A stretch of 64,000 nucleotides of DNA from positions 30,380,001 to 30,444,000 of the forward strand of contig OZ286467.1 in assembly GCA_965644265.1 (NCBI GenBank), read 5' to 3'. Each line of letters begins with the position of its first letter. The first letter of the stretch is position 1. Source of the DNA: Glycera tridactyla. Taxonomy: Eukaryota. The notes under the pieces were generated by a model. It was not told the origin of the DNA and did not search any database. It was given only the letters and a program-made list of their open reading frames with translations. This document shows, piece by piece, positions 1-64,000 of this stretch. The translations under genes were made by a program, and so were the position numbers.

Positions 1-501
1 ATAACCTAAGATATCTACATCCAAGACATGTCATGAAGATAGTGAACATGGTCAGCAGACTGAATATCACATTGACAAATGTGAAACTTCATCAAGTTTG
101 CTAGATTTGGTATTCTACGCCCCTGCTTCCATGTCGCTGGGAAAGCAGCTGCCAAGAGTGTGGATTAATATTTGTTCTTATTTCTTTTCCAACCATGTGA
201 ATACCCATGGGAAGCTCACATATCACATCCGACCCAGCTGGTTAACAGAAACATTGTGTGTGACAATATCGAGGCCGTTCCATAGAGGATTGGGTGTAGC
301 TAACATATTGGACCCTTGAGAGTCGAGAAAAGGTGTCAGGGGACCCATGAGATGGCTACTCTGAATAGAAAACTTGATGCATAAATCACTTTATCCTGTA
401 GTACATTTGATGGTGACACCTGGCATCCCAGCGGATATTTGTCATCCCATATCACATTCAAAGATCAGCTGTGAGTATATACACATTCACAAAGAGACAC
501 A

Positions 502-502
<1 letters not shown>

Positions 503-549
<47 letters not shown>

Positions 550-575
550 TATATATCTCCCTCTCTCTCTTCCCA
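503..575. repeat. (CA)n/(TA)/(CT) microsatellite
   Basis: Direct sequence. Confidence 0.95.
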
Positions 576-1429
576 TATATATAACTACCTCATGACGTCA
601 CAGTTGATGTCGCATCCCTTCACCAGGGTGACTAATTTGTTATGGGTGACTTCAGGTGTCATCAAAACGACACAATGCTTTTGTGACATCACAGTGACAG
701 GTATTATCCATTGTTACTTTCTCACCATCTCGAATCCCTCGTAATTCAATACATTCATTTGAATCAATTTTGCTATTGATATGGACAAGACCTAGTCGAA
801 AATCTGAAAATATTCTCAAAATTTTCAAGGGATGAAATGATATTCTGTGCTATTTTGAAGAAAATGTTATAGGGTGACTGTGGTGTGGCAGCCAATAAGA
901 GATATTCATCCAATTCTGACTGGTTAGCATCTGCACAGATTGAATATACGGTTTTCTTCATTTAAAACTATCCCACTCAACATGGAATGGAGCTTGGAAA
1001 GAGTCATCCTTGCATTTCTTCACATCATTCTCACTGCTTCTTCCAGGCTTAAGACAGATTTACTTCTCATGCATGAGAAGTGAAAGGATTGGGCAAGAAT
1101 ACATAATCTGCATACTTGCATCGTTGAGTCAATATATGTCATAAAGCATCAAACTATCTTGAACCTCCTGGGATTTGCTCATGTCTGATAGAAGAGTGTA
1201 AAACTTGTTGTCTAGCAGGAAGACAGTGTTTAATGTATTAGCAGATCGTCCTGGGAATTGTCTGCATCCGATAAACACGTTATCCATAGTTGTTCATGAT
1301 GCAGTGAGGATGGGAAATGTTGTTCACATTCATCATAGTCTGATAGCAGCTAGTTTTCGATGTAATATTCACAAGATTGGCTCATTGGACATTTATATTG
1401 TTCATGCTTACCTTAGTGATGATTGTTGT

Positions 1430-1444
1430 TGATGATGATGATGA

Positions 1445-1475
<31 letters not shown>

Positions 1476-1492
1476 GATGATGATGATGATAA
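1430..1492. repeat. (GAT)n microsatellite (orthologous tract at 51075-51262)
   Basis: Direct sequence. Confidence 0.95.
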
Positions 1493-4075
1493 TTGCTATC
1501 ATTATCATGATAGCAATTATACAATCGATGATGCCATCAATACTAGTAGGGACTAGAGAACATGAATTTTTCAATAAGTTGTTCACCTATCATGACAGAA
1601 CTTCATCAGTTGGGCAATCGAAGTAGATAGCTGAGTCTGATTTGCGAGGTGAAAAAAAATGAAGAGAATGGTATTTATATATACTGCTTTTGACCATGGC
1701 AGTGAGAGAGAAACCTCACAGTATGTGATGCTATGCCCACGGTCTCATTATGGCTTTGATGTATCAGGAAAACGGCGCCTTCTAGTCTGCCATTTATACG
1801 TCTCATCTCCTTATCTTGGCATCCTGTCATTGGTTAGGGGGTTGCTAGATCAGATGGTCACTTGATAGGCATAGAATGCCGAGGATGATCCCATTCGAAA
1901 AACCAAAGCCATGCACGAAATTAGCGGTCTGAGCTGTTTCCGTGAACAGAAAGCGTTCATGCTTATCAGCTTGTACCTACTACACCCATGATGAAATGGC
2001 TTCTTTTGCAGTGACAAAACAAAAAACAGTCAATGATTATCATCACGATAGCATTGGTGATAGGCAGCATTGGGTGTCAGGATGTGAGTCAAAGACAATC
2101 AGAAATCTACCTCACTGGTAACTGGTAATCAGTCTCCTATGTTCATGTTCATATTACACCTGGCATCAGAATATGAGATGAACACAATAAAGAAATTCCC
2201 TCTCCACGTTCACTCTGTATTTCTCTTGAGCTAAATGGAATCGATAAATATACTCTATTGGAAAAAGCTGACTGGGATCCTATCTCTATATTCACACTGT
2301 TTCTGATTTTACAATATGAGGTGAATGTGATGACAAATGTACTTCACTAAAGACAGCTAGTTGGCATCCCATTCCCTTTCTTCTCGCCCTGCACCTGGTC
2401 TCAGAATGTGGTATGATCATGGTAGAAATCTACTTCACTAGTAACAGCCAGCTGGCAACCCATCATCATAATCACTCTTCTTCGAAAAATCTTGATGACC
2501 GAACATATCCTTTTTGTTGGCTCTGACTGATGAGAAGCAGATTGAACACATTCGATACTCAGTTCTTTCTGGAATATAATGCAATAAGTCATGAATATGG
2601 TGATCTCAGCCTAATCTTCAGCAGGGCTTAACAAGATCATCTATCATACTCATATGTCAGAACAACTTTCAATTCACCTATCATCATAGACTTCACAAGA
2701 AATATATACACTCACCATCGGGTGAACACCTACAACCACAGTAACCATTCGTTGGACTGAAAACCTCAATGGGTGTGGTTTACGTGAAAAGGACTAGACC
2801 AAAGATCACAGACACAGATCTAGGGGAGTACTATTCTAGCGAACATTATTTCTTGCATCCTCTATTCCGGAGAGAATGCCCACGATATTGGAAGATTCTC
2901 TACCTCAATGGAACTATTGCCCATTTCTTGAGCAGAATATGAAAATGACTGTGATTTGATATGGAAAACGCATACCAAGTGAAAATGACTAAAAACCAAT
3001 CAAAACATAGAAGCGATCCAGCGTTTGTGCTACGAGACGAATAGGAGAGATTTTGATCACAAAAATATGCGCCGACTCAGTGTTTTCCAGCAGAAAAAAT
3101 ATTTATTTGAGAGAGAAAAGAAAAACTAATACGGTGTAAACATTATCAGGGATTGAACGAAAACATACACTGATCTAGCATCAAAACATATGCAAATCTA
3201 GCGTCAGCTCTGCGCGACGGATAGGAGAGACTCTGGATACAAAAACATGCAATAAGTGAGTGTTTTGTCAGCTAGACACTGATGATGAATCAAGCTAGGT
3301 CCCATTATTAGCGTACAGCTTGGTCATGTACGGCCTATCTATTCTCATTCATTTTGAAGAGGATTGATCAGGCGTATTTTGCTCCTGTCCACTCTTATAT
3401 AATTCCCAATCTGATATTTCAGAACTGTACTCGACCTATGCAGGCCTTCAGCAATGCCTGGCAGATCGAGGGGTGACAAAGAGGGGCATAGAGCAGAGAA
3501 CAAGATCGTGAGGAAGAAAATGCAGTGAGAAATGGAGGAAAGGGAGATGAAGAAGGAGATATTGTCCCGGAGAGGAAAAGACGGAGAAAGGGAGAAAGAA
3601 AAAGAAAGAGAGAGGGAGGGGTGGGGGGGGGGTGAGGAACATTGAGTGCATGGCAGAGCGATGTTTTAGAGAGAGGAACCATGAAAGATAGAGAGGGTAT
3701 ATCCATTCCTTTCTCCTCTTTCTGTCTCTGTCTGTCTGTCTCTCTCTATCTTTCTCTCCTTTTTTTACCCCCAGTCTGTGGCATCATGACCGTATCTATT
3801 CCTCACACAGATACTGCTATTCAAGTGCTGTCATAAACTGATCTGTGTGTCAGTTATATCTGATGACATGTGTTAAAATGTACCCATTCCTCTGAAAAAA
3901 AATCATGGATCGGGCAATTGATTTCTTTGCCGATAACTGAAAGGCCAAACTCTTTCACAGCTCATTCAAAGTAGTCCTCTCATATTTACATAATCAGCGA
4001 TCCATGAGATGTAGGGCTATCAAAGTCGGATATGCTTTCTCTCACTGTAGCTTCACATATATATATATATATATT

Positions 4076-4404
4076 TTGAGGGACATCGTACGGAAGAATT
4101 GGGATATCTTGAAAAGATCAGCTGCCACGAAGATACAGAGTCGAAAATAGAATCATTGTTGGCTATTGGAGACCCAAAAATCTGAAAGACATCTTTGTGA
4201 GAGCCAAGATCCCTCAAAACAGAGTGAGCACCGGAACGAACCCAGCAGCGAGTACCAGAATAGGTGCAGCAACCGGAAATGCAATTTTGTCCTCTGCTGA
4301 ACAAGACAGGGCGGATATAAAGTACATTTATGGGCAGGGAATAAGAAGCAAAGATGAATGATACTTGCCACAGCAACATCATCATTTATTGCATCACTTG
4401 TTGA
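4076..4404 (+). mobile_element. Penelope-like element remnant (RT-endonuclease linker and GIY-YIG N-part)
   Basis: Frameshifted peptides LRDIVRKNWDILKRS / IIVGYWRPKNLKDIFVRAK / CSNRKCNF-CPLLNKTGRI / NDTCHSNIIIYCITC match the PLE linker and CCHH/GIY motif. Preceded by (TA)n. Absent from copy B. Confidence 0.8.
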
Positions 4405-5639
4405 GTGGAAATCTCCTATCTCCTAACCATAGTGGTATCAAGAATATGACTTCACACATTCTTGTTTTCATTGATGTTTATCCAAACAAGCAGTCATGGT
4501 ATCAATCCTAGACTACAGTTCTACCACGCCGAGAGCGATTAATGTACTGACAAGCTGTGACTGCCAGCGGGCACCCGCCTCCAAGTTTTGATAGAAAATC
4601 GCCCTGTTCCCTTTACGCTATGGAGGGGGTGAGCGCGGTGCATGTATCAGCGACAACAATCATGTTTAATCCAGAGACCAAGTACCGTGCGTACGTACCT
4701 ATGCACAAAAATAACCAGTTCTGAAGCCATACCGCTATATTTGGAGATAAGACTAATCTGCTAGGTTGGCAGATGACATTTCTCCATTTTCGATGTCAAA
4801 TATAATAATATATTCGGTAAATTTGGCCCGCAACTTGCTGGGAAAAACAAATCCAGCCAATGTTTGTTTGTTTTGTTTGTTTGAGGTTTAACGGCATGTA
4901 TCAACCCACAGGATTATGTATGCCGTGTGTTCCTGGTTAATGAAAGCTAGATGGTCTCTCCCCTGCAGACATCACTCTCACAAACCCTGAACACAAGATG
5001 ATGGGGAACTCCCCGAAAGGTTGTCAAATGGAAGTAGCTGATGGTTCAGACACACCCCTACCAACTCTAACTCTATAAAAAAAAGACATATTGAACCTGA
5101 TGATGGCATATCTAACTATGTAACTGGCTGGAAGCCAACACTCAAGCCTGATAGCTATGCTTTTTTTACGCAAAGCGCAGTACTTGAAACAAGGAAAAGC
5201 ATTAGGTTCGGAGAATACTCAAACAATGTCTTCAATTACGAACTGTCAACTTCAAACCAGCTTTACAATCATGGCTTGCCCCATGCTTGCAGTACAATGC
5301 CATCACACAACCTAGTAAACCTAGTCGCAGCCCTAGTAACCCAGAACTGATGTGCCTGGTACCCGCGTTTTGCATAGTGACAATATCTGCTACAGGCAAA
5401 CCATCAGCCACCTACACCTGAGACCATTTCACTGAAGAAATAAGAAATAGCTTAGAGGGATAGGAAAGAGGTAAAGAAAAAGAAATCTGGTGATAGTGCA
5501 ATTTTGGTAGAAAATGCCTAAAGATAGATGATAGGAATTTTTTAAGGTATGTTTTCATTCAACCCCCCAGTCCAAAAGATATTGAGAAGAAGAGAAGGGA
5601 TGATGCTACAACCCTATTTTAGTATCCAGAGGGCCGTTC

Positions 5640-5988
5640 ATAATTTTCAATCTTATCATTCAGCTCGGTCTTGTTTCTCACAATAGTTTTTGAAAAAAAG
5701 TCCATTCAATACATTTCAAGAAGCATAGCCATCAATATAGGCATGGTAAAACAATGTTTAACCCCTCGTGCGTGTATTGGCCAGCGATACCAGGTACTCC
5801 GCCCTGCTAGCTGTGCCGAGGGCCTCGGACAGCGCCATGTGTCATACCTGGTAACGCCAACCAAGTACACGCACTCGGGGTTAATTATTAAGGTTGAGTT
5901 CAATTGGATCCAGAGACTTAGAACCATGCTGCCTCATGGAATGAATACCAAAGATAAGACACCACTGGATAAAAATAGTAGAAAGTGA
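5640..5988 (+). mobile_element. Penelope-like GIY-YIG C-terminal remnant, interrupted by a MITE
   Basis: VEFNWIQRLRTMLPHGMN matches the PLE terminal motif E..WI..L.T..P.G(L/M)N. A second degenerate copy (QWI..LRTLQP) lies at ~6150-6200. Confidence 0.7.
5762..5880. mobile_element. 119-bp piggyBac-like fold-back MITE
   Basis: TTAA at 5758-5761 and 5881-5884; termini CCCC...GGGG; imperfect ~21-bp TIRs (cccctcgtgcgtgtattgg / ccaagtacacgcactcgggg); internal taccaggta/tacctggta and ccgagg-g-cctcgg inverted pairs. Confidence 0.8.
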
Positions 5989-6510
5989 AGGTTCTATTGG
6001 GGGAGAAATAAGACCACACAGGATGGGAAATGAAGGCTCCAACCAGGCACTATCCTCTAAAGCAAGCCCCATATCCAGGGACTTACCAGGTAATCAAATC
6101 CCACTTCAAGTACTCCTTCACGTCACTCAATCACCACTTTCTGAGCACCCATCAATGGATTTGTTCACTGTACTGAGGACCCTTCAGCCCATGGATCTGG
6201 TACATACACCAGCGCCTGGGTAGAGGTTTATATAGTGACTTGATCCAACCCAAATCGAGGGACTTTGTCTTGATCAGGACAAATACCCAAATTTGAAGAC
6301 AATCTGAAATGAAACAGATACCGGAACTCTCGACATCCAGAATCTCTAAGCCTGAAATAATTAAGTAAGTAAATATACTTGTAAGCAAATATAAATTTGA
6401 ACATAAGGGATCATGATGCCCATTGATCTCCAGAGAATTGGGATTTTTATTTCCGTTTCAAATGCTCACACCAAGTCTGGATTTAATTTTCTGGAAATGG
6501 CAATCCGCAT

Positions 6511-6556
6511 CTTGGTCACTGATGAGGCTAATATAGCCGAAACTCGGGAGAACCTG
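6511..6556 (+). ncRNA. Degenerate hammerhead ribozyme core (Penelope pLTR type)
   Basis: CTGATGA (6519-6525), perfect stem II GGCTA-ata-TAGCC, then GAAAC. The cleavage triplet and stem I are not intact. It lies downstream of PLE remnants. Confidence 0.5.
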
Positions 6557-9552
6557 AGCCTGAATCATATATTCAGACTGGGACAATGAGAGAATGAGCC
6601 CTTATATCTCATTGTGACATCACAGGAGAATGCATCACTAAGCAGACACCATACGTCACCATGACATACAGTGTCACTTAGTGACGTGATGCGACCGGTG
6701 ATGACGTCGCACGTAAACAACTTCATTCCCAGTCTTATCAGTGGAAGGTGAGGGACGTGCCCTTGCCGCATCCTCTCTGATATATATTTGGCAGTATTTC
6801 GGCATTATTTTGATCAAGAGGAAGCAGCTAGTGTTCCTGGTGAAGATATACGTAATGGATATCAAAGACGGCTCAGGATGTGTTCTGGTCCCTCATTGGT
6901 TTTCTGCACTGACGCTTGAGGAAGATAGGTGGTGCCAAGAACTAATGAAACCAGTCTTCACCATGCACATTGGCGCTCTTGTTGAATTATATGAGCCCAC
7001 GATGAGAAAGAGGAGCAGATTGAATACATATCATCAAGCTCCCGCGCAAAATACTGAAGAATGGTGCAAATAGGGCACAATACGTGAGGTCAGGAGACAA
7101 TCGAATTTGCGGGCGGTCGTTGGTTGAAAAATCGTTTGTCGTGGCGGTTTTAGTAGTGGTGGTAGAGGCGCTGAAGTTGGTAGTGGAGTTGAGGATGGTA
7201 GTGTCGCGGCAATAATGAGAGGAATGATGCTGGGTGGTAATGGTGGTGTTGTTAACAGTCTTGGTGGTAGCGGTGGTGATATTTGTGGGAAAGCTTGGCC
7301 AGACTGCCACTGACTGCGATATTAATGTTCCCCTCTTCCATCTCATGTCCATGCTTTTATTGGTTTAATATGCAGATAAGTCATATAGGATACTGCTTCT
7401 CTTTCGACATGGCCTCATTATTCAGAGCATCCAGGGTGGAGATTCTTTTTCTCAAGCTGAAACCAAAAGCATTCATACAAATACGCAATCAGTGTTGATG
7501 ACTTCATTCGCATATTTGCTCGCCTCCAGCATGCTTTCATCTGATCTTAAATACAACTGGTATCTCCATATTTCAACAGCAACATCACTGCCCAAGATCC
7601 AAAGTACCATTTAAAGAGAGTAATTCGAGCTATACTATCTATACCCAAAAAGTATTGCAGGTAATATTTCTCACCTCTTCATTGCACGGGAAAATGCTTT
7701 ATTGTGGCATAATTGCCAATCTGGCAAGTTCATGAGGAAGAAATAATCGCACATACCACCCCAGTCCACACACGCGTAGGGGCCCCATTATACATTATGA
7801 GTGCTCAATTATATGTCCTGAATGTATTTTCAAAGAGATATTAGAGAGGAAGGTATTCGTTATAAATGTCTTCCAAGGTTCATTACAGCCCAATAGTGTG
7901 TTCCCATCCAGTTCTTATTGTGTAAATGCTGGAATGATCCAGATAACAAGGAATTCCACTAAGTCGCGTCTGATGAGGGTCAATCATTGTAGCATGGCTA
8001 ATTCTGGTGGGCGAACTCTGTGAAATCCAAATCTTGTGGGTGAGTTTTGCACGATATATTCACTATTTTTCGTCTGATCTGAGTTTCTGCTGCACAAATG
8101 TATTGTACAGGTCTTCCGACGAATATCAAAGCTGATTTTAGGTAGTAGGTATGATTCTGAAGAGGATTACATCATCATTTCATTGAATATTTCCTGGCAA
8201 TTCCGCCCGCACCAAAGGTGAAGATTTGTATTGGAAACAGTGGGAATAAGTCGCCACATTCACCACGGAACAAGCGTGAGATCGTGATATTTGGCGTACC
8301 AGGGTGAAATATACAAAGGAAGCTCGCTGTGATCACATTTCTAATTGCTTGAGATGTCAACAATGTTTGTCGATATGTTTCGTTCGAATCAGATGAAAAT
8401 TTGAGTCGCTAGGGAGAAACACGCACATACTACGATTCAAGTTGACATATTTTGATAGCAGATAGGCTTGCAAACCAACTTCCGCACAATTATATAATGA
8501 TGCTAATTATCATGACAAACAAAAAGAGAAGATAGGTGTTGTCATCCTGATGACGGATTCGCACCAATTAGAGTATGATGAAAGGTGATCACACAAATCT
8601 GATCAGTGAAATAATCTATTTTTATCCGTTTATTCTCCTGTTCCTGCTGCTCACTCCTCAGTTTGATAAGGTCGGCTTCAATCACCAACATTGGGTTCAT
8701 TACATCCCATCACTGCAGCCACCGGTTACATTTATGAGTAGCGCGTATTGGCTGTTTCTTAATTGAACACATGTATGTGTTGTTTTCTCAGTGAACCACA
8801 CATATCGAGACATAACGGATTTGAATGCCTTTCGAACTGTTCTGAAATTCCATTGCAGCTTGGTCGAAGGTTTGTGTGCTTCGAATGCTAGGATGGAATG
8901 GTGTGTCAGTTAGCAATCTCGAGATCCATGAGACATCTAAATCTTTTCAAAATCTCCTTTTGAATTGTAAGGGGCTTGGAACAGGCAGCTTGCAGGTGGT
9001 TTGTGAAAGTATGTATCAAGATTGTTAGTATTTGGTAAACTTCGTCCCTTCATCAGGCTCGAAACATTAAACAGGCCCGGGTCACACAGTTTCCGAGTTG
9101 GGTGATGGTGGGCGCACCTATCTGAAAGACGTTGGTCCTGGACTAGGTTAGATCACAAATAGCCACTAGAATTGAATTCCCCTTCGGCGACAATCGAACT
9201 AACGAACGAATGAGTCTGTGCTATTGAGTCAATGATGTTCGGTATGTTCATGCTGCTTCTGTCATGCCTACTCCGATGGAAGAAACACTTGTATCGCAGC
9301 ACTGTGCAATGGTTATCACATGAACAGGTACCCTAGTGAGCCTCTGCTCCCGAGAATATCCCAGATGGAGCGATTACGTGAATCATGGAATATTAGTTCA
9401 TATTTGGTTTATTCACGAGACCTGAATCAATATAGAAGATTTAAGGACCAGCCGAAGGGTTGTGATGTCAATATAAATGAATTGTCATCTGACTTTTCAA
9501 GCCAGATTTGAGGAATAACTAGACAACCTTCAGTAAAAGAGCAGATATTTCC

Positions 9553-10961
9553 TACTCCCATATGCTGGAAAAATCTTGCTTCGAACTAGTTGCATGGATT
9601 CCTGCAGCAAATCTGTAAAATATCGAATATATGACAGTCGTGAGGAGAAAGAGCTCGGCCTCTCTCATTAAGTCAACTCTTGAGGTCATTGGGTCATGGT
9701 AGATGCCCGTTTTAGAAAGGACCTCCAGTTTCTTTGCAAGATAGATGTTCAAGGAAGCATAAAAAACATCTGCACAATTGAATGATCAGAAAAACAGGTG
9801 ACTTGAATGGATAAAGGCCCAACTTTTTGTCAATGATCGGTCTCAGTCGACGGAGTTATCCTGATCTGGAGTTGAACAGATTTAATGCATGGCTAGCATG
9901 ATTCCCAAAGGTTAGATTGAGATCTTATCAGAGTTCAGTGTAACGAAAGTTATCATATGCTTAAAGTACATTGTAAACTCTTGTTATGAGTTGGATGGAG
10001 AATATTTCGACCTCCAAGGAAGCCAGTGTTGTCCGGCAGTTGAGATTGATGACTAGACTTTTGATCATCTCTTATGAGGTCAGGAAATGATATGCACATT
10101 ACCAAATCGATTGAATTATTTTGTGATGCAATCGAAACACATTTGTTTTCTCTAATACGGCCTGCTTTCGAGAGATGAACAGGTCTTTTTGGAGAGGGGG
10201 AGAGGGGGGGGGGGGGGGAAATGAGACTAGGTTCACTGCTGGTATTCGCAATAATCAATATACTCCCATATGCTGGAAAAATCTTGCTTCAAACTAGTTG
10301 CATGGATTCCTGCAGCAAATCTGTAAAATATCGAATATATGACAGTCGTGAGGAGAAAGAGCTCGGCCTCTTTCATTAAGTCAACTCTTGAGGTCATTGG
10401 GTCATGGTAGATGCCCGTTTTAGAAAGGACCTCCAGTTTCTTTGCAAGATAGATGTTCAAGGAAGCATAAAAAACATCTGCACAATTGAATGATCAGAAA
10501 AACAGGTGACTTGAATGGATAAAGGCCCAACTTTTTGTCAATGATCGGTCTCAGTCGACGGAGTTATCCTGATCTGGAGTTGAACAGATTTAATGCATGG
10601 GTAGCATGATTCCCAAAGGTTAGATTGAGATCTTATCAGAGTTCAGTGTAACGAAAATTATCATACGCTTAAAGTACATTGTAGACTTTTGTTATGAGTT
10701 GGATGGAGAATATTTCGACCTCCAAGGAAGCCAGTGTTGTCCGGCAGTTGAGATCGATGACTAGACTTTTGATCATCTCTTATGAGGTCAGGAAATGATA
10801 TGCACATTACCAAATCGATTGAATCATTTTGTGATGCAATCGAAACACATTTGTTTTCTCTAAAACGGCCTGCTTTCGAGAGTTGAACAGGTCTTGTTGG
10901 AGAGGGGGAGGGGGGGGGGAAATGAGACTAGGTTCACTGCTGGTATTCGCAATAATCAATA
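9553..10961. repeat. Recent head-to-tail duplication (708 bp + ~701 bp units)
   Basis: tactcccatatgctgg starts at 9553 and at 10261; the units are near-identical and differ mainly in a G run. Copy B has a single unit (~57420-58060). Confidence 0.95.
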
Positions 10962-11842
10962 TATGAAAGGAGTCAGCATTCAATGTTGTAAATAGTTGCG
11001 AGGTCTTTCACCCATCAGACGTTCCTGTTGTATCAACCTACCATGAAATCTATGGTATTTGTTTATGACGAGGAGAGACTGGTGGTTTTGTTTGGAAATG
11101 AATGCTTCTACCATCAGTGCTGCGCCTGTGTATGTATCGCTGATGGTGGGATTGATGGATACGTCAATTGGGAGAGTTTCAGTCTTTGGCATACATACCC
11201 ATACACAAATATGTCTAGGATGAACACTTTGACTGAAAGATGCTGATACAATAGCTGGCGCTGGCTTCGATGGTGGGGTGACATCTGAAGAAATGGAAAA
11301 TATTTACCTCCCTTCTCCAGACTGGTTCGAAATACCTTTTCAGTCACCTCCCGACGAATGTTGCTGCAAATGATGATGCTGCAATTTGATATTTTGATGT
11401 TACTGAAGACGATCATGGTCATGCTGCTGCTACTGCTACTACTGAACGGCATCGCAAGCTTTCCTCAACTCATAACTATATAGAAAGTATGATGGATTAT
11501 GCTACCACTTTAGGCTTTAAAGCTACATTATACACTCAGCAAAGCTTCAAGAAATGTTGTATCAGGAAGATCAGAATCATAATCACCTTGATGCTGCAAA
11601 ATATCACACGATCAACAGAAAATTGCCTATTTTATCAGAACAGCATACTCCACACAGTTACACTCTCGAATACATACACAAACGGATGGTGGCTGGAAAG
11701 ATAAAATCATCCGACACTCTTTCTGTGAGAAAAACAAAGGGCAATAATTACATTTTGAAACTTCCACCCTCCGATGACTTAAACTGCACCAGGTACTTTG
11801 TAGGTGCTATGAATAATTTCAGTCCATGTTAGGCCAAAGTGC

Positions 11843-12780
11843 AATCACACAGATGTCTCCCGCTGGCCATCACACGGATGTCTCCTGCTGGCCATTACAC
11901 AGATATCTCCTGCTGGCCATCACACTGATGTATCCTGCTAGCCATCACACTGATGTATCCTGCTAGCCATCACCAAGATGTTTCCCACTGGCCATCGCAC
12001 TGATGTATCCTGATGCCCATCACACTGATGTATCCTGCTGGCCATCACACAGATGTCTCCAGCTGGCCATCACACATATGTCTCCTGCTGGCCATCACAA
12101 AGATGTATCCTACTGGCCAACATATGGATGTCTCCTGCCAGCCATAACCTAGATGGCTCCTGCTGGCAAACACATGGATGTCTCCTGCTGGCAATCACGT
12201 AGATGAATCCTGCTGGCCATCACACAGATGTCTCCTGCTGGCCATCACACAGATTGATGCCTCCTAGTGTCCATTACCCAGAAGTCTCCTGTTAGCCATC
12301 ACACCGATATCTCCTGCTAGCCATCACACGGATGTCTCCTAGTGGCCATCACCTAGATGTCTCATGCTGTCCATCACACGGATGTCTCCTGCTTGCCATT
12401 ACACGGATGTCTCCTAGTGGCCATCTCCTAGATGTCTCATGCTGTCCATCACAAGGATGTCTCCCGCTTGCCATCACACAGATGCTCCTGCTGGCCATCA
12501 CACAGATTGATGCCTCCTAGTGGCCATCACCTAGATGTCTCATGCTGTCCATCACACGGATGTCTCCTTCTGGCCATCACACAGATGTCTCCTGCTGGCC
12601 ATCACACAGATGTCTCCTGCTTGCCATCACACAGATGTCTCCTGCTGGCCGTCACACAGATGTCTCCACCTAGCCATCACACAGATGTCTCCCGCTGGCC
12701 ATCACACAGATTGATGCCTCCCAACGTCCATTACCCAGAAGTCTCCTGCTAGCCAACACACTGATGTCTCCTGCTGGCAA
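11843..12780. repeat. 25-bp minisatellite array (ctggccatcacacagatgtctcctg)n
   Basis: Direct sequence, with degenerate units and variant inserts. Confidence 0.95.
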
Positions 12781-12994
12781 TTGTCTGTACCGCATCTTCG
12801 AGGCAGATGTTCATGCCATCGATTTATTCTCCTGAAGGACTACTGCATGTAATGCGAACTATAGTCCGGTATAGATGTTGCATTTATACACTGGCCGATA
12901 TGTTGCAATGTTACAAGGGAAAAAGACCATCACCTTCGATTTCACTTGACTAAGATATTTCTTTTAGCCATCTATCAGGGTGCACCGAAAGAAG

Positions 12995-13490
12995 CATAAA
13001 AGAGAGAAAAAGAGAGAGAGAAAGAGAGTAAGAGACGGAGAGAGAGATGGGGAGAAAGGGAGAGGAAAAGAGCAAAAAAGTGAGCCTGGGACAGGGGGAT
13101 CAGACGGTTTCGTGATGAGGATGATAGTTGGATGGGTGAATCGATGGACGAACAGACAGGCAGATAGACAGGCAGATCGATAGATAGGGACGTGAAAAGA
13201 AAATGAAACAGAGTTCAGGAAGAAGACAGATAGAAAAAGGTACAGATAAAGAGACGAGGAGGCAAGGGGGATGATACGGATGTATGGATCGATCGATTGA
13301 TAGACAGACAAAAAGGGAGACAAAAAACAGATGTGGAAAGTAGGAAAAAAGGAGAGGTGAAAAAAGAGAGAAAGAGAGAGAGAATGAGAGAGGGAAAGAG
13401 ATAAAGGGATAAAGATGGAGAGAGATAGAGATAGAGCGAGAGGGGGGGGGGAGAATTAGAGACAGAGAGGTCGACAGAGACAGAGAGTGC
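12995..13490. repeat. GA-rich low-complexity tract
   Basis: Direct sequence. Confidence 0.9.
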
Positions 13491-14710
13491 TCGGTATTTC
13501 GGGATGATATGACATTGACTCAGGACATGATACATAGAGGGTTGGTAAGGCAATGTCCATTAGGTCAGTCATGTTACATGAGAAATGAAGCGAAAGCATG
13601 GGAATGGATAAACTAAGTCATGATAGTCATGATAGTCATGAAAGGAGACTGTGATGACGCCCATTCTTGATATCAATAGTTACAAGATACACTCCCGAAG
13701 TAATCAGGCAGCCATTGTTTGCTTCCAAGGCCACATCAGAGGCGGAGTATACCATATTGACAAGATCTGTATATCGGCTTTTACCCTTGGGTTCGAGTAT
13801 TCCGAGTTTACCAAGTTGACCACTTGTTAGCATCAGGAACTGTCAACTTACAGAAAATTATGTCCTTGGCAATTCCCAGTCCAGTCTCATCTACACATTC
13901 GGTGTTTTCAGAATGCTGTTAAAAAATCGGCGATATATTTGTGGATATTAGATTGAATTAGCCGACAATGGGATGACCGTAAAATGTGTCTCACATGAAG
14001 ACAGTCAATAGAGACGGATGATACTCGTGTCTTCCCAGTGATACTGATATGCTGTCATATGTGTCATATAGGTGAACACCAATTGAGGTAGCCTTGTGGT
14101 ATTTCCTGATACTAATGGCTAGATTTGTTATGGGAAGATATAATGCTGTGGTCAACAGTTCTGCACCTTCCACGATCTTTCTGATAGGAGTTGGTACAGG
14201 CCATAACTTTCAGGTCATTGTCCTGCTGAGCTAATTGGAGAAACAGCATTTGGTAAATCAGCCGAGAACTAATGTCTGGTTGTTGCCCAACATGATCCAT
14301 AAGCATCGGTGGATACCTTCATTCACCTACACATTCCCTCGTCTCTAATACTAACTCTGACTGCATCAAGCATCAACGCCCTAATGTATGTTTTTTTTTT
14401 GACAGAACATTTTATTCAAGTACTATAATAACTATAGTAAATTGATAGCTTACTCATTACAATATGTCTGAACCGCATACACTGCTTTGCTATGTATCAC
14501 CCTTGTTCATAAACTGTATATGTATATCTAATGACTATCTCAATAACAGCTCACTTGTCAAAATTGACTAATGTTCTGTATTTGTTCAGGAGAAGTTAGC
14601 CTGTAATACTTTACCGCAGTGCCAATTCACTCAAGCAATTAACTGAGTTCCACTTCGATTTCTACTTTCACTCACTGTGTCAATCACTCCCACGAACTGT
14701 AGTCGACCAA

Positions 14711-14894
14711 GATAAGCCTGCCTTGGTGGCTCAGTGGTAGCATGTTGGGCCAGCGTGCAATGGGTCTGGGGTTCAATCCCCGGTCCTACCATGCAGGAAT
14801 GTTTCACCCTTCATCTTCCGTCCTCCTCGGCAGGTGGTCTGATTTAGCCTACTCAAGTGCAGAAAGTGGACCTATAACCTCAACATTTCATTTT
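14711..14894 (+). mobile_element. tRNA-derived SINE
   Basis: A box tggctcagtgg (14727-14737); B box ggttcaatccc (14770-14780); TSD tcgaccaa at 14703-14710 and 14895-14902; empty site gtcgaccaaaataatattc in copy B (~61180). Confidence 0.85.
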
Positions 14895-15399
14895 TCGACC
14901 AAAATAATATTCATCCGAATAAAATTTCACAAATAGAATTTGAATTCAACTGATAGGGAGCTTTATTTCTAACCTTTTATGGCAAAACTACATCGAATGT
15001 TGATCAATTCATCCATCATCTTATCAGTTTAACAGCAATATTTTCACCACACTGATGCAGTGTCACATATACCTCGCCATCCATATATCCCACGCAATTA
15101 CCTGTGAGATCTTGAGTTGATGAGATTTCGCCAACACCTAACACAAACACCCGGCATCACAGTCAATAGATCTGATATGAAATGCAGCCAGGTCATGCAA
15201 ATCACTCTGCCTTTCAATATGGCACCAACTCATTCAATCAATCACGAAATCTCACTTGCTCATCCATACATTCAATCACTTGCTCACTTTTTTGATCGCT
15301 CACTTCCACCCATTCACTTATTTATTTGTTTGTTTCAGTCAGTCAATTTGAGTTATTTAGTCACTGCATCAAACACAGTTGCTTTCATACCGAATCACT

Positions 15400-15600
15400 G
15401 AGACAATCACTCACTCGCTCACTCACTAACTAACTAACTCACTAACTCACTCACTCGTAACTCACTCTACTCACTCACTCACCCACAACTCACTCACTCC
15501 CTCACTTATTCATTCACCCACGCACCATCTCACTCACTTACCATCTCACTCACACATTCACTTTCACTCACTTGACTCATCTCTACTGCTCAGTTCTTGC
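15400..15600. repeat. (ACTC)n degenerate tract (orthologue ~61530-61800)
   Basis: Direct sequence. Confidence 0.85.
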
Positions 15601-16119
15601 TCACACAATTATCCGCTTAATCATTCACACAATCATCCACTCACTCACCAATCCAAACATGGACTCAAACTCTCTGATGCCCACACTTACACATTCACTA
15701 GCCCCACTATTCACGAACACATGCTTGCTCAATCACTCATTTCATCTGCTTGAATTGTCCAGGAGGTTCTGATGGAAAATCGTACTTTTCCCTATGCTTC
15801 ATCACCGCCGCATCTGATGTGCTGACGTCCTCAAAAAGACAATGCGAGGTATTTAGTAAGAGTTGCGTTCCATGAGCCTCTCAATACATAGAAACAAACA
15901 GGTCGCTTGTAGGTTGCATAGCTCCGAATAAATTGGGCTGTGTGTTCAAGGAACTACGACATTTGATCAGTCCTGAGGGATATCGATCACCTGAGATGTG
16001 AATCCAAGAGCAGATAAGATAACAGATAACAGATAACACAATTTCATTTCTCAACTCTAACCGCGGATGGTCGCTCATATTGTCCAGGCTCGAGTGGCGT
16101 GACAATAAGAACCGATCTA

Positions 16120-16310
16120 GTTATACCGTCCCTGTCTCTCCCTCGAATTTAGCATCCCCCATGCCTAACTACCTTCGCTCGAACTTCACAACAAGTAAGA
16201 ATTATCCTTAGATGGACCCCTTATCCGTCGTTGGCGTCATTTCGCCATCTAGCGTATCTCGACGCCACTGTTCACATTCCGCATTTCAAGCCTGTGCGCG
16301 TCGTATTTTC
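16120..16310 (+). repeat. DIRS left ITR
   Basis: Reverse complement of 22409-~22596. Confidence 0.9.
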
Positions 16311-16671
16311 TCGTTTCGACCAGCCATAACGGTCATGAAAAAATTCCTTGGAACGAATTTTGTTCAATTGCCGAGATAGATACACCTTCGCGGCGCTGAG
16401 TCAGTTGGAATAGGTTCACTAGATACTTATCCAGCTGGTGTGTGTATCATACCGTCACAGGATTATTTTTGGCTGGTCGCGAGCGTTGAGAACTTAGATT
16501 AGCTCTCACGCGTGTGTTTGACGTTGTCAAACGGTGTGTGGAGGTGGAGAACCTTGCATATTGAAACAGCGTGCGTTGGTTTGCCTGTGATTGTCATATT
16601 TGCATTGCATGTTTGAAATTGTAGGCAGTTTTGCCAACCTGTGATTTTCATATCTGTCACATTATAGTACT

Positions 16672-19519
16672 ATGTCTCATCACGGTTCATGCGGTCACTT
16701 TGTGGCTGCCTGGGATGAACATGAACTCTGCCCTTCATGCCGTGAATGTGGAGAGGGGGAGGATGACAATGGCCAACAAACTGTTTGTGATGTTTGTGAA
16801 TGTTGGTCCAGTGAAAAATGGACCAAACACTATGAGAGGAGAAAACATCGTAAGAGAAAATATGCTAAAGCACATAGTAAGGACTAACAGTCTAAGTCAG
16901 CGGAGTTAAAGTCACCATCCTCAAGTATCTCAGACAAACAGGCGAGAGAATGGAGAGAACATGCTAAGAGTGTCATAGCTAGGGTACATATTGAGGATAG
17001 ACTTGCTCATGATGCTTTGAGGTCAGGAATACTTTCAGTGAGTCCATCACAGAGTTTATCTCCCAGTTCACACGAACAAACACAAACATACAAACATACT
17101 CCCAGTGCTGCTTCAGGTGAAGCCCCTGAGTCTGACAAGGAAAGTGAAACATTCGGACCCCCGTTAGGACCAATTTCACTCAAAAAGTCTTCTGTTGGAA
17201 AAGAGACTGGGCAGAGAGGTCAGACAGCTAGAAGAGGGAAGAGTTCACCGGGAGTAGCAGTTAATACACCGCAAGTAAAATTGCTTAGAGTAGCTGCAGT
17301 GATGGAAAGTGCCAAATCACCAGAAGACAGTGCACCGGGCAACCAGGCAGTCAGGAGTGATCAGATGAGTGCATCGGGCAACCGGGCAGAAGTTAACATG
17401 CCTGCAATATCAGTAGACCATCAGGCAGTAGATAATGTCTCTTCTCATGAGGATCAAGTAGACTACCAGGCAGAATTTTTTCTACCTAGTGATACAGAAC
17501 AATGTGACCTCCAGGCATTACAAGAGGCATCAATTGCGGGTGATGCTCCGCTAGGATCACATGAGCCAGATAGACCATTTCAGATGGCATCTTATGCAGA
17601 AAATGTGTCCACTGGGCAGGATATATTCACCTGGCAGCAGATATCCATCGGGCAACGGGGGCAGTTGAGTACTGTGGATGCAACGAGCAGTGATATCAAC
17701 ACCGGGCATCAGGCATTGTATGCTGGCCCAGGTGATGCTTGTCTAGATAAGGGACACTCCTCAGATGAGCTAGAAATCGTGTTGGAGTATATTGTCCCGA
17801 AACAGAGTTACCAGGCAGAGAGCCGGGCACAGGGCATGGTTAACCGGGCACCAGGCAAGACTGGTCGAGCACTAGGCAAGGGGCTTCAGGCACCAGGCAA
17901 TATGTCACAGGCACCAGGCAAAGTGTCATATGCACCAGGGCAGGGTTACAGGCACCGGGCGAAGCGATTCAACCTCTAGTAACTTATACAAATGTGATCA
18001 AAGTGGGCAGTGACAGTTTCATAATGTATGAAGGGTCACCAGGGGTTTTCAAGATGATTGAAAAAATACCCAATCAATTACCACCTGCTAAAAACCTACT
18101 AGCCAGGTAAAACAACTTCCTCCTGTGATATTTGGGTCAGATTCTGGGTCCAAGGTACAAGGCGTTGTACCATCAAGGCAACCTGTCATAAGCCAGAGTC
18201 AATCTTAGCCAGTGTATCAGAAACGTGAGATTGATATGGTGGAGGTAGAGAGTGTGGTAGGTTCACCAAAAGAGAAATCAGGTTGGTTTCAGAGGTTGAA
18301 ACGACCGAACCTCTCTGAACCCGTTACTCAAACAGTAGAAGAGGTTGTACCACCCACGGTTAAGGACATGTATGAATCTGATGAAGAGTGGACAGTAGAA
18401 GACAGGAAAGCTACTATAGCAATGGTGAAGAGCATGAGATCAGAGATGAAGGCCCTGAGGGAGGTAGTGAAAGTCTCAAGAGAGCAGAGTGCAGCCCACA
18501 TTGAATTATTAGAAAATCAGGCAGATGACACTGAGAAGCCTGCTCAAACTCAGAGGATGAGGACATTTTGGAGGTATGCCTCGGAAGTTCCTACATCCTA
18601 TATCTAACAGCCTGATCCATCATTGTTGAAAACAGCTGGGATGGCAGGCAAAACCATGAAGTCAGGATACAATGCTGAGGCAAGAGAGAGGAAAGTACAA
18701 AGACCAATAGACTTCACATTACTTTTGTCTCCCATGATTTTGAATATACAGAAATTATTTGATAAGACCATACAGGGTAGAGAAAAATATCGACCAGTGA
18801 TTGACAAAGACGCTCCTCTCTCTTCTTTTGTCAGTGAAAAGAAAGGAGGAAATACTGAAGCATTGAAGAGGTCCTTTAAACAGAACTTCCCTCCAATGCC
18901 TGGGTGTAATGCCCGGGTATATAAAATGAGACCCACTTCTGATGGCACTGAGGGTTACTGTATGGTATCACCAAAAGTCGATACAGACTATTATTCCTAT
19001 GGAAAAACCCCTAAAACAGAGTTAGCTCCATCTGCAGATGAGATCATGGTCAGAGAAGCATCGAAAGTGCTCTCATACTCAGATGTTGCATTGGCAGTAG
19101 GGCTCAGATCGACTCACAAAGATCTAGAAGGAGTGAAAAATGTTGAGAAGACTGCTGAAATGGCCATCAACATTGGTCTTAAAGCTATGGAGCATGCAAC
19201 CTTCATTGTGGCTAGGGTTGCTGGTAACATGGAGCTGGCAAGGACAACAGCCGCTCTCAAAACTTTGTTATTGGACGACCAGGCTAGAGCACAGTTAAGG
19301 TCTCTACCATTGGGTCAGGACTACCTGTTTGGGGGTAGAATGGAGGAGGCAGCCGACCAATCATGGGAAAGGTCTAAGAAACGAAAAAACATGGACGAAG
19401 ATTGCAGGACAGGTTTGTCAGGGTTTAGGCCTGGGTTTTCTCTGAGAGGTCAGTCTTCTTATACCCGCTCTACAACAGGGTACAGAGGCAACTCTACCCG
19501 TGGTGGAGGGAGAGGTTGA
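16672..19519 (+). pseudogene. DIRS ORF1 (gag-like), broken by stops and frameshifts
   Basis: N-terminal Zn finger CGH...DEHELCPSCR...CDVCECW (16672-16887); S/Q/G-rich middle; C-terminal REAS..SYSD..ARVAGNMELAR..LRSLPLGQDYLFGG typical of DIRS gag. Confidence 0.75.
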
Positions 19520-21417
19520 GGTTTTGGACCTTGGCCTAAGCAAGATGAGGATGCTCAAACCTCTTTCCAATCTCAGTCTCAGAATCAGAGCCATCAAAAC
19601 CAGAACCAAACAGCCACCAGAGAGGATAGACGTCTTTTTGGTAAGAGAAGAGGTCAGGGAAGAGGGCACAGTCCCTAGGATTGGGGGCGTCACATCTCAG
19701 ATTCCGACAGTGGGAGCCAGGCTGGCCCAATTTTTGCCAGCCTGGATAGATCTGACAAACAACAGGTTTATTCTGGCAATAAAAGAAGAAGGACTTTGTA
19801 TAAAGTTCATACACCAGCCAAACCTATCTCAAGATTTCTCACCCTTCTCAGGGCCCAAAGAAGCAAGCGCCAAATCGGTAGCTTCAAGAGAAGAAATCCA
19901 GAAAATGTTGGACAAACAGGCTATTGTTCAGTTAAGTCCAAAGAGTCCACCAGGCTATTACAGCAATTTGTTTCTGGTTGAGAAAGCTTCAGGGGGATTT
20001 AGCCCCATTATCAATCTGAAGCCATTGAACCGTTGGATTCACAATCAGCGGTTCAAAATGGAGACAGTCAGATCTGTGGTAAAGGCAGTCCTTCCCAACG
20101 ATTGGTCAGTTTCTATAGACCTGAAGGATGCCTATTTCCATGTCCCAATTTGCAAGGGCCATCAGAAGTATCTAAGGTTTGCTGTGTCAAAAGAAGTCGC
20201 GTATCAGTTCAGAGCGCTTCCTTTTGGCCTGTGCACAGCACCTCAAATATTTACGATGGTCCTCCGGGAGATGGCATAGCATTTACATTTGAGGGGCATC
20301 AAGGTTCATCTATATCTGGACGATTGGCTGATACTTCATCAGTGTCCAAGAACCTTGATGTCCCAACTGAATTAAGGTAATTCGTTGGCAACCAGTCTAG
20401 GTTGGATGATCAACCAGGAAAAATCGGAGTTGACCCCCAGACAATAGTTCTCTTACCCAGGGGTCTTCTTCGATACAGTCAATTGAACCGTTTTCCCACC
20501 AAGCAGAGAGTCGAGAAACTGGAGGGCTGTTTGAGATTATTTATTTGGAGACCAGTCCAACCAGCAAGGGCAGTCCTGGGGATTTTAGGACATATGTCCA
20601 GCCTTTCAGATTTGATTATATTAGAGAGACTTCATATGAGACCCCTACAGATTTGTCTTTGGTCCCGATGGCGTCCTCACTCAGACAGTCTGGAGAGGTG
20701 ATCTCAATTCTTAAGTGGTGGCAGGACAGAACGAATACCCTGGGAGGAGTTCCTTTGTCACCAGAGGAGCCTCAGTTGATGGTCACCACAGATGCGTCTC
20801 TGGAGGGGTGGGGAGCGCACATATCAGGGGACAATATCAGAGATCAGGTGTCAGGGGAATGGCTGGACAGCTACAGAGACAGGTCCATTAATTCTCTGGA
20901 GTTGGAAGCCATTTTCTCAGCACTGGAGAAGCTCAAGTTCCATATCAGGAATCAGATTATTCTTATCCTGTCAGACAATGTGACAGCGATAGCACATATT
21001 CAAAATCAAGGGAGTACCCAGAGCTCTTTTCTGTGCGGCCCCGCCTGGCAAATTCTGACTCTTACAAATAGCTTGGGAACAACAGTAAAATTTCATCATA
21101 TACCGGGAAAGAGGAACGTGCTAGCAGATGCGCTATCATGTTTCCAACCCATTCAAACAGAATGGGAACTTCATCCAGAGATCTTCCAACATATTTTGGA
21201 AAAATTCAGGCTAATGGCCACACATCTGAATACCAGACTACCGGTATTCATCAGTCCAATTCTGGACCAGTCAGCCCTGGGAGTAGATGCTCTCTCGATA
21301 AATTGGGCACAGTTTCAGACAGCATATATCTACCCTCCAACAGCCCTGATCAGGGACATTTTAAACAAAGTGAGGGGTCTGAATCTGATTCTAGTGTGCA
21401 TTGCCGATCAGCTTTGA
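19500..21417 (+). pseudogene. DIRS RT - RNase H - methyltransferase-like region
   Basis: IDLKDAYFHVPI, YQFRALPFGL, in-frame TAG at 20277, then HLYLDDWLI; TTDASLEGWGA, INSLEL, SDNVTA, HIPGKRNVLADALS; MT-like VDALSINW...YIYPP. Confidence 0.92.
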
Positions 21418-22244
21418 GCTCAGTATTATGTTTTTATGATGATTCAGGTTTGAAGTCCAAGAAACTGAAGGATTTGTTCAGGAACTTGGCAATGGAATGT
21501 CCTGTACTGAAGAAGTTAGTACAAGCTTGGAATTTGCCACTGGTATCAAACTTTCTGGCTAGTGATTATTTTGAGCCTTTGGATGAGATTTCATTGTTAT
21601 TACTAACATGGAAAACAGTCTTCCTCATAGCTTCAGCTAGTGGGAGAAGACGCAGTGAGTTGGAGGCCTTATCAGGAGAATCTAAAGCCATTAGATTTAC
21701 AAGAAGCTTCTCCAAGGTTACCTTAACTTACAGAGATGGTTTCGTGGTGAAGAACCAACCTTCTGATAAGGAATGTCCTTATATCACAATTCCTGCATTA
21801 CCAACTGATGAAAAAACTAACAACAGGCTTTGTCCAGGTACAGTTCTTGAGTGCTATTTGAGGAGGACTCAAGAGTTGAGAGGTAATAGGAGAGCACTCT
21901 TTATTCCTTTGTTGAGGAATACAGAGTCCGAAATCAGAGCTGACACTATTTCTAAGTGGATAAAATCGGTTTTTCTGAAGGCTTATGAAGTAAGTCCAAA
22001 TGCAGAACAGATGCCAGATGGAGTTTCAGCTCACGAGACCAGGGCATAGGCATCATCATGGAGTTTCTTCAATAGAGCTGCCTCTGTAGGAGAAATAATG
22101 CAAGCAGCCTATTGGAGATCTGGCAGCACATTTTTCTCTAGCTATCTTAGAGACATGTGCGGCCAAGCGGCAGACCTATACTCATCAGGTCCGATAGTGC
22201 CAGGTCAGACAATTGTCAGGCCTTCAAATGATCTAAATAGTTAG
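21400..22244 (+). pseudogene. DIRS tyrosine recombinase (N-terminally deleted, internal stop)
   Basis: ASGRRRSELEAL (R), RLCP, HETRA (HxxR), TAG at 22047, then AYWRSGSTFFSSYLRD (W, Y). Confidence 0.9.
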
Positions 22245-22278
22245 ATCCTTCAATTATCCCACCATCCGGGTTTCATTT

Positions 22279-22364
22279 GGATGCTAAATTTGAGGGAGAG
22301 ACAGGGACGGTATTAACTTCACCCAGGTTTTGTTTAACCTGGTTTTTAATACCTACCTGTCTCT
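22279..22364 (+). other. DIRS internal complementary region (ICR)
   Basis: The first half is complementary to the left end (ataccgtccctgtctctccctc..) and the second half to the right extension (..aaccaggttgaacaaaacctgggtgaa). Confidence 0.92.
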
Positions 22365-22408
22365 TACTCAAATGATGGACCCTCCTATCCGTCCCCGCTA
22401 ACTTTTAT

Positions 22409-22629
22409 GAAAATACGACGCGCGCAGGCGCTAAATGCAGAATGTAAACAGTGGCGTCGAGATACGCAGGATGGCAAAACAATGCCAAGGACGGAAGAGG
22501 GGTCCATCTAGGGATAATTCTTACTGGTTGTGAAGTTTGAGCGAAGGTAGTTAGGCATTGGGGATGCTAAATTTGAGGGAGAGACAGGTAGGTATTAACA
22601 ACCAGGTTGAACAAAACCTGGGTGAAATT
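22409..22629 (+). repeat. DIRS right ITR plus right extension
   Basis: Inverted copy of the left ITR, followed by the rE segment ending gaaatt. Confidence 0.9.
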
Positions 22630-25184
22630 AGATACATGTAATACTCCCTAAATTACACTGAAATCACTTATATTCGATGTTTTTGCAACTTTTTCATCAT
22701 GGGGCTCAAATAACAATGATGGGTCCAAAATTAGGCCTAAATATTTCGTCGAATCCACTTGTCCCAGTCCAAATCTGAGACCTAATTGATTCTTCATTTC
22801 TCGATTAATTTATAAGCAATTTGCTGTGCCAAACATCATGCACTGTGATTTTGATTTAATCAGGCTTAAATTTTTGCTATCGAAAAATTGTTGTAACATT
22901 TCTAGATCATAACAGAGAAATGACAGCAGGAACAGCAACAGTAAGTTACATCGATGGTTACACGAAACGGCCGAAGCAGATATATCATCGAGAGAAATCC
23001 TGTGAAACTATGTTCCATCAATTAGATACACCATGACATTTGTCTGAAAAGAGGAGTAACTTGGAGAAAACTACTGGAAAAAACTACTGTTTCATTTCAC
23101 GAAGGAGATAAGTCCGTCAGACCCGATCGTTTTGAAAAATCCAGGTCCCCCAAAGTACATACTTATTTCTGGTTGTTAGATTAATATAATGGAAAATAGG
23201 GATGCAGAAACGGTCCCCGACATTGAAAAGGTAACTTGAATATAGCCTGAACAGTCCCATCTTACCTTGTGCTCATGTCAGAGCTATATCTGCATTAGAG
23301 GCTTCATCGCACACAGACTAACAGACATAGATACTGATGTGAAGAGGCTCCCAAGTTAGATGTGGAATTTCTCAGTGGTTGTGGTTATCCAGCAGATTTA
23401 TTTGAATGTGTGCACAAAGGTGAAATCGAGGACAGAATCTTCTACAGGCAGATAGGCATGTCGATGAGCGGGCAAGTACACAAGCAGGCAGGCAAAGAAA
23501 GGAATAGAGAGACATAGGGGATCAAGTCGAAATCCGACCGACAGACAGACGGATAGATTGACAGACAGAAGTTCTACGCATATTTGCCTTATTCGGTGTT
23601 GATGAATAATGTATATTTCGATCCGGGAGGGAGAGAAAGAGAGAGAGAAGAAAGAAAAGAGAGAGTGAGAGCGAGAAAGAGAAATCATCCAGGTCGATGA
23701 CAATGACACCTCCTCTGCCGGCACCAGCCCTTGCCGTGTGAACTTTGCTTTCCGGCTTTTTTCACCCACTTCATGTGTCTTTCCCCTTTCTTCATGTGGC
23801 GACCTAATCTGATAAGCCATCTTGTATACACCTCCTACATTGGATTTCACTTCATGAATTAAGAATACAAGGTACAGAGCTACTCCGATACCAGCCATCC
23901 ATTGGCTTCACCAGGAAGTGAGATTGCAAACATTTCCACATTTTTTGTAAGGTTGCTTCCGATGAATCATGGATAATCATAAATCATGAATCAACACAAC
24001 GGCAAAGTAAACTCCGAGCCTGATGCATTTCTTGTTCGAAGCACAACACTTTAGTCAAGATGAAGCAGTGCCCTTATGCTTGGATTTTAGTTTCTGGACA
24101 ATCAAATATGCAAACAATGGCTTCATGCAGATCCCTGTGAGTGTGTGATACTACTGTCGAATATTCCTACCATACATATCAGGGTGATGCATTCCAACCT
24201 TCATGAATCGGGAACACATGACGAGCATAACATGTGGGGTGGATACATGCTGTCAAAACCCATCCAACAAAAACTGTCGTTGGAGGGGAAATCTCGGCAT
24301 CTTGAGCAAGCTATTCGGAAGTATGTGACTAGTTATAATGATAATGTTAAAAATGCTGAAAAAGTAGTAATAGCGATTATGATGAAAATAAAGATGAGAT
24401 GAAAAAAGGGATAAATGATGATGATGCTCAATAATCAAATCCTGTGAGTCTCGTCATATGTATATGATCAAAATACTACAATATTCACAAGACATCGAAG
24501 TTATTCTGTGAATACGGCATATTGATACATTGGGCAGTTTCTCAGTAAAAAGATGAAGGCATGTTGATATATCAAAATGTTTACCCAGAAGGTAAGTTTG
24601 AAAAGAGGAGTGAGCATAACATGATTCGAGACGTGGTTAAACAGCGTGCAGACACGCTCTGTACATCAGTGGGATCATGGACGCTTGTTTATACGTAGGA
24701 TACTTCACCCCTGAATCATGGTTGAAGGGAGGAGAGAAGCAGTCTAGGAGTGGAAAAACATATGTTGGCAATGTCTATCACGCTTCACACAAACGTGCAT
24801 GTGGCACTATCAGTGAGGACAAATACAAGCCCTTTCCGTCTTAATTTTCGCGAACCAAAAATGATATATCTGGACAGTTAGATGGATGGATGGAAAGGAT
24901 TGTAAAGATAATTTTCATGATAGGTTGTTCAGTGGTTGTGATTGAATGAAAGGAGCGATTAAGGGGGGGGGGGAAATGACTAGTTTTGTTGGTGGGTGGA
25001 TGGATGGATGGATGATGAATACAAGTCATGTGTCTACCGCCATCAATCATACGATGTGCAATATCCATCTTTCGTATTCTGTAGGTGAGTACTGACGTCA
25101 AGCCATTCACCACTGGGATGTAGTGAGTAATATCATGATGCAACATCGAGAATGAACATGAGATACGTGGAAAGAAACTGACGA

Positions 25185-25420
25185 TGACGACCATCACTAC
25201 CTTCACCAACATGGGCTTCATCATCATCAGCACCACCAGTACAATAGCACCAACACCCACTCTAGCACCATCATCCCCGCCACTGGTACTGCCGTCGACA
25301 TCCCAGCCATTACCATGTCCACCACCAATACCACCACCAACACAACTGCCACCACCACCACCACCACCACCACCAGCACAATACCACCATCACCAGCACA
25401 AGTATCACCACCCCACCAAC
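25185..25420. repeat. (CCA/CAC)n low-complexity tract
   Basis: Direct sequence. Confidence 0.9.
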
Positions 25421-25912
25421 ACTACTACGTCCACTTGCATTTCCATCCCCACAATTGTCGAAGTCCTTCTCTCTGCTATCGCTGTCACTGCCAGCAACAA
25501 CTTCATCATTATTGTCAAGTTCCGATGACAAAACTCAATTCACATTCTGGCGTTCATCGCACATTGCACATGCAATGCATCGGATAGTGATGCTCCCTGA
25601 TAATTGCCTTCTGAGAGAACTAAACAATATGGCAGGCAGAGAAGCTTCCTATCACCCAACCTTCACAGTGTGATTGATGCCCATAGTTCCACTCAGTTCT
25701 CTGCTATATTCAGAAGAGGCAAAAGAATCGGATCACCTGCTAGTGAAATAGACACATTATGAACGGCTGGTGCTAATGTGCAATCAAGCTAGTGTTGTGG
25801 AGGCTTGTCATTATCATCATCGCCACTGGGTCGTTTCTGGGGACTATGTTCTCGAATAATCGAAATAGAGAAGACATAGTGATGATGATACTGATGGCAA
25901 AAATACCAATAA

Positions 25913-26070
25913 NNNNNNNNNNNNNNNNNNNNNNNNNNNNNNNNNNNNNNNNNNNNNNNNNNNNNNNNNNNNNNNNNNNNNNNNNNNNNNNNNNNNNNNN
26001 NNNNNNNNNNNNNNNNNNNNNNNNNNNNNNNNNNNNNNNNNNNNNNNNNNNNNNNNNNNNNNNNNNNNNN
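25913..26070. other. Assembly gap (others at 28624-28790, 49538-49697, 58520-58829)
   Basis: N runs. Confidence 1.
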
Positions 26071-29000
26071 GTAAAAAAGATAGTGGTCCAGATGAGGGGC
26101 ACTTGGTGACAGAGAGTTGGGTCCAGAAAAGCTACAAGACAGCTTTAGATGAATTTCATTCACTCAAATACTTTGCAGAAATCCACGAGGAAACGAAGAT
26201 GCTTATGAAGAGCAAGGGTAAAGGAGTACAAGAAAGATTGCATAGAGGTGGAAAAGTTAAAAGGCTAGAGAGAGCATACACGGCAGAAGGCAGATTGATC
26301 GAGTGGAATTACAGCATGGAAGAGAAGTAGAACAGAATGGGGAAGGTAACGATGAAACCTACATCGTCCATGATGATAATGTTGGTGAATGCAAGGCATG
26401 GGTATCGCAATATCAACATCATGGATAGAAAACTCTACATGGGGTGCCATAGGGAGTTCCATTATATTTAGAGAGTTTCATCATCAATTTTGTTTATTCG
26501 CTCACAATTTCTGCAATTTTTTTCATCAGGTGCACTTGGGTGAGTATCATGATAATAAAGGCAGGCACTGACGTCAGAAAATAGTTATCACCAGATTCCT
26601 TCTTGCATTTTGGCTGAGACATCATGTCACTGATTCGTGTCGTGAATGTGAATTGCTTGCTTACATCATCACTCAGACCAAGGTCAATTTTGGTCTTTTT
26701 TACCGTCAGCGAACTTTGTTCAGACAGTGAAATTTGATTCCTGAAAATATCACATGATATCACCAGGCAGCTATCATGCAATTTATGGGATATCCAAGTT
26801 GTTTTTTGCGAATGATTATGCACACATCGCATATAGTAACGCATGATGCTGCTCAACCCCATACTATTGGCATCAAAATGATGTCTGATAAGTGTTACTC
26901 AGGTGACCACTTGAAAGAAGGAGGCAACATTCCAAGGATTCTCATCCAGCATAATATTCATCTGATTCTTTCCAAAGTGCCTATGCTTTGCAAAACTTTC
27001 TATCCAAACAGTTATAGGCAGTTCCAGAAGCACATAACATGTTATAGTTGGTCGATTATACAGCCTAACAGGCCTACAGAGCACTCGGCTCTCCTAATAT
27101 TCACATGGTCAAGACAATTCAAACGTTGATAATCCTGATGACTTTGCTCGTGTCTGATAAGGGAGAGAAAATAATGTGCATCTTAGTGCAAATGCAGCGT
27201 TCATTGCATCAGCAGATTACTCTGGGGTCTGTCTGCTTCTGATGTGAGCTGTCGATCAAAACTTCTCAAGGTGTGATGAACCAGATAATGGGACAGGAGG
27301 GATAGGGGGGGGGACTTTGATCATCACGTGACGATCTGAAGAATCAATTTCAGATTCCATACAGGTACTACATGCCAGATGTATGACCAGAATGCTTGCA
27401 ATTTCCCTGATTCAGTTGCCAAATCACACACGGATAGGTAGGGTTGAGTCTTTCATATCTCTCATGGGTGTGATGAAGTGCTTCGACCTTCAACGCCTCA
27501 GGGCCTGACCAAATGTATTCGGGCACTGATGGTCGTTCTGTTAAGTCATGGAAAATTCTTATATTAGGCATGAATGGTGTGGAGAGCATATCTTGATATC
27601 TGTAACCCTCTTGTATATATTGGTGTCAATTTGCATATTTTCTCGACCTATGAGACACAAAAATAGTCTGGTGATACCACAAGAAATGTCAATGGTGACG
27701 AATTCAGAATGTGCTGTGAGGCAGTTCACTTTTAGTGGAATACCATTTCAGATGTTTTAGACAGTGATGGATGCGTATTCATACAGTGGACACTGCAGGA
27801 ACTCATCTTTCAAGAAGATTATGTGTATCATGAGTCATTACCTTCGAGTTGATGGTCTGCCAGCTATTTCCCATCCATAAAACAAGTCACAACCCTTATC
27901 TTTGCAGCGTGTGTGGTCGACTATATTTGTAATTCAGGTTTTATGGCTGAATTATACAACCTGCTCAGCTTGCAATTCAGCCAAGCATATTTCATAGGAT
28001 GAAAGGATTTCCGGTAGGTGTGAGGACTTTAGAGATGTGACATCAATTTTGCATTTCAGTCAACCAAAGAGGGACAAACATATTCCCTCCCTCATGCATG
28101 CACAAATGAACACACATACAAGGTGATAAACACACATGGGCTTTTTGCAATCATCCCCATAGAAATGACGTGATGAATCCATAATGAAGTCAAGGATTAG
28201 CATATGCAGGACGATCGTCTACATATGTGAATTATGGTGTGAATATGTATCATTACTTCAAACAGCAGCCATCTTGATGGCTACCAGGATTTGCTTATGT
28301 CCAATAAGAGGGTTAGGCTTGTCTGGTTGTGTGAAGGCAATGTTTCTTGCATTAGCCGCTCATCCTAGGAATTGTTGTCAAGCAAAACTGCCTAGAGGAC
28401 AAGCAACACATAACTTTGAAGGAGAGATCATGATCACATTCATCAATGTCTGGAATGAGTAAAGTTCTTCTGGTCAAGTTGCCACGATCATCAGAATTGA
28501 CATCACTCCAGTCCTTCTCGATATGTTGGTGGCAGTGGTGTATAGATGGTGACAATTGTGATGCTGATGCTGATTTCGGTGCTGCCGCCACCGGTGGTGG
28601 TGGTGGAGCTGCTGCTGCTGCTCNNNNNNNNNNNNNNNNNNNNNNNNNNNNNNNNNNNNNNNNNNNNNNNNNNNNNNNNNNNNNNNNNNNNNNNNNNNNN
28701 NNNNNNNNNNNNNNNNNNNNNNNNNNNNNNNNNNNNNNNNNNNNNNNNNNNNNNNNNNNNNNNNNNNNNNNNNNNNNNNNNNNNNNNNNNAGTCAGAAAA
28801 AGAAGTTCTGGCTCTATCCCCTATTCATACCCATCCATCGGATGGAAAACTACTCAAGTCTGGCATAATGTCAAGTGAATAATGTTGATGATCGTCAATC
28901 CACTAATAGTACCAGTGTGAATTTCATCCTATTCATTATTATCATTATCATTATTTTTATTATCATTATTACTGTCAATATGATCATTATCATCATCGAG

Positions 29001-29819
29001 TATATGACTATATATAGGTTGCAAAACTTTCCAATAACTTTTACTATACTGTTACCAGCAGTGATGGGCATGGAAGATGCGTGATAATTAACTCGAGAAT
29101 TCCATGAGGTTTTGCTCATCTCGAAAACTGGTGCCATCTGGTCTGCTAACAATGAGTGATACATAAAGGGCTCAGGCCTCCCCTCGGCAACAACCAAGTA
29201 ACAATGCTCTGGGAGAACAAACACACAGGATGCTTGCTCTCTGAACTTTGACCTCCACCCTAATGGGCTCTTTCTCATTTCTCACCTATCTCGATGCAAA
29301 AATTATTGAAACTTCTTCCATGAGGTCTCGGTGAATCGGGACAGTGTTCGCTCTCATCTCATTTCACTCTCACCTAGGACCTATCAAGAATTTTAGTTAT
29401 GTATTCATCTCACATATGCATGACCATCTCGGAATATCAGATATCATGACGGTGACGTCAGAAAACAGCTAATACACATCTTCAGGATCTTCTAGGAGAC
29501 CCAACTTGATGGAGGATCTTTGTCCACTGAGTTCCACTCATACCAAGTGAAATGGGCTTTCAGTGATGAGTCAGGTGCTGCTCCAACTCTGTCTAGTCCA
29601 ATTCTGACAAATACAATTTTCTCACACGTTTTCAACATTTTTGATCAGTTTGATGCAACATCGATTGGATATTGTTTCCAGGGGTGCTCATTTTGGCCCA
29701 ACTCCATCAGTACCTAGACTTTCACAAATTGTCTTTACTTTGCGCATTCTGACATCACAGAGATTCAGCTGTAATCACGTTGATGTCCTGCATCCTTCCT
29801 ATGCCTGACACAGTACACC

Positions 29820-30260
29820 TAATTGCTATAATATATTGTAACTCAACTACATAAAAACCTGAATATGCAACTACTTGAAGAACGACGCATTGAACACAAG
29901 ATTACTATGTTAAAAAGATGTTGTCTGAAGAGTATTTTACTGATCCTTTTTGCAAATTAGCATATTATTCACACTCTCATTGTACTAGATCTAAGGTTAA
30001 AGACCTGGTACATAAAAGCCCATCACGATATAAGATAAGTGGGAAGAACTTTCGCCATAGAGCATCGAAATCTTGGAATACTCTCATGGAGAAATGTCCA
30101 GATTCTGCCAAATTGAATCTTCAACCATTACTTTTCTTGAGAGAACTACGATTTTCAAATCGAAACAAACGAATCATTCTACACCATATTGCCATATTAT
30201 GTTCACTACTACATTTTTTAGATTTTATTTCTGGACAAGTCACTGATTGAGTGACATTTC
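29820..30260 (+). mobile_element. 3' remnant of a CR1/L2-group LINE ORF2
   Basis: LHKNLNMQLLEERRIEHKITML then HSHCTRSKVKDL...RYKISGKNFRHRASKSWNTL, which matches the LINE C-terminal TRS..F..RA...WN.L pattern. Confidence 0.6.
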
Positions 30261-30323
30261 ATGATTATGTATGGGTCACACCATATCATACTCATATCAT
30301 CCATTTACATCTAACAATGCTCA

Positions 30324-31326
30324 TGAATATCTCACAAGCCAATTCCACTGATAGCCATTTAGACTGGGTTCTACACGGATGTAGGTACTCTTGATGTGAT
30401 CCACAGACTATAGATGATTGTAACACACTTCCTAGATATCCAAGATGTAGATTATAGACTCGCTTTGATTCCAAACAGCTCTCAGCGGTTTCCCTAACTA
30501 CTCCACTCTATCCAGATACTGTTGAACGTAGGGCAGGCTGGAGACGTGATGGGGGATGACTTCAGGATCACTCATTTGTGGCAGTTATCATAGAAGATGG
30601 TTCGCTCTGGTTCATCATAGAAGAAGGACGAGTAGATGTAGAGTTTCAATCTTTATTCCACACACTTCACAACAAGTATATAGATAATACAGTTGTTTCA
30701 GAAGGTGGGGAGAGCGTGGAAAGCAGATACTTCTTCACAGCAGTACGACCAACGGCAGCGTAGAATTCCCAAGGCGATCTGCTTTCCCCACACTCCCCAC
30801 GAGATATTTATACTGGACTCACATGAGTCCAATCAACCAATCATAAGACCCCAGGGGACTTGTAACCATGAGGATCTTATTTGGCAAAGAGTATTTCCTT
30901 CTAAATCATGTTTGTTGCTGATGAGTCATAGGGCCTACGCCCAGTTACCACTTCGCGCCGGAAATGGATCAATGTTGGCAATTGGCCAACCACAATAATT
31001 CTGACCAATGGTCGGCCGGTTGGCACGTGATATACGTATGATATGTACGTGATACCCTCGGCGTGCCTGCGCAATATGGACATGCCTATAAATGATTGGT
31101 CATGATTGGCTAGCGTCTCGGGGGACTCCATGTAATAGAAGTTTAGTAGAGTTCTATCCCCAGATATTCGGGTCCTACACAGGCAGTCTGCCAAATTTTG
31201 TATAACACTGTGCCAGCTAGCGCCTGATCTTGTAACCCTAATCTCTCCTAATGCAAGTTGTTTGAAATTCTGTAGATATAGTTTATCAAATGTTTTAGAT
31301 CATGAAATTCTCGCTGAGATATTACA
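30324..31326 (-). repeat. 3' LTR (TGTAATATCTC...GAGATATTCA on the minus strand)
   Basis: 30326-31319 matches 47040-48033 with 5 substitutions and no indels (by-eye comparison). Confidence 0.95.
30652..30657 (-). terminator. AATAAA poly(A) signal in the 3' LTR
   Basis: tttatt on plus, ~155 nt downstream of the LTR TATA box. Confidence 0.6.
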
Positions 31327-31336
31327 TCTCTTCTCT
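31327..31336 (-). other. Polypurine tract AGAGAAGAGA
   Basis: Immediately upstream of the TG that starts the 3' LTR. Confidence 0.75.
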
Positions 31337-33998
31337 GGATGCTTAGCCCTCAAAGCATCGAGCTCCCCATTCTGAATGTGTTGCCAATTGAATGAGTCCC
31401 CAGGGACTCTGGATGGCCACCATCGGAATTATATAAGAATATCGGCCAAGTGCCAACCCAATCAAGTGTAAATATGACATCCTTCAGGTATGTCTGTCAG
31501 TGATCGGTTGGCAATCAACCAACCCTCCACAATCCTCCCGACAGAGGTAGGACCTCTATTTTTGGTCCTAGGACTATAGGATTTGAAATTATTTTTGACC
31601 GTCTAGTACTGACCCCCGCCTGGGTACTGACCCGAACAGGTTGTATTGACCCAAAATAGACTAACCCCGGTTCCTCCAAGCCTAGTGTTAGTCTTTCCCA
31701 CTTTTTGTATACCTTCCCTCGAGTAATTGTCTGAATTCTCGCAATCTGACTATGATGCTCTAAGGATAACATCACCAAAGCCAACATCATCGCTGTCAGC
31801 CAGATTGAAGGATTTTTATACATGATTTGTCTCCGTGAATACTGACCCGGCCGCGATTGGCGGTCTCCTTGGTTCCACGGATAGAGATTGCATGATTTTT
31901 CTCGCCAACAATCTCCACGCAGGGGTCTGACACGAATTTGGAATATTTTTTGTATCATACTGCAATTTGACCTAATTCTGTGCATAAATTTAAATCAGCG
32001 AAAAATGACTTGAACAAGAGAATGCGACCAAACCGCCACTAAAACGATTCAATCGCATGAAAAAGACTCTCGCAACCATGACTAGAAGGAAATATTACTG
32101 AGATATTACATCTCAGAGCCCACCCTCGTGGTTATTTGACCAAAACATTATGAAATTGAATACAATCGAGCCGGCTCCTCCGCGTGTCAACCTAGGCCAT
32201 AGAAAGCAGTTTGTCTCTCGGGTCGGCAGTCCGAGAGGGCTGATATCCGGTATACACTCCATTCTGGCCAGGCTCACACACAAGAACAACCAGCTCTCCT
32301 GCTACCAAAATTAATGAAACCCAGTTTCCATTGCTATAGGACAGATAGGGAAAAATCCCCGAAAATGAAAAAGAGGGGGGACTATAGACGCATGTTGACG
32401 TCGACAGAATGGATCAACAGAGAATTACAGTATCAGTGTAAAGAAAAAGACATAAGAGATATGAAATACAAACCCGACAAGAATAGATTGACTCCCTGGA
32501 TCGAACCTTCCACCTGATGGCATAACCAAGCCACCTGACACCACTCAAGCGGCCTGGCACCCCACCAGGCTTGCTGGCACTCTCCCGAGAGCCTCGATAT
32601 CTGCTCTCGTGCGGTAATACTCAATCAGGAAATAATGTCATTGCTAGCATCAGGTATCACATACAAGTGACCCATGCCTGAACCCACACGACAGTCAACA
32701 TATTTGACTAGAATGTCCACTCTCTCTCGTGCGAGTCCATATGAATGATATGATGTGTCCATTGATGGTAACATATGATCATAATCCAGGATATGAGTCC
32801 AAGACATATATGGTACAAAAATGAAAGACTGAGCGCCATATTTTATACATCGTCCTTACTGGCCGACCCTAGATTCATTATCCTCCCTGAACCCTGAGCT
32901 CTCATGCTAGCTAGTTAGGGTCGACCAGAAGATGGCTGATAATCCATGATAAGATGGTGAAGTATGATTGATGACAGGTCGTTGGACGGTCACCCTTTCC
33001 CCACACCATCAATGCATCATCTGCGAGAGCCAGAGCCATACCTCTAGTGTTCCATCAAGGCGCATGTCTCTGAAACTCAAGCAAATGAACATATCAGGTT
33101 AATAACCGTTCAACACGTCAAAATCCCCATCAATCAATCAACATGCAGTCCACCATCAATCATAACATACCACTATCAGCTAGTATAAATACTATCAATG
33201 CTACAATTACGTTACAGTATCACAGCCTCTTTGACGGTTGGATATATATATATATATATATAAGCTTTACATGATAATCACAATGACATAAATGGAACGA
33301 TGCTGCCAACAATAATGTTTATAATAAAATCATACTGAGAATACGAGGGATAAAATATGATTAAATGCACTTAAATAAGATAATGCGGTTAATATATGGA
33401 TAAATAGTAGCAATATAAGCTACGGGGATAATGTTTTTATGATTTTTCGTTTTATATATATTTTTTTTGTTTTGTTTCACAATCATACTCTCATGCATAT
33501 CACAATATTATCTTTCAAGAGCAAACGAGAGGTGGCCACGCAGGTCGACATGCCCCCTTTTTATACCAGGATGCAGAGGCCAGTTACTGCCAGGCAGTCC
33601 CATGTGCAGCATCGTATAACCCCCTCCCGAATACTGAACAAATCCTGGCTGAATCAGTCAATCAATCAGTCACACCATACTATCGCATTATTGAGAGCGG
33701 ATTCAGTCAGGGGTGAAGGTTTGGAATCTACCGAGAGACGATAGGTCATCTGGTCTCTCGTGCAGATTCCATGTCAGAAGGACTCTATGGAAACCTCGAC
33801 TGGACAGTGGTTCATGGGCAATTTTTTTCGTGATAACTACTCTCGTGCACCTAGTTGGGAATCTGGTATATAGAGAGATCCCTACATGTGCATGTATATG
33901 TGTAATGTGAATGAAATGATGTATGAACTGCCAAGTTCATTCCATGCGCTCTCAGGCTTTTCGAAGTCGCATGAGAGGTGCCACCACACCAGCATTAT

Positions 33999-36900
33999 CT
34001 ATTCCCCATTACACCCCAGATTATCCCGCCCGAGAGAGTTAACAGAGGTCAAAGGGACTTGGTCCCTGTGGATGATAGGTGTCTGGTCTAGGTTTGGATA
34101 ACACAGGGGTGCAGATGGTGGAGGTGCATAAAAACCCTTGCATGCGAAACCATCGCATGCTGGAGTGCATATCTTTGGAATGATGTACACCCTCCCATTC
34201 ATTTCTATCTTGAATACTGCTGAAAACCTGCCCCTCAGGATACTCCTCACTGTCTTCACCTGCCATGGCAGGAGCATTATCCTACATGGTGGTTCAAGTG
34301 GGTTCAATCCCAACCTATTTCCTATTATCATGCCTCTCCAATATACATCCAGATACCTGAGAAACCCTCTACGCATGATCTGGTATGGCCCAGGACTACC
34401 ACAACTCATTAAATGATAATTTGCTGACGCCCCCGGTAACTTCATAACCAGAATGTCGATTGTGTCTATCAGGTTCCCCAATTCCAAGTAGAGTTTGCAT
34501 CTCGTGCGAATTCTAATCGTATATATGATCCACATCAAGAAAGTGATGACAGCCATTAATGCTATGATCGATATGCAACTCAATGCATTTACTACCCCAG
34601 CATAGGTCTCGCTCAAGCAAACAGGAGTTTCCGGTTGAATCATGCGATTTCCGGCTAGATCCGGAATGAGAGGCATCAGTGTGGTCGACTGGGTTCGACC
34701 CGCTAGAAATATTCCACGTGGAATCTCTAGAGTCTCGACCGCCTCGCCTGTCTTGATTAACCCCACCAGACTGTATGCCTTCACCGCGTGTTCGATTAGT
34801 CTGACCGATCGTCTTAGATACAAAGCCAATGCGATAGAACCGGTGGCTACTAAGAGACTGAACAGGGCGAATACATTCGAAAGTGTGAAGAAATCGCCCG
34901 CTCGGTCAAAGTTCCATGTACTAGACGGAATCTGTCGGATCGGGTCGACCTTGAGACCTTCTTTGGCTTGCCTCATGACAGCAGTCAACTGCATCGAATA
35001 GTCATAGTCTCTATTGATGTTCACGGCGAAATCATCACTCACTTTTATATGTGGAAGGGCTGGCAACCATTTTTCTTTGGACAATGCGCCACCATTCAAC
35101 TCCCCTAATTCCTGAGCATCGTAAATCATGGATATTGCTGCCAGATTCACAGGATATTCGACCATATGCTCATCGGATGGGGGTAAGCAGTTATTTATTC
35201 TTGGTGGTAAGGCTGCTGCTGATATTTCATTTGAAACATGCAGAGCACAGCCACATTGGAGAGTAATCTGACAATAGACGCAGCCTGGCTTCTTTTGAGG
35301 AAGCTGCTGACCGCATTGAAGGACCATTGCATTCGCATTATGAACTAATATCCGGCCATTACCAACGTCGACCAGGTCGACCATCGGGTCGGTTCTCTCA
35401 AATCTAAAACCACACAATCTTCTCACATTCTCTGAATGGTCCAGAAATATCGCAGCCATGCAAGAGGGCTGGTCTATGCTGAATATTTTCAAAGATGATG
35501 TACAACGAAATGCTGTGGTATCATCACAACGTGATAGGTCCTTGTGAGTCATTTCAATGAAACTCCTCTTGTCCTCCGTGATTCCAAAATATTCTACACC
35601 TGATTTCAGACGTGTGGTCTGGGTAGACGTGTCTGTAATAGGAGTGTTATGAATTGAGATGGAGTACAAAAAGAAGTCCTTTTGAAGAGATGACATTGGA
35701 AAGTCCAACGTGATCAACAGATTCTCATCATCAGTTCTGAAGTAATTCACCCTCCCATGTTTGTAATAGAACTGTGGATTGATTTCGGTGAGATGAAAGT
35801 GTGGATAATCATACACAATCTGCTCCTGTAGGGAAGCGATCGTGCTGGCCAGCACTGTGTCGTTAATTAGATATGGGCTCAATTTTCCTTGAACCAAGTC
35901 ATGAACTGCTGACCTCAGGTGTTCAATTTCTGGATTTAGAACTTGCAACCTCTCAATCATGGTTGCCAACACATTTCCAGTTAAAATTGAATGCTGTAAT
36001 ACTTGCCACAGTCTGGCATCAATGCTGTCAGATAATTGCTCCAATTCTCTATAGACGTCCTTCTGCAACCCTGTGAGGGCCTTAGCAACGTTTTCAAAAC
36101 GTTGGGACGTCACGTCCATGAAGGATGCAGTTTCCTGTTGGAATTTAGTGAAACGACCCGAGAGGGTGACCTGACTCTCACTAACTGCTCTCACCACATC
36201 TTTCAGTCTGTCCATATCGGTTCCAGTTGCCAGACCGAATACATGTTTGCCTAGCCACGCGAACGGATTCCATCTCTTCAAACGTTCTGACGTGATCAGC
36301 GGTAAGTTCTTTTTCAAGTAATTCCCTACATCCTCCAGTTTCTCAGCCGCATTATCTAATAATCGTTCTGTCATATTAAACATGCTTATACTGATGTCCA
36401 ACTGGTAACCTACAAACTCTCGGTTCGATTCTGGGAAGACTACCCTACGGTTTGAACTGTCATGATTCGCATGCTGCGTGATTTCACGTCGACGCCTCAC
36501 GAGCGATGTGGTCGATCTCAAGCTGGGCTCAAAACAACCTCGCTGTCGACATAAATTCTGAATGCATTCTACTTGGTCTCCACATGCTTCTTCGACCGCC
36601 AGTTTCGCACACTGGGCGGTTTCATTACGTTTCAATACCACGCTGCCGTTCGTGATCATCAGCCTCACCCCACCCTCGCATGATCCAAAGATGCGTTGAT
36701 AGGTCTCCAGCAATGCTCGGCCGACTGCTGAATTACTAGTCTGATCACGTTTGGCTCTTGGTCTTCGAGAGGTGACATTTCGGGTCGTTAGCGATAATAT
36801 AGATGCTCTCGCATTATTCAGGTCTGTTGCCATGCGATCTCTGAACGCGTGGAGACGATTTATGACATTGAAGTCATCCGCACAACCTGATTCTTTACAC

Positions 36901-37109
36901 ACATCCGGCAATTCGCCAAATATTTGTACTGTCACGGCTCTCGGTATCTCAATACGAAATACATGCACCCATGCAGAAGTGGATGGATATAGCGTCTTGA
37001 GAGGTTGAAACATGATACCATAGTTTGGTCTACTTACCGGGTTGAGAGGTGATTCTGTCGACCCGAGAGCCAGACACCACCATGCGAGGTGGATGGTTAA
37101 CCAAACCAT
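33999..37109 (-). CDS. env: Envelope glycoprotein, class I / baculovirus-F-like, 1036 aa, intact
   Basis: Signal peptide; furin sites RAKR, RRRR, RLKR; fusion-peptide-like WNPFAWLGKHVFGLAT; heptad region; Cys-rich ectodomain; two hydrophobic C-terminal segments; Kozak aacATGg. Confidence 0.9.
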   Translation of the reverse strand: MVWLTIHLAWWCLALGSTESPLNPVSRPNYGIMFQPLKTLYPSTSAWVHVFRIEIPRAVTVQIFGELPDVCKESGCADDFNVINRLHAFRDRMATDLNNARASILSLTTRNVTSRRPRAKRDQTSNSAVGRALLETYQRIFGSCEGGVRLMITNGSVVLKRNETAQCAKLAVEEACGDQVECIQNLCRQRGCFEPSLRSTTSLVRRRREITQHANHDSSNRRVVFPESNREFVGYQLDISISMFNMTERLLDNAAEKLEDVGNYLKKNLPLITSERLKRWNPFAWLGKHVFGLATGTDMDRLKDVVRAVSESQVTLSGRFTKFQQETASFMDVTSQRFENVAKALTGLQKDVYRELEQLSDSIDARLWQVLQHSILTGNVLATMIERLQVLNPEIEHLRSAVHDLVQGKLSPYLINDTVLASTIASLQEQIVYDYPHFHLTEINPQFYYKHGRVNYFRTDDENLLITLDFPMSSLQKDFFLYSISIHNTPITDTSTQTTRLKSGVEYFGITEDKRSFIEMTHKDLSRCDDTTAFRCTSSLKIFSIDQPSCMAAIFLDHSENVRRLCGFRFERTDPMVDLVDVGNGRILVHNANAMVLQCGQQLPQKKPGCVYCQITLQCGCALHVSNEISAAALPPRINNCLPPSDEHMVEYPVNLAAISMIYDAQELGELNGGALSKEKWLPALPHIKVSDDFAVNINRDYDYSMQLTAVMRQAKEGLKVDPIRQIPSSTWNFDRAGDFFTLSNVFALFSLLVATGSIALALYLRRSVRLIEHAVKAYSLVGLIKTGEAVETLEIPRGIFLAGRTQSTTLMPLIPDLAGNRMIQPETPVCLSETYAGVVNALSCISIIALMAVITFLMWIIYTIRIRTRCKLYLELGNLIDTIDILVMKLPGASANYHLMSCGSPGPYQIMRRGFLRYLDVYWRGMIIGNRLGLNPLEPPCRIMLLPWQVKTVRSILRGRFSAVFKIEMNGRVYIIPKICTPACDGFACKGFYAPPPSAPLCYPNLDQTPIIHRDQVPLTSVNSLGRDNLGCNGE

Positions 37110-37453
37110 GTTCTAGACCCACACTGTCGTTGTCTGAAACAGACGACAGACGGATAATGAGTATCCCACCTCTAACCCCATCATCATGCGTATACCCAGG
37201 AATCTATAATTCAAGCGCATGATCATCATGCGACTGCATGAATTCTTACATGACGATGTCAAGAGTCTACATCTCATAAACCAGACTGTGAATCTAACAC
37301 GTGTGTTTCCGTTTGTGTTTCAGTGTTACTACACCCTATCATTCTAACCTCTCAGCCTTGCATTATCTACAGCGAACTCTAACCCTAGACTCTATTTCTA
37401 TAGCTATTTTCGTTATCATTACTGCTTCCCTTTTCTTCCATATCTACCTCAAC

Positions 37454-38344
37454 ATGTCATCTCTTCATCCTTCTATCATCGAATGGGTGGTAGCTATGAC
37501 CACCAGGGTCTGGGCCGATTGGGGCCTGGACAGGGCGGACATGGTGGTGGGCGAGGACTTGGTCCTCATGGTGCTGAGACCCTTGCCTGGGCAGTTAGGA
37601 CTGTCCCTGGCCACTCACCTGACGGGCAATGTGGTTCCCTACCACCACACTGCCCACGTGGCTGCCTGGACGGGCAATTATGAGGTCCCCGCGGCATGGA
37701 CCACGCACCCTTACCCACTATATTATGGGGACCAGGGTGCCATGTCCAGGGCGCTAAGGGACTTGCCCCTCCTGGGCTCCATCGCCACCTCTCCGTCCAT
37801 GGGACCTTCGGGGTATGCCCCCTCCACGCTAGTGGGTCTGCCATTGGAACCAACCCCGGGTTACCCAAGTTCCATGTCCCAGGCCCCGAGCATTGCCCCT
37901 TCCCTGGCTCTGGCAGGGCATGGACAGCCTCTGGCCCACCCAGCGCCCCGGTCCCCAACTCGGCGTCCAGGGTACGCCCAACTCAGAGAGCAGGTTAGGT
38001 CCCCCTATAGTCGAAACCCACCCCAAGTGGGGTTCTCACGTGGGTCTGCTGCCCGAACTAGGCCCCTGCCCTCCATATCTACCCTGCCCCCCATGGCCCA
38101 TGCCCATCGTTCAGCCCCCCAACCCTGGCCTGTAGCGGTGATACCCCCTGCCCATCAGGGCCCACCCTTGTCAGGTAATCCCTTGTTGAGGGATTTGTTG
38201 AATAGAGACGACCCCTTGCCCCCCCAAGTGCAGGACGACTCCCTGTCGTCCACACTGGGTCCCTTGGGCCGTCCTTTGTTCAAGGACGAGCCTGACTCTT
38301 CCTCGTCCAACGAGGGCGAGGCTGGTCGGGGCATTAGACGGTAG
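37454..38344 (+). CDS. Antisense ORF inside the ERV, 296 aa from the first ATG (open frame from 37301), unknown Pro-rich protein
   Basis: ~1-kb stop-free, GC-rich frame between pol and env with no overlapping long sense ORF; aacATG context; not repeat-derived. Confidence 0.6.
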   Translation: MSSLHPSIIEWVVAMTTRVWADWGLDRADMVVGEDLVLMVLRPLPGQLGLSLATHLTGNVVPYHHTAHVAAWTGNYEVPAAWTTHPYPLYYGDQGAMSRALRDLPLLGSIATSPSMGPSGYAPSTLVGLPLEPTPGYPSSMSQAPSIAPSLALAGHGQPLAHPAPRSPTRRPGYAQLREQVRSPYSRNPPQVGFSRGSAARTRPLPSISTLPPMAHAHRSAPQPWPVAVIPPAHQGPPLSGNPLLRDLLNRDDPLPPQVQDDSLSSTLGPLGRPLFKDEPDSSSSNEGEAGRGIRR

Positions 38345-38720
38345 ATATCCGCCCCATGTATAGTCTAGGTTACCTCTGCATGCTGCCCACTCAGAATCCA
38401 TGTAATCTCTATTATATCATATCTCTATATATACTCTATATATCTTTATTCAATCATCATGCGATCAACCATGTTAATCAGTATCTATCTCTGCATGTTG
38501 ATTATCCCTGTGATTCTATAATGATCTATATGGAGGCTCGGCGGCACGAAAGAAGCCCAAGTGGCCCAGCACAAGGGAGGCATCATAGCTCCCCTTTTGA
38601 CACCCTCCCTTATTCACCAGGTAAGTGAATATTTATGCATCTGTTGACAGGGATCAGCTGTCATGTCCCAGATGACAGGACTATCTTACTAACATGTTAT
38701 CCTCTTCCTCCCTTGATAAA

Positions 38721-38722
<2 letters not shown>

Positions 38723-38765
<43 letters not shown>
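38723..38765. repeat. (AAT)n microsatellite within the ERV
   Basis: Direct sequence. Confidence 0.95.
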
Positions 38766-38766
<1 letters not shown>

Positions 38767-39103
38767 CAAAATCAGCTATTCAGAGAATTCATCTTGGCTT
38801 CAGGAATTCCGGGTCGATTCTACCCTAAATCCGACCCTAGATAGTAGAGCACAACCTCTCTTGCCTGGCGACTGAGTGAGCTGATTTCCGCTGATCTACT
38901 GACTATGACGCTGATACCTGATTCATTTCGACCCTGAAATGATTTCTTGTTAGGTTGAACTCTCACAGTTCTATTTTCTAAGCCATTACCTAACAATAAT
39001 AAGCGCTATCAGGCTTTACAAATGGCTATATTGAAGGAGTGGTGGTTCCGGACGCTGATATCTCGTCTAACCTCTCATGCGAGTATCAGTTTCTATACGC
39101 TAC

Positions 39104-40650
39104 CTAACTTCTCGCCTGTCCCTTCAACAATCGTTTCTGACTTCTAGTCACAGGTCCGGATGAGCGTATAGTGAATCTATTTGGCTTATTGGGGTTAAGT
39201 GGCTGCCTGGCCACTGCTGGGTTAGACTTTTGGACCAAATCTGCCCCTACTCTCGGGTCAATCGGCGTTGGCGCCTCTCCCAGAGCGCGAAGCCGGCTAT
39301 CGTCCTCACGGCCGAATAACGATAATTTGTTTCCATGCATTAGTGAGCCCAATGCGAGGTTCGTCTTCGCATCTTGAAGGCGAAACAGGACGCCACCTAG
39401 TGTATCCATGATACGATAAGGTCCAGTTCGCTGATTGTCGGTTTTTCCCACTGCTTGACCAGCGGGTCGAGCGGTCTTCAGCCAGACCAAATCTCCGACT
39501 TTAAATGGCATGGAACTCACGTGATATCGGCGCTCGTACACTTCTTTATACCTCTGAGCTGCTTCTTCTAAATTTTTCCTAGCGATCTCTCGGTGAGCAG
39601 TCAGTTCCGGTAAAAGGCATTCAAGGAAATTTTCGACATTTACTCCCAGAAATGCCGGATTTCTAATATCACAAAACTCTCCGACCCTAGTATCTACCCC
39701 TGTAGCCAAGAACAGAGGAGAATACCCTGTAGATTGAGATGCTGAAGTGTTCAAATTCAGTCTGACTACTGGCAGAAATCTAACCCACTCTTTTGTCTTG
39801 CTAACTAGAACTCGCATGATATTCAAAATCGAACTATTGACTCTCTCTACCTTCGCATTACTCTCGGGTCGATGGCTGCTAGTGTATAGTCTCTTATAAC
39901 CAAACTGCTGAGCTAGGGTCTTCATTATCTGGCTTCTAAAGCTCTGGTGTCTGTCTGTCGTCAGAATGACAGGACAGCCATGTCTACAGACCCATTCTCT
40001 GAAAAATGCTTTGGCAATGGTCTCCGCTCTCTCATTTGGAATGGCAACTAGTTCTACATATGCAGAAAATGAGTCTATTATCACTAATAGCTTCGCATGG
40101 CCTGTGTTAGGGTCGACGGGTAGAGATAATACATCCATATGAACATGATACCAGATAGGGAATATCTGGCGAAGTTCCAAAGGTGCTTTGTAGGAGTTAT
40201 ATGGCCTCTTACCTCGGCCACACGTCTCACAGCTTCTAACATAAGCTTTAACATCGCTAGCCATCTTGGGCCAGTAATATTTCGACTTAATGCTGATCAT
40301 CAATTTCAACACTCCTCTATGGCATCCCATCAGACTGTCATGGTGTACTTCCGTAACGTACAGCCTGAACTGAGCTGGTAAGCATAATTGCAATATCTCT
40401 CGACCCGCTGATTTCGACCCATGCGGCTGGTGTATTCTGTATAACAGGTCTTCCTCGCCTAAAATATAGTGCTGATGGTCTCTCAATACCAACTTGGCCA
40501 AATGAGCTTTCTTTGGCAAGGTTTCATGCTTTAAGTAGTGATAAATGCATTTGAAATCATCGCTGTCTTTCTGCATGTCTCTCAGAATAGCAGCGTCTGC
40601 TCTGAACTGCTTAAGTTGCTCATCCAGCAGCTTAGGACCTAGAACGCATG
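39104..40650 (-). CDS. pol: Integrase part of pol, -1 frame relative to RT-RH
   Basis: HHCC (HHDSLMGCH...CETC); D (HMD), D (TTD), E (KVER); GPY (TGPYRI); no chromodomain. Confidence 0.92.
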
Positions 40651-43338
40651 TGCTTCCTCACTGTCATCTAATATACCCTGGTCTCTGTCATCAGCAGCTG
40701 GATCCCTACCCTGCTCTTGTGCATGTGCTTCTTTCTGTTGCAGTGTGTATGCATCTTTGTAAGGTGTATCATGGCGTGATATATCAGCTATCTCACTTAT
40801 TGTCTTTGCAGCAGGACCATGACTTTGTTTCAGAGTATGCACAAACATGACTATTGTATCATCAAGTGGTGTACCAAGTTCTCTTTTAGTATAGCTCAGT
40901 TTGACAGACTTATCTTCTGGAATACGTGATAATGCATCAACCGCCTCTATTGTTTTGCCAGGAGCATGCTTAATTTCAATGTCAAGTCCCTGTATCTCTA
41001 AGGCCCACCTAAGCAGCTTAGGAGCTGAGGACGTCCTAAGTCCCTTCAAGTATCTAGCAGTCAGATTATCCGTGGTCACATGAAGTTTCTGCCGTCCTAA
41101 GAGATGACGATATAATCGTATAGACATGATAAGACTGAAAGCTTCTTTCGAGTTGATGTCCCACACACGTTGTTGTGTGTTCAATTTCTTTGAGAAAAAT
41201 GCGACAGGACGAAGAACCTCATTATCATCTTTTTGACTAAGAATAGATGATATGCTATGTTGAGATGCATCTGTAGTCAGAAAGAATTCTTTATCAATGC
41301 GAGGATAATAAAGAACCGCATTTTTCAGTAATTCTTCATTCAATCTGTCCATGCTTTCTTGACACTTTTGGTTCCATCTGAACTTCACATCTTTTTGGGT
41401 CAAGTTCGTGATAGGCTCAGCTATTTCAGCATACTTTTTCACAAATTTTCGATAATAACCAGTCAATCCCAACCATCTCCTGACTTCTGTCACATTGGTT
41501 GGCGCAGGGAAGTCCTGAATGGACTTCACTTTCTCAGGATCAGGTGTTAAGCCATCCTGTGTCCAAATATGTCCTAAGAACTTCAATCTTTTGCGAGCAA
41601 AGTCGCATTTTCTTGGATGAACAGTGAAGCCATATTGTCTGAATTGATTAAAAACTTTGGACAGGTGTATTAAGTGGTCTTGAAAAGTACGACTTGCAAC
41701 AAAAACGTCATCAAGAAAGTTGAAAACGTAAGTTTGTCCTAGTCTGCTTAGTGCAGCAGACATGGCTCTACTGTAAGTGAAAGGGGCCAAGCTTAGGCCG
41801 AACGGCATCCTAAGAAACTTATAACACCCTTTTCCAGTTGTAAATGTGGTGCAATCTTGACTGGATTTTTCCATGGATATCTGATAATATCCAGATAGCA
41901 TATCTAGAGATGACATCCATTTGGGAGATTGACGTGATATTGCATCATGAATATCATCAAAAGTAGGCATAACAAAATAGCCAGTGTCTTTTTGTGTCAT
42001 TGAATTCAAAGCTCGATAATCGATGCATGCTCGATATAGGACTGTCCCGTCAGGTGCTCGATTTTTCTTCTTCACCATGACCACTGGGGACTGCCAGGGA
42101 CTATCTGACTCGACAATCACTTTTGCAGCTAACAACTCCTGTATCTGTTTATCCAGAGATTCTTGTTTCTCTGGACTCAACCTATATGGTCTCTGTCTGA
42201 TAATGCGGGTATCAGGTTCTAACTTGATTTCATGTTCTACACACGTGACCTTGCCTAACTGTTCAGTGGAAGTAGCGAAAATATCACGATTTTGATTTAA
42301 CATGTCTACAAGCTGGCGTTTCTGGTGCTTATTGCAGTCTGATAAATCTAAGATATCAAACCACGGAATCGGCTCGAATTCCCGATCCTGCCGAAGTTCC
42401 AAACCTAGCACATTGTCTTTGAAAGCCTCAGTATTGAAGTAATTCGGTGGTACGGTCACATCAGTCTGTGTCTCAAGTTCCGTATTTTGTACTAGCATGA
42501 TGATTTCCTGTTTAATGTCTGCTGGCTCTAAAATGGTATAGTCATCGTCCAACGTAACGTACGCTATGACTGTTTCCGCCGGAATCACGCATTCGACCCC
42601 GCTAGAGTTCGCTAGTTTCACAAAAAGCGATCCCGAATTCGTGACGGTAGCCAGACAGGGATCGAACTCGATGTTCGGCGGGAGGTCAGGGTGATGCGAA
42701 GGGAGAACACAGACCTGGTTCTCGTCTGCATTAGCGGCCGCGCTGGCGACAGCTGGGGCAGATAAAAACTTCAAGAATTCTTTGCTTGCTATCTGTAACT
42801 GAACTATCTGGAGTGTGTGTGGAGGAATCGTGATAGATTTAGTATTTATGACGTCCACTGCTTTGTGAGATGAAATATTAGGGAGGATACTTGCTACCAA
42901 TGGCGAATCATCAAAACGGATATTGTTCTGTTTAAAATCTATCTTTGCATGGTGATTTTTCAAGAAGTCTACCCCCAAAATGAGTGAAACTGGCAGTCCA
43001 TCAGCGACCGTACACGAAAGCTGATACTCCCTCCCTGCTATTTCAATTATCAACTCGACTTGGCCAATGACAGGCATCTGGCCACCTGACGCATCGGTCA
43101 ATCGTACCGTACCGCCAGTGGAGATTGGCAGAGCGCCATCTATATTACAATTCCTCCATGTTTCCTTACTAATCATGCTAACTGACGCACCGGTGTCAAC
43201 CAACGCTTTGAACCTGATTCCCTGGTGTTTGACATAAATGAAATTGCCGTGTAGGTTGAGTGTATGCATGTATTCCTGATCTCTTACTAATAGAACTTTT
43301 GGTGCCCATGTTTGGTTTTGAGAGAGTCCCCCTTGATT
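40639..43338 (-). CDS. pol: Protease - RT - RNase H part of pol
   Basis: ALVDTGAS, IDYRALN, LDMLSGYYQI, MPFGL, FLDD, TTDAS, TTDN, VDALSR. The frame is open from just after the gag stop; first ATG at 43269. Confidence 0.95.
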   Translation of the reverse strand, partial: NQGGLSQNQTWAPKVLLVRDQEYMHTLNLHGNFIYVKHQGIRFKALVDTGASVSMISKETWRNCNIDGALPISTGGTVRLTDASGGQMPVIGQVELIIEIAGREYQLSCTVADGLPVSLILGVDFLKNHHAKIDFKQNNIRFDDSPLVASILPNISSHKAVDVINTKSITIPPHTLQIVQLQIASKEFLKFLSAPAVASAAANADENQVCVLPSHHPDLPPNIEFDPCLATVTNSGSLFVKLANSSGVECVIPAETVIAYVTLDDDYTILEPADIKQEIIMLVQNTELETQTDVTVPPNYFNTEAFKDNVLGLELRQDREFEPIPWFDILDLSDCNKHQKRQLVDMLNQNRDIFATSTEQLGKVTCVEHEIKLEPDTRIIRQRPYRLSPEKQESLDKQIQELLAAKVIVESDSPWQSPVVMVKKKNRAPDGTVLYRACIDYRALNSMTQKDTGYFVMPTFDDIHDAISRQSPKWMSSLDMLSGYYQISMEKSSQDCTTFTTGKGCYKFLRMPFGLSLAPFTYSRAMSAALSRLGQTYVFNFLDDVFVASRTFQDHLIHLSKVFNQFRQYGFTVHPRKCDFARKRLKFLGHIWTQDGLTPDPEKVKSIQDFPAPTNVTEVRRWLGLTGYYRKFVKKYAEIAEPITNLTQKDVKFRWNQKCQESMDRLNEELLKNAVLYYPRIDKEFFLTTDASQHSISSILSQKDDNEVLRPVAFFSKKLNTQQRVWDINSKEAFSLIMSIRLYRHLLGRQKLHVTTDNLTARYLKGLRTSSAPKLLRWALEIQGLDIEIKHAPGKTIEAVDALSRIPEDKSVKLSYTKRELGTPLDDTIVMFVHTLKQSHGPAAKTISEIADISRHDTPYKDAYTLQQKEAHAQEQGRDPAADDRDQGILDDSEEAHAF

Positions 43339-45480
43339 TCATGCTGACATTTTGTTATACCAACAACTTTCTGTGGCATGGCTGTTACCACAGGTGCCAC
43401 AGGCTCGTTTTCTGTTCATGTCTGGCAGATTTCTGGCCATGCTGGCCTGTCTGTCAGAGCAGTTGCTCATGTAGTGACCATCCTGGCCACACCAGAAACA
43501 GACCACCCCCATGAAATTTCTGTACCCATCGGAATTTCCAGTGTTCATCCTCTGGTTGGTTGGAGTTTTTCCAGCCTCCATAGCACAATTTGCCGTCCAA
43601 TGGCCTGTGTTTCCACACTTGTCACACTTGGCTCTGGATTTCTCACTTTCCAATGATCTGCAATTTCTTTTCATGTGCCCTGATTTCCCACAGTGAAAGC
43701 ACTTGACATTCTGGAGAGAAGCTGAACTTCTCTGGGGTCCTGCTCTAGCTCCACCCCGAGCTCTACCCCTGCCTCTGCCACGGGTGGTGACAGAGTTTCT
43801 GGAATTTTCAATCATGTTAATCTGGCCTTGGATTTCTTCGGATTTGTCTGGAATGTCAGCCTGAGTGGCTGTGGCACTCGTGAAATTTTTCGGCAGTTGT
43901 TGAACTGTCGAAATGATCCCATCATCCATCCCTTCAGTCATCTTAGCATCTCTGGCTGCAGAGACGATCCCTTCCAGGGTGTCAGGAGCTCTCATCAGGA
44001 TCAAATTCCTGACAGGATCCCTACACCCCCTGATGATGACATACATCAACTGTCTCTCCTCATCATCAGTGAAATCTGCATCTAATTCTTTCTTGAACAC
44101 CCTCTTTCCCCTGCCTATGACTTTCCTGACGAATTCTGTGGCTGTATCGGTTCCTTGTGTTAAGGAATTTAGATCATGCAGCCTGTCCCAACACCGATAG
44201 CCTATATCCCCAAATTCTTCAAGGAATTTTGTTTTCAGGTTCACAGCTTTTTCTTTGAGTGCCTCAAACCAAATGCAAGCTGTGTCTCCCAGGACCATGG
44301 GCATGATCTCTTCAGGTTTGATGTCTTTGTACTGGCAGTATTTTTCGAATTTTGACCACCAGACATGTGCATCACTTTTGCCTGCCTCAAAAATGGGCAG
44401 TTTCATGATGCTTCCAGCCCTGTCGAATTTCTTCAAGGCTGCAGCTATATCATCAGCTGCTGCGGTTGGTTGTTTAGCCATGCCTGAATTGTCTGGATCG
44501 TCTCGATTAGAGTCGTCTGGATCCGAACCGTCTGGATCTGAATTTTCTGAATCAGGGTTGCCTGAGTGATCTGAACTCTCTGGATTGTCTGGATTGTCTG
44601 GGTGGTCAGGTTGTGTCTGATACTGTTGACCACTTTGTTCAAAATTATCTGAACCTGAACCAGGTTCACCAAAAGGGTATTGATGTGGGATCTGTTGTAT
44701 AGGACTTGACGGATCAGAGCTTGGATCTCTCGGCTCCGAGGCCTCAGGATCCGTGTGTTCTGTGGAGGATCCGTCTGGAAAATTCCTGTGACCCTCTTGA
44801 TCACTTTCTCCTAAAACTTCTTCAAGAAATCCCTCGGGAAATAGTCTAAACTCTTCAGGGTTTGGATATGGAGTGTCTACTGAATTCTCAGCTATGCTGA
44901 TGTCTGAATCAAATAGATCTCCCTGCAAAATTCGTCTGGAAACTCCCTCCCGCTCTGGAAATTCAGGCTGGTGTGCTTCCCCTGCCTTTGGTGGTCTTTC
45001 TGTGATCTGTTGAGCTAGCCTGTTTTGCACATGTTTGTCTTTACTAGCTCTAGTTGCCCAAGCTGGTGGTAAGGTATCTTCTACCTCCTTCTCTATAGAA
45101 ACAGCACCCCCTGGTGTGTTTAACACCCCAAGCTGTGATTTCCCGTGTTTCCCTGGTTTTCGTGGTGTTAGTGGTGGTTGATCTGGCTTAATCTGTGGTG
45201 GCACAGGCGGTGATGGTAGTACTGGATGTGGTGTTAGTACTGGATCAGCCTGTGACAACACAGGTAGAAGTGGTGGTTGTAGGAAAGGTGTAGTAGAAGT
45301 CGTATCCTGTGGTGGCACAGGTGGCGGTGGTGGTGGTGGTGGTGGTGGTGGTGGTATCACAGGTGTTATAGCTTGTAATTCTATGAGGTTTTGCTCAAAA
45401 TCTATAGGATAGGCACCCTGCTTGCTCCCTTCTTCACTGATTCCAGATGGAGGTGGATCGTTTGGGCCGAATCCTGACAT
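43339..45480 (-). CDS. gag: Gag, 713 aa
   Basis: Pro-rich and acidic N-half; capsid-like LPIFEAG..WWSKFE region; CCHC knuckles CFHCGKSGHMKRNC, CDKCGNTGHWTANC, CFWCGQDGHYMSNC, plus CGTCGNSHATESC. Confidence 0.93.
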   Translation of the reverse strand: MSGFGPNDPPPSGISEEGSKQGAYPIDFEQNLIELQAITPVIPPPPPPPPPPPPVPPQDTTSTTPFLQPPLLPVLSQADPVLTPHPVLPSPPVPPQIKPDQPPLTPRKPGKHGKSQLGVLNTPGGAVSIEKEVEDTLPPAWATRASKDKHVQNRLAQQITERPPKAGEAHQPEFPEREGVSRRILQGDLFDSDISIAENSVDTPYPNPEEFRLFPEGFLEEVLGESDQEGHRNFPDGSSTEHTDPEASEPRDPSSDPSSPIQQIPHQYPFGEPGSGSDNFEQSGQQYQTQPDHPDNPDNPESSDHSGNPDSENSDPDGSDPDDSNRDDPDNSGMAKQPTAAADDIAAALKKFDRAGSIMKLPIFEAGKSDAHVWWSKFEKYCQYKDIKPEEIMPMVLGDTACIWFEALKEKAVNLKTKFLEEFGDIGYRCWDRLHDLNSLTQGTDTATEFVRKVIGRGKRVFKKELDADFTDDEERQLMYVIIRGCRDPVRNLILMRAPDTLEGIVSAARDAKMTEGMDDGIISTVQQLPKNFTSATATQADIPDKSEEIQGQINMIENSRNSVTTRGRGRGRARGGARAGPQRSSASLQNVKCFHCGKSGHMKRNCRSLESEKSRAKCDKCGNTGHWTANCAMEAGKTPTNQRMNTGNSDGYRNFMGVVCFWCGQDGHYMSNCSDRQASMARNLPDMNRKRACGTCGNSHATESCWYNKMSA

Positions 45481-45557
45481 CCACCCAAAAATCAGTGAAA
45501 AATATTTTTGAACCCCAAGCGAAAAATGAGATCGCGGTCCCCTCTATCCCAGGAATT

Positions 45558-45932
45558 CTATACAGTGCCATAAAAATATACACCTACGTTTTCAGGGTGT
45601 TCCTGGCCGTGTGCGTCAGTGTTCACGGTGTCGCTGGGTGTGTTGCCTCGACAAACTGGCTTTTGTTCGGCGTGAACCTTGTGCGTAGCCTGCGCTTTCC
45701 AGTGCTCGTATTCCTGAACTGTCGCTGATGTCTGGCGACGATTTGCCGGTTCCCTGATCACCCAGCGATGCGTCGTTCTCCTCCTCGCAATGTTTTTATT
45801 CTCAGTTGGAATGTACTCGTCCGTCGACGAAACCGTAATTTCACGTTCCACACTCTGAGTTCGCTGGTTTCTTCGAGGAAGACAGCAGTTGAACGCTGAA
45901 GGCCTGGCTCGGGTCTGCGTTGGTTTCTTCAT
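45558..45932 (-). CDS. Possible 124-aa leader ORF (ORF0), Arg-rich
   Basis: ATG-initiated sense ORF upstream of gag; no recognised domain. Confidence 0.25.
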   Translation of the reverse strand: MKKPTQTRARPSAFNCCLPRRNQRTQSVEREITVSSTDEYIPTENKNIARRRTTHRWVIREPANRRQTSATVQEYEHWKAQATHKVHAEQKPVCRGNTPSDTVNTDAHGQEHPENVGVYFYGTV

Positions 45933-47022
45933 ACGTTTTGTAGACGTAGCTTGAGTCCTGGCGACGTTCCTTGACGATTCTGCGTTGTTCTCGATCTTTC
46001 TGCTAGGTGGTAGACATCGGCAGCGCCCACTAGCGCCGCCCCGTGGCGATGATGAGCTTGTGACGACTTGTGCAACGTCTGGTCCTGTGACGTATTTTTG
46101 ACGGACGTCACGAGTGCGCTCAAGAATTCGACTGCACGACCCACGCCTTTCCCTGTTTTTAAAGCTTCACAGAGAGAGACGAAGACGTTGTCTGGTCCCT
46201 TCCTAACGATTCATCGACGGCACAACAGTACCGCCCCGAAGTTGAGCTTGCGATGACTTGTATGCGAGATCTGGCGTTCTCCAACGTCCTCCAACGTCCT
46301 CACACGTGGTCCCTTCGAAAGGTAGGCGTCTCCAGTCGTTATCATCGATGGTACGACAGTACCGCCCCGAAATTCTCGCTTGGACGATCGCTGGTCCTCT
46401 CGACGTCTTGCAGGTACGTCCCTTCACGAACGTAGGCTAGTCTGCTCTTAGATGGTTGTCATCGACAGTACCACACGTACTGCCCCGAATGCTGAGCTTG
46501 CGTAGACTTGTCTCGGCTTCTCGATGTCCTCCTACGTCGTTTACGTCCCTCAGACCTTGTAGAAGTTGATCGTCGACTGGCTCCACGTATACCCAACCGG
46601 ATCGTTGATTTTTCGTTGCTGCAACTAGACGGCTGTGTAGCCTGGTGAAGTCAGGCCCGCTGGCGACGTTTCGACGTAGATGTGGTCCCTCCTCGATGAC
46701 TGGATTCGCTGCTGTTGTGTGTGAGAAGAACGGCTTGCTCTCTCGACGCATTCACGGTCCCGAATCGTACCGCTGCTAGCCACTGATCTGCCGTGGCGAA
46801 GCGCGGTACACTGGTCTTGTCACGAAATAGGAACTTTTCTCCTCCCTAATGTAGGGTAGATGCTGATAATATGACCTTTCCTCACGGATTTGACGTCCTC
46901 GCAAATTTTGACGTCACTCTGAGCTGATTCCGCTCGTGCAGATGACGAAAGATCACTTTTTAACCACTGCTCTCCCCACACTCCTACATGAAACGATGAT
47001 TCACACGCGATAACACTGCCTT

Positions 47023-47040
47023 GAGATGGATTCTTCACCA
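47023..47040 (-). other. Primer-binding-site candidate TGGTGAAGAATCCATCTC
   Basis: TGG abuts and overlaps the last LTR base; cognate tRNA not identified. Confidence 0.65.
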
Positions 47041-48040
47041 ATATCTCACAAGCCAATTCCACTGATAGCCATTTAGACTGGGTTCTACACGGATGTAGGT
47101 ACTCTTGATGTGATCCACAGACTATAGATGATTGTAACACACTTCCTAGATATCCAAGATGTAGATTATAGACTCGCTTTGATTCCAAACAGCTCTCAGC
47201 GGTTTCCCTAACTACTCCACTCTATCCAGATACTGTTGAACGTAGGGCAGGCTGGAGACGTGATGGGGGATGACTTCAGGATCACTCATTTGTGGCAGTT
47301 ATCATAGAAGATGGTTCGCTCTGGTTCATCATAGAAGAAGGACGAGTAGATGTAGAGTTTCAATCTTTATTCCACACACTTCACAACAAGTATATAGATA
47401 ATACAGTTGTTTCAGAAGGTGGGGAGAGCGTGGAAAGCAGATACTTCTTCACAGCAGTACGACCAACGGCAGCGTAGAATTCCCAAGGCGATCTGCTTTC
47501 CCCACGCTCCCCACGAGATATTTATACTGGACTCACATGAGTCCAATCAACCAATCATAAGACCCCAGGGGACTTGTAACCATGCGGATCTTATTTGGCA
47601 AAGAGTATTTCCTTCTAAATCATGTTTGTTGCTGATGAGTCATAGGGCCTACGCCCAGTTACCACTTCGCGCCGGAAACGGATCAATGTTGGCAATTGGC
47701 CAACCACAATAATTCTGACCAATGGTCGGCCGGTTGGCACGTGATATACGTATGATATGTACGTGATACCCTCGGCGCGCCTGCGCAATATGGACATGCC
47801 TATAAATGATTGGTCATGATTGGCTAGCGTCTCGGGGGACTCCATGTAATAGAAGTTTAGTAGAGTTCTATCCCCAGATATTCGGGTCCTACACAGGCAG
47901 TCTGCCAAATTCTGTATAACACTGTGCCAGCTAGCGCCTGATCTTGTAACCCTAATCTCTCCTAATGCAAGTTGTTTGAAATTCTGTAGATATAGTTTAT
48001 CAAATGTTTTAGATCATGAAATTCTCGCTGAGAAATAGTA
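47040..48040 (-). repeat. 5' LTR
   Basis: Direct repeat of 30326-31319 at offset 16714; the outer terminus is diverged. Confidence 0.95.
47521..47526 (-). promoter_or_regulatory. TATAAA box of the 5' LTR, with upstream CCAAT boxes (~47695, 47810, 47820)
   Basis: Motif order CCAAT - TATA - AATAAA along the minus strand fits U3-R-U5. Confidence 0.6.
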
Positions 48041-51000
48041 TCATTCAATTTTCATTACATGTTTTACGTATTCAATTGTGTGTGTATTTGCTTCGTCACC
48101 CTGAGGATGTGCGCATTGTCCATACTCGTGTATGAATGTATTGACTAAGATAAATTATGTGTGAAGAAAATAATCATCACAGCTCGAAAATGGTCATTGT
48201 ACAGGCTGATCGAAGCAATATCATGTGAGGAATGAGATGTGGATCGATCACTGTCGAGTACGTTTTTCGCCCGAGCATTTCAAATCAGATCGAAATGAAA
48301 CTTACACACAGACATTTCCGACATCGACGTCGACGAGTAATGTAATTTTGGCAAGGTTCCCTTGTATACTTGACATCGGAGCACCAAATATTTCGATTTC
48401 ACATTGGTTTTGCGGCATGTGCGGCGGCCACTTTCTCACATACAAATATAAGATTTAGAGTACGATAAGAACATTATCAATTTACTCCTCGATTGATTAA
48501 TGCAGTACTGCTGTTGTGAATGGATACACTTTTCTAATTAAGCAACAATTCAGAATATATCAAGCAAAAAAAAGGCTGTTTGCCTATTGGCATCATTGCA
48601 TCACACAATTACAATCTCTGCAATCTCTGCGATGTAAGATGATATTTCTTATCCTGATTCTGGCTGTTTTTCATCGATTTCCCAGACAAATACGAATTGC
48701 TGTGTACAGCAGTAGGTGATAAAACCGATGAAACAGAACATGTTTTCTTGGATGTCTTCATATATGAGTCACTTCCTTCATCAACGTTCCGTGAACATTC
48801 TCGTGGACCGTCAGTGCTTTGACTGAGCGAAATGAAGAGGGAAATGAAATCAAAGCAGATGCCGATTATGATCTGAACCTAATGATGCTTTCAAAGACAA
48901 GGGGTACTATTATAAATGCAGGCTGAAGTGTCTGGAGTTCGAATGAGGTGACTCTCACATAACTGTTCCTCAAGATGTGTATTCGTCTAATCATTCAGCT
49001 CCGAACTTCACTAAGAGTGGAAATCACACCAGGAGGTTCACCTATCGAATGACAATGATAATGGTAATGATAACCATGATATGATCCATGATATATACAT
49101 CCAAGACATGCCATGAAGAAAGTGAATATGGTCAGCAGGTTGGATATCACATTGGCAAATGTATGATTTCAACAAGAATAGTATTTCAGTGCTCTTTGCG
49201 CGACTTTCTCCATGTCCTTGTGAATGCACCTACCGGAGGTTCGAATCAATATTTTCCATGATTTACCCATGTGAATATCCATGAGAAGCTCGCATATCAC
49301 ATCCGACCCAGCTGGTTAACAGAAACATTGTGTGTGATAATATCATGGCCGTTCAAGAGAGGATGGAATATAGCTAACAGATTGTACCCTTGAGAGACGA
49401 GAAAAGTTGTCAGGGGACCCATGAGATAGCAACCCAGAAGAGAAAACTTGATAGATGCATATATCACTTTCTTCTGCAGTACATTCGATGGTGACACCCG
49501 GCAACCCAGCAGATATTTGTCATCCCATATCACACGGNNNNNNNNNNNNNNNNNNNNNNNNNNNNNNNNNNNNNNNNNNNNNNNNNNNNNNNNNNNNNNN
49601 NNNNNNNNNNNNNNNNNNNNNNNNNNNNNNNNNNNNNNNNNNNNNNNNNNNNNNNNNNNNNNNNNNNNNNNNNNNNNNNNNNNNNNNNNNNNNNNNNAGA
49701 CACCGGAATGGATTTTGTGTACTAACTACGTCATGACGTCACTTTTGATGTCGCATCCTGTCACCAGGTGGTTCCAGGTGTCATCAAAACAGCACAATGC
49801 CTCTGTGACATCACAGAGGCAGATATTGTCCATTGTTACCTGATCACCATCTCAAATCTCCTGTAATTCAATACATTCATTTGAATTCACTTGAATTATA
49901 TGGATACTTTCTGTATCTCAATACCCCTGAATGAAAGCATTATTCCACCCTCATCCACGAGAAATGTAATGATGTAATGCAGGTGCCTTTGTAAATGAAG
50001 GCGTTTGGGTGGTGTGTATGAACATTGCGTCTGGGGAGGTTTGTTAGGATCATGCATTTTGGCAGGTCTCCAATTATAGCTCAAAGTCCCAGTTTTCGGA
50101 TTAGATGCAGTGTGTCCTACCGAGGGATAAAAAGATCAGGTGGCAAGGCAAGGAGGGTTCCATCCTCAAAGGGATCTAAAATATGTGTTGGGCGTATCTT
50201 TTATCCAACCAAAATAACCACACTACAAATCAGAATTTCTGCATAGATATGGAAGACAAATTTCAAATTTCTATAAACAAATAGATGGATAAATGAAATA
50301 AATGAGTATATATATGTATATATGATGTAGGAAATCGAATCCAACTCTGTCACACGCTGGTTCTAGTTGGTATTTTGTCATTGAATCAATTTCTTAATTT
50401 ATATCGACAGGACCTGGTCGAGAATCTTGAAATAAAATCCGAAAGTTCAGAAAAGGATGACATGATGTTCTTCCGTACTATATTGAGGTAAATGGTAATG
50501 TGTGACTGTTCGGCAGCCAATCAAAGATATTCATCAGATTACGACTGGTTTGCATCTGCACAGATTGAATATCAAGTGGTTCTTCATTTGTGACTACGCC
50601 CACGACATGGAATGGAGGTTGAAAAGACACATCCTTGCAGTTTGATTATCTAAGAAACATACTATGTATTTCATTCTCACTTCTTTCCAGGCCAAGGACA
50701 GATTCACTTCTAATGCATGAGGAGCGAAAGGATTAGGCGAGAATACATAATCTGCATACATGCATCGTTGAGTCAATATATGTCATAAAGCATCAAACTA
50801 TCTTGAACCCCCCGGGATTTGTCCATGTCTGATAGATGAGTGCAAAACTTCTTGTCTAGCAAGAAGACAGTGTTTATTGTATTGGCAGATCGTCTTGGGA
50901 ATTGTCTGCATCCGATGAACACGTTACTCATGAAGTTATTCACGATGCCATGAGCAATATACTAGGATGGGAAATGCTGTTCATATTCATCATGGTCTGA

Positions 51001-51074
51001 TAGTAGCTAGTTTTCCACATGGTAAATATTGACGAAATTGACTCATTGGACATTTATACGGTTCATGCTGACCC

Positions 51075-51207
51075 TGGTGATGATCGATGATGATGATGAT
51101 GATGATGATGATGCTGCTGCTGTTGCTGCTGCTGATGATGATTATAATGATGATGATGATAATTATGGTAATGATAATGATGATAGTAAGGATGATGATG
51201 ATGGTAC

Positions 51208-51260
<53 letters not shown>

Positions 51261-51262
51261 TT
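51075..51262. repeat. (GAT)n microsatellite
   Basis: Direct sequence. Confidence 0.95.
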
Positions 51263-54200
51263 GATGTATCTGGAAAATGGTGCCTACTAGTCTGCCATTG
51301 ATACGTCACATCTCCTCATCTTGGCATGCCGTCATTAGCTAGGGGGTTGCTAGATCAGATGGTCACTTGATAGGCAAAGGATGACGAGGATCATCCAATT
51401 CGAAAAACCGAAGCCATGCACAAAGTAAGCAGTCAGGGTGGTTTCCTCGAACAGGAAGAGTTCATGCTTATCAGCTTGTACCCAGTACACCTATAATAGA
51501 ATGGCCTCAATTGCAGTAACTGAACAGAAACACTCGATGAATATTATCACGATTGTATCGGTGATAGGCGGCATCCTATGTTTCTATCCCCATCATATTT
51601 GGTGTTAGAATGTGAGCCAAAGATGATCAAAAATGCACTTTAACTGTTAATCTGTCTCCATGTACATGTCCAAATTGCGCCTGGCCTCAGCATATGAGAT
51701 GAACACAATCAAAGAATCCCCCTTTCATTCTCACACTGCATTTTTCTTGAGCTTTATTGGAAATAGCTGACTGGCATCCTATTTCTATTTTCACGCTGTC
51801 CCTGATCTAAGAATGTGAGGTGAATGTGATGACAAATGTACTCCACAAATGAAATCTAGTTGACATCCTATTTACTTCCATATCACCTTGCACCTGGTCT
51901 CAAGAATGTGAGCCGAGCATGGTAAAAATCTTTGCTGACCTGTACTCATCTTCATAACGACTTCACCCTACCTATCTACAAAGACCTCACCGGAAATATA
52001 AACGTTCACCATCGGAAAGACAACTATAGTAACCAATTTTGGACTTGAACCCCCAATGAGTGTTGTTTATGTAAATAGAGCTTAAACAAAGATTACAGAC
52101 ACAGATTCAGGGGAGTACTATTCTAGCGAACATTATTCCTTGCATCCGCCATTTTAGGGAGAATGCCAAGTCACAGTCCGGGAAAATCCCTACCTCAATA
52201 GAACTATTGCCCATTTCTTGAGCCAAGTACGATGTCCATGTGTTATTTTGGATGTTGTGAGGAACGTTCATCATATGACATTGAAGATTTTTGTAGCAGG
52301 TACAAGTCGGAATTCATAAACACCACCTAATATATATATGGAGAGAGAGAGGAAGAAAAAGGAGAGGGAGAGAAAGGGGAGCGAGCGAGAGAATGATAGA
52401 AAGGGAGAGAGAAAAGGAGGGAGAGAGACAGAGAGAGAGAGAGGAAGGTCGAAAGAGACTCATCATATCGCATATATATCTATATATTGAAAGATTCGAA
52501 TGAGAAAGGTAATAATGAATTTATGGATGAATAAACTCTACTTCCGCTCGTGAAAACATATTTATATTAACACAAACACAAACACATCTGCCGGAGCTAA
52601 ATCATGAAATGAGTTGGGACGACTCCAAAATATTGACACCTGTGGATGGGAACCAAAGAAAGTTAGGGTATATAGCCATATGCTCGATTCTCTTGATATA
52701 GGCTACAACCCAGAGTGAACTAGTCTCTCAATCACTGTAGGCGAGATAAATGTCTTCAAATTAAGATGCTACTGTTCGTTTATACGCTGCGGGGTGGGGG
52801 ACATGGGGTGGTGTGCAGTTTAAGAGTCCCCAAATCTATATGACAAGACCAACGTTTTTGGAAGGCAGGGTTAGAGATTCCTTATGGTTAGGGTTAGGAC
52901 TAGTTAGCGTTGGAGTCAGGTTTGACTATCATTTTGATCGTAGCAAAAAATTCCAGTCTATGTAGAAACTCGGCATGGATGCCAAAAAAAGCATGCCTGG
53001 TAACACACATCTCCTCTGCTAGTGATTGTGAGAGAGATTAATTCGAATTTCCTGCCATTCAAGTGGGCGCCACTTTCATCCAGTCCACCTGCTGCTCACT
53101 GTGTTGAAATGGCTGGGATGGGGATATCTTATCCCCCAAACCCAATCATTAAACATGTGAATCTCACTTATGAATCACTAAATCATACAATCAAACCCTT
53201 TAATGCCTCCCAAGATTAAAATGCCTCAACGTATACTCATAATGCTCAATTCAACATCAGTTAAAAAAAAATGAAATCAGATGAAAGGTAGAGAGTATTC
53301 ATATCATTAGCAGTATCAAACCTGATAAAGAGTCAACATTGAACATGAACTGGCAGGAAATTCCTAGAAGCAGGAGCCATTTTCATGAAAAGTAGACTTA
53401 TAAAGAGCTTTACAAGTAATCCATACAAAGAAGCCTTCACAACAACCATGGCAAGTTACATGGGAATCAGAGCAGTTTATCACCATCTATTGGCATGCCG
53501 AAAAAAATGTTGAAATTTGTGCCATTTTTTGTCATCTAATCTGCAATCCCAAGTGGCAGTGGTAAGAAGATGGATGCCCGCAAGGCAGGCATCCTTGAAA
53601 ATGGGGAACTTCTTGAGTGCATGTGCCGCGGAACATGCAAGCGAACACTGTTGTCATATCAGGAAAGTTGGTTAGAATGATTCCACTCAACAAAAGAGGC
53701 GGAGCCATAGCTACACACAACTCACTTCATAAATAACACTTTCGTGAATCTGAGCATTCTGTGCGTGCGAAGCACATGTAGATGTGGTGTGTTATGGGCA
53801 ACATAACTTACTTAGGGGCAAAAAAGTGCACACCATTGTGGTGTCTTCTCTACGAAACTCATGGAGAGATGATTACGGATAAAAAGCATGACACAAATTG
53901 ATGTGATTTCGAAGAAAAACATCCATTGACCCAGTGTCTTCTCGGCGATAAATGCAGAGGTGTGACTCGGGATGAGATGATCCATCAGCTCCTTGTTCCG
54001 TAGGCGAAACACAACAGAATGATAATCCAGATGGTGAAAAATACACACGACACGAGTGTTTTCAGCAGAATAAAAGAAATGACTGTAATTTAAAGAAGAC
54101 AAACTGATACTGAGAAAAAATTACCTGGGATTGAAAGAAAACATCTGCCAATCCAGTGTTTGTGTTGCAAGATGGATAGGAAAGATTTTTGATCATGAAA

Positions 54201-54804
54201 ACACGCACCTCTGTGTTTTTCCAGCAGAAAAATAAAACATTGAATTGAGATAGGAAAGAGAACCTGATACAAAGATCAAACGAAAACCTACACTAATCAG
54301 CGTTTGCTCTGCAAGACGAAAAGGAGAGACTCTGTATACAAAAACATGAAACAACTGAATGTTTTGTCAGCTAGACACTGATGATGAATCAAGCTAGCTC
54401 CCATTATTAGCCTACAGCTCGCTCATGTACGGCCCATCTATCCTCATGCTTTTTCAAGAGGATTGATCGGGCGTATTTCGCTCCTGTCCACTCCTATAAA
54501 ATTTGGCATCTGATATCTCAGAGTTGTGCTCGACCTGTGCAGACCATCAGCACTGCCTGACAGAGTAGGGGGATGGCAAAGAGGGGCATAGTAGGAGAAA
54601 ATGCAGTGAGAAAAAGGAGGAGGGGAGGTGAGGGAGGGAGACATCGTTTTGGAGAGGAAGGGATGGAGAGAGAACGAGAGAGGGAAAAAAGAGAGGGAAA
54701 GTGGGGGAGATATTGGAACATTGAGCGAATTACAGAGGGGAAGGTCCTCTACTCTCTGTCTCTTTCTGTCTGTCTATCTGTCTAATTGTCTTTAACTTTC
54801 TCTC

Positions 54805-54865
54805 TTTTTCTTCTTTTTCTTCTTCTTCTTCTTCTTCTTCTTCTTCTTCTGTCTCTCTCTCTGTT
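54805..54865. repeat. (CTT)n/(CT)n microsatellite
   Basis: Direct sequence. Confidence 0.9.
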
Positions 54866-57800
54866 TCACTCCCTCTCTCCATGTACTACGAAATTCTCCG
54901 TTCTTAGACACTAAGACAGCATTGTCATGAACTGATCTGTGTGCCAGTCATATCTGGTGAGATGTGCAAAATATCCATTTCAAAAGTTCATGAATCGGGC
55001 AATTGATTTCTTTTTGCCGATAACTGACGAAGCAAACTCTTTATAGCTCATCCAAAGTAGTCCTCTCATGTTCACATCATCAGGGATCCGCGAGATCTAT
55101 TTGTGGGGTTACCAAGTCGGATATGTTTCCTTTCACTGTATCTTCATGAATCCTCGTTTTTATGACACAGATATTGTTGAAGACATACGTGATGAATATT
55201 AGAGAAGGCTCAGGATGCGCTCCACTCCCTTACTAATTTTCTGCACTGACACTTGGAGCAGATAGAGGGCGCCGAGAACTAATGGAACCAGACTTTTCTC
55301 CCCAGGCTCTTTCTCCCAATCTCCCTCTCTCATCGACGGAATTCTTCACTATGCGCCTTGGCGCTCTCGTTGAATTATATGAACTGTTGAGAAGAATTCG
55401 CTGGTCGTAGAACAGCGAGAGGCAGATTGAAGACATCATCAAGATCCAAGGTAGAATGCCGGATAATTGTGCAGATAAAGCATAATGGCTGAGGTCTGAA
55501 GACAATCAAGTTTGCATGCGGTCGTCGGTTGAATAATCGTTCATTGTGGCGGTTCTATTAGTGGCGGTAGAGGTGGTGAAGTTGGTTGTGGAGTTGGAGA
55601 TTGTGGTGTTGGTGGTTCGATGAATAATGATGGTGGCATTATTGTTGCGAATGATGGCGGGTAGTAATGGTGGTGTTGTTACCAGTCTAGGTAGTAGCAG
55701 TGGCCATATTTGTGGGAAAACTATGCCGGACTGCCACAGACTGAGATGAAGATGTTCTCTGCTTCCTTACCATGCCCATGCCTTTATTGGTCTAACATTC
55801 AGATATGGCCTCCAGGGTGGGGATTTTTGTTCTCATGCCTTGCTAGAACCATTCATACTAATCAGTGATCAGCAATCAGTGATGATGATGAGTATTTGCT
55901 TGCCTCCAGCATGCTTTCTCCTGATTTGAAACTACCATTGGTACCTCCATATTTTAACAGCAACATCACCAATCAAGAGAAGTAGTTCGAGCTATACCGG
56001 GGAGTATTGCAGGTAATATATTTACCACTTTATTACATGGGAAATTTTTCAAGTGTCGCATAATTTCCAATCTATCACAGCCTAATGCAAGCTAATGTTG
56101 GAAAAATAATCACACCTTCCACTCCAGTCCTAACACGCGTATAGCACGATTATACATTATGATTGCTCAATTTTTCGTCCTGAATATATTTTCAAAGTGA
56201 TATTCGAGACGATGGTATTCGTGATAAATGTCTTCCAAGGTTTATTAGAGAGGAATACCGCAGCCTAATAAGGTGTTTCCATCCATTTCTCATTGTGTAA
56301 ATGCTGGAATGATGCAGATAACAAGGATTTCCACCAAGTCGCGACTAATGAGGGTCAATCAGTGTGGCATGGCTAGACCTGGTCGGTGAACTCCATAAAA
56401 TCCGCATATTGCGCGTAAGTTTCGCACGATATATCCACTTTTTTCATCTTATCTGAGTTTTGATTGCACGTATGTATTGAATGTCTTCCAGCAAATTTCG
56501 AAGCTGGTCTCAGGTCCTCGGTATGCTTCTGAAGAGGATTATGCCAGCATTTGATTGCATTTGTTCGGCAAATCCGCCGGCATTATAGACGAAGATTTGT
56601 ATTTGAAACAGTGGGGATAGGTCGCAACATTTACCACGGAACAAGCGTGAAATCGTCATTCTTGGAGCTCTAGAGTGAATTTTACATGGGAACCTCTCTT
56701 TGATCACATTTCTAGTCACCACAGATGTCAAAAATGTCTGTTAGCATGTTCCATTTGAAATAGATGGAAATTCGCGTTTCTAGGGAGTAAGACATGCACA
56801 TCACGATTCAACTTGACGGATTTTCTTAGCAGATAGGATTGTATCTCAACATTGGCACCCTTATCATGATGCTGATTATGATAACAAACAAGAAGATAAG
56901 AATGTTGTTGCCATCCTGGTGAGTGATTAGCACTAATTAGTGTATGGTGAGGGGAGACCACACCTATTTGATCACCATTGAGGTTGAAAAGAAAGGAAAA
57001 ATATCACGGATCTGTTTTTTTATGGAGGCCATTTGAAAACTCAAGATTGTGGCCATATGCCCATTGATGATGAATGAGTAGCTGCTCTTCGAGTCAGTGC
57101 TTCTGGGTCAATACATACCCTGTATGTTCATGCTGCTTCAGTTATGCCTACTACGATGAAAGAAACACTTGTGTAGCAGCACTGTGCAATGAGCATCACA
57201 TGAATGGATTTCCTGGTGGGCATCTGTCCCAGTTCCATCCATCACATGGATTATAAAATATTTGGTCGTATTTGGTCTATCAATGAGACATAACTCAAAT
57301 ATAGTGGAATCAAGAACCAGCTGAAGGCTTGTGAAGTCAATATAAAGAAATTGTCTTTTGACTTTTTGAGTGGGATTTGGGGAATAATAGGAGGACCTCC
57401 AGAGAAAGAGCAGGTATTTCTTACTCTTGTATGCTGGTAAACCTTGCTTCAAACTAGTTGCATAGATTTCCTGCAACAATTCTGCAAAATATCCATTATA
57501 TGACAGTTTTAAGAGTTGTAAAAGGACCTCCAATGTATTGACAATGTATTTGTTTACATAAGGATGAACAACATGTTTGAATAATGAGAGAACAGGTATC
57601 TCGAATTGATGAAGAGCTAACATTTTGTCAATTAATGACCGGTCTCAGTCGACGGAGCAATTCTGATCTGGACTTGAACGAACTTGATACATAGGTATGG
57701 GACTAACATCCAGAGTTCAAGGTAACGAAAGTTATCAACCGTTTTCAGGTCAAGTACATTGTAAACTTTCATTACGAGTTGACAGAAAAACATTCCCACA

Positions 57801-59263
57801 TCCCAAAATCAACACTTAATTTATTCCAAGCTAGCTGGTGTTGTCTGGCAGTTCAGACTGATTACTAAATATTTGATTATTTCGTGTTGGGTCGGGAAAT
57901 GATATGCACATCATCAAATTGATGGAATCATCCTGTGGTGCAATTGAAACGCATTTGTTTTCTCTAAAAATGGTCTGCTTTCAAGAGTTGAACAGGTCTA
58001 TTTGGACGCGATGAAATATGAGACTAGGTTCATTGCTGGTATCTGAAATAATCAATATACGAAAGGAGTTAGCATTAATATTGTAAATAGATGCCAAGTC
58101 TTTCTTTCATAAAACGCTCCTGTTGGTTCTACCTACCATGGAAGCTATGGTTATTGTTGATGTCGAGGAGAGAGTGGTGGTTTTGTTTTGAGATGAATGC
58201 TTTTGCCATCAGTGCTGCGCTTGTGTATATATGTCTGATGGTGGTATTGATGAGGTACGTGGATAGGGAGAGTTTCGGTATATGGCATACATACCCATAC
58301 ACAAAGATGTCTAGAATACCTAAAAGTTTCCGAAAAATTCGGATACAACAGCTGGTGCTGGCTTTGGAGGTTTGGGTTACATTTGGAGAGATAACAAATA
58401 GTTTCCTCCCTTCTCTGCACTGGTTTGAAAAACCCTCTTAAAACACCCCAAGAACTAGCCATTCAAAGTATCGCTAACTTTGGGTAACTTCTTGGTGAGT
58501 GAGGCTGCAATGCTGATGTNNNNNNNNNNNNNNNNNNNNNNNNNNNNNNNNNNNNNNNNNNNNNNNNNNNNNNNNNNNNNNNNNNNNNNNNNNNNNNNNN
58601 NNNNNNNNNNNNNNNNNNNNNNNNNNNNNNNNNNNNNNNNNNNNNNNNNNNNNNNNNNNNNNNNNNNNNNNNNNNNNNNNNNNNNNNNNNNNNNNNNNNN
58701 NNNNNNNNNNNNNNNNNNNNNNNNNNNNNNNNNNNNNNNNNNNNNNNNNNNNNNNNNNNNNNNNNNNNNNNNNNNNNNNNNNNNNNNNNNNNNNNNNNNN
58801 NNNNNNNNNNNNNNNNNNNNNNNNNNNNNGGTGGTAGTAGTGGTGGTGGAGGTGCAAAGGGCGGCGCCATCAGTGGAAAGCAGCTTAAGCAATTACGATG
58901 ACAGCATCGCAACCTATACCTCAACTCATAACCATGTCGAAGGTGTGATAGATTATGCTACCAGTCCATGCTTCAAAGCTGCATTATACACACAGCAGAG
59001 CTTTAAGAACTTTCCTATCAGGAAGACCAAAATCATAATCACCTTGATGCTGCAAAAAATTGCATGATCAACAATTGAATTGCTTATTCTATCCGAACCA
59101 CATGATTCACATCAATACCCACACCCCCACACAGTCACACTCACAAATACATACAAGACGAATGATACCGAGTAGGGTGAAGTAATTCAAGATGAAGGCA
59201 TCCACTGTTTTCATGTCTGTCAAGGTGATAAGAATAGCCTAAATAGACAGGTGAGGCCACAAT

Positions 59264-59911
59264 GCAATCACTTGAATGTCTCCTACTGGCCATCACACAG
59301 ATGTCTCCTGCTGGCCATCACACAGATGACTCCTACTGGCCATCACACAGATGTCCCCTGCTGGCCATCACACAGATGTCCCCTGCTGTCCATCACACAG
59401 ATGTCTCCTGCTGGCCATCACACAGATGACTCCTACTGGCCATCATACAGATGTCACTTGCTGGCCATCATACAGATGTCTCCTGCTGTCCATCACACAG
59501 ATGTCTCCTGCTGTCCACCACACAGATGTATCCTGCTGGCCATCACACAAATGTCTCTTGCTGCGCATCACACAGATGTCTCCCGCTGGCCATCACACAG
59601 ATGTCCCCTGCTGTCAACCACACAGATGCATCCTGCTTGCCATCACATAGATGTATCTTGCTTGCTATCACACATATGTCTCCTGCTGTCCATCACACAG
59701 ATGTCTCCTGCTGTTCATCACACAGATGTCTTCTACCGTCAATCACACAGATGCATCCTGCTTGCCATCACATAGATGTATCTTGCTTTCTATCACACAT
59801 ATGTCTCCTGCTGTCTATCACACATATGTCTCTTGCTGGCCATCACACAGATGTCTCCTGCTGTCCATCACACAGATGAGTCCTGCTGGCTATCACAAAG
59901 ATGTCTCCTGC
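59264..59911. repeat. 25-bp minisatellite array, orthologue in copy B
   Basis: Same unit. Confidence 0.95.
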
Positions 59912-62900
59912 AAAAAGACCACGAACTTTAATCTATTTTGAGGTCTAGAGTGACTCATGAGATATTTTTTCCAGCCATCTACTAAGGCTCATCAGGAGGA
60001 GAAGCAGAAACAGTGAGAGAGAGAAAGAGAGAGGGAGAGAGAGAAAGAGAGAGAGCTCGACAGAGACAGAGAGTGGTCGGTATTAGAGGATGATATGACG
60101 TTGATTCAAGACGTGACACATAGAAGGTCTGTAGAGCAATGCTTATTAGGTCAGTCTTGTTTTATGAAAAATGAAACAAGCACATAAGGATGAATAAAGT
60201 GACAAGAAAAGTAAGTCACAATAGTCATAAAAGGAGCATGCATAGTAGCCCATTCTTGATATCAATAGTAACAGGATACACTCCCAAAGTAATCAGGCAG
60301 CAATTGTTCGCTGTCAAGGCCACATCAGAGTGGGAGTAGTCTATATTCACAGGATGGACTCTTACCCTCGTCTTCCAGTACCCTCTCTGATAGCGGGTCA
60401 ACCAAGTTTATCGAGTTGACCATTTGTTAGCAAGGGGAACTGTTAACTGACTGAAGATGATGTCTATTGTCAGTTGAAATGATGTATTTTTAGCACTGTA
60501 GAATCGTAGTTGGTATAACACATAATCAGCATAGCATCCAACAGATCAAACTTGGGGACCTTGTGGTATTCCCTGATACTTATGGCTGAATGTATATCGC
60601 TGAGCAGGACGCTGCCATAGTTGTGAACTTACACCTTTCACGATCTTTCTGATAGAAGTTTGCACTTTCAGGCCATATCTCCCAGGTCATTGTTCTGCTG
60701 AGCTAACAGGACAAACAGCATTTTGCGAATCAGCCAAGAACTGATGTCGGTTTGATGCTTGACATAATCCATAAGCATTGGTGGATACCTACATCCACCC
60801 ACACAATCTCTTGTCCCTAATGCCGTGTAATGCTACCTCTGACACCATTAAACATCAACACCCTAATGTATGTGATTTTTCTTGACAGAATAATTCAAGC
60901 AAGTTCTATAGTTACTGAATTGATAGCTCACTCATCGCAATATGTCTGAACTGCATACACTGCTTGGCCATGTATCACCCTTGTTTATAAACTGTATATG
61001 TTTATCTGATGACTATCTCAATAACAGCTCACTTGTCACAATGTTTGAATGTCGTGTATTTGTTCAGGATGTGTTAGTCCGCAATACATTACCACAGTGT
61101 CAATGCACTCGAGCAATGAACCGAGTTACACTTTGATTTTTACTTTCACTCACTGTGTCAATCTCACCTACGACCTAGAGTCGACCAAAATAATATTCAT
61201 TTGAATCAAATTTCACGAAAAGATCTTGGAGTCAACTGATAGGGAGTTTTATTTCTAATCTTTTTTAGTCAAAATTAAATTGAATGTTGATCAATTCATC
61301 CATCATCTCATCATTTTGACAGCAATGTTTTTTTGCCAAACTGATGCGTGTCAAATACAGCTCGCCATCCATAAATCCCATGCAATTACCTATGAGATCT
61401 CCAGTTGATGAGATTTTGCCAACACCTAGCCCAAACACCCACCATCACAGTTGATAGATTTGATATGAAATGCAGCCAGGTTCTGCCGTTCACTCTCCCT
61501 TTCAGAATGGCACCCACTCATTAATCAATCACTCAATTTCACTCGCTTATCCATTCATTCATTCACTCACTTACTTTTTTGATCGATCACTCCCATCCAT
61601 TCACTTATTTATCCATTTCAGACACTCAATTTGGCTCATTCGGTCCCTGCATCAAACTAAGTTTTATATCCTGTCACTGGGACACTCACTCATCGTTCGC
61701 TCACTTGCTCAATCACTCACTCACTTGCCCATGAACTCAGTCACTCCCTCACTCCTTCACTCACCCACTCACCATCTAACGCACACATTCGCTTTCACAT
61801 ACTTGAATCAACTGTCCCGCCTAGTCCTTCTTCACACAACTACCCACTCACACACTCTGTGACGCACACATTGACATATTCACTGGCTTCACTATTCACG
61901 AACACATGCTCACTCAATCACCTATTTTATCCACTTGAATTCTCCCTGGATGTTCCGATAGAGAATCGTACTTTCCCCCATTTTCATCACTGTCGCATGT
62001 GATATGCAGGCATCTTTGAGATCACAATGGGAAGTATTGGCTCAGAATTGCGTTCCATGAGCCTTCAGTCAAGGAGATAATAGATAGCCAGTAGGTGGAT
62101 CAAGCCACATGTCTGAAGCAGTGGGGTACTATATCCGATCAGTCCTGAGGGATATATATCCGAGGGCATAGAAATGACAGTAGGAACAGCAACAGCAAGC
62201 TGCGTCCATGGTTACAAAGTTGTTGGTAGCAACCCCTGGAGAAGTAGATAAGGAAACATACATATCAAACTTCAGATGAAAAGAAGGCCATTGCAAATGG
62301 CAACAAATACAATCGAGAGAAAGCCTCTGAAACTATATCCTACTGATTGGATACACTATGACATTTGTCTGGAAGGACTACTCTTTCATTCAACATGGTA
62401 GATATTAGGTCCATCGGGCCCGATTGTAATTGAAGAACCCAGGTCATCCAGAAGTATAAGGTTACTTCTGGCCGTTAGGCTAAGGTATTGAGAAGCAGGA
62501 ATGCAAAAACGGTCCTCGACATACGACAGGCAACTTGGTTATATATTGCAATAGATAGAAAGAGAGGGGAGGATTAGCACGAAAAGGTGTCTTTCTTGTA
62601 CAGCGGAAATGAAACACTCGATGGCAGACCATGAGAGAAGTATGATTACAGCTCTAACGAATACTGGTGAATATATGAAGTGGTGAACGTAGGGCTCATA
62701 ATTGACCACAATTACAGCCTCTCAAAACTGCATGAAATGCTAGCTAGAGGGTAAATTTGGTGGCCATTGGCTACCCACAGGTAGCAACATGGAGCCATGA
62801 AACGCGATGAGAATGAGGGGAGGATAATGACAAGTCATTTATATTGATGGTCTGGTGTTTGATATATCCTCAGTTTGGTTGAGTGTAGTACACTTCCCTC

Positions 62901-63069
62901 TCTTCACTTTCACGGTGATTGGATTCCATTCCCTGTCTTCACTGATTTGTTTGTTCGACTGTTTTGACCAAGGGACTTCACTTCAGCGGCATCGCCACAG
63001 TCTGAAAAGTCTCATTTTTACCCTGTGCTGATGTTTGAGCTATATCTGGGTTAGAGGCCCCATCACACG

Positions 63070-63256
63070 GACAGTCAACGAGTGGGCAGACAGACGAAAA
63101 GAGACAGACAAGATGGGCGGACAGAGACGGATGGACGTATCGACGGATGGATTGACGGGTGGACCATTGTAGTGACGGACCGACGGATGGATGGATGGAG
63201 GGAAAGACAGACGGACGGATACACAGACCAATGGACAGACAGACAGACAGACAGAC
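63070..63256. repeat. (GACA/GGAC/GGAT)n degenerate tract
   Basis: Direct sequence. Confidence 0.85.
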
Positions 63257-63403
63257 CTCCTCCTCTCCCCCCTATGCGAATATCAGCTGGCTGTTTCGTG
63301 GTACCAAGATTGATGAAATCCAAATTGCCTTGTTCATTTTGCTATTCACGAGCGGTTAATCTCATTTCCGGACCAGTGAACTTAACACTATGTCTAAGGA
63401 GCT

Positions 63404-63473
63404 CATTCCAGTGATGTGAAAGACGCTCTCAAGTCTGACATTCCAGTGATGTGAAAGACGCTCTCAAGTCTGA
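63404..63473. repeat. Exact 35-bp tandem duplication
   Basis: cattccagtgatgtgaaagacgctctcaagtctga x2. Confidence 0.95.
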
Positions 63474-64000
63474 CGTAAGAGCTCTCAGTGACTGTGGTTA
63501 TTCCAGCAAATTAATGTGATTGAATGCGCATAGGCAAAATCTAGGACAGGCCCTTCTATAGGCTAAAAAAATGTACGGTAGAACGAGTCCATCTGTTCGG
63601 TAATGATGGGTCTGGCCTAGGGTCTGGCCCATCGAAAGATAGGCAGGTAGACAATATGATCGAAATATCACAATATTCATGAGACATAGAGAAAAATCTG
63701 TGAATGCGGTATATTCATACATCGGGTGGTTTATCAGTGAAAACAAGATCGAAAATCTCAGCCAGGAGGAATTACGCCACAGAATTGTTCCTTGGCACTG
63801 AAATCACCACATTGATGATGGCAAAAACCAAAGAAATATCCATCACATCATCATGCCCCGGATTTTTTAACAATGCTAATCTCTGAAGACGGCATGTCGA
63901 TATATCAAATAATCTACCCAGGGGGCAGCTTCGAAAAGAGGGGGGAGCCTAACATAATTCGTGACGTGATTAAAAGGCATTCTGGCGCGTTCTGTACATC

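Follow-up and report, generated by a model that had tools for sequence, protein, structure and literature searches.

The window, a 64,000-nucleotide stretch of the Glycera tridactyla genome, carries an enveloped Ty3/gypsy element whose genes leave long, seemingly empty intervals, and the question it raises is what this extra length is for. What marks out complex vertebrate retroviruses is a set of regulatory accessory genes and additional classes of transcript, whereas the errantiviruses of invertebrates are described as elements with three ORFs. An initial annotation took the locus for a recently active, possibly infectious, complex invertebrate retrovirus with accessory genes. On balance, we lean towards a related reading: a recently active enveloped Ty3/gypsy element with an antisense regulator gene and a second splice acceptor. 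The architecture we regard as highly probable; the role of the antisense protein as a regulator is a tentative proposal, argued by analogy.

The element lies on the minus strand at 30330-48033 of the window (17,704 bp) and is delimited by the following features.

47044..48033, minus strand: 5' LTR, 990 bp, with integrated ends TCTCA...TGAGA, not TG...CA
30330..31319, minus strand: 3' LTR, 990 bp
30326..30329, partner 48034-48037, no strand: 4-bp target-site duplication flanking the element
47029..47040, minus strand: primer-binding site, a 12-mer identical to one given to tRNA-Ala in PMC13524379
31327..31336, minus strand: polypurine tract, recognized by sequence
45481..47043, minus strand: leader, 1.56 kb (1,563 bp)

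The two LTRs (30330-31319 against 47044-48033) differ by five mismatches over 990 bp, the number first reported; the length of 994 bp given with it had taken in a few flanking bases. At least 16 two-LTR copies of this family, designated family A, were found, and 12 of the 13 LTR pairs measured differ at no more than five of about 990 sites, which bears out the recent activity first proposed. The 4-bp duplication is exact in 12 of 15 copies and has a central AT in all 15. In none of the 16 family A copies are gag, pol and env all full length. The primer-binding 12-mer was assigned to tRNA-Ala, with two mismatches, in PMC13524379. An Rfam scan of the element gave nothing near a gathering score. 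The long intervals described at the outset are real: 1,563 bp of leader, 1,994 bp between pol and env, and 2,679 bp behind env.

The three sense genes are arranged as follows.

43339..45480, minus strand: gag, 713 aa, open, with three zinc knuckles
39104..43338, minus strand: pol (protease, RT, RNase H, integrase), gypsy-type domains
33999..37109, minus strand: env, 1036 aa, open, F-type

The open frames of gag and env held up on checking, as did the single break in pol, a frameshift between the RNase H and integrase regions of the window copy. In all 16 copies gag ends in TGA and pol follows in the same frame, so that Gag-Pol of family A may be made by TGA readthrough. The LTRs, primer-binding site, polypurine tract and target-site duplication, together with the pol order protease-RT-RNase H-integrase and its gypsy-type domains, place the element in the Ty3/gypsy group (Metaviridae). 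Named RT matches include Pol of the transposon 17.6/297 type, the nearest at 34-38% identity, and in our RT tree nine element groups and five other pols form a long-branch clade, weakly near oyster and abalone proteins. Searches of IMG/VR with env and RT gave no relatives. The label "retrovirus" had to be dropped: in place of a retroviral RT clade and an SU/TM envelope, the element has gypsy-type pol domains and an F-type env, and retroviral coat families gave no match. Identity with Troyka was considered and rejected, as Troyka has a 3-bp target-site duplication and CG ends in the part of its description consulted (PMC12440569).

Env scores 27.3 bits against Pfam Baculo_F (cut-off 24.1), confirming the relation to baculovirus F proteins first suggested; two of three sister-family Envs also exceed the cut-off, and P0001 gives no match. 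It aligns with a pearl-oyster "Envelope protein" at a probability of 100, and a profile search of the PDB yielded no significant match. Furin-like sites lie at residues 118, 205 and 276, the third followed by a putative fusion peptide, and hydrophobic segments at 737-755 and 835-868. The sequence runs, as in F-type errantiviruses, from furin-like site to putative hydrophobic fusion peptide to predicted C-terminal membrane anchor. A basic site and the motif W/G-NP-F/L-AW-x-GK-x-VFG are present in all eight aligned Envs, and Env is probably furin-cleaved and fusogenic. Between families it is 48-56% identical, against 85-90% for RT.

The interval between pol and env contains an open reading frame on the opposite strand.

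37454..38344, plus strand: antisense ORF, 296 aa, head-to-head with env; its N-terminal domain (about 118 aa) is conserved and is followed by a Pro/Ser-rich tail
38621..38626, plus strand: donor-like site, 276 nt past the antisense ORF stop, a candidate from sequence

Nine related groups of elements in this genome have the antisense ORF at the equivalent position, at 16-69% identity, and its place and strand are kept in 26 of the 28 loci fetched around matches, the other two being deleted fragments. These counts cover this genome, the metagenome loci extending at most about 0.3 kb ahead of env. In all five close pairs dN/dS is low (0.19, 0.15, 0.056, 0.065 and 0.16), differences are concentrated at third codon positions, and all five other frames contain stops. 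The ATG and an R-x-D-x-x-x-G-x-D motif are conserved over 13 sequences. These sequence comparisons show a protein-coding gene maintained across nine groups under purifying selection. Its tail is labile: 10 of 14 young family A copies have frame-changing indels in the ORF, which accumulates 0.96 indels per kb, compared with 0.07-0.35 for env, gag and pol; 11 of 12 lie beyond the part encoding the conserved domain, many of them within runs of C or G. AlphaFold predicts a domain of alpha/beta type (pLDDT 78-79 for the best model; above 70 in only two of the five models of each run). Pfam assigned no family to the window protein and none common to more than two of the 13 members; a PDB sequence search gave no match, word-limited sequence searches found no homolog, the best Atlas score was 0.78, and fold searches reached Z scores of 3.2 and 3.5 at best, with no Foldseek match at E ≤0.001. 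The fold is possibly new, absent matches being no proof of this. The donor-like site past the stop recurs in all eight families, against a background of 0.25 per kb, and these are not eight independent events because the families have common ancestry. One isolated copy of the antisense ORF (locus G000:C31, near 21.16 Mb) was considered as a processed antisense mRNA and rejected; it was read as a deletion because the donor GT is retained and poly(A) is absent.

Neither the antisense ORF nor the conserved splice signals that follow featured in the initial annotation.

45582..45587, minus strand: major splice donor, 107 nt ahead of the gag ATG; the equivalent is used in family D
37134..37141, minus strand: env splice acceptor, 24 nt ahead of the env ATG; family D uses the equivalent site
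33070..33106, minus strand: conserved non-coding post-env motif, a branch-point-like sequence and 3' splice acceptor; family D splices to it

A donor-like site lies 107-176 nt ahead of gag in all eight families. In the sister family D, two retrocopies join the leader donor to the env acceptor at a precise GT-AG junction, giving the spliced subgenomic Env mRNA, and a third (LTRs 97.4% alike) joins it equally precisely to the post-env acceptor, with a 12.6-kb intron gone, giving a further sense transcript class. Family D uses one leader donor with alternative env or post-env acceptors, and the genome contains integrated reverse transcripts of both RNAs. Spliced retrocopies were also sought in families A, F and G, and only family D yielded any; family A presumably splices at the same sites, for its env mRNA as well. 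The post-env motif, about 37 nt, is near-invariant and was missed in three of 15 sequences tested from this genome, all of family B. Its core was also found behind env in two of eight metagenome loci, the two that extend well beyond the env stop, compared with 0 and 1 of 3000 shuffles.

The possibility of coding exons, whether in the leader or past the post-env acceptor, was rejected, as no frame is conserved and few indels come in threes. A 124-aa ORF in the leader is not conserved among relatives, and neither region has a conserved ORF across them; the short spliced RNA is probably non-coding. The accessory genes first proposed are therefore reduced to one, the antisense ORF.

Given the conserved antisense gene and the precisely spliced copies of the sister family, the element likely works in the manner of a complex retrovirus, and we propose the class "complex" errantivirus for it. 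Its extra length would consist of the antisense protein gene and the second acceptor, the latter used by the sister family. The antisense gene would have its own, probably spliced, mRNA starting from the 3' side, and its product, a folded domain with a Pro/Ser-rich, often acidic tail, may tune LTR transcription or the ratio of the three sense RNAs, with HBZ of HTLV-1 as the model. A broader proposal, plausible but somewhat short of probable, is that enveloped gypsy elements of 15-18 kb form a clade that independently evolved the complex-retrovirus layout: an orphan antisense regulator of possibly new fold, made from a dedicated spliced antisense mRNA, and a packaged non-coding RNA that is short and fully spliced. 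The clade would reach into other hosts, where relatives lie on 17-18 kb contigs and keep the post-env acceptor.

With the same architecture, the antisense protein could instead counter host silencing (piRNA, chromatin) or another restriction factor. Fast divergence combined with within-family constraint is typical of host-facing accessory proteins, and the domain is only 16-38% identical between distant families, diverging far faster than Env or RT, yet is under purifying selection within families. It resembles no known suppressor in the Pfam, PDB-sequence and fold searches, however, and we consider this role unlikely, if the strongest competitor. Less likely still, the antisense gene could be a passenger acquired by capture, or its product a cofactor with a role in structure or entry; the acceptor behind env would then act mainly in cis, as a decoy or export element setting the spliced-to-unspliced ratio, with the short RNA a by-product. 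The missing conserved ORF and the indels not in threes would suit a by-product, as would a single fully spliced copy where family D gave 619 first-look candidates, and near-invariance over about 37 nt exceeds the need of a plain acceptor; but that acceptor was precisely used in vivo in family D, and a constant place under selection in nine groups is hardly expected of a passenger. That this is an ordinary errantivirus with junk intervals and an antisense frame arising by chance in GC-rich DNA is very improbable and largely refuted by the selection analysis: the 54% GC of the pol-env interval, the tail often frameshifted in young copies and the lack of an outside homolog in word-limited searches would fit, but not the low dN/dS, third-position bias and conserved ATG and motif in an ORF that overlaps no sense gene.

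The reading as an enveloped element with an antisense regulator gene can be set against known systems. The Drosophila errantiviruses gypsy, ZAM and Idefix express Env from a spliced subgenomic RNA, have a 4-bp target duplication with sequence preference and non-TG/CA ends, and are about 7-9 kb long with three ORFs only. Our element shares the spliced Env RNA (seen in family D), duplication and type of ends, and differs in size and ORF number; its nearest named RT matches (34-38%) indicate no close relationship. Steamer, to our knowledge, has no env. The mussel Steamer-like MchSLE-1 is likewise an invertebrate LTR element with an antisense ORF, and its 3' LTR drives an antisense RNA, but this ORF has 67 aa and the part of the report consulted mentions no cross-family conservation (PMC10974842). 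Retand of the plant Tat clade (PMC11963269) is also a large gypsy element that owes its length to a long region behind pol with conserved antisense ORFs of no assigned function; it lacks env and has a TRP28 domain, whereas ours has env, an animal host and an antisense ORF without a Pfam match. The mitochondrial code is an animal one and argues against an echinoderm, flatworm, tunicate, vertebrate or cnidarian as host; a search for the molluscan haemocyanin domain gave no match, which carries no weight either way.

The closest known elements are the "ancient errantiviruses" with F-type env (Chary and Hayashi, eLife 2026, PMC13524379; 74 annelid and 46 mollusc entries). Like our element, they are ordered gag-pol-env, have a Ty3/gypsy pol and an F-type env bearing a furin site and a fusion peptide, and occur as multiple young copies in protostome hosts; Mare_errantivirus_1 has the identical 12-nt primer-binding site. 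Env-bearing gypsy elements outside insects are thus an established group, contrary to what the initial annotation implied, and since annelid and mollusc examples were already described, env alone is no novelty. The novelty lies in the content of the "empty" intervals, the antisense ORF and splice signals. Our element measures 17.7 kb, and among the 119 annelid and mollusc rows consulted the LTR-to-LTR length is 12.8 kb at most, a censored comparison because that survey discarded LTR pairs separated by more than 14 kb; with filters allowing LTR distances up to 14 kb, this size class lay beyond its full reach. Env here has 1036-1072 aa and three furin-like sites. The antisense gene and second acceptor are further differences, the main text of PMC13524379 using neither "accessory" nor "antisense".

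HTLV-1 and its relatives, with antisense HBZ/APH (PMC10186651), also carry an extra antisense-strand gene in the 3' half and extra spliced RNA classes. They belong to the Retroviridae, with an SU/TM env, and HBZ is a bZIP protein, whereas the antisense protein described here, known from sequence, is a predicted alpha/beta orphan encoded between pol and env; unlike the tax/rex mRNA, the third class of family D is singly spliced and apparently non-coding. The spliced retrocopies offer proof of an RNA programme from the genome alone, and show that mini-elements with env only, or with no protein at all, can be mobilised in trans. An accessory gene beyond gag, pol and env, encoding an orphan protein domain under selection, and a second acceptor proven in family D, in a young, multi-family enveloped clade, together suggest that the complexity of retroviruses arose again outside the Retroviridae.

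The element studied belongs to family A, one of nine related groups in this genome (A, A2 and B to H, D being a sister family). The analysis concerns two features:

30330-48033, minus strand: Ty3/gypsy element with env, 17,704 bp
37454-38344, plus strand, opposite to the element's sense genes: antisense ORF of 296 aa

The LTRs are 990 bp long, with five mismatches and no gaps. The integrated ends read TCTCA...TGAGA and are accompanied by a 4-bp target duplication, a PBS behind the 5' LTR and a PPT ahead of the 3' LTR. Gag (713 aa) includes three zinc knuckles, and a TGA at the end of its gene leads on in frame to pol, where protease, RT, RNase H and integrase follow in Ty3/gypsy order; this copy has one frameshift in the RNase H/integrase interval. 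Three long intervals measure 1,563, 1,994 and 2,679 bp. The initial annotation had described the LTRs, the gag and env sizes, the single pol frame break and the three intervals accurately. A symmetric AATA/TATT extension on the inner LTR borders (31319-31336 and 47029-47047), just beyond the integrated ends, hints that more than 2 nt may be trimmed at integration. At 46040-46520, the leader carries three or four imperfect repeats of ~20 nt, closely matched in the family C leader, that could be a packaging signal. The PBS is alike in A and B and different in D, E and H, which suggests primer tRNA switching between closely related families.

Family A is young and shows a bias in where it inserts. 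An LTR search of the genome, in which 40 of 180 candidates were scored, revealed at least 16 LTR pairs as well as single LTRs. The LTRs differ at 1-5 sites in 12 of 13 measured pairs and at 17 sites in the other; this bears out the recent activity that had been claimed. Twelve of 15 copies are flanked by exact target duplications, and in all 15 the duplication has an AT centre. Among the 16 family A copies examined (the window copy and 15 pairs elsewhere in the genome), pol is uninterrupted (1388 aa) in four, env is full length in ten and gag in seven, and none combines all three. The TGA at the end of gag is kept in all 16, from which we infer Gag-Pol readthrough. One copy (loci L059-L061, G000:C39:63162979-63192269) is split by ~11 kb made up of other elements, one of them an LTR-type element in opposite orientation.

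The window env (1036 aa) matches Pfam Baculo_F with E 1.8e-6 and 27.3 bits (cut-off 24.1), which upholds the proposed relatedness to baculovirus F. Two of three sister-family envs also exceed the cut-off; Baculo_F had no match in the protein P0001. Among cluster representatives, 1,339 env relatives were found at E 0.001 or better, the closest being unnamed proteins of 35-36% identity, and a pearl-oyster 'Envelope protein' can be aligned with env across 650 columns. Clade envs span 1036-1072 aa, against ~800-850 aa in most matches. Furin-like sites are located at 118, 205 and 276 of the window env. A conserved hydrophobic stretch comes after the last of them, and close to the C-terminus lie two hydrophobic segments. 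A profile search of PDB gave no significant match. Env is presumably fusogenic. A conserved domain past the second hydrophobic segment (residues ~870-1000) is common to the pearl-oyster env.

The antisense ORF overlaps no sense gene, its ATG lying 344 nt from that of env. When its first 149 aa were searched against the genome, all of the 150 best-scored candidates (of 1,435) matched, with identities down to 25% and mostly open frames, and a second query brought in more groups. Twenty-eight loci of 20 kb around such matches sort into the nine groups, with RTs 85-90% identical to that of the window; in 26 of them an antisense homolog occupies the interval from integrase to env, the other two being deleted fragments. 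Element lengths are 16.6-18.0 kb in B, 16.5-16.9 kb in insertion-free copies of D, 14.9 kb in E and 14.8 kb in H. The antisense protein comprises an N-terminal domain of ~118 aa, in which M1, R27, D29, G33 and D35 are invariant among 13 sequences of 16-69% identity, and a Pro/Ser-rich C-terminal tail, short in family E, with a frequently acidic end.

In five of five close pairs dN/dS is low (0.19, 0.15, 0.056, 0.065 and 0.16), most differences fall at third positions, and all five other frames contain stops; on this coding signature the antisense ORF is a real gene. Of the accessory genes anticipated by the initial annotation, this is the one that was found, at the same place in nine groups. 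Frame-changing indels in 10 of 14 young family A copies, at a rate above those of gag, pol and env, count against this reading; 11 of the 12 lie C-terminal of the conserved domain, and homopolymer runs hold many of them. AlphaFold predicted a helix-strand-strand-helix-strand-strand-helix arrangement, with best pLDDT of 78.8 and 78.5 in two runs, three of five models per run being at 55 or below. Limited searches gave no family, homolog or fold match, which is no proof of a new fold.

Past the antisense stop, at a distance of 121-378 nt, eight of eight families have a donor-like site that fits 8 or 9 of 9 consensus positions (background 0.25/kb), and acceptor-like sites precede the ATG in seven of eight (background 1.2/kb). 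These sites suggest a spliced antisense mRNA. At locus L126 (G000:C31 near 21156675) the antisense-ORF region is joined to an LTR ~7 nt past the conserved donor. This copy was considered as a processed antisense mRNA and is better read as a deletion, curious as the breakpoint position is.

On the sense strand, family A and the distant families match strongly outside coding sequence in one motif of ~37 nt (33070-33106), 890 nt past the env stop. It includes a branch-point-like sequence, ends in TTTCAG and is present in 12 of 15 sequences from this genome (A, A2, B, D, E, F, G and H, the coverage being all groups but C). Its 11-nt core recurs 678 and 473 nt past env in two of eight metagenome loci whose env identity is only 26-33% (0 and 1 of 3000 shuffles), the other six ending within env or shortly past it. 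A donor-like site lies 107-176 nt ahead of gag in all eight families checked, and an acceptor-like site just 5' of env in seven of eight, the family B stretch being incomplete.

A pattern search for family D copies lacking the acceptor, here the one behind env, gave one match, a retrocopy of 4,914 bp flanked by two LTRs that are 97.4% alike. Its leader donor (AAGG/GTGAGT) is fused precisely to the post-env acceptor, and 12.6 kb comprising gag, pol, antisense gene and env are lost. Repeated for the env acceptor, this search gave seven matches, two of them exact donor-to-env joins (8,280 and 8,151 bp; LTRs 99.9% and 98.5% alike) whose only gene is env. Because these genomic copies are precisely spliced, family D made three sense RNAs, all of which were packaged and integrated. 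Genome searches found no second fully spliced D copy and none of families A, F and G, and no conserved ORF was found in the short spliced RNA. Since all four splice sites are present in nearly all family A copies, A probably runs the same programme.

Under this programme, genomic RNA would serve for Gag and, where the TGA is read through, for Gag-Pol; the env-spliced RNA would yield an F-type fusogen for cell-to-cell spread; and the short spliced RNA, keeping leader and 3' region, would be packageable and likely non-coding. The favoured reading of the antisense product is a regulator, by which LTR output or RNA balance would be tuned. HBZ, the antisense-strand gene of HTLV-1, represses Tax and Rex effects and derives from a spliced 3' LTR antisense RNA (PMC10186651). 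The main rival to a regulator is a product that serves counter-silencing.

Among the matches listed, RT/RNase H identity is 72-76% for five pol clusters, all unnamed, and at most 41% for all others. In an RT tree including all 120 listed matches, the nine groups and five clusters form a long-branch clade (support 1.0), placed weakly near oyster and abalone proteins. Four of these five clusters have members on contigs of 16.8-18.3 kb, and one pol cluster member and one env relative both lie on contigs with a length of 18,103, so that giant relatives may exist in other hosts.

Elsewhere in the window, a second retroelement (16120-22599) is bounded by inverted ends of 191 nt that are 87% complementary; it encodes an RT (Pfam RVT_1) and also has an RNase H-like ORF. 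Its layout suggests a degraded DIRS-type element, but Pfam gave no match for the putative recombinase ORF. Segments 10-15879 and 49090-62064 form an old tandem duplication (~68-81% identity by blastn) that includes a 25-bp minisatellite and no evident conserved exon.

COX1 of the assembly follows the invertebrate mitochondrial code (ATA at conserved Met positions, AAA at Lys, AGA at Ser), and the protein has an annelid-like look. Since 1,512 env-bearing Ty3/gypsy elements have been described across animals (PMC13524379), a gypsy element with an envelope is, on the accessible parts of that survey, an already known kind in hosts of this sort; in its supplement 1, for which 74 of 74 annelid and 45 of 46 mollusc rows were covered, an F-type env is recorded in all but one of these rows. 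Among them, the largest distance from LTR to LTR is ~12.8 kb and the largest coordinate span 15.7 kb, against 17,704 bp here, a comparison censored by the survey's discarding of LTR pairs >14 kb apart and its limit on pol-env gaps in the automatic step. The words 'accessory', 'antisense' and 'readthrough' are absent from its main text as accessible, and searches of the openly available literature listed no paper on a conserved pol-env antisense gene or a post-env acceptor in an invertebrate enveloped gypsy element. In the accessible text of other reports, antisense ORFs are known from plant Retand elements (PMC11963269), deltaretroviruses (PMC10186651) and, with 67 aa, a mussel Steamer-like element (PMC10974842); rotifer elements carry extra sense ORFs (PMC5408684), and a gap between pol and env, along with an internal promoter for env, is known from Oikopleura Tor elements (PMC4402516).

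What the first reader, a model, noticed from the sequence alone, without database searches (positions are those of the whole stretch)
37454..38344. Antisense accessory ORF with a p160-like LxxLL nuclear-receptor box
Seen: a 296-aa plus-strand ORF between pol and env. It has a ~90-aa hydrophobic/aromatic N-domain, a Pro/Ser-rich middle, GNPLLRDLLNRDD (38177-38212) and an acidic Ser-rich tail. Known: LxxLL boxes bind nuclear receptors and CBP/p300 (NCOA2 box 3 reads NALLRYLLDKDD), and HTLV-1 antisense HBZ uses LxxLL-like motifs. Inference: an invertebrate ERV with an HBZ-like antisense regulator mimicking a host coactivator; I know of no such case in this group.
Basis: partly seen in the sequence, partly recalled or inferred. 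Interest (0 to 1): 0.85.

Follow-up and report, generated by a model that had tools for sequence, protein, structure and literature searches.

The report
Orphan antisense ORF in an env-bearing retroelement
A real and statistically unusual 296-codon reading frame lies on the opposite strand between pol and env of a young gypsy-type endogenous retrovirus-like element, but nothing supports the idea that it copies a host coactivator: its single LxxLL motif is at chance level.

Summary
The ORF exists as described: 37454-38344, plus strand, 296 aa. It lies in the 2-kb spacer between integrase and an F-type env of a 17.7-kb minus-strand Ty3/gypsy-type element. The element has 990-nt LTRs with 5 differences and a 4-bp target duplication. 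The frame is more than chance. It stays open for 348 codons inside a sharp 63% GC island. The other five frames hold 8-11 stops, and local-composition shuffles reach that length in 0.06% of trials. The frame also has no Cys codon (6-10 expected). So it probably is, or recently was, coding.

LxxLL occurs once, and 34% of residue shuffles give at least one. The protein has no bZIP, no p160 domain, no Pfam or PDB match, and no relative among 1.84 billion representative proteins. The structure model has low confidence. The element family itself is missing from the protein libraries, so absence of relatives says little, and conservation could not be tested.

The island is also unusually structured as RNA (z about -4.6) and holds three of the element's four G-quadruplex motifs. 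A non-coding role therefore remains a rival. The closest known kind is the orphan antisense extra ORFs of plant and fungal gypsy elements.

The parts
47044..48033 (-). 5' LTR of the element (990 nt)
   Evidence: Direct repeat with 30330-31319, 5 differences in 990. On the minus strand a TGG-starting primer-binding-like stretch follows it.
30330..31319 (-). 3' LTR of the element
   Evidence: On the minus strand a purine-rich tract precedes it.
30326..30329 (.). Probable 4-bp target-site duplication (AATA); the second copy is at 48034-48037
   Evidence: The same four bases sit on both outer flanks of the LTR pair. This argues that the whole 17.7 kb, island included, inserted as one unit.
43339..45480 (-). 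gag (713 aa, open)
   Evidence: zf-CCHC, E 6e-7.
40639..43269 (-). Protease, reverse transcriptase and RNase H (876 aa, open)
   Evidence: RVT_1 E 2e-28, RT_RNaseH_2 and aspartyl protease families. It is in the same frame as gag and separated from it by gag's stop codon.
39104..40576 (-). Integrase (490 aa, open), in a different frame from RT-RH
   Evidence: Integrase_H2C2 E 5e-17 and rve E 7e-10; frames.
33999..37109 (-). env (1036 aa, open), F-type fusion glycoprotein
   Evidence: Baculo_F PF12259, E 1.8e-6, above the gathering score. The translation shows an N-terminal hydrophobic leader, basic cleavage-like runs and C-terminal hydrophobic segments.
37110..39103 (.). pol-env spacer (2 kb) with no long minus-strand frame
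   Evidence: Each minus-strand frame of the spacer holds 34-42 stops.
37482..38400 (.). GC-rich island (57-68% GC per 100 nt, against 27-51% beside it); the most GC-rich stretch of the element
37454..38344 (+). The finding's ORF (296 aa, ATG to TAG); the open frame begins at 37298
38174..38212 (+). 13-residue stretch with the single LxxLL (residues 245-249)
   Evidence: The model gives a short helix at 243-249, at low confidence.
37490..37800 (+). Segment with an unusually stable predicted RNA fold
   Evidence: Plus strand z -4.56, with no better fold in 100 shuffles, MFE frequency 0.02, and the centroid nearly equal to the MFE. Minus strand z -3.37. Control windows range from -3.1 to +1.6.
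37935..38167 (-). Three of the element's four G-quadruplex-type motifs (minus strand, the sense strand of the element)
   Evidence: Regex scan.
37180..37233 (+). Two exact copies and one inverted copy of the 11-mer ATCATCATGCG, forming a near-palindrome; a third exact copy lies at 38453-38463
   Evidence: The window's only exact copies are these three, all in the spacer.
37294..37333 (+). Splice-acceptor-like signal on the plus strand (CTAAC, pyrimidine-rich run, CAG), 120 nt before the ATG
   Evidence: Read from the sequence and from a crude scan. Such sites are common on this pyrimidine-rich strand (29 in the element), so the evidence is weak.
38621..38776 (+). Intron-like stretch on the plus strand downstream of the ORF (GTAAGT, TACTAAC, pyrimidine run, (ATA)16, CAG)
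   Evidence: Not tested and not joined into any model.

Best explanation
The ORF is most likely a lineage-specific protein-coding cassette carried in antisense orientation in the pol-env spacer of a recently inserted, env-bearing Ty3/gypsy-type element. That makes it an orphan accessory gene of the same general kind as the antisense extra ORFs of plant and fungal gypsy elements. Shown: the frame, its position and strand, its excess length, its lack of Cys codons, and its fit to the borders of a GC-rich island. Inferred: it would be transcribed from the plus strand independently of the sense LTR promoter, possibly as a spliced antisense RNA that uses the acceptor-like site 120 nt upstream of the ATG. 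Its product would be a largely disordered, Cys-free, Lys-poor protein. That protein would have a modestly hydrophobic and aromatic first 100 residues, a basic Pro/Ser-rich middle, and a mildly acidic Ser-rich end carrying one short amphipathic helix. Such a protein would act through short linear motifs as an adaptor or regulator of the element's expression. The LxxLL helix is one candidate contact. No evidence singles out nuclear receptors or CBP/p300 as partners.
For: The frame is open for 348 codons. P = 0.0006 for any of six frames under shuffles that keep local composition, and none of 300 whole-window shuffles reached 296. The analytic chance of no stop in 296 codons is 6e-4 to 1e-3. The other five frames over the same stretch carry 8-11 stops. 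In frame, all six TGN codons are TGG: there is no TGA and no Cys codon against 6-10 Cys expected, while the other frames have 3-17 Cys. The ATG lies about 30 nt before the rise in GC and the stop about 55 nt before its fall. The ORF overlaps no sense gene, so it is not a mirror of codon bias on the other strand. The LTRs differ at 5 of 990 positions and a 4-bp duplication flanks the whole element, so the cassette travelled with the element. Antisense orphan ORFs downstream of pol are an established class in LTR retrotransposons (PMC7264820).
Against: There is no comparative evidence. No second copy lies in the window. No relative turned up in the protein libraries. The three weak hits are repeat or low-complexity artefacts. 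The amino-acid make-up (P, L, S, A, G and R together 61%, one Lys) is close to what the island's base composition gives by itself. Codon periodicity is modest (chi-square 19.5, p 0.003). The structure model is poor, with mean pLDDT 44.7 and pTM 0.24. The island folds unusually well as RNA on both strands and is rich in G-quadruplex motifs on the element's sense strand, which fits a non-coding role. No promoter, transcript or poly(A) signal for the plus strand was shown. The only AATAAA in the spacer is on the minus strand.
Confidence: 0.42

Rival explanations
1. Passenger or relic. The GC-rich island would be a piece of foreign coding sequence, from a host gene or another element, picked up by an ancestor of this element. 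The frame is still open only because the capture is recent. On this reading it does nothing for the element.
For: The borders in composition are sharp, and the GC content (63%) is unlike every other part of the element, which runs at 33-56%. The signs of coding are as in the best explanation. On the plus strand an intron-like stretch and an A-rich microsatellite lie downstream. Transduction-type captures are known in LTR elements (PMC7264820).
Against: No donor was found. There is no Pfam or PDB match and no relative among 1.84 billion representatives. No target duplication or terminal repeat marks a nested insertion; the 12-nt repeat that brackets the ORF belongs to a local motif family. CpG depletion of the island (0.43) does not point to a host origin, because gag is lower still at 0.30.
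Confidence: 0.2
2. Structured nucleic-acid element. The island would work as RNA or DNA structure in the element's own sense transcript, between pol and env. It might control env splicing, export or translation, or act as a G-quadruplex block. The antisense frame would be incidental.
For: Fold z-scores are -4.05 (plus) and -3.49 (minus) for the 901-nt island. For 37490-37800 they are -4.56 and -3.37, with no better fold in 100 shuffles. Sixteen control windows on two strands ranged from -3.1 to +1.6. Three of the element's four quadruplex-type motifs lie here on the sense strand, and G3+ runs are four times denser than elsewhere. The island sits 400-1300 nt upstream of the env ATG.
Against: Structure does not explain a 348-codon open frame with no Cys codons on the other strand. 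The better-defined fold is on the plus strand, not the element's sense strand. No Rfam family matches. No covariation could be tested.
Confidence: 0.15
3. Chance. The frame would be a GC-rich stretch that happens to lack stops in one frame, picked out because the reader looked for long ORFs.
For: GC-rich, C-rich sequence has few stops: shuffles give a mean longest open run of 154 codons. The protein's composition is near the compositional expectation. There are no relatives and no confident fold. The finding was selected after the fact from a large scan.
Against: P = 0.0006 locally and none of 300 at window level. The absence of Cys codons is an added signal, and the ORF ends fit the island's borders.
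Confidence: 0.15
4. One reading: an HBZ-like antisense regulator that mimics a p160 coactivator, docking its LxxLL box on host nuclear receptors or CBP/p300.
For: An LxxLL lies in a Pro-flanked stretch that the model makes a short helix, residues 243-249, in an otherwise disordered, mildly acidic tail. The ORF is antisense, as HBZ is.
Against: There is one motif only, at chance level (34%). There is no bZIP or p160 domain and no PDB sequence match. Motif number, motif position and gene position all differ from HBZ as described in PMC4776189. Conservation was not tested.
Confidence: 0.04

Closest known systems
Antisense additional ORFs between pol and the 3' LTR of plant and fungal Ty3/gypsy elements (maize Grande, rice RIRE2, Silene Retand, Phaseolus PvRetro13, Botrytis Boty; PMC7264820)
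   Same: They sit in a Ty3/gypsy-type LTR element, downstream of pol and on the opposite strand. Their proteins are orphans with no database relatives, and a regulatory role is suspected but unproven.
   Different: Those families carry no F-type env and the ORF lies before the 3' LTR. Here the ORF lies between pol and a long intact env. Those ORFs are shown to be conserved across copies; here conservation is untested. No sequence comparison was made.
HTLV-1 HBZ (and HTLV-2 APH-2), antisense proteins of deltaretroviruses (PMC4776189; PMC10186651)
   Same: The protein is encoded on the strand opposite gag-pol-env. An LxxLL-type motif is present.
   Different: HBZ is about 206 aa. It has two LXXLL-like motifs in an N-terminal activation domain, a central domain, and a C-terminal bZIP. 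It is transcribed from the 3' LTR and lies 3' of env. This ORF has one motif near its C-terminus and no bZIP, and lies between pol and env, about 6 kb from the 3' LTR. No HBZ sequence was fetched or typed. No named relative came back from any search.
p160 / NCOA nuclear-receptor coactivators
   Same: An LxxLL core sits in a disordered stretch.
   Different: There is no bHLH-PAS, SRC-1 or Nuc_rec_co-act match, even at E up to 10. There is one box instead of a cluster, and no PDB sequence match. No coactivator letters were used.
Env-carrying Ty3/gypsy elements of metazoans ('errantiviruses'; PMC13524379)
   Same: The element as a whole matches: LTRs, gag with CCHC, PR-RT-RH-IN, and an F-type env.
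   Different: The survey does not mention antisense ORFs (0 occurrences of 'antisense').
Family-specific ORF3s of bdelloid rotifer LTR elements (PMC5408684)
   Same: An invertebrate LTR element carrying an extra, captured ORF besides gag and pol.
   Different: Those ORF3s are described with recognisable domains (DEDDy, GDSL, env-like) and are not reported as antisense. This ORF has no recognisable domain.

Membership tests
HBZ-type antisense bZIP protein | Encoded on the strand opposite gag-pol-env | tested here: met
HBZ-type antisense bZIP protein | C-terminal basic leucine zipper | tested here: not met
   No bZIP family, or any other family, at E up to 10.
HBZ-type antisense bZIP protein | N-terminal activation domain with two LXXLL-like motifs (PMC4776189) | tested here: not met
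   One LxxLL, at residues 245-249 of 296.
HBZ-type antisense bZIP protein | Lies 3' of env and is transcribed from the 3' LTR | tested here: not met
   The ORF lies between IN and env. Transcription cannot be tested with these tools.
p160 / NCOA coactivator | bHLH-PAS, SRC-1 or Nuc_rec_co-act domains, or sequence similarity | tested here: not met
   Pfam gave none. PDB gave none. The 1.84 billion representatives gave none that is real.
p160 / NCOA coactivator | Cluster of several LxxLL boxes | tested here: not met
   A single box.
Functional LxxLL (NR-box) short linear motif | L-x-x-L-L core | tested here: met
   Residues 245-249.
Functional LxxLL (NR-box) short linear motif | Occurrence beyond what composition gives | tested here: not met
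   34% of 20000 residue shuffles have at least one.
Functional LxxLL (NR-box) short linear motif | Short amphipathic helix in a disordered context | tested here: inconclusive
   The model gives a helix at 243-249, but the block pLDDT is about 62 and the overall mean is 44.7.
Functional LxxLL (NR-box) short linear motif | Conserved among copies and relatives | not tested
   There is no other copy in the window.
Functional LxxLL (NR-box) short linear motif | Binds a receptor ligand-binding domain or KIX | not testable with these tools
   No complex prediction or binding data are available here.
Env-carrying Ty3/gypsy LTR element (errantivirus-like) | Paired LTRs with a short target duplication | tested here: met
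   990-nt LTRs with 5 differences, and AATA on both outer flanks.
Env-carrying Ty3/gypsy LTR element (errantivirus-like) | gag with a zinc knuckle; pol in the order PR-RT-RH-IN | tested here: met
Env-carrying Ty3/gypsy LTR element (errantivirus-like) | F-type envelope gene downstream of pol | tested here: met
   Baculo_F at 27.3 bits, above the 24.1 cut-off.
Antisense additional ORF of LTR retrotransposons (aORF-3R type) | Antisense ORF downstream of pol, inside the element | tested here: met
Antisense additional ORF of LTR retrotransposons (aORF-3R type) | Present and conserved in most copies of the family | not tested
   No other copy is in hand.

The most novel reading that the evidence does not exclude
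An env-carrying Ty3/gypsy element of an animal encodes, between pol and env and on the antisense strand, an expressed disordered regulator. Its C-terminal LxxLL helix docks on host nuclear receptors or on the KIX domain of CBP/p300. This would be a convergent counterpart of deltaretroviral HBZ outside the Retroviridae.
Probability: 0.04. Interest if true: 0.85.

Novelty: new variant of a known kind. Interest (0 to 1): 0.38.

Why it matters
If the frame is a working gene, it would extend antisense accessory genes to the env-carrying gypsy-type elements of animals. So far such genes are documented in deltaretroviruses, debated in lentiviruses, and found as orphans in plant and fungal gypsy elements. 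It would also show that surveys capping the pol-env gap at 1 kb miss larger, more complex members. If it is only a passenger or an RNA-structure block, it is an ordinary oddity of a large LTR element. In both cases the coactivator-mimicry idea has no support beyond a five-residue pattern.

Tried and rejected
1. Homology. Pfam at E up to 10 on three versions of the ORF gave nothing. PDB sequence searches on the whole protein and on the last 74 residues gave nothing. The word-indexed search of 5.8 billion proteins gave nothing. The full HMMER scan of 1.84 billion representatives gave three hits, all artefacts: a 13-fold tandem repeat protein and bacterial repeat proteins.

2. Calibration of that blank. 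The element's own four proteins are not in the collection. Env has no hit. The nearest integrase is 50% identical. The blank therefore cannot count against the ORF.

3. Coding on the minus strand of the island was rejected: each minus frame holds 8-10 stops over the ORF.

4. Mirror of codon bias was rejected: no sense gene overlaps the ORF.

5. Nested insertion. No convincing target duplication or terminal repeats were found. The 12-nt repeat that brackets the ORF is one of a local motif family.

6. Host origin from CpG depletion was rejected: the island is 0.43 but gag is 0.30.

7. Known RNA family. Rfam gave nothing at gathering scores, and only a meaningless bacterial sRNA hit at E 0.056.

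8. Tandem repeats inside the island: none.

9. Paralogue elsewhere in the window: none.

10. uATG-free leader: no ATG in the 194 nt before the start, but only 1.9 are expected, so this is not significant.

11. Splice and poly(A) signal scans gave no decisive result.

12. A fold search was not run, because the model's confidence is too low to give meaningful matches.

Full report
**What is there.** The frame is free of stops from 37298, 348 codons in all. All the long genes around it are on the minus strand:
- gag, 45480-43339, with a CCHC knuckle
- protease, reverse transcriptase and RNase H, 43269-40639
- integrase, 40576-39104
- a 1036-residue env, 37109-33999, which passes the Pfam threshold for the baculovirus F family

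Two 990-nt direct repeats, 30330-31319 and 47044-48033, differ at 5 positions. They are flanked on the outside by the same four bases. The setting is therefore a 17.7-kb env-carrying Ty3/gypsy-type LTR element that inserted recently and as one unit.

All four sense reading frames are open. gag and PR-RT-RH share a frame and are separated by one stop codon. Integrase is in another frame, which is one change of frame. The window cannot show whether these are the element's normal way of expression or two defects.

The ORF lies in the 2-kb spacer between integrase and env. It is antisense and overlaps no sense gene. The motif starts at 38174, not 38177. The tail is only mildly acidic, net -3 over 61 residues.

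**Is the ORF more than chance?** Yes. It sits in a sharply bounded GC-rich island, 57-68% GC against 27-51% beside it. This is the most GC-rich stretch of the element.
- Over the ORF, the other five frames carry 8-11 stops each; this frame has none.
- Shuffles that keep composition in 50-nt blocks give a mean longest open run of 154 codons. They reach 348 in 0.06% of trials and 296 in 0.44%.
- None of 300 such shuffles of the whole 64-kb window reached 296.
- A second signal, noticed after the fact: all six in-frame TGN codons are TGG. There is no Cys codon where 6-10 are expected, while the other frames have 3-17.
- The ATG and the stop sit close to the borders of the island.

Against this, the amino-acid make-up is close to what the base composition predicts: P, L, S, A, G and R together make 61%, and there is one Lys. 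Codon periodicity is modest. My estimate is about 60% that the frame is or recently was coding, summed over the accessory-gene and passenger readings.

**Is the motif more than chance?** No. LxxLL occurs once, and 34% of residue shuffles of this protein contain at least one. The element's own integrase and env each contain one as well.

**Likeness to known proteins.** No family matched any of the three versions of the ORF that I scanned, even at E up to 10: no bZIP, no bHLH-PAS, no SRC-1 type. PDB sequence searches with the whole protein and with the last 74 residues returned nothing at E up to 10. The word-indexed protein search returned nothing. The full scan of 1.84 billion representatives returned three hits, all of them repeat or low-complexity artefacts.

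The proteins I had in mind, HTLV-1 HBZ and the p160 coactivator NCOA2, did not come back as hits. I fetched neither and used no letters of either. As described in PMC4776189, HBZ has two LXXLL-like motifs in an N-terminal activation domain and a C-terminal bZIP. This ORF meets neither feature, and it also lies elsewhere in the element.

A single-sequence structure model is of low confidence, with mean pLDDT 44.7 and pTM 0.24. It shows weak secondary structure in residues 1-100 and a short helix at 243-249. I did not send it to a fold search.

**Why the blank in the databases says little.** None of the element's four sense proteins is in the protein collection. Env finds nothing. The nearest integrase is only 50% identical. 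The family is simply not represented, so a fast-evolving disordered protein would not be found either.

The window holds no second copy.

**Other features of the island.** The island folds unusually well as RNA:
- z -4.05 (plus) and -3.49 (minus) for 901 nt
- z -4.56 (plus) and -3.37 (minus) for 37490-37800, with 100 shuffles each
- the plus-strand fold is well defined: MFE frequency 0.02, and the centroid nearly equals the MFE
- sixteen control windows on both strands ranged from -3.1 to +1.6

Three of the element's four G-quadruplex-type motifs lie here on the element's sense strand. This keeps a non-coding, structural role alive as a rival, although it does not explain the open frame.

On the plus strand there is an acceptor-like site 120 nt before the ATG and an intron-like stretch after the ORF. 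Such signals are common on this pyrimidine-rich strand.

**Verdict.** The most likely reading (0.42) is an orphan antisense accessory gene. It would be of the general kind already known from plant and fungal gypsy elements, where antisense ORFs downstream of pol encode proteins with no database relatives and an unproven regulatory role (PMC7264820). What would be new is its place between pol and env of an animal env-carrying element. That class was surveyed with limits that exclude this architecture, and with no mention of antisense ORFs (PMC13524379).

The rivals are:
- a recently captured passenger, 0.20
- a structured nucleic-acid block with an incidental frame, 0.15
- chance, 0.15
- the coactivator-mimicry reading, about 0.04

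The N runs (25913-26070, 28624-28790, 49538-49697, 58520-58829) were left as they are. No contig looked human.

There was one slip.

Noticed in passing
window 37180-37233 and 38453-38463: The 11-mer ATCATCATGCG occurs exactly three times in the 64-kb window, all in the pol-env spacer. Two copies and an inverted copy form a near-palindrome about 110 nt upstream of the env ATG on the minus strand. The third copy lies just past the ORF. It could be a factor-binding site for either strand.
   Followed up: partly
window 37490-37800: Predicted RNA fold far more stable than shuffles on both strands, and well defined on the plus strand. It lies inside the coding part for the ORF's first 115 residues.
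   Followed up: partly
window 43339-47039: CpG observed/expected differs sharply within the element: gag 0.30, pol, IN and env 0.72-0.79, and the 5' leader 1.22. The host background is about 0.52. This may mean a mosaic origin or different constraints.
   Followed up: no
window 31320-33998: There are 2.7 kb between the env stop and the 3' LTR with no recognisable gene. The longest sense ORF is 156 aa (31515-31985, minus strand) with no Pfam match.
   Followed up: partly
window 39104-45480: gag and PR-RT-RH share one frame and are separated by a single stop codon. Integrase is in a different frame from RT-RH. These may be read-through and frameshift expression, or one stop and one frameshift defect. 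The window cannot decide.
   Followed up: no
window 17017-22049: A second, unrelated retroelement remnant on the plus strand. Reverse transcriptase and weak RNase H matches are spread over at least five separate ORFs, so it is degenerate.
   Followed up: no
window 38450: The only AATAAA in the spacer is on the minus strand, about 650 nt after the integrase stop. It could end a gag-pol-only transcript.
   Followed up: no
window 51069-51298 and 38716-38765: Trinucleotide microsatellites: an (ATG)/(CTG)-type run outside the element and (ATA)16 inside the spacer.
   Followed up: no
window 25913-26070, 28624-28790, 49538-49697, 58520-58829: Four runs of N (795 bases in all), all outside the element. 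They were left untouched.
   Followed up: no
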